Positions 1 through 52,034 of a DNA stretch of 52,034 bases are shown here, in pieces. The notes beneath the pieces are model-generated. The model was not told the origin of the DNA. It saw nothing but the letters and a program-made list of their open reading frames with translations, and ran no database searches. This DNA is from an uncultured Bacteroidales bacterium (GTDB taxonomy: Bacteria > Bacteroidota > Bacteroidia > Bacteroidales > UBA7960): contig CAYMDX010000001.1 of NCBI GenBank assembly GCA_964389125.1, positions 1-52,034 on the forward strand. The letters are read 5' to 3'. The number at the start of each line of letters is the position of its first letter. Position 1 is the first letter of the stretch. Made by a program: the position numbers and the translations under genes.

Positions 1-66
1 TTCTAACTTCTACCTTTACAGAGTCACAAAACATTGAATTACAAATATTAACGCAAATATAAACAC

Positions 67-675
67 ATGAGAGCACTTATTGTAACAGACATTCAAAACG
101 ACTTTTTACCGGGCGGTGCCCTGGAAGTACCGGAGGGTGATCAAATTATTCCTCTGGTGAACCAACTACAGGAAAAATTTCCGCTGGTTGTGGCTACACA
201 GGATTGGCATCCAGCCAACCATGGTAGTTTTGCCTCTGTTCATCCAGGAAAGAAACCTTTCGATTATATCGATCTGTATGGCATTGAGCAAATCCTATGG
301 CCTGATCATTGTGTTCAGGAGACCAAAGGAGCTGAATTTGCCGATGCCTTGTCGATGAATGCCATTGAAACAATATTCCGGAAGGCCCTTGACCCAAATA
401 TTGACAGTTACAGCACCTTTTTTGACAATGGACACAAAAAATCGACCGGCCTATCCGGATATTTGCAGGAAAAAGGTGTGAAACAGGTATATCTTGCCGG
501 CCTTGCCGGTGACGTTTGTGTTGCTTTCTCGGCTCTGGATGCCCTTGGGGAAGGCTTTGAAACATATTTGATCGAAGATGCTACCCGGCCTATTATCAAG
601 GATGATTTTGCAACTATGAAAGCCAAAATCACAGAAAAAGGCGGGCATATCATACAATCATCAGCCATTTTGTGA
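67..675 (+). CDS. pncA: Nicotinamidase/pyrazinamidase (isochorismatase fold)
   Basis: ATG at 67, TGA at 673-675, 202 aa. Motifs LIVTDIQNDFLPGGAL, ATQDWHPANHGSF and LAGLAGDVCV (nucleophile Cys region) are typical of PncA. Confidence 0.9.
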   Translation: MRALIVTDIQNDFLPGGALEVPEGDQIIPLVNQLQEKFPLVVATQDWHPANHGSFASVHPGKKPFDYIDLYGIEQILWPDHCVQETKGAEFADALSMNAIETIFRKALDPNIDSYSTFFDNGHKKSTGLSGYLQEKGVKQVYLAGLAGDVCVAFSALDALGEGFETYLIEDATRPIIKDDFATMKAKITEKGGHIIQSSAIL

Positions 676-684
676 TCCGTCGAC

Positions 685-1638
685 ATGACTGTCCGTTCTG
701 TTAAAATACCAAATGCACGCCTGACAGAAGGGGAAAGCTATCTTTTCCGGATTGTAAAATCTATGTCCCTGACACCGGGTGACAGCTGGTATGTATTGGA
801 GGATCCCAATGGTTACAAAATCCTTTTGCCCGGTCAGTATTATGAAAAATATGGTTTTCGGACCGGGCAGACAATACGCTGCAGGGTAGATAAAATTAAC
901 TGCAACGGCCGCATGTTTCTCGAACCCGCACATCCGCACTATGTCGAGGGTGAATCATACCAGTTTCCCGTGATAAGCAAAGGACATTACAAGAATATCA
1001 TTGAACAGGACGAATATTATTTTACGGTCAGGGACGTACTGGGGCACTACTGGAAGGTGCGTACGTATGAAAAACCATTATGGGATAACCCACCCGAACA
1101 GTTAGCGTGTATTGTAAAACGTATTAAAAAGGGGAAACTCTTCCTTGTCATTGCCGGCGAAGAGATGAGACACCCCAGCCTCGAGACAGGTAAATCTTAT
1201 CATTTTACCATCGTTGATGAAAAAATCAATCCCCTGGATCATTTCTCCTATTTTATAGTAGAAGATAAGCAAGGCAATAAACACTTGCTGAAGAAGAAAT
1301 ACTATCTTCATTATGGATTAAAAAAAGGCCGGCAGGTGAGGTGCCGTGTTGACAAGTTTGCCTCGGAGGGGTTCTTCTTTCTGGAACCCGAGCATCCATG
1401 CTACCAAATGGGAAAAACTTACCGTTTTCCGGTGGTCAGACTGGAGGAGATGGTGTTTATGGATGGTTACCGGCAAAAAGTGCTGGTGGTGCATGACTGT
1501 TTCGGGGAAGAAGTGAAAATCCACCAGGAGCATGATGAGGCTGATCGACTGAAGGACTATCAAACCATTCAGGCCAGGGTTGACAGGATCCGCAAAAGCA
1601 GACTGGAATTGGCGTTAACAGACGAAAACACTACCTGA
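685..1638 (+). CDS. Hypothetical protein built of four ~75-80 aa repeats (possible OB/S1-like modules)
   Basis: ATG at 685, 9 nt after the pncA stop, 317 aa. Repeat units begin GESYLFRIV / GESYQFPVI / GKSYHFTIV / GKTYRFPVV. Units 1 and 3 share the stretch YY.kYG...G..(I/V)RCRVDK...G..FLEP.HP.Y. No family recognised by eye. Confidence 0.6.
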   Translation: MTVRSVKIPNARLTEGESYLFRIVKSMSLTPGDSWYVLEDPNGYKILLPGQYYEKYGFRTGQTIRCRVDKINCNGRMFLEPAHPHYVEGESYQFPVISKGHYKNIIEQDEYYFTVRDVLGHYWKVRTYEKPLWDNPPEQLACIVKRIKKGKLFLVIAGEEMRHPSLETGKSYHFTIVDEKINPLDHFSYFIVEDKQGNKHLLKKKYYLHYGLKKGRQVRCRVDKFASEGFFFLEPEHPCYQMGKTYRFPVVRLEEMVFMDGYRQKVLVVHDCFGEEVKIHQEHDEADRLKDYQTIQARVDRIRKSRLELALTDENTT

Positions 1639-1921
1639 AGGTGATTTTGTCTATGGCATCCTCACCAATCTCCTCATTAAGCATCTTTATGATCTTGTTT
1701 TTTCCCATCGACAGCTCATTCCGGAGGACAGAGGAGCGCAGGTAAATAATCAATGTTCTTCTCTGCAACACGACGCGATTGGTATAGCGCGCAATGTGCT
1801 GCCCCATCACTTTTTCCCAGGAAGACATAATGCGGGTCTCTGTGATTTTGTCTTCCAGCCGGTTACGTTTTAACACTTCCCGGATAATATCGCCCAGCGA
1901 ACGTTCATTGTACCTTGACAT
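1631..1921 (-). CDS. DUF721 (DciA-like) small protein downstream of recF
   Basis: Internal ATG at 1921 (MSRYNERSLGDIIREVL...) lies 5 nt after the recF stop. The longer ORF-track start at 1993 would overlap recF. A small basic protein in the conserved recF-downstream position. Confidence 0.72.
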   Translation of the reverse strand: MSRYNERSLGDIIREVLKRNRLEDKITETRIMSSWEKVMGQHIARYTNRVVLQRRTLIIYLRSSVLRNELSMGKNKIIKMLNEEIGEDAIDKITFR

Positions 1922-1926
1922 ACCGA

Positions 1927-3051
1927 TTATGTTGTTGTGTTCAGGGTATATGTGTTGACGACACTGCCATTTTCCATGATAAACATCCTGCATTCTGCAT
2001 CTATGGCGGCAAACAACTCTTCCAGCCTTTCAGGACGGGTATCCGTAATAAAAACCTGGCCAAAATCTGCATTACCCACCAGGCGCATTAACTGCATCAC
2101 CCTGCCGGTATCCAGTTTGTCGAAAATATCATCGAAAAGCAGTATGGGGTTATATCCTTTCACCTTTTTGGTAAAGGCAAACTGGGCAAGCTTCAAAGCA
2201 ATAATAAAGGACTTTTGCTGGCCCTGGCTCCCAAATTTTTTGGCTGGCTCATTATGGATAAGAAAGGTAAGGTCGTCTTTATGAATGCCAACCGTGGTAT
2301 ACTGAACAATCCTGTCTTTTTCGAGAGCCTTATCAAGCTGATCACGAAAATCAGATTCTGTCAGGGTAGAATCATAATGAATATCGGTTGACTCCCTCTG
2401 TTCAGATAACAAAGCATAATTTTCCCTGAAGACAGGCATAAATTCCCGGAAGAAGTCTTTACGTGCCTGAAAAATGTAATGGCCATTGGTGACGAGCTGT
2501 TCATCCCAAATGTCAAGGGAGGCTTTGTCGAACTGTTTATGCTCGGCGAATGATTTCAACAGGGAGTTTCGCTGTTGCAGCGCTTTGTTGTAGTTAATCA
2601 GTTTATAGAGGTATTCTTTGTTGTATTGGGAGATAACCCCGTCAACAAATTTCCTCCGTTCTTCGCTGCCGCCGCTTATCAGCATGGTGTCAGCGGGGCT
2701 GAGCAGCACCAGGGGATAATGTCCGATATGGTCAGACAGCCGTTCATATTCTTTATTGTTGCGCTTGAAGATTTTTCGACGGCCCCTTTTTAATCCGCAA
2801 TAGAGGCTATCTGTATGGTCATTAACACGATAGTCTCCCTGAATGACAAAAAAATCTTTTTCAAACCGGATATTTTGGGAATCCACGGGGTTGGTAAAGC
2901 TTTTGCAAAATGAAAGGTAGTAAATGGCATCCAGCAGATTGGTTTTGCCGGCCCCGTTATGGCCGGCAAAACAATTAAATTTTTTGGAGAACGTCAGATT
3001 CAGTTCTTCCAGGTTCTTCAGTTGAATGACATGTAGCTTTTCACAATGCAT
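1927..3051 (-). CDS. recF: DNA replication and repair protein RecF
   Basis: 374 aa. Walker A GHNGAGKTNLLDAI, signature-like FGSQGQQKS, Walker B LLFDDIFDKLD. Confidence 0.93.
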   Translation of the reverse strand: MHCEKLHVIQLKNLEELNLTFSKKFNCFAGHNGAGKTNLLDAIYYLSFCKSFTNPVDSQNIRFEKDFFVIQGDYRVNDHTDSLYCGLKRGRRKIFKRNNKEYERLSDHIGHYPLVLLSPADTMLISGGSEERRKFVDGVISQYNKEYLYKLINYNKALQQRNSLLKSFAEHKQFDKASLDIWDEQLVTNGHYIFQARKDFFREFMPVFRENYALLSEQRESTDIHYDSTLTESDFRDQLDKALEKDRIVQYTTVGIHKDDLTFLIHNEPAKKFGSQGQQKSFIIALKLAQFAFTKKVKGYNPILLFDDIFDKLDTGRVMQLMRLVGNADFGQVFITDTRPERLEELFAAIDAECRMFIMENGSVVNTYTLNTTT

Positions 3052-3060
3052 GGGGTTTAC

Positions 3061-3807
3061 CTATTTATGCATCCCCCCGCAAACAGTAAAGACCTGTCCG
3101 GTGACATAGGCAGCCATATCAGAGGCGAGGAAAACCGCCATATTGGCGACATCTTCAGGTTTGCCTGCCCGTTTCAGCGGTATCTGTTCGGCCCAGTCTT
3201 TTTTGACTTCTTCCGGCAGTTTTGCGGTCATTTCCGTTTCAATAAACCCGGGTGCGATGGCATTAACCCGGATATTACGGGCGCCAACTTCCTGTGCCAC
3301 CGACTTGGTGAATGATACCAGCCCGCCCTTGGATGCAGCGTAGTTTGCTTGTCCGGCATTACCGCCTAATCCGACAACAGAGCTCATGTTGATGATGCTC
3401 CCGCTGCGCTGCTTCAGCATGAATTTCTGCGATGCTTTCGTAAGGTTAAAGGCCGATTTCAGGTTTACCCTGATCACATCATCCCACATGTCTTCTGACA
3501 TTCGCATCATCAGCGTGTCACGGGTGATACCAGCATTATTTACCAGGATGTCGATACGACCGAAATGGTCGATGATAGCTTGGATCAGTTCTTCACTGTC
3601 TGCCATAACGCTGGCATCAGAAGCATAAGCCTTTGCTTCAACGCCTTTCTGCTGAAGGGTTTTCTCCAGCTCCTTGGCAGTGTCATCATACACCAGATCA
3701 GAAAATGCCACATTGGCTCCCTGTTCTGCGAATGCAAGAGCTATTGCTCTTCCAATACCACGTGAACCACCGGTTACCAAAGCCGTTTTACCTTCCAATA
3801 ATTTCAT
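3061..3807 (-). CDS. fabG: 3-oxoacyl-[acyl-carrier-protein] reductase (classical SDR)
   Basis: 248 aa. TGGSRGIGRAIA cofactor motif, NNAGITRD, and catalytic YAASKGG (YxxxK). Confidence 0.88.
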   Translation of the reverse strand: MKLLEGKTALVTGGSRGIGRAIALAFAEQGANVAFSDLVYDDTAKELEKTLQQKGVEAKAYASDASVMADSEELIQAIIDHFGRIDILVNNAGITRDTLMMRMSEDMWDDVIRVNLKSAFNLTKASQKFMLKQRSGSIINMSSVVGLGGNAGQANYAASKGGLVSFTKSVAQEVGARNIRVNAIAPGFIETEMTAKLPEEVKKDWAEQIPLKRAGKPEDVANMAVFLASDMAAYVTGQVFTVCGGMHK

Positions 3808-3939
3808 ATCCCTTTTCTTTTAAATGATCATTATACATGCCGGGATGAACAGGCAGGCTGAATTCACCAGCAAACCCATTCACCCCGGAACGCTTATATT
3901 TTATGTATAAATATACATGAAATTTGGTGACAATCGTTA

Positions 3940-6900
3940 TCAAATCCATCTGATCAGGTTGAAATCCTGCCGATGGGCAAGAGCCGGGTTTTTGGGGAAC
4001 ATCCGGAAAGCATAGTTAAACTCTCCTGTTCGGTCGGCCGGAACCTCACAGGTAAAGGTCACCTGGTTTTCTTTGCTTTCTTTCTGCTTCATTTCAAACA
4101 CGGAAACGACTTCGCGCCTTCCTTCCGTTGATTGATGAACAAAAATGACCTCTACACCAACTGTTGATGCCTGAATGTCACCGATATCAAGGGTTAGTTC
4201 AGCCCTGAACAGTTCGCCCAGGAGCAATGTCTTGCCTGAGTTGCTCAGCAATTTCTTATCCACAACCTCTATGCTGTCCCAGGCACGTATGATCTTATTC
4301 TTCCAGTGCACCAGCTCTCTGGCTGCTTTGTATTTATTCTTGCTGATCCTTTCTGATGAATCAAACAACGGGTTATAGAATGTCTTAAAGTAGTCGTCGA
4401 GCATTCGTTTGTTGGTGTAATGCGGTGCTACTTTGGCAATACAATTTTTGATCCATCTTACCCACTCAGCCGGTATACCATCTTTATCATGATCATAGAA
4501 CATGGGAACAATCTCACTCTCAAATGTATTGTAGATCGTCTCGGCATCCATTTCATTCTGGAACTCCTGGTTTTCAAAGGTTTTTTCTTCTTTAAGCTTC
4601 CAGCCGGTTTCTTCCACGTATCCTTCAGCCCACCAGCCATCGAGGACACTGAAATTCATTACACCGTTAAGGGTGGCTTTCTGGCCGCTGGTTCCGGAAG
4701 CTTCCATGGGCCTGGTGGGCGTATTCAGCCAAATATCCACTCCTTTAACCAACTCCCGGCCAAGCTCCATGTCATAGTCTTCCAGGAAGATGATCTTACC
4801 CTGAAATTCTTTGCGACGGCTGATTTCCAGAATATGTTTAATCAGTTCCTGACCTGCCTTGTCAGCAGGGTGGGCTTTACCGGCATAGATAAACTGAACG
4901 GGCCGGTCCGGGTTATTCACAATTTTGGAGAGACGTTCAAGATCATTAAACAGCAGATGCGCCCGTTTGTATGTGGCAAAGCGACGGGCGAAGCCGACCG
5001 TCAGCGTATTCTCATCAACGGCATCCATGAGTTGATAGATCTTGCGTGGTGTTTCCTGCCGGCGTTCAAGGTTCTTGAGCATGCGCTTCCGCAGAAAATC
5101 AAGCAGCTCTTTTCTCCTGGCGTTACGAATATCCCATATTTTCTTATCGGGGACATCATAGATCTTTTCCCATGCGGATGGATTGGAAACATCTTTCAGG
5201 AAATTACCGCCGAACGTTTCTTTATAGAGTTGCTGCCATTCCTTGGCTGTCCATGATCCGTAATGAACCCCGTTTGTCACATGTCCGATATGCAACTCCT
5301 CAGGAAAATAGCCCGGATAAAGGTCTTTAAGCATGTTTCTGGAAACCCCACCGTGGATTTTACTAACGCCATTGATCTGTTGCGACAGCTTGGCAGCGAG
5401 GACACTCATGGAATAATCTTCATCGGGATCCTGTGGATTCATCTTACCGAGCCCCATGAAATTGTTCCACGATATACCCAGACGGTCGGCATAATGCGGC
5501 ATATAGGTGCGCAGCATGTCTTCACTGAAAAAGTCGTGCCCGGCAGGTACCGGTGTATGGGTCGTAAACAGACTGCTTGCCCTGACAACTTCCATCGCTT
5601 CATGAAAACTCAGTCGGTCTTCCATGACAATCTTGCGTAGCCGTTCAAGACCAGTAAAGGCAGCATGGCCTTCGTTGCAATGATAGACATCGGGTTTTAA
5701 CCCGAGTGCATCAAGTACGCGAATACCACCGATTCCCAGGAGAAATTCCTGCTTAAAACGGTTCTCCCAATCACCTCCGTAAAGCTGGTGGGTAATGAAA
5801 CGGTCGGAAGCAGCGTTTTCGGAAATATCTGTGTCCAACAGATAAAGCGGCACCCTGCCTACATCCACACGCCATATACGCGCCTGCAATGTACGGCCAG
5901 GGAAGGCAATGCTGATCTTTATACGCTTTCCTTTTTCATCCCGTACCGGAACAGCAGACATACTGGCGAAGTCATGCGGATGATAGGTGTCGACCTGTTC
6001 GCCATGCAATGACAGACTCTGAGTGAAATAGCCATACCTGTATAAAAGACCAATACCTATAAGGTCGCTGTTATCATCGCTGGCCTGTTTCAGATGATCT
6101 CCGGCAAGGATACCCAAACCACCCGAATAAATTTTGATGGTTTCATGAAGACCGTACTCCATGGAATAATAGGCAATTTGTTTGGATGTTTTCTTTTTGC
6201 CGGCATCCATGTAGTCTTTAAATTTGTTGACTACCTCGTCGTATTTTTTCATGAAGGCCTTGTCATTAATAAGGCGTTCATAATGATCCATGGATAAATT
6301 ATCAAGCAGGATGACCGGGTTGTTTTTGCATGATTCCCACAATTCGGGATCAATGGTTTCAAACAATTCAGTTGCCTCATAGTTCCATGTCCACCATAAA
6401 TTTCTGGCAAGTTCAGGCAATGATTTCAATGGTTCCGGTACCTTGATATCGATCGTAACTTTTTTCCACTTTGGCCGCATGGTATCCACGGGCGGCATGG
6501 TCACGGTCCAGACCGGCTGTTTTTTGTCTTTAAACTGTTCATGACGCTCTCCTGAGAGCTTAACAGCCCGCTGAAAAGCTTCTTCATAGTAGGATATCTG
6601 TATTTCCCATGAAATACTGTCAGCAATCTCCCGGCTTTTGCGGCGGCCATCGATCAGGTTTCCATGGGCAAGCGGATCCGATTCATGGTCGGCGGCTGTA
6701 AATGCGGTATCCTTCACGCCCTGGAGCCACTTTTTAAGAAGATCGGTCAGTTCTTCAATAACTTCTTTTTTATTGTAGTCATCCCTTTTCAGCACATGAC
6801 AGGCTACACCGGCGTCTTTATGAAACTCGGTAACCCAGCGGGCAAAACCGGAAAGAGAGGATGTGACCGTGGGTACCTGCATGGCGATACTTTCCATTGG

Positions 6901-8229
6901 CGTATACCCCCATGGCTCATAATAGGAAGGAAAGACAGTGGTATCAAACCCAAGGAGCAGATCATAATAATTCATATTGAGCAGTCCGTCCTCACCATTG
7001 AGGTAAGCCGGTATGAAAACAACTTTTACACTGTCGTCCGGACGGTTAAAAAGCCCGGCCTGCTGAAAATGCTGTAATATGATATCACTCTCAGGATCAT
7101 GAAGCTTATGTGTAAGATACTCGTTGTGCAAAGGGTTCTTGTAATCCTGCGATTGCATCCTGTCAGCTACCTCCTTGCGGGGACCATCGTGACCGGCAGG
7201 AATCATAATGAAGTTTACAACAGGATGATCCGGCTGTGCCCTGTTAATATTACCAAGGGATTCAATAAGGATATCAATCCCTTTATTACGATATTCATAC
7301 CTGCCGCTATGGGCGATAAGCAGCGTGTTTTCAGGAAGATCCTGGTTTAATAGTCCGCTGGCTACCCCTAATAATTTATTCCTTGCCTTTTGACGTTTTT
7401 CGCTTATCGTATCAGCAGAAGGCTTCAAGTGAGGGTCAAAGCCATTGGGAGTGATTACATCCGGCTTTTTACCAAGCAGGTACTCACACTCAGTTGCGGT
7501 ATTCGACGACACGGTCGTGAAAGAATCTGCGTTATGAGCCGCAACTTTTTCCAGGCTGAATTTTGAGGCAATGTTAAGCTCAGAGGCTTTCGCTTCGGGA
7601 TCTATCTGATCAAGCTGATCATATAGTGCCATACCACGTCCGGAAATGGATCGTCCAAGGGTTGTGGCATGTGTTGTAAACACTTTTCCTGCCTGAGGGA
7701 CACGATCTTTCAGGTACAAAACACCGGTTCCGGTCATCCACTCATGAAAATGCGCGACAAACCGGTCATGGGCAGTAAGATAGAAATCATAAAAACTCTC
7801 AATAACCTGTCCGACAGCATAGCCAAACATAGCCGGTTCCGTATAGTCCCACTGACCACTCAGGGAGTTAAGCCCGAACTTAAGCCAGAAATCACTGAAA
7901 ATCTTATCCTTCTGACTGAATAAAGGGGTGAAATCGACCAGAACAGCTACCGGTTGACCAGGTATCTGCCAGCGTCCGATACGCAGGTTGAGGCCCTCCT
8001 GTAAAGCATATTCACGCCAGGTACGGTACAACTCCTCATCTTCGATAAACTCCGGGTTGCGATGTGTTTCTTTCCATACATCAGGCCCGATCGTAATATA
8101 ATTGTCACCATAATGCTCCGTCAGAAGATGGGCTTTGGTACTGATAACAGTGTGTATCCCACCAATCTTATTACACACTTCCCAACTCGTTTCAAATATA
8201 TAATCCGCTTTTGTTTTCTGTTTGTTCAT
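3940..8229 (-). CDS. Fused GT3-type glycogen synthase / GT35 alpha-glucan phosphorylase
   Basis: Single uninterrupted 1429-aa ORF. The N-terminal ~560 aa starts FETSWEVCNKIGGIHTVISTKA (eukaryote-like GT3 glycogen synthase signature). The C-terminal ~830 aa carries WWTWNYEA (N-terminal region of alpha-glucan phosphorylases) and the PLP-lysine motif EASGTSGQKATLNGV. Confidence 0.85.
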   Translation of the reverse strand: MNKQKTKADYIFETSWEVCNKIGGIHTVISTKAHLLTEHYGDNYITIGPDVWKETHRNPEFIEDEELYRTWREYALQEGLNLRIGRWQIPGQPVAVLVDFTPLFSQKDKIFSDFWLKFGLNSLSGQWDYTEPAMFGYAVGQVIESFYDFYLTAHDRFVAHFHEWMTGTGVLYLKDRVPQAGKVFTTHATTLGRSISGRGMALYDQLDQIDPEAKASELNIASKFSLEKVAAHNADSFTTVSSNTATECEYLLGKKPDVITPNGFDPHLKPSADTISEKRQKARNKLLGVASGLLNQDLPENTLLIAHSGRYEYRNKGIDILIESLGNINRAQPDHPVVNFIMIPAGHDGPRKEVADRMQSQDYKNPLHNEYLTHKLHDPESDIILQHFQQAGLFNRPDDSVKVVFIPAYLNGEDGLLNMNYYDLLLGFDTTVFPSYYEPWGYTPMESIAMQVPTVTSSLSGFARWVTEFHKDAGVACHVLKRDDYNKKEVIEELTDLLKKWLQGVKDTAFTAADHESDPLAHGNLIDGRRKSREIADSISWEIQISYYEEAFQRAVKLSGERHEQFKDKKQPVWTVTMPPVDTMRPKWKKVTIDIKVPEPLKSLPELARNLWWTWNYEATELFETIDPELWESCKNNPVILLDNLSMDHYERLINDKAFMKKYDEVVNKFKDYMDAGKKKTSKQIAYYSMEYGLHETIKIYSGGLGILAGDHLKQASDDNSDLIGIGLLYRYGYFTQSLSLHGEQVDTYHPHDFASMSAVPVRDEKGKRIKISIAFPGRTLQARIWRVDVGRVPLYLLDTDISENAASDRFITHQLYGGDWENRFKQEFLLGIGGIRVLDALGLKPDVYHCNEGHAAFTGLERLRKIVMEDRLSFHEAMEVVRASSLFTTHTPVPAGHDFFSEDMLRTYMPHYADRLGISWNNFMGLGKMNPQDPDEDYSMSVLAAKLSQQINGVSKIHGGVSRNMLKDLYPGYFPEELHIGHVTNGVHYGSWTAKEWQQLYKETFGGNFLKDVSNPSAWEKIYDVPDKKIWDIRNARRKELLDFLRKRMLKNLERRQETPRKIYQLMDAVDENTLTVGFARRFATYKRAHLLFNDLERLSKIVNNPDRPVQFIYAGKAHPADKAGQELIKHILEISRRKEFQGKIIFLEDYDMELGRELVKGVDIWLNTPTRPMEASGTSGQKATLNGVMNFSVLDGWWAEGYVEETGWKLKEEKTFENQEFQNEMDAETIYNTFESEIVPMFYDHDKDGIPAEWVRWIKNCIAKVAPHYTNKRMLDDYFKTFYNPLFDSSERISKNKYKAARELVHWKNKIIRAWDSIEVVDKKLLSNSGKTLLLGELFRAELTLDIGDIQASTVGVEVIFVHQSTEGRREVVSVFEMKQKESKENQVTFTCEVPADRTGEFNYAFRMFPKNPALAHRQDFNLIRWI

Positions 8230-8550
8230 GATAATTGTTATTTATTTTAATAAATGATCTTCTCAAAAAGGAACGTGAAATTAAGAAAAATTTCAATACC
8301 CGAATGGCTATATGTAAGATCTTGTTAAAACCAGGCTTGACACTTGCATTACCGTAAGACCTAACTTCCAGTAACCGGTATTATTAGTCCACGGGGGTAG
8401 AGCCGACCCATCTGCTATTCTCCAGGTTCATACAATTACATATATCAAAGAAACACATAAGTTGTGCATTATGTTTATCCGGTAGTGGATAGGTGTATAG
8501 CATTTTTGATGATGGAAAAGGGTAAGAAACCAGGTGAAAACAGCGATAGG

Positions 8551-9558
8551 TCACTCGTCATACGATCGTCCGGCCGGTTCAGTAACCTGTTCCCATTCTT
8601 TCTCTTTACCTGACAGAAAGGCTTTCAGACGCTGACTGATGGTTTTTCTCTCCAGGGGCTTCAGGTCAGGCTGACCAGCGTTAACCCATGCGGTAAACCA
8701 GTAATTTCCAGCGGCCAGGGCGGCACGGCGCATTTGTCTTTCTACCATCTGATTCAGACTGATATGGAAAGCCTCGGAGAAATCACGGGAATACACCCGT
8801 GTTGTTGTCCGTCCCCGCATCTCCCAGGCATACATCATGTTTTTGGGAAGGTGTATCATCAGACTGTCAAACACATGATAGATGGTGTCTACTTTCAGAT
8901 GACTGGTTTTTACGAGGTCCCATGCTTCCGTCAGAGGGTCTGAAATGTATGTCGCCTGGCCGGTAAAATAGGTGTATTCTTCAGCATAAAGTTCCGGAAG
9001 GCGGCTTTCCCAGAAGGCATGTATCCCTCTTTCGGCGGGTGTCCTGCCATTATAGTATTTGGTGGTATGCAACGGCGTGCAGGCATCTGCTAGATAGTGA
9101 CCCAGGTGTGCAGAATGGAGGATGATCATGTCGACATCATTTTGTTTGAACGCATAGGTAAGCCGGTGCATCATCGTATGGATATGCCAGGGCAGAACGC
9201 CATATGTCATCAGGGTATCTTCGGTAAACTGTTCGACAGCATCTTCCCAGTTTCGTGGCATGACGGCGAAAGGATCCTCTCCGAAATGATCGATATCAAT
9301 ATAATGCCTGGGGGCTTCTCCTTCTACGGCATGGGCGCGACGGTCCGGGTCAATGGAACGTTCGGCGACGAATTCTATATGGTGTTTATACAGACCTATC
9401 ATTTCGGGTGGCAGGGTAAAAACAGCCATCCGGTTGATCTGCCGGTGTGCATGAAAGCCAAAGGTAAATCCCGTGGCTGGCAAAAGCAATAGGATGATGA
9501 AGGTCAATATCCCCGCTTTTGAAATAACGAAAAATGAAATGCCGGCAACCCTTCTCAT
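8551..9558 (-). CDS. Exported zinc-dependent phospholipase C / S1-P1 nuclease superfamily protein (tentative)
   Basis: 335 aa with a hydrophobic N-terminal signal. Predicted mature end FGFHAHRQIN. The His/Asp-rich segments HYIDIDHFGE and HSAHLGHYLADACTPLH resemble the Zn-site motifs of this fold. Assignment is from memory only. Confidence 0.5.
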   Translation of the reverse strand: MRRVAGISFFVISKAGILTFIILLLLPATGFTFGFHAHRQINRMAVFTLPPEMIGLYKHHIEFVAERSIDPDRRAHAVEGEAPRHYIDIDHFGEDPFAVMPRNWEDAVEQFTEDTLMTYGVLPWHIHTMMHRLTYAFKQNDVDMIILHSAHLGHYLADACTPLHTTKYYNGRTPAERGIHAFWESRLPELYAEEYTYFTGQATYISDPLTEAWDLVKTSHLKVDTIYHVFDSLMIHLPKNMMYAWEMRGRTTTRVYSRDFSEAFHISLNQMVERQMRRAALAAGNYWFTAWVNAGQPDLKPLERKTISQRLKAFLSGKEKEWEQVTEPAGRSYDE

Positions 9559-9631
9559 AACACATTATTATAGGCGATATAAAAGTCGACAAATAATGTA
9601 TTCTTTCCTACAAAAAGGATATTAAAAAACC

Positions 9632-10378
9632 TTAGAGGTTTATATTGCTTACCAAACGGTTACCCTCCAAAACGGGCACGATATCCGATACATCCCTGGT
9701 CAGGGCATAGGCAATATCTTTTTCGACTCCCAGTCCCTGAAGGCGTTGGTTGTGTGAAGCACTTTTCAAAAATGCCGGCAGATCATGCTTCGCAGTTTCC
9801 CACAGCGCCATCGCCGCCATGGTGGAGTCACAGTCCGTATAAAACTGTGTGCTATCCAGATACAGGATATGTCTGGCAACAGCCCCGGCAAATACACTAT
9901 CCTCCAGGCTAAAAGTATCTTTCCAGCCTGCACACAAAACGATAACCGGTTTCTTTGTGTTGACGGCGAATCGGGCAACGGCGGATATATTCGGGAAAGC
10001 ACCGGTAATAACGGTATTATTACCATTGGCGGCACACTGGATGGCCCTTGTACCGTTAGTGGTATTCAGCACGATGGTTTTATTGGTGATTCCTGCCTGC
10101 TGAATGGCCAGCGGGGAGTTACCCGTATCAGCAAAATCCAGGGGCTTCCCATTGCGTTCGCCGGCAGTAAAATACCCTTTGGCTTTCCATTCTTTACTCT
10201 CGTCAATGGATTCAACAGGCATAACCGCTTTTGCTCCGCTTTCGAGGGCGGCACTTATGGTGGTGGTGGCCCTGAAAATATCGACAACGATAACCAGGGC
10301 ATCATCCCGCTGATAGAGTGGCCAGGATATCGGTGAAAAACAAACCTGAATGGTATATGTATCTTTCCCTGAATGCAT
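9632..10378 (-). CDS. comB: 2-phosphosulfolactate phosphatase family protein (ComB-like)
   Basis: 248 aa. VVVDIFRATTTISAALESGA and FTAGERNGKP are typical of the ComB family. Confidence 0.72.
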   Translation of the reverse strand: MHSGKDTYTIQVCFSPISWPLYQRDDALVIVVDIFRATTTISAALESGAKAVMPVESIDESKEWKAKGYFTAGERNGKPLDFADTGNSPLAIQQAGITNKTIVLNTTNGTRAIQCAANGNNTVITGAFPNISAVARFAVNTKKPVIVLCAGWKDTFSLEDSVFAGAVARHILYLDSTQFYTDCDSTMAAMALWETAKHDLPAFLKSASHNQRLQGLGVEKDIAYALTRDVSDIVPVLEGNRLVSNINL

Positions 10379-10447
10379 GGTAGGGATCTTTTAAAACGAC
10401 CAACCTGACAGAATTACCTAATAATATAACTCTGTCTGTAATGCTGT

Positions 10448-11542
10448 CTACCGGGGTTTATAAAAAGGCAATGTAACAACTTTGCCCTTGAGGGCCTTGT
10501 TACGGATTTCGATGAATATCTCAGTTTCCGGTTGCTCAAAACCAGTTTTGACATACCCCATGCCAATGGGTTTTTGCAGGGTAGGCGACATGGTTCCGGA
10601 GGTCACTTCTCCAATGTTGTTACCATCTGCATCAAGTATGGCATACCCTTTTCGCGGGATGCCACGTTCCAGCAGTTCAAAACCGACCAGTTTACGGGAA
10701 ACGCCTTCCGTTTTTTCTTTAAGCAGGTTTTCGCGGTTAACCAGGTTTTTGCCTTCGACAAGCTTGGTTACCCATCCCAGACCGGCTTCTATGGGAGAGG
10801 TGGTTTCGTCGATATCGTTGCCATATAATAACAGGCCTGCTTCCAGGCGTAAAGTATCCCTTGCTGCCAGTCCAACCGGTTTGATGCCATATTCTTTTCC
10901 GGCTTCCAGCACGGCATCATAAATAGCCGGGCCGTCTTCATTATAAAAATATATCTCACATCCCCCGGATCCTGTATAGCCTGTATTAGAAAAGATCACA
11001 TTGTCAATGCCGGCAAAACGGATTACCTTAAAAGAGAAAAAAGGCAAGCTCTCCACCGGTTCATCGGTAAGTTTTTGCATGGCTTTCATAGCCAGGGGAC
11101 CCTGAACAGCCAGCTGGGAATACTGATCTGATGCGTTGGTGACGGTGGCACCGATGGTTTCATTCTGTTTGTTGATCCAGTCCAGGTCTTTCTGAATATT
11201 GGCGGCGTTAACCACCAACAGGAACTGCTCTTCATGAAAGCGATAAATGACAAAATCATCCACGATTCCGCCTTTATCGTTCGGGAAGCAGGTATACTGA
11301 ACCTTTCCATCTTTTAGTTTAGCGGCATTATTGGAGCTTACACGTTGCAGCAGGTCAAGGGCTTTGGGGCCTTCTACCCAAATTTCCCCCATATGGGATA
11401 CATCGAACACGCCGAGTTTTTCACGTACTGTTTCGTGTTCGATAGTGACTCCTTCAAATTGAACAGGCATATAATAGCCGGCAAAGGGCACCATTTTAGC
11501 GCCCATATCTTCATGCTTTTCTTTGAGAACAGTGGACTTCAT
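10448..11542 (-). CDS. gcvT: Glycine cleavage system aminomethyltransferase (T protein)
   Basis: 364 aa. GAKMVPFAGYYMPVQF, FDVSHMGEI, and end-to-end resemblance to GcvT. Confidence 0.93.
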   Translation of the reverse strand: MKSTVLKEKHEDMGAKMVPFAGYYMPVQFEGVTIEHETVREKLGVFDVSHMGEIWVEGPKALDLLQRVSSNNAAKLKDGKVQYTCFPNDKGGIVDDFVIYRFHEEQFLLVVNAANIQKDLDWINKQNETIGATVTNASDQYSQLAVQGPLAMKAMQKLTDEPVESLPFFSFKVIRFAGIDNVIFSNTGYTGSGGCEIYFYNEDGPAIYDAVLEAGKEYGIKPVGLAARDTLRLEAGLLLYGNDIDETTSPIEAGLGWVTKLVEGKNLVNRENLLKEKTEGVSRKLVGFELLERGIPRKGYAILDADGNNIGEVTSGTMSPTLQKPIGMGYVKTGFEQPETEIFIEIRNKALKGKVVTLPFYKPR

Positions 11543-11648
11543 CAGGTTTCTATATTTTTTGTATTTAACAATTATGTGAATTAAGGAATGGGCAAAAATA
11601 AGAAAATAGAGGAATTATAAGGTACCCAATTTTTCTGACTTCCAGAGT

Positions 11649-11684
11649 AAAGAAAAGGAGGAGCCTCCTAAACGAAACTCCTCC
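11649..11684 (-). terminator. Intrinsic terminator after the lipoprotein gene
   Basis: On the minus strand, GGAGGAG (complement of 11678-11684) pairs with CTCCTCC (complement of 11657-11663) around a 14-nt loop, followed by TTTTCTTT. It lies 28 nt downstream of the stop at 11712. Confidence 0.6.
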
Positions 11685-11711
11685 TTGACTTTTTTGGAAA
11701 AAAAATACCGG

Positions 11712-13049
11712 TTACTCTATATTTTCAATATAATTCACCAGCTCAAATTGTGGGGGATCGCCTGGTTCCGTGCAAATGTATTCTGCTTCCGGGAACCGAC
11801 GAACCCAATTGTCGGCAAACGTTGCAAAGCGCACATGGAAATGCACATCAATACCACCACGCTGAGGTTGCGCGTCAGGGTACGTATGCTGAAGCAATTC
11901 TATTAGTCCTTCTTCTTTGATGCGCCTTAACATTTCCTCCATCACCGCATCGGGTCCTTCGTTTTCATAGATCTCACCCAGCTCCGGATCGGCATATTCT
12001 CCGTTTTCCAGTTTATCAAGGCGACGTCCGACAATCCGGATATCAAAATTCTGATAAAAAGCGCTGGCGCCATAATAGTAGGCGAAATCATCGTAGCCGA
12101 ACTCTTGCTGACCAATGGGGTCAACCTCAACCAGGTACTCATAGTCTTCGCGATCCATGGTGAAAATCACGGTGGGATCGAAAGCCCAGCCCTCGGTTCC
12201 AAAAATATACTGCTCGGTTCGCTCTTCGACATACGGTGTCATCTCCCACTTTACGCCATCAAATACAAATTTATCGATGTTTTCAACCATTTGATTACCA
12301 TCATAATAATTGTATTTTATTACTTTTTCCGCATCCGGCAAAGCCATGGGGAACTTATTCTTTAGAAAAATGGGGATATGCACCTCCGGCGGATTATCCT
12401 CAGAGAAGTTATTATACGCGGCTACATCACCGCCGAATTCATCATAATCCTCAGGCGTCATCTCATAACCTACATATGGAACATTTTCCCTGGTTTCTAC
12501 CAATTCCCATTCACCATCAGTCAGTTCATACGTATCTTCATTTTTTACAATGTCGCCATTCGGGTTATAATTATAGATGATCTGCACCTGATCTTCTTCT
12601 TCTGCATCGGGGTACTCCCGCTCCAGCAGATCAGGGATGAACTGATGTGCAGGGCTATTGGGTGAAAAGGCGCCATCTATACCAAGAAATGCATAATCCT
12701 GATCGGTGAGCTCATAACCAAACCCTGCATCCCACCATTCGGGATGAATGAGCAGGTGGTTAAAGGTTACATTTGCGACACTTTCGTAGCTTAGTGTAAC
12801 ATACTGATCCGCCAGGATATCAGGAATGTAATCCATGGCAGGCATCGTGTCATTGAACGCATCATATTCTTCGATCACGCCACCAATGTCGCTATAGTCA
12901 CTACTTGTTAAGGTGTAGGTCACGTTCTCGCTGTGAGGCGGTATATCGTCATCCAGTTTTTCATACAGGTCTTCGTTGGGATCACATGCCTGCAACAGGA
13001 AAACAGCCGTTAAGGCTAATAGAAGGCTTATTTTGCTGATATATTTCAT
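11712..13049 (-). CDS. Acidic lipoprotein with four Y-x-[LM]-T-x-x-D-Y type repeats
   Basis: 445 aa. Signal plus lipobox MKYISKISLLLALTAVFLLQAC. Repeats YTLTSSDYSDIGG, YELTDQDYAFLG, YEMTPEDYDEFGG, FTMDREDYEYL. Starts 34 nt after the TonB-dependent receptor stop. Confidence 0.72.
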   Translation of the reverse strand: MKYISKISLLLALTAVFLLQACDPNEDLYEKLDDDIPPHSENVTYTLTSSDYSDIGGVIEEYDAFNDTMPAMDYIPDILADQYVTLSYESVANVTFNHLLIHPEWWDAGFGYELTDQDYAFLGIDGAFSPNSPAHQFIPDLLEREYPDAEEEDQVQIIYNYNPNGDIVKNEDTYELTDGEWELVETRENVPYVGYEMTPEDYDEFGGDVAAYNNFSEDNPPEVHIPIFLKNKFPMALPDAEKVIKYNYYDGNQMVENIDKFVFDGVKWEMTPYVEERTEQYIFGTEGWAFDPTVIFTMDREDYEYLVEVDPIGQQEFGYDDFAYYYGASAFYQNFDIRIVGRRLDKLENGEYADPELGEIYENEGPDAVMEEMLRRIKEEGLIELLQHTYPDAQPQRGGIDVHFHVRFATFADNWVRRFPEAEYICTEPGDPPQFELVNYIENIE

Positions 13050-13083
13050 AATGTGAAGTAGTTAAAGTTCGTAAATCATCCCG

Positions 13084-15660
13084 TTAAAAATCGATCTTCA
13101 GGGTAGTGGTCCATGATCGTCCCCATCCATAGTAGACCAGGGCAGTATCATAGTCAAATGATCTGCCATCGGTGGCATCCCTGATGGCTTCGGTATCAAA
13201 CACATTGTTTACATTGACGTATAAACTGGCATTCATACCGGCAATTTGGAAACGATAGCTCATATTCACATCCATGATTTGGTATGATGGCATTTGCCAG
13301 GAGTCTTCTCCGCGGGTTTCAGTGTCGCCTCTGTCTTCCACGTTAAAATCAGCGAAGAGGCGATCGTAATGGTTGGCGTCAAAACCCATCCGGAAATTAT
13401 CCATGACTTCATAACTTGCGCCAATCGCAGCGGTGGTTTGGGCACTGTTACCCACTCTGAGTCCCCCGGCATACACCTCAATACTGTCAAGCAATACCTG
13501 GTTTTCATCATAAATCTCGGCCGTGAGGTCGTCTTGCCATTTCCAGTCTCCATAGGAAAACATGCCGCGCACTTCAATGTCATCGGTCGGGCGCAGGGTA
13601 AAATCAACTTCCACACCCTGATGCAAGGCATTCAGGCCAGTGACATTGGCTATCACACCCTGTCCGAGGTTTCTGACAAGCGCCTTATCAAGCCATTCCG
13701 TTCTGTAAAGAATGACATTTGCCGCAACAAGTTCTGTCCGGAGACCATAGCCTGTTTCTGCAGAAAATACGCGTTCGTGCTTAACATCTTCATTAATGGT
13801 GTTGGTATAACCAACAAAGGCCCATCTGAAAAAGGGAGCCCTGGTAAAATAACCTGTATTGGCAAAGACGTTATGATGGTCGGTGATGTTATAATTACCA
13901 CCACCTTTGAGGCTCCATGCAAAAAAGTCGACCCAGTCAGTTTGTTGGGTGGGATCATCATCGGCATACTGAAAATAGTCGGTACGCCTATAGTTGGTAA
14001 GAGAGCCGGTTGTTGACACGAAAGCTGAATAGTCATCCGTGACATATTCGGCTTGTGCAAACAGGCCGCCCCACATCACCTCACCCAGGTTGTAGTAGTT
14101 TACCTTGTCTTCTTCCTGAAGCCTCGTGGAAGGATCGCGGTTGATGTCGCTGAATTCCTCATAGTGCGTGCCTCCAAGCAGATCGGTAATTTTCTGGTAA
14201 TGGTATCCTTTATAATAACGAAGGTCAAGGCCACCTGTAAAGGTGATGTTCTCATCATACTCGTGCTGTAACGTAGAAAGCATACCATACCAGTCATGGG
14301 CGTTTACCGCCATGGCCTGAACAGCTTTGGAGCCGGTTTCTGATAGGGCGTTTGCGTCCATTACGGCATCAAAGTCCAGTAAGCCATTCGGGGTAAACTT
14401 GGTTTGGTCGGTTGGCAGACCGGTATCGCGGTCGTATTGAAGCCAGTCGCTCCTTTCACCAATGATCCTGCGGCCACCACCGGATGAAATGGACAGATAA
14501 TAGGCGGTGGAAAGGGTCGTGTTGGGGCTTATAGACCAGTAATGATTCAGTGAAATTTGTGGTTTGTGATACTGGTTGTACGAGGCGCTGAATTCATCAC
14601 CATTCTTAATTCCGAGCGATGGGTTGTAACGGATACCATCGGGGTGATCGCGATAGGTTTGAATTCTTTGACGCGGCCAGCGCTGGTTATGCCATTGCGG
14701 TGCACCAAAAGCCGTAAGAGATAAGGTGTGGCTGCTGTTTATTTCTTTAGACACATTCAGAAAATAGGACCATCCTTCAAAATCCAAGCCCCGCACAAAA
14801 CCTTCACCCGACCTTCTTGCACCAAGAGCGGTAACAGCCCAGCCATTGTCCATCATTCCTGTAGACAAAGAAAAAGACTCTTCCCGGTAGCCATCATGTC
14901 CTATTCCATACCGGAGTGACCCTCCCTTGTTGGCATCAGTGCTTTGGGTGATGATGTTAATGGTGCCTCCCACTGAGCTGATGGCCAGTCGTGATGCACC
15001 AAGACCACGCTGTACCTGCATTGTTTCAGTCACATCAGAAAGGCCTGCCCAGTTTGACCAGTATACGCGTCCGTTCTCCATATCATTCACAGGCACACCA
15101 TTAACAAGTACACCTATGTTGTTGGAGTCAAAACCACGCATATTAATCCTTCCGTCACCAAATCCGCCAGCTTCACGCGTGGCATATACACTGGGTGTAG
15201 ACTGCAACAATTGAGGAAACTCCATGGTACCCAGGCGTTCTGTAATTTCCTCCGCGGAGATATTGGAGATAGCCACCGGGGTCTCACGGTCGCGGGCATA
15301 AGAGGAAACCACCATCACCTCCTGCAAGCCAATGGCACTTTCAACCATTACAATTCTTCCAAGGTCTTTATCGGTAGTGGCGTCCACCGTAAGCGTCTTT
15401 TCCTGATAACCCATATAGGTTATCCTGACAGAGTAGGTGCCAGGATCCACAGTAATTTGAAATTCTCCATCAAGATTAGTGGTTGTGCCGAAAGACCGGT
15501 CTGTATCCACATTTACGAACTCCAGAAGAGCCGAGGGTAACCGGTTTCCGTCTTCATCAACCACATGTCCCTGTATATCGGAGCTGTAAGCTTGATAACC
15601 TGTTAGCAGCATAAGAGCAGCCGCCATCAATAAGCTGATAAATAATTTCGGATTTTGCAT
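13084..15660 (-). CDS. TonB-dependent receptor with N-terminal carboxypeptidase-regulatory-like domain
   Basis: ATG at 15660 gives the signal peptide MQNPKLFISLLMAAALMLLTGYQAYS (ORF-track start 15741 is a likely over-extension). The CarboxypepD_reg-like stretch IQGHVVDEDGNRLP...YSVRITYMGYQ is followed by plug motifs (INMRGF, VLVNGVPVND) and a C-terminal ...TTLKIDF ending in an aromatic residue. Confidence 0.88.
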   Translation of the reverse strand: MQNPKLFISLLMAAALMLLTGYQAYSSDIQGHVVDEDGNRLPSALLEFVNVDTDRSFGTTTNLDGEFQITVDPGTYSVRITYMGYQEKTLTVDATTDKDLGRIVMVESAIGLQEVMVVSSYARDRETPVAISNISAEEITERLGTMEFPQLLQSTPSVYATREAGGFGDGRINMRGFDSNNIGVLVNGVPVNDMENGRVYWSNWAGLSDVTETMQVQRGLGASRLAISSVGGTINIITQSTDANKGGSLRYGIGHDGYREESFSLSTGMMDNGWAVTALGARRSGEGFVRGLDFEGWSYFLNVSKEINSSHTLSLTAFGAPQWHNQRWPRQRIQTYRDHPDGIRYNPSLGIKNGDEFSASYNQYHKPQISLNHYWSISPNTTLSTAYYLSISSGGGRRIIGERSDWLQYDRDTGLPTDQTKFTPNGLLDFDAVMDANALSETGSKAVQAMAVNAHDWYGMLSTLQHEYDENITFTGGLDLRYYKGYHYQKITDLLGGTHYEEFSDINRDPSTRLQEEDKVNYYNLGEVMWGGLFAQAEYVTDDYSAFVSTTGSLTNYRRTDYFQYADDDPTQQTDWVDFFAWSLKGGGNYNITDHHNVFANTGYFTRAPFFRWAFVGYTNTINEDVKHERVFSAETGYGLRTELVAANVILYRTEWLDKALVRNLGQGVIANVTGLNALHQGVEVDFTLRPTDDIEVRGMFSYGDWKWQDDLTAEIYDENQVLLDSIEVYAGGLRVGNSAQTTAAIGASYEVMDNFRMGFDANHYDRLFADFNVEDRGDTETRGEDSWQMPSYQIMDVNMSYRFQIAGMNASLYVNVNNVFDTEAIRDATDGRSFDYDTALVYYGWGRSWTTTLKIDF

Positions 15661-15723
15661 TTTGAATGTCCGTTTGAGATTTGGTTTAAAAAACTTCATG
15701 CATAGATCTGTAAGCGTATTTAA

Positions 15724-15770
15724 GCAAACAGCCGGTAACAATCATATATAAATAATTACCAGCTGTTTGC
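15724..15770 (-). promoter_or_regulatory. Intercistronic hairpin (15-bp stem) between the T9SS-cargo gene and the TonB-dependent receptor gene
   Basis: GCAAACAGCCGGTAA (15724-15738) pairs with TTACCAGCTGTTTGC (15756-15770) at 14 of 15 positions around a 17-nt AT-rich loop. No clear U-tract follows on the minus strand. Confidence 0.6.
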
Positions 15771-15792
15771 AAGTATTATCCATTCATTGATA

Positions 15793-18042
15793 TTATTGTA
15801 TTTGCAATTTTTGGGTGCTTATCTTATCACCTGAACTGATCTCTATCACATACATACCCGGGCTCAGTGAAGCTACATCCAACTGTGTACGGCCCAACTC
15901 CTGACCTGACTTTTCAAGGACCAGCTGTCCGTGCATATTGTAAATGCGCACATGATCCAAATGCGCATCGCTACTCACCACGGTCACATAATCGGTGGCC
16001 GGATTGGGGTAGATGCGTAAATCGAGTGGATCGATCTCGCTTACACTAGTTGTTGGCTCCATAAAGTCGTCCAGCATACGGGGCAATATCTGCATTTCGG
16101 CCTGAAACTGCCCGACAACAGCAATCAGATCTTTGGGTGTTTCCGGAACCGGTTCACCAATATAATCAACCGCATTGGGGTCATTTGGAATATAGACCTG
16201 GCTTTCGGCAGTATCATCATAGATTGCATAGCCGGTATTATCCTCGAACGTTTCTTCTTCAATTTCGTCATGATCAAAGTGGACATTTCTGACAACGACC
16301 AGTTGGGCCTGATGCTCAGGTGTGAGATCAGCCAGGGTCATTTCTACCGGTTCGATTTCATTGTCTTGCGAAGTAGCTTCACCGGGATCTTCGGTAGGTC
16401 CTATCTGCATCAGATTAGAAAACTCACTCAAATGACCTGTCAGTCCGGTGATCCCATCATAAAGCTCATATTCTGATTCAACGATACCATCGGGATCATC
16501 TACAACGATCGCTGCGGTCTCGTCCTGAATATAAAACTGGCCGCGATAACCAAGTTGTTGATGTGTGATGAAGACTTCCCCGGTAATTATGTATGGCAAA
16601 TCACCCATTTCCTGCTCTCTCAGGGTGGCAATATCCGGAACCTCAATGGCTCCCGGGGCAAAATCAAGCATCACCTCGTGAATCCACCATCTGTGTGCAA
16701 GCTCACCCTGATAATTAAAGGCAAGATAAACCACCTCACCGGTAAAATCACCCAGGCTTAATAAGGTTTCCGCAGGATCTTCCACACCTATATCTCCGTC
16801 ATCAGATTCGTATAGTTCCTGAAAATGTTCGTGTTCGGGGTTTCCGCTACCTGTTGAGATCATCACGCCACTGTAGCCATATTCTGTCATAAACTGGTTA
16901 TTCTCAAAGAAAGTGAACAGCATGTTTTCATCATCTGGGAGCTGGATCTGCGGTGTGATGAGCCAGCTGTTGGCTTGCTCTCCCTCAGCAGTGTCATCGT
17001 GATATGCACTGCCATCATCCTGTTCCCAGCCACCTTCTCCGAGCGAATAATGAGCCCAGTGCTCCGGCGGGAATTCCTCACCGTCAAATGTTTCTTCGAA
17101 AGGGAATTCGGTAACCATATCCGGATCAATCTCAACCAGCACGGCGGTATGTGTTAAATCACTGTCCGCGACAGTTACCTGACCATGCGTGGTATGATAC
17201 CCCTCTTTGGACAGGGTGTAATCATAGGTGCCAACAGGAATTTCCTCAAAGAAGTATGGAGCTGATTCGATTGTCTCTCCATAAAACTCCAGCTGTGCAT
17301 CATCAATCTCATTGTTGTCTTCGTCAACAACATTGAAAGTCACATCATAAGCATCGAGGGGTTCAATGTCGTTCCAGTTTCTGGATGAGATGAAGTCACC
17401 TTCTGACCTGGAGTTTGGTAATCCGGTCATGTTAAGATCGCCAGCCGGGACAGGGTCACCTATATAATCAACACCATAGAAGGTAGTTCTAAACGTGGCT
17501 TCAGTCTCTCCGTCGCTGATATCATATTCAGTACCATTTGAAAAAGTCTGATCCGCATCAACAAAGTACACTTCCTCAATGGTAACCAGTCTGGCCTGAT
17601 AATCCATGAAGTTATTCACAAAATCATCCATGGTAATAACAACCGGCTCCACCTCGTTATCACTCGAGGTAGCCTCCCCCGGATCTTCTTCCGGCACAAA
17701 CTGTAACATATTTCCAAATGTGCTGAGTGTCCCGGTAATTCCGGTAATGCCATCATAGATGTCATAATCGGTGGTAATGATGCCACCATCATCATCAATC
17801 ATTATACCCGCTGTTTCATCCTGGATATACTTCTGGTTCCGGAAGCCCTGCTGATAGGTGAGAATGGCTTCACCGGTCAGTTCGTAGACTGTTTCGCCAT
17901 CGTCTTCAGCTTCTCGCAGCTCCTGAATGGTCTCCACCTCGACTACATCTTTGTGATTGCCATTATCAGCCATGCTGCCCAGCGGAATAAACATCAGGAA
18001 AGAAATTAAAACTGCCGTAATTGTAAGTAAATAAGTTTTCAT
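15793..18042 (-). CDS. T9SS-sorted multidomain surface/secreted protein (duplicated OB-like module, no catalytic motif seen)
   Basis: 749 aa with an N-terminal signal peptide. The C-terminal ~78 aa LRIYPNPATDYVTV...GMYVIEISSGDKISTQKLQIQ match the Por/T9SS sorting-domain pattern. The centre holds a CarboxypepD_reg-like stretch (YDVTFNVVDEDNNEI...GTYDYTLSKEGYH) and a jelly-roll-like segment (FEETFDGEEFPPEHW...ANSWLITPQI...). Confidence 0.85.
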   Translation of the reverse strand: MKTYLLTITAVLISFLMFIPLGSMADNGNHKDVVEVETIQELREAEDDGETVYELTGEAILTYQQGFRNQKYIQDETAGIMIDDDGGIITTDYDIYDGITGITGTLSTFGNMLQFVPEEDPGEATSSDNEVEPVVITMDDFVNNFMDYQARLVTIEEVYFVDADQTFSNGTEYDISDGETEATFRTTFYGVDYIGDPVPAGDLNMTGLPNSRSEGDFISSRNWNDIEPLDAYDVTFNVVDEDNNEIDDAQLEFYGETIESAPYFFEEIPVGTYDYTLSKEGYHTTHGQVTVADSDLTHTAVLVEIDPDMVTEFPFEETFDGEEFPPEHWAHYSLGEGGWEQDDGSAYHDDTAEGEQANSWLITPQIQLPDDENMLFTFFENNQFMTEYGYSGVMISTGSGNPEHEHFQELYESDDGDIGVEDPAETLLSLGDFTGEVVYLAFNYQGELAHRWWIHEVMLDFAPGAIEVPDIATLREQEMGDLPYIITGEVFITHQQLGYRGQFYIQDETAAIVVDDPDGIVESEYELYDGITGLTGHLSEFSNLMQIGPTEDPGEATSQDNEIEPVEMTLADLTPEHQAQLVVVRNVHFDHDEIEEETFEDNTGYAIYDDTAESQVYIPNDPNAVDYIGEPVPETPKDLIAVVGQFQAEMQILPRMLDDFMEPTTSVSEIDPLDLRIYPNPATDYVTVVSSDAHLDHVRIYNMHGQLVLEKSGQELGRTQLDVASLSPGMYVIEISSGDKISTQKLQIQ
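16063..16647 (-). repeat. Intragenic duplicated module, copy B (aa ~466-660 of the T9SS cargo)
   Basis: PDIATLREQEMGDLPYIITGEVFITHQQLGYRGQFYIQDETAAIVVDDPDGIVESEYELYDGITGLTGHLSEFSNLMQIGPTEDPGEATS... Both copies also share a downstream DYIG(D/E)PVP segment. Confidence 0.8.
17359..17937 (-). repeat. Intragenic duplicated module, copy A (aa ~36-228 of the T9SS cargo)
   Basis: ETIQELREAEDDGETVYELTGEAILTYQQGFRNQKYIQDETAGIMIDDDGGIITTDYDIYDGITGITGTLSTFGNMLQFVPEEDPGEATS... aligns by eye with copy B. Confidence 0.8.
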
Positions 18043-18274
18043 AGTATTGTGTTTTGGTTCATAAATTGTTGTTGTGTAAACGTTGTTGAGAATCTCTATA
18101 ACTATTTTTATTTAATATCTGATATACAATATATTAAGAATGTGTGTAACCCAGTGTCTTGGTTTTGTTACAATTAGGCTAAAATAACAAAAAATTGTAA
18201 AATTCTAACGCTTTTCTTGTCAATTCGCTTTGATATTTCTTTACAAACAATTGGTTTAAGAAAGCAAAAACATT

Positions 18275-19465
18275 TTATTGAATAGCCTGTGTTACAAGGG
18301 ATGCGGCATCCTTAAGCAGTATGGCCGAGGAGGCTTTCATCCCTGATTCGTCAATGATCTGTTTGCCCTCCTCTGCATTTGTGCCCTGTAACCTGACGAT
18401 GACCGGTATGTCGATCTTCCCGATATTATTGAAGGCATCAACAATACCGCGGGCCACTCTGTCGCAACGAACAATACCGCCAAAGATGTTGATCAGAATA
18501 GCGGACACATCCGGGTCTTTCAGGATGATGCGAAAAGCCTGTTCAACCCTCCCGGCGTCGGCTGAACCACCGACATCCAGGAAGTTGGCGGGTTCACCGC
18601 CGCTTAGTTTGATGATATCCATCGTGGCCATGGCCAGACCTGCACCGTTGACCATACAGCCTACCCGGCCATCAAGCTTTATATAATTCAGATCATATTT
18701 TCCGGCTTCCACCTCAATGGGATCTTCTTCCATGATATCCCGCATTTCCAGGATGTCCGGATGACGGAACAGTGCATTATCGTCAATGGTCATCTTGGTA
18801 TCAACAACCAGGATTTTGTTATCGGCGGTCTTGAATAGCGGGTTAATCTCTATAAGCGATGCATCATTCTCCAGGAAGGCTTTGACCAGTTTTGGCACAA
18901 AACGTACCATGTTCTTAAAAGCCTCTCCCGTGAGCTGAAGGTTAAAGGCGATGCGCCGGCATTGAAAAGGTTGGATGCCCACAAGCGGATCAATGGTTTC
19001 CGTAAAGATCTGATCCGGGGTTTCGGCAGCCACTTCCTCAATGTTGATGCCACCGCGTGGGGAATACACGATCATGTTGCGGGAGGTTTGCCGGTTCAGA
19101 AGTACACTCATATAAAATTCGGCCGGTTCCGCTTCTCCAGGATAGTAGATACCCTGCTCCACAAGTACTTTTCTGACCAGTTTTCCCTGTGCCGATGTTT
19201 GTGGTGTAATGAGCTGCATCCCCAAAATCGCATTCGCATGGGCTTCCACTTCCTGCAGGTTTTTGGCGATTTTGACTCCCCCACCTTTACCACGACCACC
19301 GGCATGAACCTGAGCCTTAACAGCCCACGTCGAAACACCCGTTGCCTTTTCTATGGCCTCCGCAGCCGGAATGGCCTCTTTTTCATTCTCAACCAGCTTG
19401 CCTTGTGCAACCGGTACATCATAGCGCATCAATAGCTGTTTTCCCTGGTATTCATGAAGATTCAT
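18275..19465 (-). CDS. sucC: Succinate--CoA ligase (ADP-forming) beta subunit
   Basis: 396 aa. MNLHEYQGKQLL N-terminus, ATP-grasp region VKAQVHAGGRGKGGGVK, C-terminal CoA-ligase domain. Confidence 0.93.
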   Translation of the reverse strand: MNLHEYQGKQLLMRYDVPVAQGKLVENEKEAIPAAEAIEKATGVSTWAVKAQVHAGGRGKGGGVKIAKNLQEVEAHANAILGMQLITPQTSAQGKLVRKVLVEQGIYYPGEAEPAEFYMSVLLNRQTSRNMIVYSPRGGINIEEVAAETPDQIFTETIDPLVGIQPFQCRRIAFNLQLTGEAFKNMVRFVPKLVKAFLENDASLIEINPLFKTADNKILVVDTKMTIDDNALFRHPDILEMRDIMEEDPIEVEAGKYDLNYIKLDGRVGCMVNGAGLAMATMDIIKLSGGEPANFLDVGGSADAGRVEQAFRIILKDPDVSAILINIFGGIVRCDRVARGIVDAFNNIGKIDIPVIVRLQGTNAEEGKQIIDESGMKASSAILLKDAASLVTQAIQ

Positions 19466-19489
19466 ACAATTGTTTTTTTGTTACAGAAA

Positions 19490-19497
19490 CAAAATTA
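19490..19497 (-). promoter_or_regulatory. Bacteroidota -7 box (TAnnTTTG) upstream of sucC
   Basis: Plus-strand CAAAATTA equals minus-strand TAATTTTG, 24 nt upstream of the sucC ATG. Confidence 0.4.
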
Positions 19498-19613
19498 CAA
19501 ACATTTATGTAGCATTAGTCAACCTTTTACGTAATCTGCAAACTTTTTTCAGTATGACAAAATAATTCACTTTTATCTGCCGTTTAGAAATTACATAACA
19601 TATAGACAAACAA

Positions 19614-19865
19614 ATGCCTATGAAGCAATCCGCTACCATTGAAACCCAAATTTTTAAGTACTTGCAGGCTGTTAAAGCCAGTGCCGGTATTGACCATGAA
19701 TCCATGAACATGTATCGCTATCCGGAACAAACGTATGGAACGAAGCCTGAAAATCATCAGGATGTACCCGATAGGCATGTTATCAACCAGATCATGGCAT
19801 ATGCTAAGGCATCAAGCGTACTAAAAAGTGACCATGGCGATGTCATATCGCTCATTAACAACTGA
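19614..19865 (+). CDS. Small hypothetical protein (83 aa)
   Basis: ATG at 19614. It is the only sizeable ORF in this intergenic island and is followed by a clean intrinsic terminator. No family recognised. Confidence 0.5.
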   Translation: MPMKQSATIETQIFKYLQAVKASAGIDHESMNMYRYPEQTYGTKPENHQDVPDRHVINQIMAYAKASSVLKSDHGDVISLINN

Positions 19866-19891
19866 CTTCGCTATGGTAATCCGTAAATGAA

Positions 19892-19932
19892 GGCCACCCA
19901 GCAGAGTTTTTTCTGCCGGGTGGTTTTTTTTT
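19892..19932 (+). terminator. Rho-independent terminator
   Basis: CCACCCAGCAG (19894-19904) pairs with CTGCCGGGTGG (19913-19923) with one mismatch, followed by a run of nine T. Confidence 0.78.
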
Positions 19933-20050
19933 ATGAAATGTTTTCAGAAAATGATACATTTGTTACTGTTCTTCCCGGTCAGCTGTTTTAAAAGATTCGC
20001 TTTGTATTCGGGAAAAAATGATTCAGATAAACCAAATTCATTTGTGCTAT

Positions 20051-20203
20051 ATGTTTATAAAAAAGATCTTTGGAAAGCTTACAATCACGTTGTTCTTTCT
20101 GGCCATTCTTTTCCAGGGTTGCTCCACCCGCGATCTGTGTCCGGCCTACACAGATTCAGAAACAGAAGTTGAAACTACCCTGGCGAAATATGATGAAGAC
20201 TAA
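20051..20203 (+). CDS. Putative small lipoprotein (50 aa)
   Basis: ATG at 20051 gives MFIKKIFGKLTITLFFLAILFQGC (signal plus lipobox Cys) and an acidic tail. The stop lies 8 nt before the lipA ATG. Confidence 0.45.
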   Translation: MFIKKIFGKLTITLFFLAILFQGCSTRDLCPAYTDSETEVETTLAKYDED

Positions 20204-20211
20204 TAGTTGTT

Positions 20212-21075
20212 ATGTCTAAAGCCATTAAAAAGCCATACCTAAAGAAGCCTGCATGGCTGCGTACACAACTGACGAAGGCAAATCACTACCATAACGTAAA
20301 AGACAGAATCGATTCGGGTGGCCTTCATACCATCTGCGAAAGTGGTTCATGCCCTAACAAGGGTGAATGCTGGGGAGAAGGAACGGCCACCTTTATGATC
20401 CTCGGCGACATATGCACCCGCAGTTGCCGCTTTTGCAATGTTCACACAGGCAAGCCGCTGCCGCCTGACCCGGGAGAGCCGGAAAAACTGGCAACAACCA
20501 TTCAGTCGATGGGGGTCAGACATGCCGTCATTACCAGTGTTGACCGGGACGACCTGCCGGATGGCGGCGCTTCTTTCTGGGCCGACACGATACGGACAAT
20601 AAAGCAAACCGCCCCGGAAACGACCATTGAAACCCTGATACCTGATTTTAAAGGTCACCTGGAGAATGTTCAACAGGTCATGGACGCCGGACCTGAGGTA
20701 ATCAGCCACAACCTTGAAACTGTCCGAAGGCTGACGAAAGAAGTGCGTGTATATGCCAGTTATGAAAACAGCCTGAAAGTACTGGATTATATTGCCACAA
20801 ACAGTTCGATACGAACAAAGTCGGGGATCATGCTCGGGCTGGGGGAGACCGAAGAGGAAATCCTGGAAACCATGGGCGACCTGCGCGCTGTAAAATGTGA
20901 AGTTCTTACGCTGGGTCAGTACCTGCAGCCTTCCGCCAAGTTGCTGCCCGTACAAAAATATATACACCCGGACGATTTTGACCGCTATGGTAAGATCGCC
21001 AGGGAAAAAGGCTTTTTATTTGTTGAAAGTGCGCCACTTGTAAGATCTTCTTATCATGCCATCAATCATGTGTGA
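20212..21075 (+). CDS. lipA: Lipoyl synthase (radical SAM)
   Basis: 287 aa. N-terminal cluster CESGSCPNKGEC and radical-SAM motif CTRSCRFCNV. Confidence 0.95.
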   Translation: MSKAIKKPYLKKPAWLRTQLTKANHYHNVKDRIDSGGLHTICESGSCPNKGECWGEGTATFMILGDICTRSCRFCNVHTGKPLPPDPGEPEKLATTIQSMGVRHAVITSVDRDDLPDGGASFWADTIRTIKQTAPETTIETLIPDFKGHLENVQQVMDAGPEVISHNLETVRRLTKEVRVYASYENSLKVLDYIATNSSIRTKSGIMLGLGETEEEILETMGDLRAVKCEVLTLGQYLQPSAKLLPVQKYIHPDDFDRYGKIAREKGFLFVESAPLVRSSYHAINHV

Positions 21076-21106
21076 TAAAAAGGTATTACATTCCCGCGGT
21101 TTTGAG

Positions 21107-22333
21107 ATGAAAGGGATGACTATCAAGTACTTAACGTGTTTTGTGTGTTATTTTGCCTTCATGATCGCGTTCGCCGGCACATCCGCAACGGGCGCCAAAG
21201 ATTCTGCTTTTGCTTCTGATGACATCAAACCGGGCGCGTGGCGAACCGGGCTTTACTTCCCCATGCTGGAAGGGAAACGGATTGCCGTGGCCGGTAATCA
21301 TACATCCCGGATAGGTGACACGCATCTGGTGGATACGATGCTGGCCGAGGGGCTAGAGCTGGTTAAAGTCTTCAGTCCCGAACACGGCTTCAGGGGAGAA
21401 GCCGCTGCCGGTGAAGCTGTTGAAAGTGAAGTGGATGAGGTAACCGGCCTGCCCGTGATAAGCCTTTACGGCACAAACCGGCGCCCCACGCCCCGGCAAT
21501 TGCGAGACGTAGATATCATTGTTTTTGATATACAGGATGTGGGTACCCGTTTTTATACCTATATCTCTACCATGACCTACCTGATGGAGGAGGCAGCTGA
21601 ACAGGATATCCCGTTCCTTATACTGGACAGACCCAACCCCAATGGTCATTATGTAGACGGGCCGGTATTGGAGCCTGCGTATACCTCTTTTGTCGGTTTG
21701 CACAGCGTTCCTATCGTGCATGGGATGACAGTGGGTGAATATGCCTATATGGTATATGGTGAAGGCTGGATGGGGGAGGATGTTCGTATGGATCTACGTG
21801 TTGTACCAGTTGAGGATTATACCCATGAAAGCCGGTATCACCTGCCGGAAGCCCCTTCGCCAAACCTGCCGAACATGCATGCAGTATATCTGTATCCATC
21901 ATTGTGCCTGTTTGAAGGTACCAGCTTAAGTGTTGGCCGGGGAACCGATAAGCCGTTCCAGATTTTCGGGCACCCTGACCTGCCGGCGGAGTACTATCCT
22001 TACAGGTTCACACCCGAAAGTGTTCCGGCAGCACCGGACCCGCCGGCTAAAGGGCAGTCATGCAACGGCTTATATCCGGGGGATACCCCACTTCCAAAGC
22101 TGGAGAAAAAAGACCGGCTTAACTTGTCATGGCTGATAACCAGTTACCGGCATTATCAGGGAGAAACTTTTTTTAATGACTTTTTTGACAAGCTGGCCGG
22201 AAATGCCGCGCTTCGCAATCAAATACAAAACGGCTGGTCAGCTGATGAAATAAGGGAATCCTGGCAGGAAGAACTTAAGCAGTTTAAAGCAATCAGATCA
22301 CAATACCTGTTGTATCCGGATTTTGAAGAATAA
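21107..22333 (+). CDS. DUF1343 family protein (YbbC/NamZ-like exo-beta-N-acetylmuramidase family)
   Basis: ATG at 21107 gives a signal-like N-terminus MKGMTIKYLTCFVCYFAFMIAFAG. The ORF-track start at 21056 overlaps lipA. Body motifs FSPEHGFRG, FDIQDVGTRFYTY and LDRPNP are as recalled for DUF1343. Confidence 0.72.
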   Translation: MKGMTIKYLTCFVCYFAFMIAFAGTSATGAKDSAFASDDIKPGAWRTGLYFPMLEGKRIAVAGNHTSRIGDTHLVDTMLAEGLELVKVFSPEHGFRGEAAAGEAVESEVDEVTGLPVISLYGTNRRPTPRQLRDVDIIVFDIQDVGTRFYTYISTMTYLMEEAAEQDIPFLILDRPNPNGHYVDGPVLEPAYTSFVGLHSVPIVHGMTVGEYAYMVYGEGWMGEDVRMDLRVVPVEDYTHESRYHLPEAPSPNLPNMHAVYLYPSLCLFEGTSLSVGRGTDKPFQIFGHPDLPAEYYPYRFTPESVPAAPDPPAKGQSCNGLYPGDTPLPKLEKKDRLNLSWLITSYRHYQGETFFNDFFDKLAGNAALRNQIQNGWSADEIRESWQEELKQFKAIRSQYLLYPDFEE

Positions 22334-22339
22334 CCTATC

Positions 22340-23260
22340 ATGACTACAGAAAAAAAATCACATCTTTCTGATTTACAAACTAACAGAGTTCATGATCTAT
22401 ACTTATGGTTTAAAGAAGGACTGACCATACCATGCGATCAGAACGAACGCAATGCCATTACCAATGAGGTTTTTTTCCGTTTATTGGATATAAGCCCGGA
22501 ACAGCGCATTATCAATCATGAGCGACGGTTACCGGAATCCGGAATCATGAAGCTCTCCAAAGCATTGGATCGTTTGAATGGTGGTGAACCCGTTCAGTAT
22601 ATTACCGGTGTAACGGATTTCCTGGATCAAGCTATTCATGTAAAGCCGGGTGTATTGATCCCCCGGCCGGAAACGGAAGAACTGGCCATCTGGTTACAGC
22701 AGCATATTCGGGAAAGGGCAGGGGATACCCCTGCGCCGATGCGGATACTTGATGTCGGCACAGGCAGTGGATGTATTGCCATTGCCCTGGCTGCGGGTTT
22801 GCCGGACCATGAGGTACTGGCCTGTGATATGGATGAGAAAATCCTGCAGGTTGCCAAACATAATGCGAAGATCAACAACCAGAACATAGGCTTTTTTCAA
22901 TGTGATATCGTGGATGATTCCAAACATAGTAAAATACTGAGCGGTTCACTGGATGTTGTTGTAAGTAATCCGCCCTATGTAAGGGAATCAGAAAAGACGG
23001 CGATGAAAGATCACATCCTCTTTTATGAGCCAGGGAAAGCCCTATTCGTTCCGGATCATGACCCACTGTTATATTACCGGGCTATCACCAAACAATCATG
23101 GCAATGGCTTAAACCGGGCGGCTGGATCTTTTATGAGATCAATGAGGCTATGGGCCAGTCGCTTCATGAAATGATGAACGACCTGGGGTTTCAGGAAATC
23201 CGCATCAAACAGGATATCCATGATAAAGACCGGTTTTTGTGTGCGCGTAAACCAATATAA
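22340..23260 (+). CDS. prmC: Release factor glutamine N5-methyltransferase
   Basis: 306 aa. SAM motif ILDVGTGSGCIAI and catalytic VVSNPPYV (NPPY). Confidence 0.85.
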   Translation: MTTEKKSHLSDLQTNRVHDLYLWFKEGLTIPCDQNERNAITNEVFFRLLDISPEQRIINHERRLPESGIMKLSKALDRLNGGEPVQYITGVTDFLDQAIHVKPGVLIPRPETEELAIWLQQHIRERAGDTPAPMRILDVGTGSGCIAIALAAGLPDHEVLACDMDEKILQVAKHNAKINNQNIGFFQCDIVDDSKHSKILSGSLDVVVSNPPYVRESEKTAMKDHILFYEPGKALFVPDHDPLLYYRAITKQSWQWLKPGGWIFYEINEAMGQSLHEMMNDLGFQEIRIKQDIHDKDRFLCARKPI

Positions 23261-23280
23261 ACCCAATCAGCTTATACCTG

Positions 23281-24312
23281 CTACACGGCATCTTTTACCG
23301 CGGCAATAAATTCGTCGACATCTTGTACGGTGGTGTGATAGGCTGTCATCCAGCGCACCTCATTTTTTGATTTGTCCCACACATAAAAGCTGTATTGACC
23401 TTGTAATTTTTCGATAGCCGCTAACGGAAGCCGTGCGAAAACAGCGTTGCTTTCAACCGGTTGGGTGATGGTAATATTGTAGATATCCTGTATGCCTTCA
23501 GCCAGTCTTTTTGCCATTGCATTGGCATGACGGGCGTTGTGCAACCAAAGGTCATTGGTAAACAGGGCATTGAACTGGGCACTCACATACCGCATCTTGG
23601 ACGTCAGCTGCATGTTTTGCTTCCGTGTGTACTCAAAATGCTGACCCAGGGAAGGCTCCAGAAAAACGACCGCTTCGGCAGCCATTGCACCATTCTTGGT
23701 CGCGCCGAATGACAATACATCGACCCCGGTATATGTAACCATTTCGGCCAGTGAAATATCCAGGCTGGCAGCTGCATTGGCAATCCTGGCGCCATCCATG
23801 TGCAGGTACAGGTCATTGTCATGGGCAAAACTGGCTATCTGTTTGATCTCCTCAGGCTTATACACGGTGCCGAGTTCTGTGGACTGCGTGATAGAAACCA
23901 CTTTCGGTTGAGCGTGATGCTGAAAACCCCTTGACTCCATCAGTGGATATAGCTGTTCGGGACGAATTTTGGCATCCTGTGCAGGAAGCGTAATAAGCTT
24001 GCAAGAGGTGATTTTTTCGGGGGCCCCGCATTCATCGTTTTCCAGGTGGGCCGTATCCGCGGAAACAATGGCATGATACGGTTGTGTGATGTGTGCAAGC
24101 GATGCCGCATTGGCTCCTGTGCCTGTAAGCATCAGAAACACTTTGACATCCTTGCCGAACAACGCTTTAAAATGTTGCTCCGCCTCGAGGGTATATACAT
24201 CATCACCATAGCTGATAGCATCTCCGCGGTTTACATCCGATATGGCTTGTAACACCCGCTCATGAACGGGCGCATTGTTATCACTGGCGAAACTCTTTGG
24301 TGAATGACTCAT
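23281..24312 (-). CDS. ltaE: Low-specificity threonine aldolase (fold-type I PLP enzyme)
   Basis: 343 aa. N-terminal FASDNNAPVH, the SFGATKNG PLP-lysine region, and overall LtaE-like organisation. Confidence 0.8.
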   Translation of the reverse strand: MSHSPKSFASDNNAPVHERVLQAISDVNRGDAISYGDDVYTLEAEQHFKALFGKDVKVFLMLTGTGANAASLAHITQPYHAIVSADTAHLENDECGAPEKITSCKLITLPAQDAKIRPEQLYPLMESRGFQHHAQPKVVSITQSTELGTVYKPEEIKQIASFAHDNDLYLHMDGARIANAAASLDISLAEMVTYTGVDVLSFGATKNGAMAAEAVVFLEPSLGQHFEYTRKQNMQLTSKMRYVSAQFNALFTNDLWLHNARHANAMAKRLAEGIQDIYNITITQPVESNAVFARLPLAAIEKLQGQYSFYVWDKSKNEVRWMTAYHTTVQDVDEFIAAVKDAV

Positions 24313-24358
24313 GGTTGAAGAATAATAAATGTTGGTTTATAATTTTACTAAATACATA

Positions 24359-25510
24359 TCACTGAACAATAAAGCGGGGAATATCCACCGGAAGCCTGGT
24401 CAGCAGCTGATAATTCAGCTGGTCGCTCATCTCACAAAAAGAAGAGATACTGATACTCATCCGCTTTTGTTTTCCGATGATGACCACTTCATCACCCCGT
24501 TCAACATTGGGGATATCGGTAACATTTACGGTCATGGTGTTCATGGTAACTGTTCCTATAACCGGCACTCTTCTGCCCCGAATCAGAACCCTTCCGGTGT
24601 TGCTGAGAGCACGGCTAAAACCATTGGCGTATCCGACAGGGACGATGGCCACCTTCATTTTTTTGTTGGCCAGGAATGAGCTGCCATAACCGATAAAATT
24701 CCCTTTTTCAACATCTTTAACGACCATCACCTTTGATTTCCAGCTGAGCATTCGCTTCAGTGGATTTGTTTCTTTTGTATCCTTACGAAAACGGAACATA
24801 TGTGTTTCAGGACTCGGCCAGAAACCATACTGGGCAATGCCGAAACGTACCATATCCATGATGGTGTTGGGATAGGTAAGGGCAGCTGCTGAGCAGGCTG
24901 TATGTTTCAGTACGGGTACCAGCTCGTGGCGGGTAAAATAACGCAAAAATTTCCGGTATATGGTAACCTGGTTTTTAATGCGAAGGTAATTGGACAGGCT
25001 CTCCGCCCCTGCGTAATGTGTACAAAGTCCCTGAAAAATAAAATGCTCCCTGTTATTCTTAAGTATCTCCACCAGCTCACCTACCTGGTCATATTCAAAA
25101 CCCGTGCGGTGAAAGCCTGTCTCCACCTCAATATGAATGATCGCTTTTTTATGTAGAATTTTGGCGGTTTCCAGGGCTTTTTCAAGCCTGTTCATGTCAA
25201 AAACAAAAAATTCAATATTGTTCTCAATGGCCCACTCAATTTCAGCATCATCCAGAAGACCCATGATCATGATCTTGCTTTGGGGCGACATAACCTGGAG
25301 CGTATCATTGGCTTCCCTGGGTGAGAAAACAGAGAAATGGTTTATGCCGGCTTCTTCGGCCAACGGTACCACATTCTCCACACCGTGACCATAGGCATTT
25401 CCTTTTACCACAGAGGAAAAAATAACATCCTTACCGATGATCTTTTTTAAATACCGGATGTTGTTTTTATACGCTTTCTTGCTGATTTCTATATAGGAAG
25501 TGTTAAACAT
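24359..25510 (-). CDS. alr: Alanine racemase family protein
   Basis: 383 aa. PLP-lysine motif VVKGNAYGHG, IGYGSSF (catalytic Tyr region), VPVGYANGFSR. Its start lies 1 nt after the upstream amidohydrolase stop. Confidence 0.8.
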   Translation of the reverse strand: MFNTSYIEISKKAYKNNIRYLKKIIGKDVIFSSVVKGNAYGHGVENVVPLAEEAGINHFSVFSPREANDTLQVMSPQSKIMIMGLLDDAEIEWAIENNIEFFVFDMNRLEKALETAKILHKKAIIHIEVETGFHRTGFEYDQVGELVEILKNNREHFIFQGLCTHYAGAESLSNYLRIKNQVTIYRKFLRYFTRHELVPVLKHTACSAAALTYPNTIMDMVRFGIAQYGFWPSPETHMFRFRKDTKETNPLKRMLSWKSKVMVVKDVEKGNFIGYGSSFLANKKMKVAIVPVGYANGFSRALSNTGRVLIRGRRVPVIGTVTMNTMTVNVTDIPNVERGDEVVIIGKQKRMSISISSFCEMSDQLNYQLLTRLPVDIPRFIVQ

Positions 25511-25511
25511 A

Positions 25512-26675
25512 TTATCTAAGTGTTACTATTTGATCAGCGATATGGTAAAACATTCGAATCCCGGTATGCAGAATCTCATCTGGAAAATCATAGTCATGGT
25601 TGTGCAGGCTGGGATGATCCTTGCCGGAACCGATACCGAACAGTGCACCCGGAGCTATACCGGTAAATTGACCAAAATCTTCGGACCAGCGGAACGGTTC
25701 TTCAATAACGTAGCTTGATGCCCCTGTTTTCTCAATGGCATGTTCAACGATTTGAGCGGCTGTTGCATCATTGATGGTCGCCGGAAAGGCCTCCGTATAA
25801 TCCACGTTGATGTCGATATGGTATTCTGCAGCCAACTTTTCAGCTATTTTCAGGGATTTTTCATTAAGTATCTGCATATCTTCGTCAAGATAGGTACGCA
25901 GGGTGGCCATCACCTCTGCTTTCCCCGGATTGGTGCCGAAGGCAACTTCACCGAGACGGGCATGGATGATGGTTAACAACACAAAGTCTTTAAACAGGGA
26001 GGCATGTTGTTTCGGCACCTCCATCAGTTCATCGATAAGCCTGGTCATCATTCTGACGGGGCTATTGCCCTGCTCCGGATGAGCGGCATGGGATGATTTT
26101 CCCTGTAATTTAATGATCATTCCTTTGGATGCCGCCGCAAACGGCCCCTGTCTGGTAACGATCAGATTTTGTTCATAGCCGGGCAGGTTATGCAGGGCAA
26201 ACACATAATCTGGTTTGATGCTTTGAAACTGTGGGTCATTGATAACCCGCTCAGCTCCCTGGCCGGTCTCTTCGGCCGGTTGAAAAAGGAGTATAATACG
26301 CCCTTTGGTCGGTCTCTTTTCCTTGAAAATGGCTGACAATCCGGAGAGTATGGCCATATGACCATCATGGCCGCACTTATGTGCCACACCGGGTTTCAGG
26401 CTGCGATGCGGGAACGTATTAACCTCATGTATCGGCAAGGCATCCAGGTCAGCCCTGAAGAGCAGGGTCGGCCCCTCATCACCACCTTCATAGACAGCTG
26501 CAACGCCATGACCCCCAAGTCCTTCCATAATCCGGTCAGGATCCTGCTGCAGCAGAAAAGACTTGATAAGATTGGCTGTATTGCTTTCCCCATCCGATAA
26601 TTCAGGATAGCGGTGCAATGTTCTTCGCAGCTGCCTTATCTTGTCCAAACATTCCGTGGATAATATCTCTGACAT
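25512..26675 (-). CDS. M20D family amidohydrolase (N-acyl-amino-acid / hippurate hydrolase type)
   Basis: ATG at 26675 (MSEILSTECLDKIRQLRRTLHRYPELS). The ORF-track start at 26816 overlaps the upstream gene. Motifs FRADLDALP, HKCGHDGH, FQPAEE. Confidence 0.82.
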   Translation of the reverse strand: MSEILSTECLDKIRQLRRTLHRYPELSDGESNTANLIKSFLLQQDPDRIMEGLGGHGVAAVYEGGDEGPTLLFRADLDALPIHEVNTFPHRSLKPGVAHKCGHDGHMAILSGLSAIFKEKRPTKGRIILLFQPAEETGQGAERVINDPQFQSIKPDYVFALHNLPGYEQNLIVTRQGPFAAASKGMIIKLQGKSSHAAHPEQGNSPVRMMTRLIDELMEVPKQHASLFKDFVLLTIIHARLGEVAFGTNPGKAEVMATLRTYLDEDMQILNEKSLKIAEKLAAEYHIDINVDYTEAFPATINDATAAQIVEHAIEKTGASSYVIEEPFRWSEDFGQFTGIAPGALFGIGSGKDHPSLHNHDYDFPDEILHTGIRMFYHIADQIVTLR

Positions 26676-26688
26676 CGTTGTTTTTTTG

Positions 26689-26696
26689 CAAAGGTA
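26689..26696 (-). promoter_or_regulatory. -7 box (TAccTTTG) upstream of the amidohydrolase gene
   Basis: Plus-strand CAAAGGTA equals minus-strand TACCTTTG, 13 nt upstream of the ATG at 26675. Confidence 0.4.
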
Positions 26697-26778
26697 GGTA
26701 TTTTGATTATTGATTATACGAAACAATAACCCGTAGGTATTTGGTAAGAACCTGTGGAAATGCAGGGAGCAGGGGATC

Positions 26779-27558
26779 TTATTCTCCGGCAACGATGACG
26801 CGAACGGACTCCGCAATTTCCAAAGCAGTGGTTAAGGTGGACAGGTCTTCATACAAGTTCCCGTTTTGACCTGACCAATGGCCGTGTCCAATGGGTTCAA
26901 GCCGGTATTCATCCCGGGGTTTATTGCGGTTGATGGTAGCCATGTACACCACGGCCGGCTGACTGGATGTCATATAATGCTCATTGTCCGGGTACTTGGT
27001 ATTCGTCCAGTAGTCGTTCCAGTTCCAGGACTGATTGATTTCGAACAACACATTAAAATGCCTAAGTGTATCGGGAATTTGTGTATGAAGCACAAAACTT
27101 TCTTTGGGCGTGGGGCCGGTGATGGCATCAGGTACAGGATTGTCGGGCGTGGGGATATAGTAACCGTCTTCGGCTTGTATTCCTCTCTGGTGACCCCAGT
27201 AGGGGAGGGCGGCAGGACGTCTTATCGGGCCTGGCTTCCACTTCCCTTCTGAAGGATCGCCATAGGTGAATACGCCTTTACCAATGGATTCAGCCACGTA
27301 CAGGGTTTGCAGAAAATTTTCCTCTGTGTCTTCAATCCATACGGCCATCAAAGGATGATTGTGTTCTTTGCCCCGGTCAAAAATAACCTGCAGGGCCATT
27401 CCGCCAGCATCCCGGCGCGTATGTATCTCCTCAACCTGTCCGCCTGAATGGGAGACATCAGCATTTTCAGAGGGTTGCCCGTTTAAAGGGGACATGACCA
27501 TCAGAATAGCTGCACAACCAGTAACACCCAAAATCATAAATGATTGCACTTGTTTCAT
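26779..27558 (-). CDS. Exported hypothetical protein (possibly DUF2271-like)
   Basis: 259 aa. Signal peptide MKQVQSFMILGVTGCAAILMVMSPLNG. The segment HPLMAVWIEDTEENFLQTLYV resembles what I recall of DUF2271. No catalytic motif seen. Confidence 0.6.
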   Translation of the reverse strand: MKQVQSFMILGVTGCAAILMVMSPLNGQPSENADVSHSGGQVEEIHTRRDAGGMALQVIFDRGKEHNHPLMAVWIEDTEENFLQTLYVAESIGKGVFTYGDPSEGKWKPGPIRRPAALPYWGHQRGIQAEDGYYIPTPDNPVPDAITGPTPKESFVLHTQIPDTLRHFNVLFEINQSWNWNDYWTNTKYPDNEHYMTSSQPAVVYMATINRNKPRDEYRLEPIGHGHWSGQNGNLYEDLSTLTTALEIAESVRVIVAGE

Positions 27559-27585
27559 GAAAAATGTCAGTCACTTAAATCATCA

Positions 27586-27593
27586 CAAAAGTA
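27586..27593 (-). promoter_or_regulatory. -7 box (TActTTTG) upstream of the 259-aa exported protein gene
   Basis: Plus-strand CAAAAGTA equals minus-strand TACTTTTG, 27 nt upstream of the ATG at 27558. Confidence 0.4.
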
Positions 27594-27662
27594 AATTGCC
27601 AATAAGAATCGTCAATAAATAATGATTAATCTAACCTATATACTATATAACCTGTTCAATAA

Positions 27663-30065
27663 TCAAAAGAGAAAAATGATGCCGATACTTGGCAGAACGT
27701 TTCCGATGCTGTTTTGCAATGTCTCCAGCTCATACCGCTCCACACCATCATCATCCTCGTAAACAATCGGGTTGCCTGCTACGTCTTCCTTACGCACCAG
27801 GTTCGGCGCCAGTGTAGATTCAAAGTTATAGATATTTTGTACATCCAGGTAGAGCATGAGCGAAAAGTTGTTGAAGAAAAATTGTTTATCCACCCGCAGA
27901 TCAAGCTGGTGGAAAGCCGGTAAACGTTCGCTGTTGAAGCGGTCAAAGTCTCTATAGCCCATACCTTGTGCGTCCCATGCGTCAACCCTGCTTGATCGTT
28001 CTACATCATACGGGGTGTAAGGAGTTCCACCGCTGATCCGCCACTTAAAACCAATTTCCCAGTTGTTAGGCAGTTCCCTGAGTCCTGTAAAATTTACAAT
28101 ATGGCGATTATCCCAGGCCGAGGGAATATAATCGTCACGGGTATCTTTAAATTCACTGCGCACAAGGGTATAAGCCAGAATGACATTCCAGTTGAGCAGA
28201 TCCTGGTTACGATAAAGGACTTCCATGCCAAATGCCCGACCCTCGCCGGTTGACCTGACCTCCTCACCACCAACAATGCCAAAATCGGCAGACTGGCTTC
28301 CGAGCGCTATTGAGTCGCTGACGGAAAAAGGATAATTGTTGTATTGTTTATAAAAACCTTCAACACTCACCTTGCTTTGGGGATCAGGCAACAGCTCAAC
28401 ACCAGCCACCAGGTGATCCGCCGAAATGTAGGACAGGTCATTTTCGCGATTTACGAGTACACCCTGGTTGTCGCGAAATCCGAGCGTTGTATAAGCCGGC
28501 AACTGAAAAAAGCGGCCTGTATTGAAATTCAGAAACAGATTCTCACGTAGTTCATAGGACGCTGATAACCTTGGTGATATCTGATCCAACAAGTTGGACA
28601 TTTCGGAAGAGTAGTTATTGGCATCACTTCTTACGCCGAATGAAAGGGTTAACCGTTCATTTAGAACACGGCGTGTTACCTGTCCGAACAGTTGCCATTT
28701 AAACATATCCAGGTTTGTTTCATAGGCAATGGTATCTAACTGATTTAAACGAAAAACCTGTTGAAACGTATCATTTTTATACCTGGCAAATTCGCTACCT
28801 GCCCCGACATTCAGTCTGTACTCACCAAAGTTGAGGGTACGTTCATACCTGAATTTGTTTTCGATCTCATCCGAGGTATAGTCAAAGATTCGGTCAAGGT
28901 CTTCATTGTTTCCGGGATATTTATAGGCCATGTTCCGAAGCATGTTTCTGCTGAGCACCCAACGTTCGGTACCGTTGTCTTTAAAGCGCCGCAGAACAGC
29001 TCCTAATGCATAATTCCATTGCTCGTTTACCGGCAACGAATTGAGGATAAAACGTTGCTCTCTTGTTTCGTTCAGGTCCAGGTTCAGATCAAACTGGTCA
29101 ATGGCTCCCAGCCCGATAAAGCTCAATGTTGTATTGTTATCAATCCTGGTATTGGTTTTAAATTGAAAACCATTATAAGTCGGAAGGAAAGGCAATCCGA
29201 CCACGTCAAACAAAACTTGCAGGTACGATCGCCTGGCAGATGCGATGAAGGTGGTTTTGGAGCTGATCGGACCATCTGCCGTCAAGGCAGCATCACTGGC
29301 TCCGATCGTGGTTTGAAAGTTTACCCTGTCGCTGTTTCCGTTTACCTGCCGGAATTCAAAAACAGAGCTTAAAGCATTTCCGCGATTGGCCGGAAAAGCA
29401 CCGGAATACATCTCTACTTCCCGGATAAAATCGGTGTTCAGGATGCCGACAGGACCACCACTTGCGCCCTGGGTGGCAAAATGATTAATGTTGGGAATCT
29501 CCACACCATCCAGGAAAAAACTGTTTTCTGCCGGGCCACCACCCCTGATGATCACATCATTACGGAAAGCGGGGGTGGAGGCTACCCCGGGCAGATTTTG
29601 TATCACCCGGGAAATATCCCTGTTAGCACCCGGACTGCGTTCAATTTCCTTAATTCCCAAACGGCGAAGCGATACAGGACTTTCTTCACTTCGCTCAAAC
29701 TGGGATACGGTTATTTCTACCACATCGAGTTCTACACTTTCTTCCCGCAAAGCAATGTCAACATTGGCCGTGCGGTTGCCCGTAACCATAATCTCACTGC
29801 TTAACCGGGTTTCATAGCCAACAGCGGATGCCCTCAAACGAAGAAAACCCGGTTCAATTCCCGTAAACAAAAATTCTCCGTCCATATCGGAAGTGCTTCC
29901 AATATTCGTACCGTCTATAACAATGTTTACAAAAGGCAGCCCTTCATTGGTTTCGGCATCGTAGACACGCCCGGAAATTCTGCCTTGCTGGGCCATGGTT
30001 ATTGCCGGTAAAAAAACCACGACCATCAGTAAAATTACTGTAATACAAATTGTTTGTCTACCCAT
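27663..30065 (-). CDS. TonB-dependent receptor with N-terminal carboxypeptidase-regulatory-like domain
   Basis: ATG at 30065 (the ORF-track start at 30074 is TTG). Signal peptide, then ISGRVYDAETNEGLPFVNIVIDGTNIGSTSDMDGEF, plug motifs (VIIRGGGPAENSFFLDGVEIPN), and a C-terminal ...GIIFLF. Confidence 0.88.
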   Translation of the reverse strand: MGRQTICITVILLMVVVFLPAITMAQQGRISGRVYDAETNEGLPFVNIVIDGTNIGSTSDMDGEFLFTGIEPGFLRLRASAVGYETRLSSEIMVTGNRTANVDIALREESVELDVVEITVSQFERSEESPVSLRRLGIKEIERSPGANRDISRVIQNLPGVASTPAFRNDVIIRGGGPAENSFFLDGVEIPNINHFATQGASGGPVGILNTDFIREVEMYSGAFPANRGNALSSVFEFRQVNGNSDRVNFQTTIGASDAALTADGPISSKTTFIASARRSYLQVLFDVVGLPFLPTYNGFQFKTNTRIDNNTTLSFIGLGAIDQFDLNLDLNETREQRFILNSLPVNEQWNYALGAVLRRFKDNGTERWVLSRNMLRNMAYKYPGNNEDLDRIFDYTSDEIENKFRYERTLNFGEYRLNVGAGSEFARYKNDTFQQVFRLNQLDTIAYETNLDMFKWQLFGQVTRRVLNERLTLSFGVRSDANNYSSEMSNLLDQISPRLSASYELRENLFLNFNTGRFFQLPAYTTLGFRDNQGVLVNRENDLSYISADHLVAGVELLPDPQSKVSVEGFYKQYNNYPFSVSDSIALGSQSADFGIVGGEEVRSTGEGRAFGMEVLYRNQDLLNWNVILAYTLVRSEFKDTRDDYIPSAWDNRHIVNFTGLRELPNNWEIGFKWRISGGTPYTPYDVERSSRVDAWDAQGMGYRDFDRFNSERLPAFHQLDLRVDKQFFFNNFSLMLYLDVQNIYNFESTLAPNLVRKEDVAGNPIVYEDDDGVERYELETLQNSIGNVLPSIGIIFLF

Positions 30066-30272
30066 AACGATCAATCAGAACCTGGAAATAAAGGAAATAG
30101 TTCGTGTATTATTGTGTGTTTAATAATATAGCCCTATAACTACAACAACAAATAAAACCTTATTTATGTTTAGTCTACCTATATCATCAAAATATAGACA
30201 GATTTTCTTACAAAAGAAAAATTTAATCGTAATTTAGCCACATAATACTTTCATTTTCAAAAAAACAAAGCT

Positions 30273-30989
30273 ATGTCAGGTACAATCTCAGGGAGGTCCT
30301 TTGTTGGCCTCTTATTCATTGTAGTAGGAGCCATACTTTTACTCCGTTTCGCAGGTATTTCTCTGCCGGTAGATATACCATCCTATCTGATATCGTGGCA
30401 GATGATCCTGGTGGTCCTCGGGATCTATTTTATGACCACCCGGGAAAACAAAAACACAGGTCTGATTTTGTTATTGATCGGAGGTGTTTTTTTAGCCAGG
30501 GACATTTTTTCCATTCCCATACGGGACTTTATCCGGATGGCTATTCCGGTTATCCTTTTAATCGCAGGTGTGGCACTTCTTTTTCCACGAAGGTGGTTTA
30601 AAAAAAAAGATGTAGACCCGCTCAATGAAACAGGAGATGGCAACACAAGTGGTAACAGGGCATTTTTTATGTTTAGCGATGGGAAAAGACATATCTCCTC
30701 AGAAGACACCATGGCGGGAGAAGTTACCTGTATATTTGGCGGCGCGGATGTTTTTTTTGATGATACCCAACAGAAAGGGGTAGAAAAAGTACTATATGTT
30801 TCCTGCATTTTCGCAGGTTGTGATATTCACGTTCCGGATGGCTGGACTGTCAATACGGCTGTCACTTCCCTTTTTGCCGGCGTGGATGACAAACGAAAAA
30901 TTGCTGCTCATGGGGATAATGCGGCCGGAAACACCCTGACCATTCGCGGCACCCTGTTATTTAGCGGATTAGATATCAAGCAAGCCTAA
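30273..30989 (+). CDS. LiaF-like membrane protein (cell-wall-active antibiotic response family, tentative)
   Basis: 238 aa. Four N-terminal hydrophobic helices, then a C-terminal beta-rich region CIFGGADVFF...CIFAGCDIHVPDGWTV...SLFAGVDD resembling the LiaF C-terminal domain. Confidence 0.55.
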   Translation: MSGTISGRSFVGLLFIVVGAILLLRFAGISLPVDIPSYLISWQMILVVLGIYFMTTRENKNTGLILLLIGGVFLARDIFSIPIRDFIRMAIPVILLIAGVALLFPRRWFKKKDVDPLNETGDGNTSGNRAFFMFSDGKRHISSEDTMAGEVTCIFGGADVFFDDTQQKGVEKVLYVSCIFAGCDIHVPDGWTVNTAVTSLFAGVDDKRKIAAHGDNAAGNTLTIRGTLLFSGLDIKQA

Positions 30990-31011
30990 GGTAAATTAAG
31001 GATTTTTGGGA

Positions 31012-31041
31012 TTTGTAAAATGCCAAAAATTCTTATCTTTG
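31012..31041 (+). promoter_or_regulatory. Bacteroidota-type promoter (TTTG -33, TAtcTTTG -7) for bamD
   Basis: TTTG at 31012-31015 and TATCTTTG at 31034-31041, with an 18-nt spacer. Confidence 0.5.
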
Positions 31042-31105
31042 CGCCCTGTCAGCTGTAAAACACACAGCCAAAATATTTCTTTTACACTAATCAGGAAGGT
31101 TGTTC

Positions 31106-31930
31106 ATGTCGTTAATAAAGCGAATCACCACGATATCAGGTATTTTATTGTTCTTGTTTGTTGTGCAGTCCTGCAGTGAGTATCAGCGATTGTTGCAAAG
31201 TGATGATTACGAGCTTAAATATGAAAGGGCCCTTGAGTATTATGAAGATGAAAACTATGACCGGGCCATTGCCTTACTGTCAGATGTGATTCATGTTTAC
31301 AGGGGAACTGCTGAAGCAGAAACGATCAATTATTATTTTGCCAAAGCACATTTCCATCAGGGGCAATATGCACTTGCAAGTCATTATTTTAAGTCATTTG
31401 TTGAATCATTTCCACGAAGTGAACATGCCGAGGAATTTTTGTACCTTAGTGCATATTGTCAATACCTTGAATCACCCAGGCACTCACTGGATCAGACAAG
31501 CAGCAGGCAGGCCATACGGGAACTTCAAAACTTCATAAATCGCTACCCAAACAGTGACAGGGTGGCAGATGCAAATGAGCTGATTGATGAATTACGGTTA
31601 AAATTGGAAACCAAAAGGTTTGAAAAGGGTAAACTGTACATGAATATTTCAGACTATGTGGCGGCTGCCACTACGTTTGAGACAATGATAAAAGATTTTC
31701 CGGATAGCAAATTCAGGGAAGAAGCAACATATCTGATCATTGAGGCCTATTATGAGTATGCCTATAACAGTGTTCGCCGGCGTCAGGAAGAGCGTTATGA
31801 AGATGTTTTGGATGCTTTTACCAATTTTGTCGAACGTTATCCCGAAAGTGAATATTTGCCTGAGGCCAGACGATTAAAAGAAAATGCAGAAAATGCTATT
31901 GAGCAGCTTGCTGAACAACGTAACAATTAG
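31106..31930 (+). CDS. bamD: Outer membrane protein assembly factor BamD (TPR lipoprotein)
   Basis: ATG at 31106 (the ORF-track start at 31100 is TTG). Signal plus lipobox LFLFVVQSC, TPR-like repeats, and the conserved position upstream of rpoZ-coaBC. Confidence 0.8.
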   Translation: MSLIKRITTISGILLFLFVVQSCSEYQRLLQSDDYELKYERALEYYEDENYDRAIALLSDVIHVYRGTAEAETINYYFAKAHFHQGQYALASHYFKSFVESFPRSEHAEEFLYLSAYCQYLESPRHSLDQTSSRQAIRELQNFINRYPNSDRVADANELIDELRLKLETKRFEKGKLYMNISDYVAAATTFETMIKDFPDSKFREEATYLIIEAYYEYAYNSVRRRQEERYEDVLDAFTNFVERYPESEYLPEARRLKENAENAIEQLAEQRNN

Positions 31931-31957
31931 AAACAACCGATAACAATACGAAATAAG

Positions 31958-32290
31958 ATGGACTTTAAAAACGTAAAAGCGGAGTCAACTACCGAAACGC
32001 GGGATCTGAGGAAGTTTGACAATGACACTGGCAACATTTATAAGTCAGTGGTCATCATTTCCAAACGTGCCAAGCAGGTATCCCAGGAAATGAAAGATGA
32101 GCTGAATGCAAAACTTGAAGACTTTGCCAGTTCCACGGATAACCTGGAAGAAGTATTTGAGAACCGTGAGCAAATTGAAATTGCCAAATACTACGAGCAA
32201 CTTCCCAAAGCCAGTCTTATTGCTATAAATGAGTTTCTTAACGACGAGGTGTATTTCCGGCAACCCGAAGATGAGGAGGAGCAGAAATAA
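31958..32290 (+). CDS. rpoZ: DNA-directed RNA polymerase omega subunit (Bacteroidota long form)
   Basis: 110 aa. NIYKSVVIISKRAKQVS omega-like core, acidic tail, conserved location between bamD and coaBC. Confidence 0.65.
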   Translation: MDFKNVKAESTTETRDLRKFDNDTGNIYKSVVIISKRAKQVSQEMKDELNAKLEDFASSTDNLEEVFENREQIEIAKYYEQLPKASLIAINEFLNDEVYFRQPEDEEEQK

Positions 32291-32344
32291 GTTGGCCTTT
32301 CGTTGAGACACTACCGGCCTTTTTGCTACCTTTAAAACAACGCT

Positions 32345-33550
32345 ATGTTGAAAGGTAAAAAAATCATAATCGGCATCTCAGGGGGTATTGCAGCCTATAA
32401 AGCCGCCACCCTGATACGGCTTTTTAAAAAAGCTGATGCCGAGGTTAAAGTTGTCGGAACACCCAACGCTTTTTGGTTTATTACCCGCGTTACCCTTGAA
32501 TCGCTCTCGGAGAACAAGGTATACGATCAGGTGTTTGGCGAACAGAATGATTATACCACCGAACATGTTTCATTAACCGACTGGGGAGATGTGTTTGTTG
32601 TGGCACCGGCCACGGCCAACATCATCGGAAAATATGCCAACGGTATTGCAGATGATGCATTGAGTACATCTTTAATGGCATTCAACAAAAAGGTGTTTGT
32701 TGCCCCGGCGATGAATTGCAAGATGTATGACCATTTTGCCGTGAGAAACAACCTTGCCATCCTTCAGCAACAGGACATCGAAATCATTGAACCGGATAAG
32801 GGCTACCTGGCCTGTGGCTATGAAGGCCGTGGACGTATGGAAGAGCCGGAGGCCATTTTTTCGGTTGTAAGCCGCTACCTCCAAGGGGATAAGCTACCAT
32901 TACAGGGAAAACGGATCCTGGTTACCGCCGGCCCCACCCATGAAAGCATAGACCCCGTACGTTATATCGCGAACCACTCCTCTGGTAAAATGGGTTATGC
33001 ACTGGCTGATGAACTGGCAGCAAGAGGAGCCAGCGTATATTTGGTGTCCGGCCCTTCGTCGTTGACACCAGGAAAAGGCGTTGACATAAAACGCGTAACA
33101 ACAGCGGAAGAGATGTATAATGCCTGCATGGCCGTTTATGATGATTGCGATGCCGCTATCATGGCCGCGGCCGTTGCGGACTACCGCCCGGAAAAATTGG
33201 TCAGTCAGAAGATCAAGAAAACCGATAAAGCTTCAGGCATGGAGCTAAAGCTGGTACCGACAAGGGATATTCTGGCCGCCCTGGGAGCTGCAAAAAAAGA
33301 TCAGGTATTGGCTGGTTTTGCCCTGGAAACAGATGACGAAGAAGCAAATGCCAAACAAAAGGTATCCAACAAAAATCTCGACTTTGTTGTCTTAAACTCA
33401 CTCAAGGATGAAGGTGCTGCATTTATGCATGATACCAACAAGATCACCATCATAGACAATAAAAATGAAATTACCCGTTATTCTTTAAAAAAGAAAGAAG
33501 ATGCTGCCGGAGATATAGCCGATACCCTTGAGAAACATTTGTGCCCATGA
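32345..33550 (+). CDS. coaBC: Bifunctional phosphopantothenoylcysteine decarboxylase / synthetase
   Basis: 401 aa. Flavoprotein motif GISGGIAAYKA, PAMNCKMY, and a C-terminal CoaB domain (VTAGPTHESIDPVRYIANHSSGKMG). Confidence 0.93.
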   Translation: MLKGKKIIIGISGGIAAYKAATLIRLFKKADAEVKVVGTPNAFWFITRVTLESLSENKVYDQVFGEQNDYTTEHVSLTDWGDVFVVAPATANIIGKYANGIADDALSTSLMAFNKKVFVAPAMNCKMYDHFAVRNNLAILQQQDIEIIEPDKGYLACGYEGRGRMEEPEAIFSVVSRYLQGDKLPLQGKRILVTAGPTHESIDPVRYIANHSSGKMGYALADELAARGASVYLVSGPSSLTPGKGVDIKRVTTAEEMYNACMAVYDDCDAAIMAAAVADYRPEKLVSQKIKKTDKASGMELKLVPTRDILAALGAAKKDQVLAGFALETDDEEANAKQKVSNKNLDFVVLNSLKDEGAAFMHDTNKITIIDNKNEITRYSLKKKEDAAGDIADTLEKHLCP

Positions 33551-34452
33551 TAACCAAAAAAATATTGTGTTTGCTGACCGCATTTGCGTTCATCTATTCC
33601 GTAAACGCTCAGGAGATGAACTGCCAGGTGTCGATCTCAACACCCGGCATGTCGGAAACGGAACGGCAGGTTATGCAGACCCTGCGCTCTGACCTGCGTG
33701 AGTTTATCAATGAAACCAACTGGACACCCTATGAGTTTGAAACACGCGAACGAATAGAAGCATCCATACAGATTACCATTGAAGAACGGACCGGCGGAGA
33801 TGAATATCGTGGCAGCATCCAGGTGCAGTCCCGCAGACCGATATTTGAAACATCATACGATTCTCCCGTATTCAGCCATCGTGATCAGGACTTTCAATTT
33901 CGGTACAGGGAAAACCAACCACTTGAATATGCAGAGAACTCTTTTCAGTCAAATCTGACCTCAGTGATTGCCTATTACGTGTATATCATTATCGGGTTTG
34001 ATTTTGATACCTTTGTGGAGATGGGTGGCACACCTTATTTTGACAAGGCCCAACAGATTGTAAATCAAGCACAAAATACCAATGAGCCGGGCTGGAAATC
34101 ATTTGAGAGCCAGCGAAACCGCTACTGGCTTGTTGAAAACCTGCTGAATAACAGATATAGCGACATGAGGGCGGCGATGTACACGTATCACCGCCAGGGG
34201 TTTGATAAAATGACGGACAACATCGACCTGGCCCGCGGCGAAGTTGTTCGGGCCCTTGAACAGCTGCAACGCGCCCATCGCGAACAGCCCAACACCATGC
34301 TAATGCCGCTGATTATGCGGGCAAAAGGCGACGAGCTGGTGAACCTTTTTGAGGAAGCTCCCGCCATGGAACAAAGTGATGTCATCGACATCCTCACCGA
34401 GATCGACCCTTCAAACAGCTCCAAATACCGCCGGATTGCTGACAGTAACTGA
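33547..34452 (+). CDS. DUF4835 family protein (annotated PorD-like in some Bacteroidota; tentative)
   Basis: ATG at 33547 overlaps the coaBC TGA (ATGA). Signal peptide MITKKILCLLTAFAFIYSVNAQ. Conserved position between coaBC and recN. Confidence 0.6.
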   Translation: MITKKILCLLTAFAFIYSVNAQEMNCQVSISTPGMSETERQVMQTLRSDLREFINETNWTPYEFETRERIEASIQITIEERTGGDEYRGSIQVQSRRPIFETSYDSPVFSHRDQDFQFRYRENQPLEYAENSFQSNLTSVIAYYVYIIIGFDFDTFVEMGGTPYFDKAQQIVNQAQNTNEPGWKSFESQRNRYWLVENLLNNRYSDMRAAMYTYHRQGFDKMTDNIDLARGEVVRALEQLQRAHREQPNTMLMPLIMRAKGDELVNLFEEAPAMEQSDVIDILTEIDPSNSSKYRRIADSN

Positions 34453-34468
34453 TAAAAGTAAAGTTTGC

Positions 34469-34476
34469 TATCTTTG
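34469..34476 (+). promoter_or_regulatory. -7 box (TAtcTTTG) upstream of recN
   Basis: TATCTTTG lies 25 nt upstream of the recN ATG. Confidence 0.4.
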
Positions 34477-34501
34477 CAGGTAAACCTTATCTTTTATCTA
34501 T

Positions 34502-36166
34502 ATGCTAAAGCACCTTCTCATTGAAAATTATGCGCTGATAGAGAAGCTTGATACCGATTTTTCCGATGGACTTACGGTCATAACGGGCGAAACTGGTGCC
34601 GGAAAATCCATATTGCTTGGGGCACTTTCCCTGATCCTCGGTCAGCGGGCGGACACAGGTGTCCTGAATGACAAATCCGGGAAATGTATTATCGAAGGTA
34701 CTTTCGAACTCTCAGAAATTCCCATAAAGCCCCTCTTTGATACGTATGACCTGGATTACGATGACCATTCCATTTTTCGGCGCGAAATAACCCCGGGTGG
34801 AAAATCCCGTGCCTTTATCAATGATACACCCGTCAACTTGCAGGCCATGCGTTCCATCACGGAACACCTGATCGACATTCACTCCCAACATGAAAGCCTG
34901 CTGGTGGGCACCTCATCTTTTCAGTTTGATGTCGTCGATAGCTATGCCCATAACCTTGACCGTGTAGAACAATACCAACGCCTTTTCAAAAAATACCGCC
35001 AAAAGCAACAGGAACTTCAGGAACTAAGGGAAAAAGAACATTCAGCCAAAACCCAGCTCGACTATTTCCAATATCAATACGAAGAACTGGAAAAGGCAGC
35101 GCCTGACGCCGGCGAATTTCAGCAAATGGAGTCTGAGATGACCATTATCAAACATGCTGAAGAAATCAAATATGCCCTGGAAAAAGCGACTTACCTCTTT
35201 AAAAATGCCGAGGTTAACGTGCTTGACGCCCTTCATGAAATCATTGCTTTGCTTAAACCGCTCGAGCAGTTTGGTGATAACTACCGGGAACTGGCAGCAC
35301 GCATTGAATCGCTGGCTATCGAAGCAAAAGACATCGCCGAAGAAACAGAACACCAGCAGGATGAAGTCTCCTATAACCCTGAGCATGCATCTAAAATGGA
35401 GGCCAGACTCGACTCAATCAATAAATTGCTGATGAAGCACAACGTTAACGACGTTAATGAGCTGATTCAAATCAAAGAATCCTATGGACAAAAAATCAAC
35501 GAAACCACCTCTCTGGAGAACCGCATAGAAGACTTGTCAAAAGAAGTTGATGAAATGGCAGACTCGCTGAAAGTGCAGGCATCTGAGATCTCATCTGTAA
35601 GAGAAAGTGCCATACCCCACATCAAACAAGAAGTTCTGTCCCTGCTCAAAGACCTTGGAATGCCGGGGGCGCAATTCGATATCCGGCAGGAGCACCTCGA
35701 ATCCCTCTCACAAAACGGAATCGACCATCTTACATTTATGTTTAATGCCAATGTAGGGGGTGAGATGAAACCTTTATCGAAAATTGCCTCGGGGGGTGAA
35801 TTATCCCGCTTTATGTTAAGCATCAAAAGCATGATCTCTCAGAAAAAATTGTTACCGACCATTATTTTTGATGAGATTGACACCGGCATATCCGGGGAAA
35901 CAAGTACCAAAGTGGCCAATATATTAGATCGCATGTCGAACAATATGCAGGTTATTACCATTACACACTTACCCCAGATTGCTTCCAGGGGGCAAACACA
36001 TATGCTTGTCTATAAATCCATTGTTGATGATATGACGCAAACGCATGTACAACTCCTCAATGAGCAGGCGCGTATAGCCGAAACTGCCAAAATGCTTGGC
36101 GGTGAAAAACCCTCAAAAGTGATGGAAGAAACCGCAAAAGAACTTATCTTTAATAAACAAAAATAG
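34502..36166 (+). CDS. recN: DNA repair protein RecN
   Basis: 554 aa. Walker A GETGAGKSILLGAL, long coiled-coil centre, SGGELSR signature and IIFDEIDTGISG Walker B. Confidence 0.93.
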   Translation: MLKHLLIENYALIEKLDTDFSDGLTVITGETGAGKSILLGALSLILGQRADTGVLNDKSGKCIIEGTFELSEIPIKPLFDTYDLDYDDHSIFRREITPGGKSRAFINDTPVNLQAMRSITEHLIDIHSQHESLLVGTSSFQFDVVDSYAHNLDRVEQYQRLFKKYRQKQQELQELREKEHSAKTQLDYFQYQYEELEKAAPDAGEFQQMESEMTIIKHAEEIKYALEKATYLFKNAEVNVLDALHEIIALLKPLEQFGDNYRELAARIESLAIEAKDIAEETEHQQDEVSYNPEHASKMEARLDSINKLLMKHNVNDVNELIQIKESYGQKINETTSLENRIEDLSKEVDEMADSLKVQASEISSVRESAIPHIKQEVLSLLKDLGMPGAQFDIRQEHLESLSQNGIDHLTFMFNANVGGEMKPLSKIASGGELSRFMLSIKSMISQKKLLPTIIFDEIDTGISGETSTKVANILDRMSNNMQVITITHLPQIASRGQTHMLVYKSIVDDMTQTHVQLLNEQARIAETAKMLGGEKPSKVMEETAKELIFNKQK

Positions 36167-36182
36167 AAACAGATTAAGATGT

Positions 36183-37031
36183 ATGAATAGTAAGCTTTTA
36201 ACTGGTAAGAGGGGCATTATATTTGGTGCACTGGATGAGAAATCCATTGCCTGGAAAGTAGCCCAAAAAGCCCATGAACAGGGCGCCGAATTTATCCTTA
36301 CCAATGCACCTATTGCGTTGCGAAAAGGAGATATCAAAACGCTCGGCGAAGAAACAAACAGCGAGGTCATACCGGCCGATGTAACAAACCTGAAAGACAT
36401 TGAACGTTTGTTTAAGGTTACCCAGAGATGCCTGGGAGGCAATGTTGACTTTATCTTACATTCGGTGGGTATGTCGCCGAATGTTCGTAAAGAAAAGCAT
36501 TATACCAATCTGGACTACAACAACATGTTGAAGACGATGGATATTTCTGCCATCTCTTTACATAAAATATTACAAACAGCCTATAAAATGGATGCCATCA
36601 ATGAATGGGGTTCTGTTGTAGCTTTGAGTTATATTGCTGCCCAGCGTACTTTTTCCAGTTATGGCGATATGGCGCAAGCCAAAGCCATGCTGGAATCGAT
36701 ATGCAGGAGTTTTGGTTATCACTACGGCATCAAAAGGAAAGTCCGCATAAACAGCGTTTCGCAATCACCTACCTACACAAGTGCAGGCAGAGGCGTCAAA
36801 GGATTCAACAGCTTCTATAACTTTGCCGGCTGCATGTCCCCATTAGGCAATGCGACTGCTGATGACTGTGCTGACTTTTGTGTAACCCTGTTTTCAGATC
36901 TGACCCGTAAGGTAACGATGCAAAACATTTACCATGATGGTGGTTATTCAAGCATGGGTATCAGTGATCAATTGATCAACGAATGTTTTATCTGCCAGGG
37001 TGATTGTCATGAACATCAATCGGATAAGTAA
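36183..37031 (+). CDS. fabI: Enoyl-[acyl-carrier-protein] reductase (NADH), FabI type
   Basis: 282 aa. GIIFGALDEKSIAW N-terminus, the Y...M..AK catalytic region (YGDMAQAKAMLES), INSVSQSP. Confidence 0.85.
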   Translation: MNSKLLTGKRGIIFGALDEKSIAWKVAQKAHEQGAEFILTNAPIALRKGDIKTLGEETNSEVIPADVTNLKDIERLFKVTQRCLGGNVDFILHSVGMSPNVRKEKHYTNLDYNNMLKTMDISAISLHKILQTAYKMDAINEWGSVVALSYIAAQRTFSSYGDMAQAKAMLESICRSFGYHYGIKRKVRINSVSQSPTYTSAGRGVKGFNSFYNFAGCMSPLGNATADDCADFCVTLFSDLTRKVTMQNIYHDGGYSSMGISDQLINECFICQGDCHEHQSDK

Positions 37032-37091
37032 AATCCATGTCCGAAGTCCGGCAATAGGAACAACTGTCGAAAGCTTTTTCAATTATTTTCA

Positions 37092-37099
37092 TATATTTG
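37092..37099 (+). promoter_or_regulatory. -7 box (TAtaTTTG) upstream of etfB
   Basis: TATATTTG lies 42 nt upstream of the etfB ATG. Confidence 0.4.
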
Positions 37100-37141
37100 C
37101 CGGACATTTTTAATACCTAACGCATACGAAAAAACAGAAAC

Positions 37142-38014
37142 ATGAGTTTCCGAATTATTGTTTTAGCCAAACAAGTGCCGGACACGCGGGATGTAGGCAA
37201 AGATGCCATGAAGGCAGACGGGACAGTTAACAGGTCGGCATTACCGGCCATCTTTAATCCGGAAGATCTACACGCCCTTGAGCAGGCACTGCGCATCAAG
37301 GAGCAACGTAAGGATGCCGAGATCATACTTTTAACCATGGGTCCGCCACGTGCTGCTGAAATTATCAGAGAGGCACTGTATCGTGGGGCCGATAAGGGGT
37401 ACCTGCTTACCGACAGAAAGTTTGCAGGCTCAGATACCCTGGCCACTTCCTACACTCTGGCGCAGGCTATCAGGAAGATGGAGCCCTATCACCTGGTCAT
37501 TGCCGGAAGGCAGGCTATCGATGGAGATACGGCACAGGTGGGACCACAGATCGGTGACAAGCTTGATTTGCCACAGGTTACCTATACAGAAGAGATTACT
37601 TCGATCAAGGATGATGAGCTGACGATCAAAAGGAGACTCGACAGAGGTACGGAAGTTGTTTCGACCCCTTTACCGGCATTATTGACCATTCACAGCTCAG
37701 CAGCCAATTGCCGGCCACGGAATGCAAAGCTTTTGATGAAATTCAAAAACGCAAAAACCGTTTCCGAGCTACAGGAGGAAACCAAAGACTATACGGAGAT
37801 GCTCACCAACAAACCTTACCTTCAAATTGAAGAATGGGGTGCGGCTGATATGGATACCAATTTCGACCAGTTAGGTTTATCGGGCTCACCTACGAAGGTT
37901 AAAAAGATCGAAAATGTTGTTTTTGCGGCCAAAGAGTCTGTTATGCTCTCCAGTGAAGATGGGGACATTGATCGCCTGATGAAAGAACTTATTGAAAGCC
38001 ACGTCGTCGGTTAA
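37142..38014 (+). CDS. etfB: Electron transfer flavoprotein beta subunit
   Basis: 290 aa. IIVLAKQVPD, NPEDLHALEQAL, IAGRQAIDGDTAQVGP. Confidence 0.9.
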   Translation: MSFRIIVLAKQVPDTRDVGKDAMKADGTVNRSALPAIFNPEDLHALEQALRIKEQRKDAEIILLTMGPPRAAEIIREALYRGADKGYLLTDRKFAGSDTLATSYTLAQAIRKMEPYHLVIAGRQAIDGDTAQVGPQIGDKLDLPQVTYTEEITSIKDDELTIKRRLDRGTEVVSTPLPALLTIHSSAANCRPRNAKLLMKFKNAKTVSELQEETKDYTEMLTNKPYLQIEEWGAADMDTNFDQLGLSGSPTKVKKIENVVFAAKESVMLSSEDGDIDRLMKELIESHVVG

Positions 38015-38043
38015 TTACTTTACCAATTGAAAATTCCTGAAAG

Positions 38044-39063
38044 ATGAATAATATTTTTGTTTATTGTGAAATAGATGAGGGCAAGGTCGCAGATGTCAGT
38101 CTGGAGTTGTTGACCAAAGGCAGAAAGCTGGCCAATGAGCTGGACTGTAAGTTGGAGGCATCTGTTGTTGGTCATGATCTGAAAGGTTTAGAGAAACAAA
38201 TTTATCCTTACGGGGTAGATGTTCTGCATGTTGCCGATGATAAGCGCTTGACACCATATACCACCCATCCGCATGCCCACCTGATGGTCAGTCTGATGGA
38301 ACAGATCAAGCCGGAGGTAGCCCTTTTCGGGGCAACGCCGATAGGCCGTGATCTTGCACCAAGGCTTGCTTCCCGTTTACAATGTGGGCTTACTGCCGAC
38401 TGTACCAGCCTTGAATTTGGTGACCACAAAGACAACAAAAGCGGCAAAAGCTATACCAATTTATTATATCAGATACGACCTGCTTTTGGCGGCAATATCA
38501 TTGCCACCATTATCAACCCTGAAACGCGCCCACAGATGGCCACCGTCAGGGAAGGGGTGATGAAGCAGGAGGTGTTGAACAATAACTATAAAGGCAGCCT
38601 GAAGAAAATGGATACGGAAAAGCTGCTGGCAGATGCCCCGTTTCCGGTGAAAGTGCTTGAAAGGCACATGGAGCAAAAGAAAGTCAATATCAAAGGGGCG
38701 CCCATCATTGTCTCCGGTGGCTATGGCGTTGGCTCCAAAGAAAATTTCGATATGCTTTTCGAGCTGGCCGAGGTGCTCGGAGGTTCCGTTGGCGCCTCAC
38801 GTGCCGCTGTTGATGCCGGCTTTGTAGATCATGAGCGCCAGGTAGGTCAGACCGGTGTAACTGTCCGCCCGAAGCTGTATATCGCGTGCGGTATTTCCGG
38901 AGCGGTGCAACATACCGCAGGCATGAGTGAGTCAGCCAAGATCATTACCATCAACAATGATCCGAAAGCTCCCATCAATGCAATTGCCGACTATTCCATC
39001 ATCGGTAACCTGGAAGACATCCTGCCAAAAATGATTAAGTATTATAAGAAAAATATCCAGTAA
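38044..39063 (+). CDS. etfA: Electron transfer flavoprotein alpha subunit
   Basis: 339 aa. C-terminal FAD-binding region VSGGYGVGS...GASRAAVDAGF...QVGQTGVTVRPKLYIACGISGAVQH. Confidence 0.9.
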   Translation: MNNIFVYCEIDEGKVADVSLELLTKGRKLANELDCKLEASVVGHDLKGLEKQIYPYGVDVLHVADDKRLTPYTTHPHAHLMVSLMEQIKPEVALFGATPIGRDLAPRLASRLQCGLTADCTSLEFGDHKDNKSGKSYTNLLYQIRPAFGGNIIATIINPETRPQMATVREGVMKQEVLNNNYKGSLKKMDTEKLLADAPFPVKVLERHMEQKKVNIKGAPIIVSGGYGVGSKENFDMLFELAEVLGGSVGASRAAVDAGFVDHERQVGQTGVTVRPKLYIACGISGAVQHTAGMSESAKIITINNDPKAPINAIADYSIIGNLEDILPKMIKYYKKNIQ

Positions 39064-39077
39064 AACCCCAGATAACA

Positions 39078-40787
39078 ATGGCTAACTTTTTTACCGATAA
39101 TCCAGGATTGCAATTCCATCTGCATCACCCGCTGATGAAAAAGATCATCAGGTTGAGAGAGAAGGATTTTGCTGAAAAGGACACCTATGATTATGCACCA
39201 GCTGATTTTGAAGATACGCTTGACAGCTATCAACAGGTGCTTGACATAGTGGGGGAGATATGTGGTGATACCATTGCACCCAATGCTGAACTTGTTGACA
39301 CCTTTGGTCCCAAGCTCGTTGACAATGAAGTGGTTTATGCCCCAGGAACAGCCCAGAACCTTGAGAAACTAACCAAAGCTGGTCTGATCGGAATGTCACT
39401 GCCCCGCAAATATGGTGGTCTGAACTTTTCGATGGTTCCTTATGTAATGGCAGCTGAGCTGGTATCACGTGCTGATGCCGGTTTTTCCAACATATGGGGT
39501 CTCCAGGATTGTGCAGAGACCATTCACGAATTTGCGGATGATGCCATCAAGGACGAATACCTTCCCCGCTTCAACCAGGGAGCTACTGCTTCCATGGACC
39601 TGACGGAACCGGATGCCGGAAGTGATTTGCAGGCCGTTCAGCTGAAGGCAACCCAGGATGAAAAATCGGGTGAATGGAAGCTCGACGGTGTAAAACGGTT
39701 TATTACCAACGGAGATGCAGACATCAGCCTGGTGCTGGCCCGCTCGGAAGCAAATACCACCGACGGCCGGGGATTGTCACTCTTTTTATATGACCGCAAA
39801 CACAAGGCCGTAAAAGTGCGGCGCCTTGAGAATAAACTTGGCATTAAAGGGTCACCAACCTGCGAGCTCGTATTTAAAGATGCCCCGGCGGTACTGATTG
39901 GCAGCCGAAAAATGGGTCTGATAAAATACGTGATGTCGCTGATGAACTCTGCCAGATTGGGCGTTGGCGCCCAGTCGGTCGGAATTGCGGAAGCAGCCTA
40001 CCATGAAGCCATCAAGTATGCCCATGAACGGGAACAGTTTGGGAAACCCATTTTGCAGTTTCCTGCCATATATGAGATGCTCTCCATGATGCGTGCAAAG
40101 ATTGATGCGACAAGAAGCCTGTTGTATGAAACCACCCGGTATGTGGATATATACAAATCTTATAATATACTTCAGGAAGACGGCGGGCTGGAGCCGGAAC
40201 AGCGTAAAGAGCTTAAACATCACCAACGCATGGCAGATGTGCTGACGCCTTTGATAAAACTTTTATCCAGTGAGTTCTGTAATGAAGTTGCCTATGATGC
40301 CCTGCAGGTTCACGGTGGCCCCGGTTATATGAAAGACTTCCCCGTGGAACGGCTCTTCAGGGATGCGCGCATCACCAATATTTACGAAGGAACATCGCAA
40401 TTGCAGGTGGTTGCCGCCATTCGTGGCGTGGTAAACGGCACCTACCTGAGCCTCATACGTGAATATGAAGAAACCGAAGTAAGCCCTGACTATGATCATA
40501 TCAAACAAAAACTGAGGCACCTTACTGAACGTTACGAGGCGTCGGTCGAGCATATTCAGAATATGAAGAATGATGAGGTTACGGACTTTCACGCCAGACG
40601 ACTTGTGGAAATGGCCGGCTATATCATCATGGGATACCTGCTTCTGCAGGATTGTCAGCGGGACAACCGGTTCAAATCATCAGCCGAAATTTTTATCCGA
40701 AAGGCTGAATCAGAAAATAAAGCCAGGGAAGAGACCATATTTGGCTTTGAAGAGAAAGACATCAGCAATTACAAGATAAATATGTAA
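39078..40787 (+). CDS. Acyl-CoA dehydrogenase family protein (long, 569 aa)
   Basis: ACAD core motifs (LTEPDAGSD, FITNGD, QVHGGPGYM, RITNIYEGTSQLQ) with N- and C-terminal extensions. Directly follows etfBA. Confidence 0.88.
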   Translation: MANFFTDNPGLQFHLHHPLMKKIIRLREKDFAEKDTYDYAPADFEDTLDSYQQVLDIVGEICGDTIAPNAELVDTFGPKLVDNEVVYAPGTAQNLEKLTKAGLIGMSLPRKYGGLNFSMVPYVMAAELVSRADAGFSNIWGLQDCAETIHEFADDAIKDEYLPRFNQGATASMDLTEPDAGSDLQAVQLKATQDEKSGEWKLDGVKRFITNGDADISLVLARSEANTTDGRGLSLFLYDRKHKAVKVRRLENKLGIKGSPTCELVFKDAPAVLIGSRKMGLIKYVMSLMNSARLGVGAQSVGIAEAAYHEAIKYAHEREQFGKPILQFPAIYEMLSMMRAKIDATRSLLYETTRYVDIYKSYNILQEDGGLEPEQRKELKHHQRMADVLTPLIKLLSSEFCNEVAYDALQVHGGPGYMKDFPVERLFRDARITNIYEGTSQLQVVAAIRGVVNGTYLSLIREYEETEVSPDYDHIKQKLRHLTERYEASVEHIQNMKNDEVTDFHARRLVEMAGYIIMGYLLLQDCQRDNRFKSSAEIFIRKAESENKAREETIFGFEEKDISNYKINM

Positions 40788-40802
40788 GCATAGGACTTTC
40801 AC

Positions 40803-40847
40803 AAAAAAAGGGAAGCTGTCAACAAATTGACAACTTCCCTTTTTTTA
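40803..40847. terminator. Bidirectional intrinsic terminator between the acyl-CoA dehydrogenase gene (+) and clpC (-)
   Basis: A7 run, then GGGAAGcTGTCAA / loop CAAA / TTGACAaCTTCCC, then a T7 run. The element is symmetric, so it can terminate both convergent genes. Confidence 0.8.
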
Positions 40848-40885
40848 TGGCTTAGCACCAAACCATCACCTCAATAAAAGAACCA

Positions 40886-43537
40886 TCAGGAATCTTTTGT
40901 TTCTTTATCTTCTTCTTTGGTGGTATTGTCTTCTGAGGTTTTCTTTTTCTGTTTGGTTCCTTTGCCTTTTTTGGCACTACCCGATTTGGTCTTTGTTTCG
41001 CTTTCCGCTTCACCGGCACGAATCACCCTGATTCGCACTTCAGTGTCCCCTTCTTGATGATCCACTTCAACGGTATCACCCTCCGCCAGATCGCTCCGGA
41101 TAATCTCTTCGGCCAACGGATCTTCCAGGTGTTTCTGGATAGCGCGCTTAAGCGGCCGGGCGCCGAATGAAGGATCCCAGCCTTTATCTGCTATAAAGTC
41201 TTTGGCGGCATCGGTGAGCCTGATCTCATATCCCATTTCATAAACACGCTTAAACAGATGCTTCAGCTCAATGTCAATGATCCTAAAGATATGCTCTTTC
41301 TGAAGGGCATTAAAGATTACCACATCATCCACCCGGTTCAGAAACTCAGGGGCAAAGGTTTTCTTGAGGGCGTTTTCGAGCACACTCTGCGTGTACTCTT
41401 TGGATGCTGCCTGTCGTGCAGGCGTGTTAAAGCCAACGCCCATACCAAAATCTTTAAGCTGTCTCGAACCAATGTTGGACGTCATAATGATAATGGTATT
41501 CTTGAAATCAACACGACGCCCCAGGCTATCGGTCAGTTGTCCATCATCCAGCATTTGAAGCAACAGGTGAAAGACATCCGGGTGGGCTTTTTCAATTTCA
41601 TCCAGCAGCAATACCGAGTAAGGTTTACGCCGTACTTTCTCCGTAAGCTGTCCGCCTTCTTCATATCCGATATATCCGGGGGGTGCTCCGACCAGCCGGC
41701 TGACAGCGAATTTCTCCATATATTCGCTCATGTCAATACGGATGATGGCCTCATCGGTATCAAACAAATGGTGTGACAACACCTTGGCAAGGTGTGTTTT
41801 ACCTACACCGGTGGGACCCAAAAAGATAAATGAACCGATGGGTTTGGCCGGATCCTTAAGACCGGCGCGGTTACGCCGGATACTTTTGACAATTTTTTTG
41901 ATGGCATCCTGCTGACCAACAACACTCTTCTCCACATCCTCTTCCATATTGATCAAACGCTCACTCTCATTCAGGGCAATACGCTGCACAGGAACCCCGG
42001 TCATCATGGAGACAACCTCTGATACATTATTATCGGTAACCACTTCGCGATTCAGCTGGCTTTCCTCTTCCCACTTCCTTTTCTCTGCATCAAGCTGATC
42101 CATCAGCTCGCGCTCCTGATCCCTGTATTGTGCAGCCTGCTCATATTTCTGACTTTTGATGGCTTTGGTCTTTTCCTCACGGACTGTGTCGATCTGACCT
42201 TCAATATTGATAATGTTTTCAGGGACCTTAATATTGGTAATATGCACCCGGGAGCCGGCCTCATCCATTGCGTCAATCGCCTTATCGGGCAGATAACGGT
42301 CACTCAGGTAACGATCGGTCAAATGTACACATGATTTGATGGCCTCTTCGGAATATTGTACGAGATGGTGGTCCTCATATTTGGATTTAATATTGTTAAG
42401 GATCTCGATGGTTTCCTCAGCGGTTGTCGGGTCGATGATGATCTTTTGGAAACGGCGTTCCAGGGCACCATCTTTTTCAATATGCTGCCGATATTCATCC
42501 ATGGTAGTGGCTCCGATGCATTGGATATCGCCACGTGCGAGGGCCGGTTTAAACATGTTTGATGCATCAAGCGAGCCTGATGCACCGCCGGCACCAACAA
42601 TGGTGTGCAGCTCGTCAATAAACAGGATGACATTGGGGTTCTTTTCAAGCTCATTGAGCAAGGCTTTCATGCGCTCTTCAAACTGACCGCGATACTTGGT
42701 GCCGGCTACCAGAGAGGCCAGATCAAGCGTTACAATCCGCTTGCTAAACAAAGCCCGGCTCACCTTACGCTCAACAATACGCAGGGCAAGCCCTTCGGCG
42801 ATGGCGGATTTCCCGACGCCTGGCTCTCCGATCAGAATGGGATTGTTTTTCTTGCGGCGCGAGAGAATCTGCGCAATACGTTCCAGCTCATTGTCACGGC
42901 CAACAACCGGATCAAGCCGATCTTCCTCAGCCGCTTTGGTAAGGTCACGGCCAAAGTTGTCCAGTACAGGCGTTGTCGATTTTTCAGCGCCTTTTTTCAT
43001 CGAAGAACCACCAAACCCGCCACCACCTTCAGTGGCATCATCATCCTCGCTGGGCGAAAGCTCATCACGCATTTCCTGCGAGGACGACCCTTCATCAAAC
43101 TCATTCTGCATATGCTTTAGCTCTTCTTTGATAAGTTGATAATCAACACCCTGCTGGTGCAACAAACGGGTTGCCAGATTGTCATGATCTTTTAAGATAG
43201 ATAATAGCAAATGCTCGGCACAGATCAGATCACTGCTAAATAATTTGGCTTCCAGGTAAGTGATTTTCAAAACACGTTCAGCCTGCTTGACAAGCGGTAT
43301 ATTTTCAGCATTCTGTTGGGACGAAGGTTGTCCCTTTATGGTTTTCTCAATGCTCTTTTTGATCTGATGTACGTCTACACCAAGCTGATGCAGCACCTGT
43401 ACGGCTACATTTTCCCCCTCACGGATCAAACCCAGGAGAAAATGCTCTATACCAATATATTCGTTGCCATTACGTAAAGCCTCTTCACGGCTGTAAGTAA
43501 TCACATCTTTTACGACTGGCGAAAATTTTGCTTCCAT
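40886..43537 (-). CDS. clpC: ATP-dependent Clp protease ATP-binding subunit, ClpC type
   Basis: 883 aa. Clp_N repeats, Walker [11 protein letters not shown] and [15 protein letters not shown]-like segment [18 protein letters not shown], and a lysine-rich C-terminal tail. Confidence 0.9.
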
Positions 43538-43661
43538 ATTTTTTTAGTCAAATTTAATTCAATACAATATTAATCAAAAACGAAAAAACAATTACATAGT
43601 ATTAACAATAATTAACGGCAATTGTTAGAAAGATACGGGTTTATCCCTTAATTAAACAACG

Positions 43662-43696
43662 TTTGTACTGAAAAAAAACGTATTTTCGTATGTTTG
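43662..43696 (+). promoter_or_regulatory. Candidate promoter for gyrA (TTTG ... TAtgTTTG)
   Basis: TTTG at 43662-43665 and TATGTTTG at 43689-43696. The 23-nt spacer is somewhat long. Confidence 0.35.
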
Positions 43697-43737
43697 ATTT
43701 CTAACAATATTTACATCATAATTTATTGGTTTACAGC

Positions 43738-46218
43738 ATGTCAGAAGCAAAGATCTTAAAAGTTGATATTGAAGAACAGATGAAGTCGGCATATATTGAT
43801 TATGCGATGTCTGTCATTGTGTCGAGGGCTTTACCTGACGTTCGCGACGGGTTAAAACCGGTTCACCGACGCGTGCTGTTCGGGATGTATGAATTAGGCA
43901 TCCTCAGTAACAGATCCTACAAAAAATCTGCCAGAATAGTAGGGGAGGTGTTGGGTAAGTATCATCCCCATGGGGATAGTTCTGTGTATGACACGATGGT
44001 ACGTATGGCGCAGACCTGGTCTTTGCGTTATCCGCTGGTCGACGGACAAGGTAACTTTGGCAGCATAGATGGTGACAGCCCGGCAGCTATGCGATATACG
44101 GAAGCCAAGATGCAAAAGATATCGGAAGAGATGATGGCTGATATTGACAAGGAAACAGTTGATTATCAGCTTAATTTTGACGATACCCTTCAGGAGCCGA
44201 CCGTGCTGCCCTCCAAAATTCCAAATCTGCTGGTAAATGGTGCATCGGGAATCGCTGTTGGGATGGCCACCAACATGCCACCGCACAACCTCGGAGAGGT
44301 GGTAGATGGCATCAACGCTTATATCGATAACCATGATATTACCATTGCAGAAATCATGCAATATATCAAGGGACCTGACTTTCCGACAGGTGGTCTGATT
44401 TATGGCCATGGGGGAGTAAAGGATGCTTATGAAACCGGTAAAGGACGTGTTGTCATGCGTGGCGAGGCAACTTTTGAAGAAGGCAAAGGCAGCAAAGAAA
44501 GTATTGTGGTCACTTCGATACCCTATCAGGTGAATAAAGCCGAAATGATCAAGAAAACCGCTGATCTTGTCAATGAAAAGAAGATAGAAGGCATTACCGA
44601 TATTCGCGATGAGTCTGACCGGAGTGGGCTGCGCATCGTGTATGAGCTCAGGAAGGATGCCGTTCCCAATGTCGTCCTGAATCAGCTTTACCAGCATACC
44701 GCCCTGCAAACCTCCTTTAATGTCAATAACATTGCCCTGGTAAATGGCAGACCTGAACTGCTGAATCTCAAAGATATTATTGTCCATTATGTGAATCATC
44801 GCCATCAGGTTGTGATCCGGCGGACTGAATACGAGCTGAGGGAAGCCAAAAAACGCGCCCACATACTGGAAGGCCTCCTTATTGCACTGGATAATATTGA
44901 TGAAGTGATTGCCCTGATACGGGCTTCTCAAACACCGGATGAGGCACGAACCGGTCTGATGGAAAACTTTGAACTTTCTGAAGCTCAGGCCAAAGCGATT
45001 CTCGACATGCGACTGCAACGCCTGACCGGCCTGGAAAGGGGCAAAATTCAAAACGAATATAATGACCTGCTAAACAAAATTGATTACTATAACTCCGTCC
45101 TCGCCGACGTCTCCCTGCGAATGAATATTATCAAGGAAGAGCTGCAGGAGATGAAAGAGAAATTCGGTGATAACAGCCGTACAGAAATTGAATATACCGC
45201 CAATGATTTCCGCATAGAAGATACCATTCCGGATGAAGATGTGGTTATCACCATTTCCCATCGTGGCTATATCAAGCGTACGCTGCTTACAGAATTCCGG
45301 ACGCAGAGCAGGGGAGGGCTTGGCAGCAAAGGCTCCATGACCCGCGAAGACGATTTTGTCGAACACTTATTTGTGGCGTCAAACCACAACTATCTGTTGT
45401 TTTTCACCGAACAGGGAAAATGTTTCTGGATGCGTGTGTTTGAAATTCCCGAAGGAACCAAAACCTCAAAAGGACGGGCCATACAGAATCTTATCAATAT
45501 CCCGCAGGATGATAAAATCAAAGCGTTTGTCAATGTCAAAGACCTGACCGACAACGAATATACTAACAATCATTACATTATACTGTGTACAAAACAGGGA
45601 ATCATCAAAAAAACAAGCCTGTCGGCCTACAGCAGACCCAGAATCAACGGGATCATCGCCATCAACATCCGGGAAGGGGATGAGTTGCTGGAAGCTTCTC
45701 TTACCAATGGCCAAAATGATATACTGATCGGTCTTCGCAGTGGTAAAGCAATCCGCTTCAGGGAAAATACCGTCAGGTCTATAGGCAGAAATGCATCCGG
45801 TGTAAAAGGGATAGCCAAATCCGGTCAGAACGACGAAGTTATTGGTATGGTATGTGTGGAAGACCCAATGAGCAGCATCCTGGTGGTCAGTGAAAAAGGC
45901 TACGGGAAACGCTCCATTCTGGATGAGTACCGCATTACAAACAGAGGGGGGAAAGGAGTGAAAACAATGAATGTAACTACTAAGACCGGCCCGCTTATTA
46001 ATATGGTGAATGCGAGTGATCAGGATGATCTGATGATCATTAATAAATCCGGACTGACCATTCGTCTGCCTGTTTCGGATATCCGCGAGATGGGACGTGC
46101 CACCCAGGGTGTAAAGCTGATAACCCTGAAGAAAAACGATAAAATTGCTGCCGTAACCAAAATAAAGGAAAAAGAACTTAACGGAAACGGCATGCAGTCA
46201 GATGACATACAGACATGA
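43738..46218 (+). CDS. gyrA: DNA gyrase subunit A
   Basis: ATG at 43738 (the ORF-track start at 43726 is TTG). [24 protein letters not shown], the active-site Tyr in [10 protein letters not shown], and C-terminal beta-pinwheel repeats. Confidence 0.96.
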
Positions 46219-46252
46219 TATAGCAAATAGTTTATATTTTATAAGATTTTCT

Positions 46253-46260
46253 TACATTTG
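46253..46260 (+). promoter_or_regulatory. -7 box (TAcaTTTG) upstream of the TPR lipoprotein gene
   Basis: TACATTTG lies 56 nt upstream of the ATG at 46317. Confidence 0.4.
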
Positions 46261-46316
46261 CAAACAATAATAAAACGTTTAATACTAATCTTTTTGCAAA
46301 CCAAAAATCAAATCAA

Positions 46317-47552
46317 ATGAAACGTACATTAATATTTCTGCTATCCGTTGCACTGCTCTCCGGCTGTGCCGCATTATTTGGTCCAAGCGTATCGCAGGCC
46401 GAGCGCGATGTAGATAGGGGTAATCTGATTGAAGCCAAAGAAACCCTCGACCAGGCCGTTGAAGAAGATGAATCAATCAAAGAAGATGCAGATTACTGGC
46501 TTGTGAAAGGACGATTATATCTGCAAATCGCTATTGCAGAGGAAGAGGAATATCGTCAACTTGCAGATAATCCGGTTGAAAAAGGGGATGAAGCCATCCA
46601 AAAAGCAGAAGAGCTTGATGAAGAAGGTATGCTTCTGCTCGAACTCCAACAAGCCAAGCTATTGATATCTGAGGTGGTATTCAATGCCGGTGTGGAGGCT
46701 TATAACGAGGAAAATTGGGAAGATGCCAGTACCTATTTCTTGCGCGCCTTTGAATTAGAAGAAGAGTTTACAGCCGAAGAAGAGGAAGTTGACTATTCAA
46801 CCCTGTATAATGCTGCCCTCACTGCAGAGCTTTCTCAGGATTTCGAACAGGCAAAACCTTTATATCTCAAACTCAGGGAAGAAGAACATGATGAACCTTA
46901 TATCTATTCTTCACTGTCTAATATCTCTATGGAGTTGGGTGACACCACCCAGGCTACCGAATATATCCAGGAAGGCCGTGAACGGTATCCTGAAAATCTG
47001 GATCTGATTTTTAATGAAGCCAACATACATATTGTTACCGGTGACACTGAACAGGCTGAAGAAGTTCTTAATATCGCCATCGAAAGAGAACCGGATAATC
47101 CGGGTCTTTATTTTGCCTTAGGTGCCAACTATGACAAAATGGCGGAAGATGATTCCTATACGGATGAAGAAAGAGAGTTTGCCTTTGAGCAGGCAGTAGA
47201 AGCCTATGAGAAAGCCATTGAGCTGGATCCCGAATATTTCGACGCCGTGTATAACCTCGGTGTGTTGCACTTTAATAAAGGGTTAAGAATTTTCGAGGAA
47301 GCAGAGGAAGAGTTACGGGAAACCCAGGATTTCGCACAATACCAGGAAACGGAAGAAGAGTTCAAAGAAGTCTGGCTTCAAGCCCAACCTTACCTGGAAC
47401 GAGCTAAAGAAATGATCGATGAAGATGACCCCAGCTACCGGAATGTTATTATCTCACTGGTGGAACTTTATGCAAGGACCGATCAGCGGGATAAATTAGA
47501 AGAGATCCAGGAAATCTATGAAAAATATTTCGGAGAAGAAGAAGAAAGATAA
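46317..47552 (+). CDS. Highly acidic TPR-repeat lipoprotein
   Basis: 411 aa. Signal plus lipobox LLSVALLSGC. TPR-like repeats (AIELDPEYFDAVYNLGVLHFNKG) and multiple Glu runs. Confidence 0.75.
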   Translation: MKRTLIFLLSVALLSGCAALFGPSVSQAERDVDRGNLIEAKETLDQAVEEDESIKEDADYWLVKGRLYLQIAIAEEEEYRQLADNPVEKGDEAIQKAEELDEEGMLLLELQQAKLLISEVVFNAGVEAYNEENWEDASTYFLRAFELEEEFTAEEEEVDYSTLYNAALTAELSQDFEQAKPLYLKLREEEHDEPYIYSSLSNISMELGDTTQATEYIQEGRERYPENLDLIFNEANIHIVTGDTEQAEEVLNIAIEREPDNPGLYFALGANYDKMAEDDSYTDEEREFAFEQAVEAYEKAIELDPEYFDAVYNLGVLHFNKGLRIFEEAEEELRETQDFAQYQETEEEFKEVWLQAQPYLERAKEMIDEDDPSYRNVIISLVELYARTDQRDKLEEIQEIYEKYFGEEEER

Positions 47553-47600
47553 GTAGCTACTGTTGCAAACGAAACACGTTAGCTGAGTAGATTTAATAAC

Positions 47601-47639
47601 AACGGGGAGCAAGGTTTTTGTTCCCCGTTATTATTTTAC
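47601..47639 (+). terminator. Rho-independent terminator
   Basis: AACGGGGAGCAA / loop GGTTT / TTGTTCCCCGTT (12 bp including one G-U pair), followed by the U-rich ATTATTTTA. Confidence 0.75.
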
Positions 47640-47679
47640 ACCCGCTATTTAACATAATATTAATTATATAACATTTATT

Positions 47680-48408
47680 TCATGGAAAAGCTATAAAGTA
47701 GTATTCCCGGTTCTGGTAATACAGGTCCTCAAAATCAGATACACAAAGCGGCTTTGTTTGTTTCAGGAAGTTTGGTAATGTATTGATGTTTAGTCCGGCA
47801 GACTCAAGCAAAGTAAAAAGCGCACCGGGATGCGCACCATAATAATCGCTGGCTCCGAGACCAAATTCAAACACGATGAAGGGACGACAACGGGACAACA
47901 GGTCAATGGCACCTTTCATAACCTGATATTCCGCCCCTTCAACATCAATCTTGATAAAATCAATGTGTATATGATGTGGAATGATACGATCCAGTCGCCT
48001 GGTTTCCACAGTCAATTCTTCTATGTCAGGTTTATCCTTATTGTACTGTCGCTTCTTTAATCCACTATATGCCGGTGCATTTTTGACATATTGAAATGAT
48101 GTGATATCTTCTTTATCGGATAGTGCATACGGAAAAATAGTAGCGAACGAGCCAAAATGCCTTTTCAGGTATTGGTAGTATTCAGGAATAGGTTCAAAAG
48201 CAAAATGTACCCCTTTAGGTGCCAGCCTAATCATTTTAGCGAGTATGTCGCCATCATGGCTGCCAATGTCAATACAGTTGGAATGTGTATTAAGGATACG
48301 TTTCATCAGGTTGGCCGTCTGGCGATCGTAAGCCATATTGCGCGTCAGATCAATACCCGCCAGCCAGCAAACCCTTTTTACCGCCTTTTTGAGGTTTTCA
48401 GAACCCAT
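47680..48408 (-). CDS. FkbM family methyltransferase
   Basis: 242 aa. CIDIGSHDGDILAKMIR (SAM motif I-like), FEPIPEYY, IKIDVEGAEYQV. Confidence 0.75.
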   Translation of the reverse strand: MGSENLKKAVKRVCWLAGIDLTRNMAYDRQTANLMKRILNTHSNCIDIGSHDGDILAKMIRLAPKGVHFAFEPIPEYYQYLKRHFGSFATIFPYALSDKEDITSFQYVKNAPAYSGLKKRQYNKDKPDIEELTVETRRLDRIIPHHIHIDFIKIDVEGAEYQVMKGAIDLLSRCRPFIVFEFGLGASDYYGAHPGALFTLLESAGLNINTLPNFLKQTKPLCVSDFEDLYYQNREYYFIAFP

Positions 48409-48449
48409 CCCTGTTGCTTTTATTGTAACACAAGATGATCAGTCACCAA

Positions 48450-49187
48450 TTATTTTGTAATTCTACCTCCGCTTGACGATTGCCTACTTGTAACGGCAGG
48501 ATCTCCGCTGTAACGAATGACACCCCCGCTAGTAGCTTCTGCCGACAGTTCCGACGTAACAAACAGGTTATTGGTGGCACCGCTGCTGGCTTTGATTGAA
48601 CATACAGACACCTCCATATTAGCAGCATCAAGCACAGAGCCTGATGCATTTTTGGCATTCATTACAGCAGCTGCCCCGGAGAGCTTTGCATGCGCGCCGG
48701 ATGACATATCAAGCGTCAGCTCGTCAACATGCAAATGTAGTGTACTTTGGGCACCGGACTGCAATTTGTGTGTAAAAAATTCTGTTCTGATGCCATCAGG
48801 AGCTTCTGCCCTCCCTCCTCTTGAAATTTCCAGCGCATCAAGATCGTTAAAGACAACAATGACATCCATCTTTTCGTAACTTCCTACCGGCTTTAATAAA
48901 TTGATATACAGGGTTTTATCGCTAACATAGGTTTCGATGAGTTCTAGCAGATTGTCATCAGCGGCAACAATGACCTGTTCCTGATTATGTTGTTGCAGCA
49001 AAAGTTGAAGGTTGCCTTTTGCCTCAATGGAATCAAAAGGATCAATCATCCGTTCTTCCTCAATAACCTCGCCACTTCCCCTGACAAGCTCTTCCGACAA
49101 AGAGAAACGTATTGAGACAATAACGGCTATCATGATTACGATAAGCACAAAAAATGCGGTTAATAAAATTCTATTGGTTGTTTTCAT
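48450..49187 (-). CDS. Membrane-anchored DUF2807 (head GIN domain) protein
   Basis: ATG at 49187 (the ORF-track start at 49190 is GTG). One N-terminal TM helix, then FDSIEAKGNLQLLLQQHNQEQVIVAADDNLLELIETYVSDKTLYINL and repetitive beta-strand-like segments typical of DUF2807. Confidence 0.7.
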   Translation of the reverse strand: MKTTNRILLTAFFVLIVIMIAVIVSIRFSLSEELVRGSGEVIEEERMIDPFDSIEAKGNLQLLLQQHNQEQVIVAADDNLLELIETYVSDKTLYINLLKPVGSYEKMDVIVVFNDLDALEISRGGRAEAPDGIRTEFFTHKLQSGAQSTLHLHVDELTLDMSSGAHAKLSGAAAVMNAKNASGSVLDAANMEVSVCSIKASSGATNNLFVTSELSAEATSGGVIRYSGDPAVTSRQSSSGGRITK

Positions 49188-49256
49188 CACACAGACAAAT
49201 TATTGGGGTTAATGAATTGGTTAAACGAAGCATATAGGATAGACAACCGGATCATG

Positions 49257-49637
49257 TCATGGTGTCGGTGTGTCATATAGTTTATATTGCTGATAATACT
49301 TTTCAATATCTTTTGTGTCAAGCCTGAGGATATCCATTGTATGAAAAATCCTCGGCAATTCTTCCATGACAAAGATTTCCTTTTTAAATGTCATTGTTTT
49401 CTGAAGTCCCCCTTCGGCTACAAAATAGCCTATACCCCTTTGGTTATAGATAATCCCTTTGTTCTGCAGGAAATTATAGGTTCGTATGACGGTATTGGGG
49501 TTAACCTCCAGCTTTACGGCGGTATCGCGGATAGAAGGTAATTTTGATCCCTCCTTCCAGTCCTTCTTGAGGATACGTTCACAGATATAATCTGCTATCT
49601 GCAAATAAATGGGTTGACCGTTTTTAAAATCCATCAT
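49257..49637 (-). CDS. GntR family transcriptional regulator, short YtrA-like subfamily
   Basis: ATG at 49637 (MMDFKNGQPIYLQIADYI...) overlaps the upstream TAA by 1 nt. wHTH segment KLPSIRDTAVKLEVNPNTVIRTYNFLQNKGIIYNQRGIGYFV. Only a short C-terminal region, so no large effector domain. Confidence 0.85.
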   Translation of the reverse strand: MMDFKNGQPIYLQIADYICERILKKDWKEGSKLPSIRDTAVKLEVNPNTVIRTYNFLQNKGIIYNQRGIGYFVAEGGLQKTMTFKKEIFVMEELPRIFHTMDILRLDTKDIEKYYQQYKLYDTPTP

Positions 49638-50386
49638 TACACCTGCCTTTCTTTCAGACTGAACCATGTTACGACGAGGAAAAACGGGAGCATCAGATAG
49701 TTAAACAGTATGTGGGCAGTGGTGGGTATATAGTCCATAAAAACGGGTTCCAGTCCCGGCGACACATTCTGCATGTCGATACCCAACTCACCTGCCGACG
49801 AAAAGGGTGACAGCAATGCCCACCCAACAAGTCCGATTATACTGTTAAAAACAATAAACAATACGAACAGGCTCAGAATGGTTTTTAAAAAATGATTTTT
49901 CTTGAAATAGGCGGCCCCGAACAGAAATATCGATTGTGTCACGATGTATACACTTACGGTTGCCCGGCTACCCTGAGAAAACAGGCCGGGAAAAGGCGTA
50001 AGATTCAGGGTGATTTCTACGATCAGGTTGACGATCATAGCAGTCAGAAACATGACCACCGGGAAAAGGATGCCCGTGATGAGCCATGATATAAGAACCC
50101 GTTCTGTAACAGAGACCGGCAGCGTGAGATACTGGCTGCTTCTTTGAGGGTGATGCAATTCATTAAAAATGGTACTGGAAAAAATATATCCTCCGATAAA
50201 AAGCCCTGTAAAGAATAAGCCCCGTAAAGATGCGATATTGGCCGGCTCGAAATAACCTATAAGCAAGGCAAGTACAAGCAATGTACCCCCTACAGCGCCA
50301 AAAGCGGTCAACCAGGCCGTAGCATGGGACAAAACCTGCCGTCTGCCAAGCAAAAAGAAGCGTTTAAAAAGAAATATATGTCTCAT
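49637..50386 (-). CDS. Polytopic membrane protein (ABC-2-like permease candidate)
   Basis: 249 aa with about six hydrophobic helices. Sits between the ABC ATPase and the GntR gene. Confidence 0.7.
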   Translation of the reverse strand: MRHIFLFKRFFLLGRRQVLSHATAWLTAFGAVGGTLLVLALLIGYFEPANIASLRGLFFTGLFIGGYIFSSTIFNELHHPQRSSQYLTLPVSVTERVLISWLITGILFPVVMFLTAMIVNLIVEITLNLTPFPGLFSQGSRATVSVYIVTQSIFLFGAAYFKKNHFLKTILSLFVLFIVFNSIIGLVGWALLSPFSSAGELGIDMQNVSPGLEPVFMDYIPTTAHILFNYLMLPFFLVVTWFSLKERQV

Positions 50387-50451
50387 GATTTTTCTGTTTT
50401 TTCTTGTTATTCAAATAATAGTAACTCTTACCCAGTAATGATTTCCTTCTG

Positions 50452-51324
50452 CTATAGAGGGCTGTTTTCATGTTTCTCATTCGGTTCTGTTTGTTGAAAT
50501 GCTTTATTTACGCCATTTGCGTTAGCAACTACCCCGTTAAACAGCAGCTCCAGATCCATTTTTGTCTCTTTTGTTTCATTGTTTGGAATAATGGCGGCAT
50601 ATCCTCCCAGCGCTTCCTCATAATAAATGGGTTGCTTATTCTCTTTTATCTCTGGAAGGGTTTCGAACAGCAACGATGATGAAATCGCTTCCAGGGATTG
50701 CTGAAAGATGATACGTCCTTCATCAATAATGATAACCGGATCGATCAAGCTTTCAAGGTCACGCACCTGATGGGTTGAGATAACCACGCTTTGTTCCTCA
50801 TTGAGTGAGGCAGCGATCACCCGGCGAAACTGACTTTTTGAGGGTATGTCGAGACCATTGGTGGGTTCGTCCATCAATAAAACCCTTGCAGATGTCGACA
50901 AGCCGAATGCCAGCAAAAACTTCTTCTTTTGCCCGAATGACAGCTGGTTGATTTTTTGTTCAGGATCAAGCTGAAACTCTTTTAACAGCCAGTCCAGCTT
51001 TTCATGGTCGAATCGTTCATAAAAAGGAGCATTTAATGAGACGTAACGCGAAATACGAACCGGTGGCAAATGATATTCTTCCGGAATCAGGCAAATATCA
51101 GCCAGACATTCAGGTACGCGTTTTCTTGATTCAAAGCCGTTAACCTTACATTGTCCCTCCCACGGAAAAACCAGTCCGGCTATGAGCTTTAAAAGGGTTG
51201 TTTTACCTGCACCATTCATGCCCAAAAGGCCATAAATATTTCCGGGAAGCAGTTGCAGGTCAAGGTTGGTAAACAAGGGTCGCTTCCTTGTATAACCAAA
51301 ATGAAGATTGTCTATCTGAACCAT
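50452..51324 (-). CDS. ABC transporter ATP-binding protein
   Basis: 290 aa. Walker A GMNGAGKTTLLK, signature variant LSFGQKKK, Walker B LLMDEPTNGLD. Confidence 0.9.
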   Translation of the reverse strand: MVQIDNLHFGYTRKRPLFTNLDLQLLPGNIYGLLGMNGAGKTTLLKLIAGLVFPWEGQCKVNGFESRKRVPECLADICLIPEEYHLPPVRISRYVSLNAPFYERFDHEKLDWLLKEFQLDPEQKINQLSFGQKKKFLLAFGLSTSARVLLMDEPTNGLDIPSKSQFRRVIAASLNEEQSVVISTHQVRDLESLIDPVIIIDEGRIIFQQSLEAISSSLLFETLPEIKENKQPIYYEEALGGYAAIIPNNETKETKMDLELLFNGVVANANGVNKAFQQTEPNEKHENSPL

Positions 51325-51358
51325 TGTTAATGTTTTAGTGTTCTACATATCTAATACA

Positions 51359-51374
51359 GTACAAATGTACAAAT
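51359..51374 (-). promoter_or_regulatory. Tandem octamer / palindromic element overlapping a -7 box upstream of the ABC-GntR operon (candidate operator)
   Basis: Plus strand reads GTACAAATGTACAAAT (GTACAAAT x2) and contains the palindrome GTACAnnTGTAC. The minus strand reads TACATTTG (-7 box, 51362-51369), with a TTTG 21 nt further upstream (CAAA at 51391-51394). Confidence 0.45.
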
Positions 51375-51524
51375 CTTTTTTGGAATTAAACAAATTTTTT
51401 TATACATTTATTTAATAAAATTTTTATATCCTCTGCAAATGAGGTACTTTAATCTTATAATGTTCTGAATATGATTTATATTCAACATTACTGGTAAAAC
51501 CATTTATGAACCAAACATGACGTT

Positions 51525-51887
51525 ATGAACATTCTTACCAAACACATTTCCAGATTTCTGTTTGCCATTCCGATGCTGCTTTTTGGCGTTTTTCATTTTA
51601 TGAATGCCAGTGATATGGCAGGGATAATTCCACAGTGGCTTCCTTTTCCGATATTTTGGGTGATCCTTACCGGCATTGCACTCGTTGGAGCTGCCATCAG
51701 CATCATTATTCAGGTCTGGGACTATTGGGCCAGCTTTCTGTTAGGACTGATGTTGCTGGTTTTTGTATTAACCATTCATCTGCCGGCAGCTCTGGACGGA
51801 GCCGAACCGACCTCATTGCTGAAAGATCTGGCGCTGGTTGGTGGAGCATGGTTTTATACCGGATACATTGCCAAAAAAGCAGAATAA
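51525..51887 (+). CDS. DoxX-like small membrane protein
   Basis: 120 aa with four hydrophobic helices. The N-terminal FLFAIPMLLFGVFHF pattern resembles the DoxX family. Confidence 0.65.
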   Translation: MNILTKHISRFLFAIPMLLFGVFHFMNASDMAGIIPQWLPFPIFWVILTGIALVGAAISIIIQVWDYWASFLLGLMLLVFVLTIHLPAALDGAEPTSLLKDLALVGGAWFYTGYIAKKAE

Positions 51888-51977
51888 GTACAGGCGCTCA
51901 ATTTTTCCTGCAAATTCGGTTTAACCCGGAAAAGTCACCCGAATATATTCCGGGGTGGGATCCTTGTACCACGAAAA

Positions 51978-52034
51978 CCTGATGGCTCATCCGGGCCTGA
52001 AACAAATCCTGATGCCTCATCCGGGCCTGAAACA
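51978..52034. repeat. 30-bp head-to-tail tandem repeat, truncated by the window end
   Basis: CCTGATGGCTCATCCGGGCCTGAAACAAAT (51978-52007) is followed directly by CCTGATGCCTCATCCGGGCCTGAAACA (52008-52034), with one mismatch. Confidence 0.7.

Follow-up and report, generated by a model that had tools for sequence, protein, structure and literature searches.

The locus described here, three genes in a 52,034-nt stretch of Bacteroidales DNA (the window), is probably a variant form of the Bacteroidota outer-membrane nucleic-acid uptake module represented by ddb-like loci and by natural transformation systems. The ddb loci are DNA-utilization loci of gut Bacteroidales, with DdbC as the anchor transporter (Sharan et al., PNAS 2025, PMC12478041). 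Read in this way, the locus represents, in soda-lake Bacteroidales, an environmental variant of the loci for TonB-dependent DNA uptake in Riemerella and gut Bacteroides; it has no nuclease, and its presumed DNA-binding protein is exported through a type IX secretion system (T9SS). Homologies, domain architecture, predicted folds and gene linkage were observed; from them we infer the ligand, the receptor-lipoprotein complex, the transfer from cargo to receptor and the physiological role, best read as the capture of extracellular DNA and its TonB-dependent import.

ORF calls placed three co-directional genes on the minus strand, in the order cargo, receptor, lipoprotein. Their coordinates and spacers agreed with those in an earlier note made from the sequence, and the sucC and gcvT flanks that it named were confirmed by domain content. 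The intrinsic terminator that it had placed at 11649-11684 was recovered as a hairpin with slightly different limits. The elements of the locus are:

10448-11542, flanking GcvT (GCV_T found in its homologue)
11655-11686, minus strand, intrinsic-terminator-like hairpin at the end of the unit (13-bp stem with 6 G-C pairs, then TTCTTT)
11712-13049, minus strand, lipoprotein ORF, 445 aa
13050-13083, receptor-lipoprotein spacer, 34 nt
13084-15741 (TTG start) or 13084-15660 (ATG start, 858 aa), minus strand, receptor ORF
15661-15792, cargo-receptor spacer, 132 nt
15724-15770, minus strand, 15-nt inverted repeat GCAAACAGCnGGTAA / TTACCnGCTGTTTGC with a 17-nt loop, in the cargo-receptor spacer
15793-18042, minus strand, cargo ORF, 749 aa
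18043-18274, AT-rich spacer upstream of the cargo gene, 232 nt, 26% G+C
18194-18223, minus strand, sigma-70-like promoter match TTGACA-18-TACAAT (11/12; consensus match only), in the 232-nt spacer
18275-19465, flanking SucC (ATP-grasp_2 and Ligase_CoA domains)

The ATG start of the receptor was preferred because homologues support it over the TTG. The receptor comprises a signal peptide, a CarboxypepD_reg domain (aa 29-117), a plug (aa 124-233) and a barrel (Pfam CarboxypepD_reg and Plug), and the SusC/RagA signature TIGR04056 was not among its matches. BLASTP comparison with the DdbC sequences of Table S3 of bioRxiv 10.1101/2025.03.18.642099 put the receptor at 48% identity to Phocaeicola vulgatus Pv2 DdbC (WP_117829583; 861 aa aligned, 819 bits), 41% to Pv1 DdbC and 23-24% to Bt1/Bt2 DdbC. 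It is a full-length homologue of Pv-type DdbC; its identity to Pv2 exceeds that between Pv1 and Pv2 (44.6%) and falls just under the 50% identity cut-off used for ddb-like subtypes (PMC12478041).

As in the Pv-type loci, a homologous surface lipoprotein gene lies immediately downstream of the receptor gene. In the Pv2 locus (L085), the gene after DdbC, 21 nt on, encodes a 630-aa DUF5017 protein, with which both halves of the window lipoprotein align (E 2e-24 and 2e-11). In contrast to that protein, the window lipoprotein is a short form in which the DUF5017 insert is missing. Its lipobox is LLQAC22, with a conserved CDPN(K/E)DLYE after it; then come alpha/beta repeats, three in tandem (aa 38-105, 106-189 and 190-286), and aa 287-445 form a distinct C-terminal domain. 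The earlier description of it as very acidic and repeat-bearing held (pI 4.05, net charge -71). Searches of Pfam, NCBIfam and PDB sequences left it unmatched, and the fold search gave neither a match nor a recognisable ligand-binding fold. The family comprises 1042 clusters at 50% identity.

The cargo gene is an addition relative to the Pv type: it encodes a linked, T9SS-exported protein with two DUF5689 modules. Its domains are:

17968-18042, minus strand, signal peptide, aa 1-25, MKTYLLTITAVLISFLMFIPLGSMA, type I by inspection of the sequence
17359-17952, minus strand, DUF5689 module 1, aa 31-228, tandem-OB / HIN-like, with conserved R68, K71, R185 and R221
17128-17358, minus strand, Ig-like beta-sandwich, aa 229-305, PEGA / CarboxypepD_reg-like (Pfam PEGA E 4e-5)
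16657-17127, minus strand, jelly-roll between the DUF5689 modules, aa 306-462, choice-of-anchor J / DUF5017-like / cleaved-adhesin-like
16057-16656, minus strand, DUF5689 module 2, aa 463-662 (best Pfam stretch 483-659), with conserved R500, R617 and R655
15796-16026, minus strand, T9SS type A C-terminal sorting domain, aa 673-749 (TIGR04183 E 1e-14, PF18962 E 8e-16)

Pfam recognised the two DUF5689 domains (E 3e-20) and Por_Secre_tail (E 8e-16), and TIGR04183 reached 54 bits (cut-off 23), bearing out the sorting domain assigned in the earlier note; PDB sequence matches to the C-terminal domain were to other T9SS C-terminal domains. The homologues (n=396) are called 'DUF5689 domain-containing protein' wherever the source gives a name. 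The AlphaFold2 model (pLDDT 90.5) begins with a helix at residues 2-23, followed by a low-pLDDT linker. The duplication of the cargo module proved real, with 49% identity between the two copies (E 7e-47), and R500, R617 and R655 of module 2 occupy positions equivalent to conserved ones in module 1.

The fold of the duplicated module is of the OB type. Foldseek matched the model, through tandem OB folds, to p204 HINab bound to dsDNA (5z7d; E 4e-5, probability 0.99); the global TM-score is low, both proteins being multi-domain. The HIN-200 proteins of mammalian innate immunity (p202, p204, AIM2) share with the predicted DUF5689 fold a tandem OB pair of ~200 aa, and their HIN domains bind the dsDNA backbone without sequence specificity. 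In contrast, no sequence homology is detectable, and the surfaces by which HIN domains bind DNA are basic while the window DUF5689 modules are strongly acidic; the likeness is one of predicted fold, not membership. The earlier note had compared the module with the OB-fold region of ExeM/NucH-type nucleases; this was not supported, as no sequence similarity was detected: the cargo had no NCBIfam match to the ExeM/NucH family and no EEP domain. The jelly-roll scored 31.9 bits with NCBIfam choice_anch_J (cut-off 30) and resembles adhesin domains K1/K3 of Kgp as well as the ligand-binding domain of Eph, and the Ig-like domain resembles the carboxypeptidase N regulatory domain, 2nsm (both Foldseek). 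By tblastn, the DUF5017 domain of a DdbD-like protein from a related locus, L084, matched the window at 16666-17058. The DUF5017 / choice-of-anchor J domain is shuffled among long lipoproteins, DdbD-like proteins and the window cargo.

We presume that the cargo is a secreted or surface-anchored DNA-capture protein analogous to DdbD and to RA0C_RS04920 of Riemerella anatipestifer. DdbD is a DUF5689 protein that AlphaFold3 predicts to bind DdbC and that resembles the dsDNA-binding domain of p202 HIN (PMC12478041). In gut Bacteroides and Phocaeicola it is a separate DUF5689 protein, and that paper makes no mention of T9SS. With the 48% DdbC homologue and the occurrence of DUF5689 in DdbD and RA0C_RS04920, extracellular DNA, a tentative guess in the earlier note, is now the best-supported substrate.

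The receptor and lipoprotein genes were adjacent in 78 of 78 related loci, with the lipoprotein after the receptor, and the lipoprotein is apparently an obligate partner of this receptor type. Among 40 close relatives that could be assessed, 39 had the cargo gene no more than 10 kb from the pair: in 15 it was co-directional and upstream, in 21 it came directly downstream in convergent orientation, and in three it was ~6 kb away. None of the 24 distant relatives, 12 of which were fully assessable, had it within that distance, nor did L053. Of the tests that the earlier note had proposed, co-conservation of the trio therefore stood for the pair and, for the cargo, only within the closer clade; co-transcription is not conserved, as 24 of the 39 loci that carry the cargo gene (~60%) have it in convergent orientation. 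One could accordingly suppose that the functional unit is the receptor-lipoprotein pair only and that the DUF5689 protein is independent and merely syntenic in one clade. The distribution and orientation of the cargo gene agree with this, as does the 132-nt spacer with its conserved hairpin, which parts the cargo gene from the receptor gene. We nevertheless consider it improbable: the linkage outlives an inversion and a move from one chromosomal setting to another (SucC...GcvT and ClpB...RecF), DUF5689 proteins are direct partners of DdbC-type receptors in other lineages, and the cargo bears a DUF5017-like domain, which the short lipoprotein, unlike the long forms, no longer has.

Neighbours of the more distant pairs also point to nucleic acids. 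In L084 an Exo_endo_phos_3 (EEP) nuclease gene lies immediately upstream of the pair, and the locus also encodes, divergently, a DdbC of Bt type, which is 36-37% identical to Bt1/Bt2, together with a DUF5689+DUF6359+DUF5017 protein. An Endonuclease_1+LTD+Por_Secre_tail gene lies immediately downstream of the pair in a Carboxylicivirga sp. (L090), a type I phosphodiesterase / nucleotide pyrophosphatase gene follows the lipoprotein gene in three loci (L064, L073, L077), and a ribonucleotide reductase large subunit gene adjoins the module in 12. Many pairs, such as L087, L088 and L089, had no nucleic-acid-related neighbour.

These observations bear on whether the pair takes up something other than nucleic acid (for example a different polyanion, a peptide, a glycan or a compound that is cationic or metal-bound), the acidic cargo being its adhesin or binder and the DNA link being inherited solely from the annotation of distant relatives. 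The cargo has a net charge of -135 with 2.9% K+R, and each DUF5689 module about -37 to -40; the T9SS family with two DUF5689 modules is acidic throughout (net charge -47 to -135). This is awkward for DNA binding unless cations bridge the charges or a small basic patch is enough. Searches of the cargo, receptor and lipoprotein with Pfam and NCBIfam found no SusD, hydrolase, lyase or nuclease domain, in line with the earlier note, and domain searches of the three genes and their immediate flanks gave no catalytic domain, whether nuclease, phosphatase or any other, whereas ddb-like loci 'consistently' encode nucleases (PMC12478041). Pv2, the closest characterised subtype, likewise has no secreted nuclease, and Pv2 strains depleted DNA only minimally (PMC12478041), so that Pv-type receptors are candidate DNA transporters. 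The low identity to the experimentally deleted Bt1 DdbC, the pairs without telling neighbours, the acidic lipoprotein lacking a recognisable ligand-binding fold and the resemblance of the jelly-roll and Ig domains to adhesin and carbohydrate-binding modules lean the same way, and the convergent cargo genes also count against DNA uptake. A non-nucleic-acid substrate nonetheless seems unlikely to us. The pair is tied independently, in different lineages, to nucleases, phosphodiesterase, a Bt-type DdbC/DdbD pair and ribonucleotide reductase; DUF5689 is HIN-like, with three arginines conserved at equivalent positions of both modules; and acidity is expected in proteins that haloalkaliphiles export, and it is much milder in relatives (net charge -8 for the DUF5689 domain of the L084 protein). 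Together with the homology of receptor and lipoprotein to their Pv counterparts, the HIN-dsDNA fold match, the cargo-pair linkage and the domain shuffling, this favours DNA.

In the DNA-uptake reading, the cargo would cross the inner membrane by Sec and be exported by T9SS through its type A C-terminal domain, either to stay on the cell surface or to be released. Its DUF5689 modules, two HIN-like OB pairs, would bind extracellular DNA or fragments without sequence specificity, probably through a few conserved Arg/Lys residues and perhaps helped by cations. The ligand would then be handed over to a putative complex of the DdbC-type receptor and the surface lipoprotein, the latter acting as a partner or lid in the manner of SusD or DdbD, and transport energised by TonB would carry oligonucleotides or pieces of DNA into the periplasm, to be used as salvage sources of nucleotides, phosphorus or nitrogen.

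The same machinery could instead serve natural transformation, importing long DNA for ComEC/DprA-dependent recombination, with the surface tandem-DUF5689 protein catching dsDNA in place of a competence pilus, as proposed for R. anatipestifer. There, RA0C_RS04920 (DUF5689 + DUF5017 / choice-of-anchor J) and the adjacent CarboxypepD_reg outer-membrane protein RA0C_RS04915 are both essential for transformation (PMC8459023), and tonB mutants lose it (PMC8383284). Compared by domain content, the window locus holds the same three domain types, and its missing nuclease would suit import of intact DNA. In Riemerella, however, one adjacent protein carries both domains; in the window locus both are on the T9SS cargo, with DUF5689 duplicated, and a third, insert-less lipoprotein accompanies the receptor. 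No ComEC, ComF, DprA or ComEA-like gene was found within the window, and the neighbours of related loci are catabolic or salvage genes, so that we regard a role in transformation as rather improbable. A DUF1343/NamZ gene lies 3 kb from the locus. A DUF1343 gene is among the Riemerella transformation hits, which would fit such a role, but the NamZ adjacency is ordinary synteny in the clade.

The likenesses to published systems (PMC8459023, PMC12478041) led us to reject the earlier view of an undescribed system, homologous loci having appeared in 2021 and 2025. The B. thetaiotaomicron ddbABCDEF locus (Bt1) similarly combines a TonB-dependent receptor, a HIN-like DUF5689 protein and a further surface lipoprotein. 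In contrast to the window locus, it encodes three nucleases (DdbA, DdbB and DdbF), and its DdbC, only about 24% identical to the window receptor, has no N-terminal CarboxypepD_reg. With Pv2 the window locus shares the logic of a polysaccharide utilization locus (PUL) without SusD; its host differs, belonging to a haloalkaliphilic Bacteroidales MAG lineage from sediment. SusC/SusD PULs are alike in pairing a surface lipoprotein with a CarboxypepD_reg TonB-dependent receptor, in their accessory surface binders and in their co-directional, operon-like layout, whereas the window locus has no SusD fold, SusC/RagA signature or CAZymes, and a shorter receptor. The earlier note's PUL-like capture-and-import module, a non-SusC receptor accompanied by non-SusD proteins, is supported.

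Among the regulatory elements, the Bacteroidota TAnnTTTG motif occurred in none of the three spacers. The inverted repeat between the cargo and receptor genes is possibly an RNA hairpin or an operator; it is degraded in the related locus L006 and kept, with a compensatory change, in L007.

ORF calling on the window confirmed exactly the positions of the three minus-strand genes reported in the earlier note. The features of the locus are as follows.

15793-18042, minus strand: cargo gene, ORF of 749 aa
15724-15770, minus strand: 15-nt inverted repeat GCAAACAGCnGGTAA ... TTACCnGCTGTTTGC with a 17-nt loop, in the cargo-receptor spacer, with no T-run behind it
13084-15660, minus strand: receptor gene, 858 aa counted from ATG
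11712-13049, minus strand: lipoprotein gene, ORF of 445 aa
11686-11655, minus strand: terminator-like hairpin (13-bp stem and T-run) that closes the unit

The mechanical ORF of the receptor reaches back to a TTG at 15741; alignments with homologues begin at residues 1-5 of the form that starts at the ATG. The cargo and receptor genes are separated by 132 nt, the lipoprotein gene lies 34 nt 3' of the receptor gene, and the 232 nt 5' of the cargo gene have a G+C content of 26%. SucC and GcvT border the trio on either side. The Bacteroidota promoter motif TAnnTTTG was absent from all three spacers, and an Rfam search for RNA elements, riboswitches included, that might hint at the ligand gave, at E <= 1, only a chance sRNA match. 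The inverted repeat is kept in an 80% relative (L007) with a compensatory T>C / A>G stem change and is degraded in a 96% relative (L006). It could form an RNA hairpin setting the cargo:receptor expression ratio, or it could be an operator.

Pfam and NCBIfam searches bore out the earlier reading that the trio has neither a catalytic domain nor a SusD. The trio works like a SusCD PUL, yet every SusCD membership test was negative: the lipoprotein has no SusD match in Pfam or NCBIfam, the receptor does not match TIGR04056, and no CAZymes (glycoside hydrolase, lyase) were found. A SusCD PUL was therefore rejected.

In B. thetaiotaomicron, ddbABCDEF is needed for the depletion of exogenous DNA. Besides three nucleases, its products are DdbC (a TonB-dependent transporter), DdbD (a DUF5689 protein) and DdbE (a lipoprotein) (PMC12478041). 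AlphaFold3 predicted binding between DdbD and DdbC, and DdbD is similar to the HIN domain of p202, which binds dsDNA (PMC12478041). Loci of this kind, the ddb-like loci, are of Bt and Pv types with the subtypes Bt1, Bt2, Pv1 and Pv2, of which Pv2 is without a secreted nuclease and has minimal DNA-depletion activity (PMC12478041). The window receptor carries CarboxypepD_reg and Plug domains (Pfam, NCBIfam) and was compared by BLASTP with four DdbC queries (Bt1, Bt2, Pv1 and Pv2) from Table S3 of the bioRxiv preprint. It was 48% identical to Pv2 DdbC over 861 aa (819 bits, 99% coverage) and 41% identical to Pv1, compared to 23% for Bt2 (E 1e-52) and 24% for Bt1 (E 1e-40); Pv1 and Pv2 DdbC are themselves 44.6% identical. 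These identities indicate that the receptor is a Pv-type DdbC homologue. The published subtype rule sets >50% identity and >75% coverage to Bt1, Bt2, Pv1 or Pv2 (PMC12478041); the receptor falls slightly under the 50% cut-off, and the locus is thus of Pv type yet outside the four named subtypes. No PDB sequence matched the receptor at E <= 0.001. A siderophore, B12 or haem receptor was rejected, the NCBIfam matches being weak, plug-level and far under the cut-offs.

The lipoprotein matched no family in Pfam or NCBIfam. One of the related loci, L085, is the P. vulgatus Pv2 locus itself, with a receptor 99% identical to the published sequence. At this locus, 21 nt separate DdbC from the next gene, which encodes a 630-aa protein with DUF5017 (aa 269-361) as its sole Pfam match. 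The window lipoprotein aligned with this protein at both ends, aa 17-208 with aa 15-241 (E 2e-11) and aa 174-407 with aa 377-596 (30% identity, E 2e-24), which makes it the short form of the Pv-type partner, lacking the ~180-aa DUF5017 insert. A profile search of 1.84 billion representatives retrieved 1042 family clusters (at 50% identity) at E <= 1e-3, of which 486 reached E <= 1e-30. The proteins are either short (~420-470 aa) or long (~600-660 aa), with the insert near profile position 160, and L088, whose receptor is a gut relative of the window's, also has a short form. In its AF2 model (pLDDT 88.5), the window lipoprotein consists of three tandem alpha/beta repeats followed by a distinct C-terminal domain, and an HMM of each repeat detects the others at E 1e-10 to 1e-25. 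A PDB sequence search was empty, and Foldseek of the model against the PDB gave no match at E < 0.03 and no meaningful TM-score. The lipobox reads LLQAC22, and the motif CDPN(K/E)DLYE behind it is nearly invariant across the family. The acidic residues of this motif are compatible with surface export. They deviate from a strict reading of the C(x/xx)(D/E)(D/E) rule given in PMC12478041.

In the window, DUF5689 is found on the T9SS cargo and not on the lipoprotein. Pfam and NCBIfam assigned to the cargo two DUF5689 domains, a weak PEGA/Ig match, a choice-of-anchor J domain and a type A T9SS C-terminal domain. PF18942 (DUF5689) scored 73 bits in two stretches (cut-off 28.6), and modules 1 and 2 are 49% identical (E 7e-47). 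The sorting domain (aa 677-749) scored 54.2 bits with TIGR04183 (cut-off 23) and 58.5 bits with PF18962 (cut-off 27). Together with an N-terminal Sec signal peptide, recognised by inspection, this domain predicts a type A T9SS substrate. No T9SS machinery genes were found in the 52-kb window. The structure model of the cargo (pLDDT 90.5) has the following parts.

aa 31-228: DUF5689 module 1
aa 229-305: Ig-like sandwich
aa 306-462: jelly-roll
aa 463-662: DUF5689 module 2
aa 673-749: T9SS C-terminal domain

The Foldseek matches of this model in the PDB include p204 HINab with dsDNA (5z7d; E 4e-5, probability 0.99), and other domains match the Kgp cleaved-adhesin, Eph/MAM jelly-rolls and a carboxypeptidase regulatory domain. 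Global TM-scores were low because query and targets are both multi-domain. Membership of HIN-200 was rejected, as no Pfam HIN match accompanies the fold similarity. The jelly-roll attains the NCBIfam choice-of-anchor J cut-off, and DUF5017 from the DdbD-like protein of a Salinivirgaceae MAG (L084) matches it as well. DUF5017-type domains are thus found at three positions: within the long lipoproteins, C-terminally in DdbD-like proteins and in the middle of the cargo. For the resemblance to ExeM/NucH put forward in the earlier note, no NCBIfam or Pfam match to the family model or to its LTD and endonuclease/exonuclease/phosphatase domains was obtained at E <= 0.1. The resemblance may reflect shared accessory domains, since DUF5689 and LTD co-occur in other T9SS proteins (P0218-P0233), which join DUF5689 with LTD and CBM-like domains.

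The cargo has a net charge of -135, with 21% D+E and 2.9% K+R (22 residues in 749 aa), and each DUF5689 module has a net charge of -37 to -40. All 56 examined members of the T9SS family in which DUF5689 is duplicated or triplicated were acidic (-47 to -135), the window cargo being the extreme; a third module is found in some relatives of ~940 aa. The acidic T9SS DUF5689 family comprises the window cargo and homologues P0115-P0215. In the DdbD-like protein of L084, DUF5689 carries a net charge of only -8. The strong acidity of the cargo family is unusual for a presumed DNA binder. The few conserved basic residues, at equivalent positions of the two modules (R68/K71/R185/R221 in module 1 and R500/R617/R655 in module 2), are candidate phosphate contacts, and putative cation-bridged DNA binding at high salt is plausible.

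We gathered 84 related loci, the majority from Bacteroidales MAGs from soda-lake and other saline sediments. In the nearest relative, L006 (isolate 20BLK6-1.bin.134), the lipoprotein shares 96% identity with that of the window. The earlier note had asked whether the trio is a conserved neighbourhood. This proved true of the pair of receptor and lipoprotein: wherever a locus has both (78 loci), the two genes are neighbours in the same direction; in 10 seeming exceptions the best alignment starts late in a long lipoprotein or the gap is slightly larger, and the genes abut. For the cargo it proved true among close relatives (lipoprotein >= 45% identical), 39 of which have it: 15 upstream and co-directional as in the window, 21 immediately downstream and convergent, and 3 ~6 kb downstream. 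The cargo was missing from only one fully assessable close locus, L053, and 13 close loci are cut by contig ends. It did not hold among distant relatives, where the cargo lies within 10 kb of the pair in 0 of 24 loci, 12 of them fully assessable. The upstream arrangement reads NamZ-LipA-SucC-cargo-receptor-lipoprotein-GcvT-ComB and the downstream one TPR-GyrA-ClpB-receptor-lipoprotein-(cargo, opposite strand)-RecF-DciA; the window carries genes of the latter context at 40.9-47.6 kb (ClpB-GyrA-TPR) and 1.9-3.1 kb (RecF). A cargo that works independently of the pair would suit its absence from the distant relatives and its inversion in many loci, which shows that conservation does not extend to co-transcription with the cargo. 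The linkage has, however, outlasted both inversion and relocation, which argues for a functional connection of cargo and pair.

Further genes were seen beside the pair. A ~900-aa TonB-dependent receptor paralogue, ~30% identical to the window receptor, adjoins it in four loci, upstream and co-directional in L033, L035 and L057 and divergent in L072. TetR regulators border it in L001, L002, L005, L018, L022 and L090.

No nuclease domain was detected by Pfam or NCBIfam in the trio or in the flanking SucC, GcvT, ComB and LipA. At several related loci, the pair has neighbours related to nucleic acids. In L084 (1717-11902), an Exo_endo_phos_3 (EEP) nuclease gene lies directly upstream of a Pv-type receptor and a long lipoprotein, and a Bt-type DdbC (36-37% identical to Bt1/Bt2) with the DUF5689+DUF6359+DUF5017 protein is divergent. 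In L090 (7196-14352, Carboxylicivirga sp. RSCT41), the order is TetR, receptor, 620-aa DUF5017 lipoprotein and an Endonuclease_1+LTD+Por_Secre_tail protein, a nuclease secreted by the T9SS; this named-strain record may serve as a tractable model. In L064, L073 and L077, the gene after the lipoprotein encodes a type I phosphodiesterase / nucleotide pyrophosphatase. The ribonucleotide reductase large subunit is directly beside the module, downstream of the pair, in 12 loci of several lineages (L003, L004, L033, L043, L046, L057, L058, L064, L075, L076, L077 and L082), which may point to a link with deoxynucleotide supply or be plain synteny. A substrate other than nucleic acid is a rival reading to which these neighbours do not point; the pairs L087, L088, L089 and L091, which have no nucleic-acid-related neighbour, leave more room for it. 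One further ORF of the window would touch the claim that the locus has no enzyme, if it encoded a nuclease.

8551-9558, minus strand: 335-aa ORF; hydrophobic segment at the N-terminus, His-rich motifs FGFHAHRQ... and RHYIDIDHF

Homologues of this ORF come after GcvT-ComB in 13 related loci. Its GFHAH...HYID pattern may be akin to that of phosphoesterases of the Zn-dependent PLC or S1/P1 type. The idea that it is a hidden nuclease of either kind found no support in Pfam, NCBIfam or PDB sequences, and we treat it only as a lead.

Homologous loci are already published from Bacteroides (ddb, 2025) and Riemerella (2021), so the locus is not the undescribed system for which it had seemed the best candidate. 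In Riemerella anatipestifer, the CarboxypepD_reg outer-membrane protein RA0C_RS04915 and the adjoining RA0C_RS04920 (choice-of-anchor J, DUF5689 and DUF5017) are essential for natural transformation, as is the DUF1343 gene RA0C_RS09020 (PMC8459023), and transformation is also lost in tonB mutants (PMC8383284). Judged from domain descriptions, all three domain types are common to both systems; DUF5689 and choice-of-anchor J sit on RA0C_RS04920, adjoining the barrel gene, in Riemerella but on the upstream T9SS cargo in the window. Natural transformation by the same machinery is a less likely rival to nutrient salvage. None of ComEC, ComF, DprA or a periplasmic HhH protein is among the genes of the 52-kb window. 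With ddb-like loci, the trio shares a DdbC-type transporter, an adjacent partner and a DUF5689 protein, but it lacks locus nuclease genes and lies below the 50% subtype threshold.

Collectively, the homologies, folds and linkage best support DNA capture and TonB-dependent import for salvage, and thus the extracellular-DNA hypothesis that the earlier note had put forward tentatively. The T9SS would export the tandem DUF5689 protein, which would catch extracellular DNA and hand it to a putative receptor-lipoprotein complex; TonB-energised import would then serve nucleotide, phosphorus or nitrogen salvage. Counting against DNA as the ligand are the lack of a locus nuclease, the near inactivity of the nearest characterised relative, Pv2, in DNA depletion and the very acidic cargo. 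We consider it unlikely, but worth stating, that the machine is nuclease-independent. In that case, a T9SS-displayed, extremely acidic cargo with two or three HIN-like DUF5689 modules would rely on bridging cations to catch DNA under conditions of high salt and pH, replacing a competence pilus, and the DdbC-type receptor and the new-fold lipoprotein would draw long DNA through the outer membrane. If true, this would give environmental Bacteroidales a route for natural transformation or whole-DNA uptake and would link the T9SS functionally with a TonB-dependent transporter.

To date, work on TonB-dependent uptake of DNA by Bacteroidota covers only two systems: transformation in Riemerella (2021) and the ddb system of Bacteroides (2025). 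New relative to this literature are a DUF5689 protein that is a T9SS cargo with duplicated modules, a short insert-less lipoprotein as the universal partner of the receptor, and the habitat. The Pv-type branch reaches free-living, haloalkaliphilic sediment Bacteroidales, which could plausibly draw phosphorus and nitrogen from extracellular DNA. The conserved core of this branch is the receptor with a lipoprotein family that, at 50% identity, comprises ~1,000 clusters. The body of this lipoprotein lacks both a Pfam model and structural relatives. The presumed DNA-binding module DUF5689 has been recruited here as T9SS cargo. These proteins are testable candidates for the question left by the 2025 paper, namely the role of nuclease-poor Pv-type loci and the ligands of the partner proteins.

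Other genes of the window were also noted. A NamZ / DUF1343 gene (exo-beta-N-acetylmuramidase family) lies at 21056-22333 on the plus strand, 3 kb upstream of the trio; its nearness is probably coincidental, because NamZ-LipA-SucC is conserved synteny of the clade. A 1429-aa fusion (3940-8229, minus strand) joins an N-terminal glycogen synthase (Glycogen_syn / GT5 / GT1) to DUF3417 and an alpha-glucan phosphorylase domain. The window also holds a second non-SusCD pair of receptor and small protein (26779-30074, minus strand).

27663-30074, minus strand: CarboxypepD_reg and Plug TonB-dependent receptor, 803 aa
26779-27558, minus strand: 259-aa ORF after the 803-aa receptor, no Pfam match
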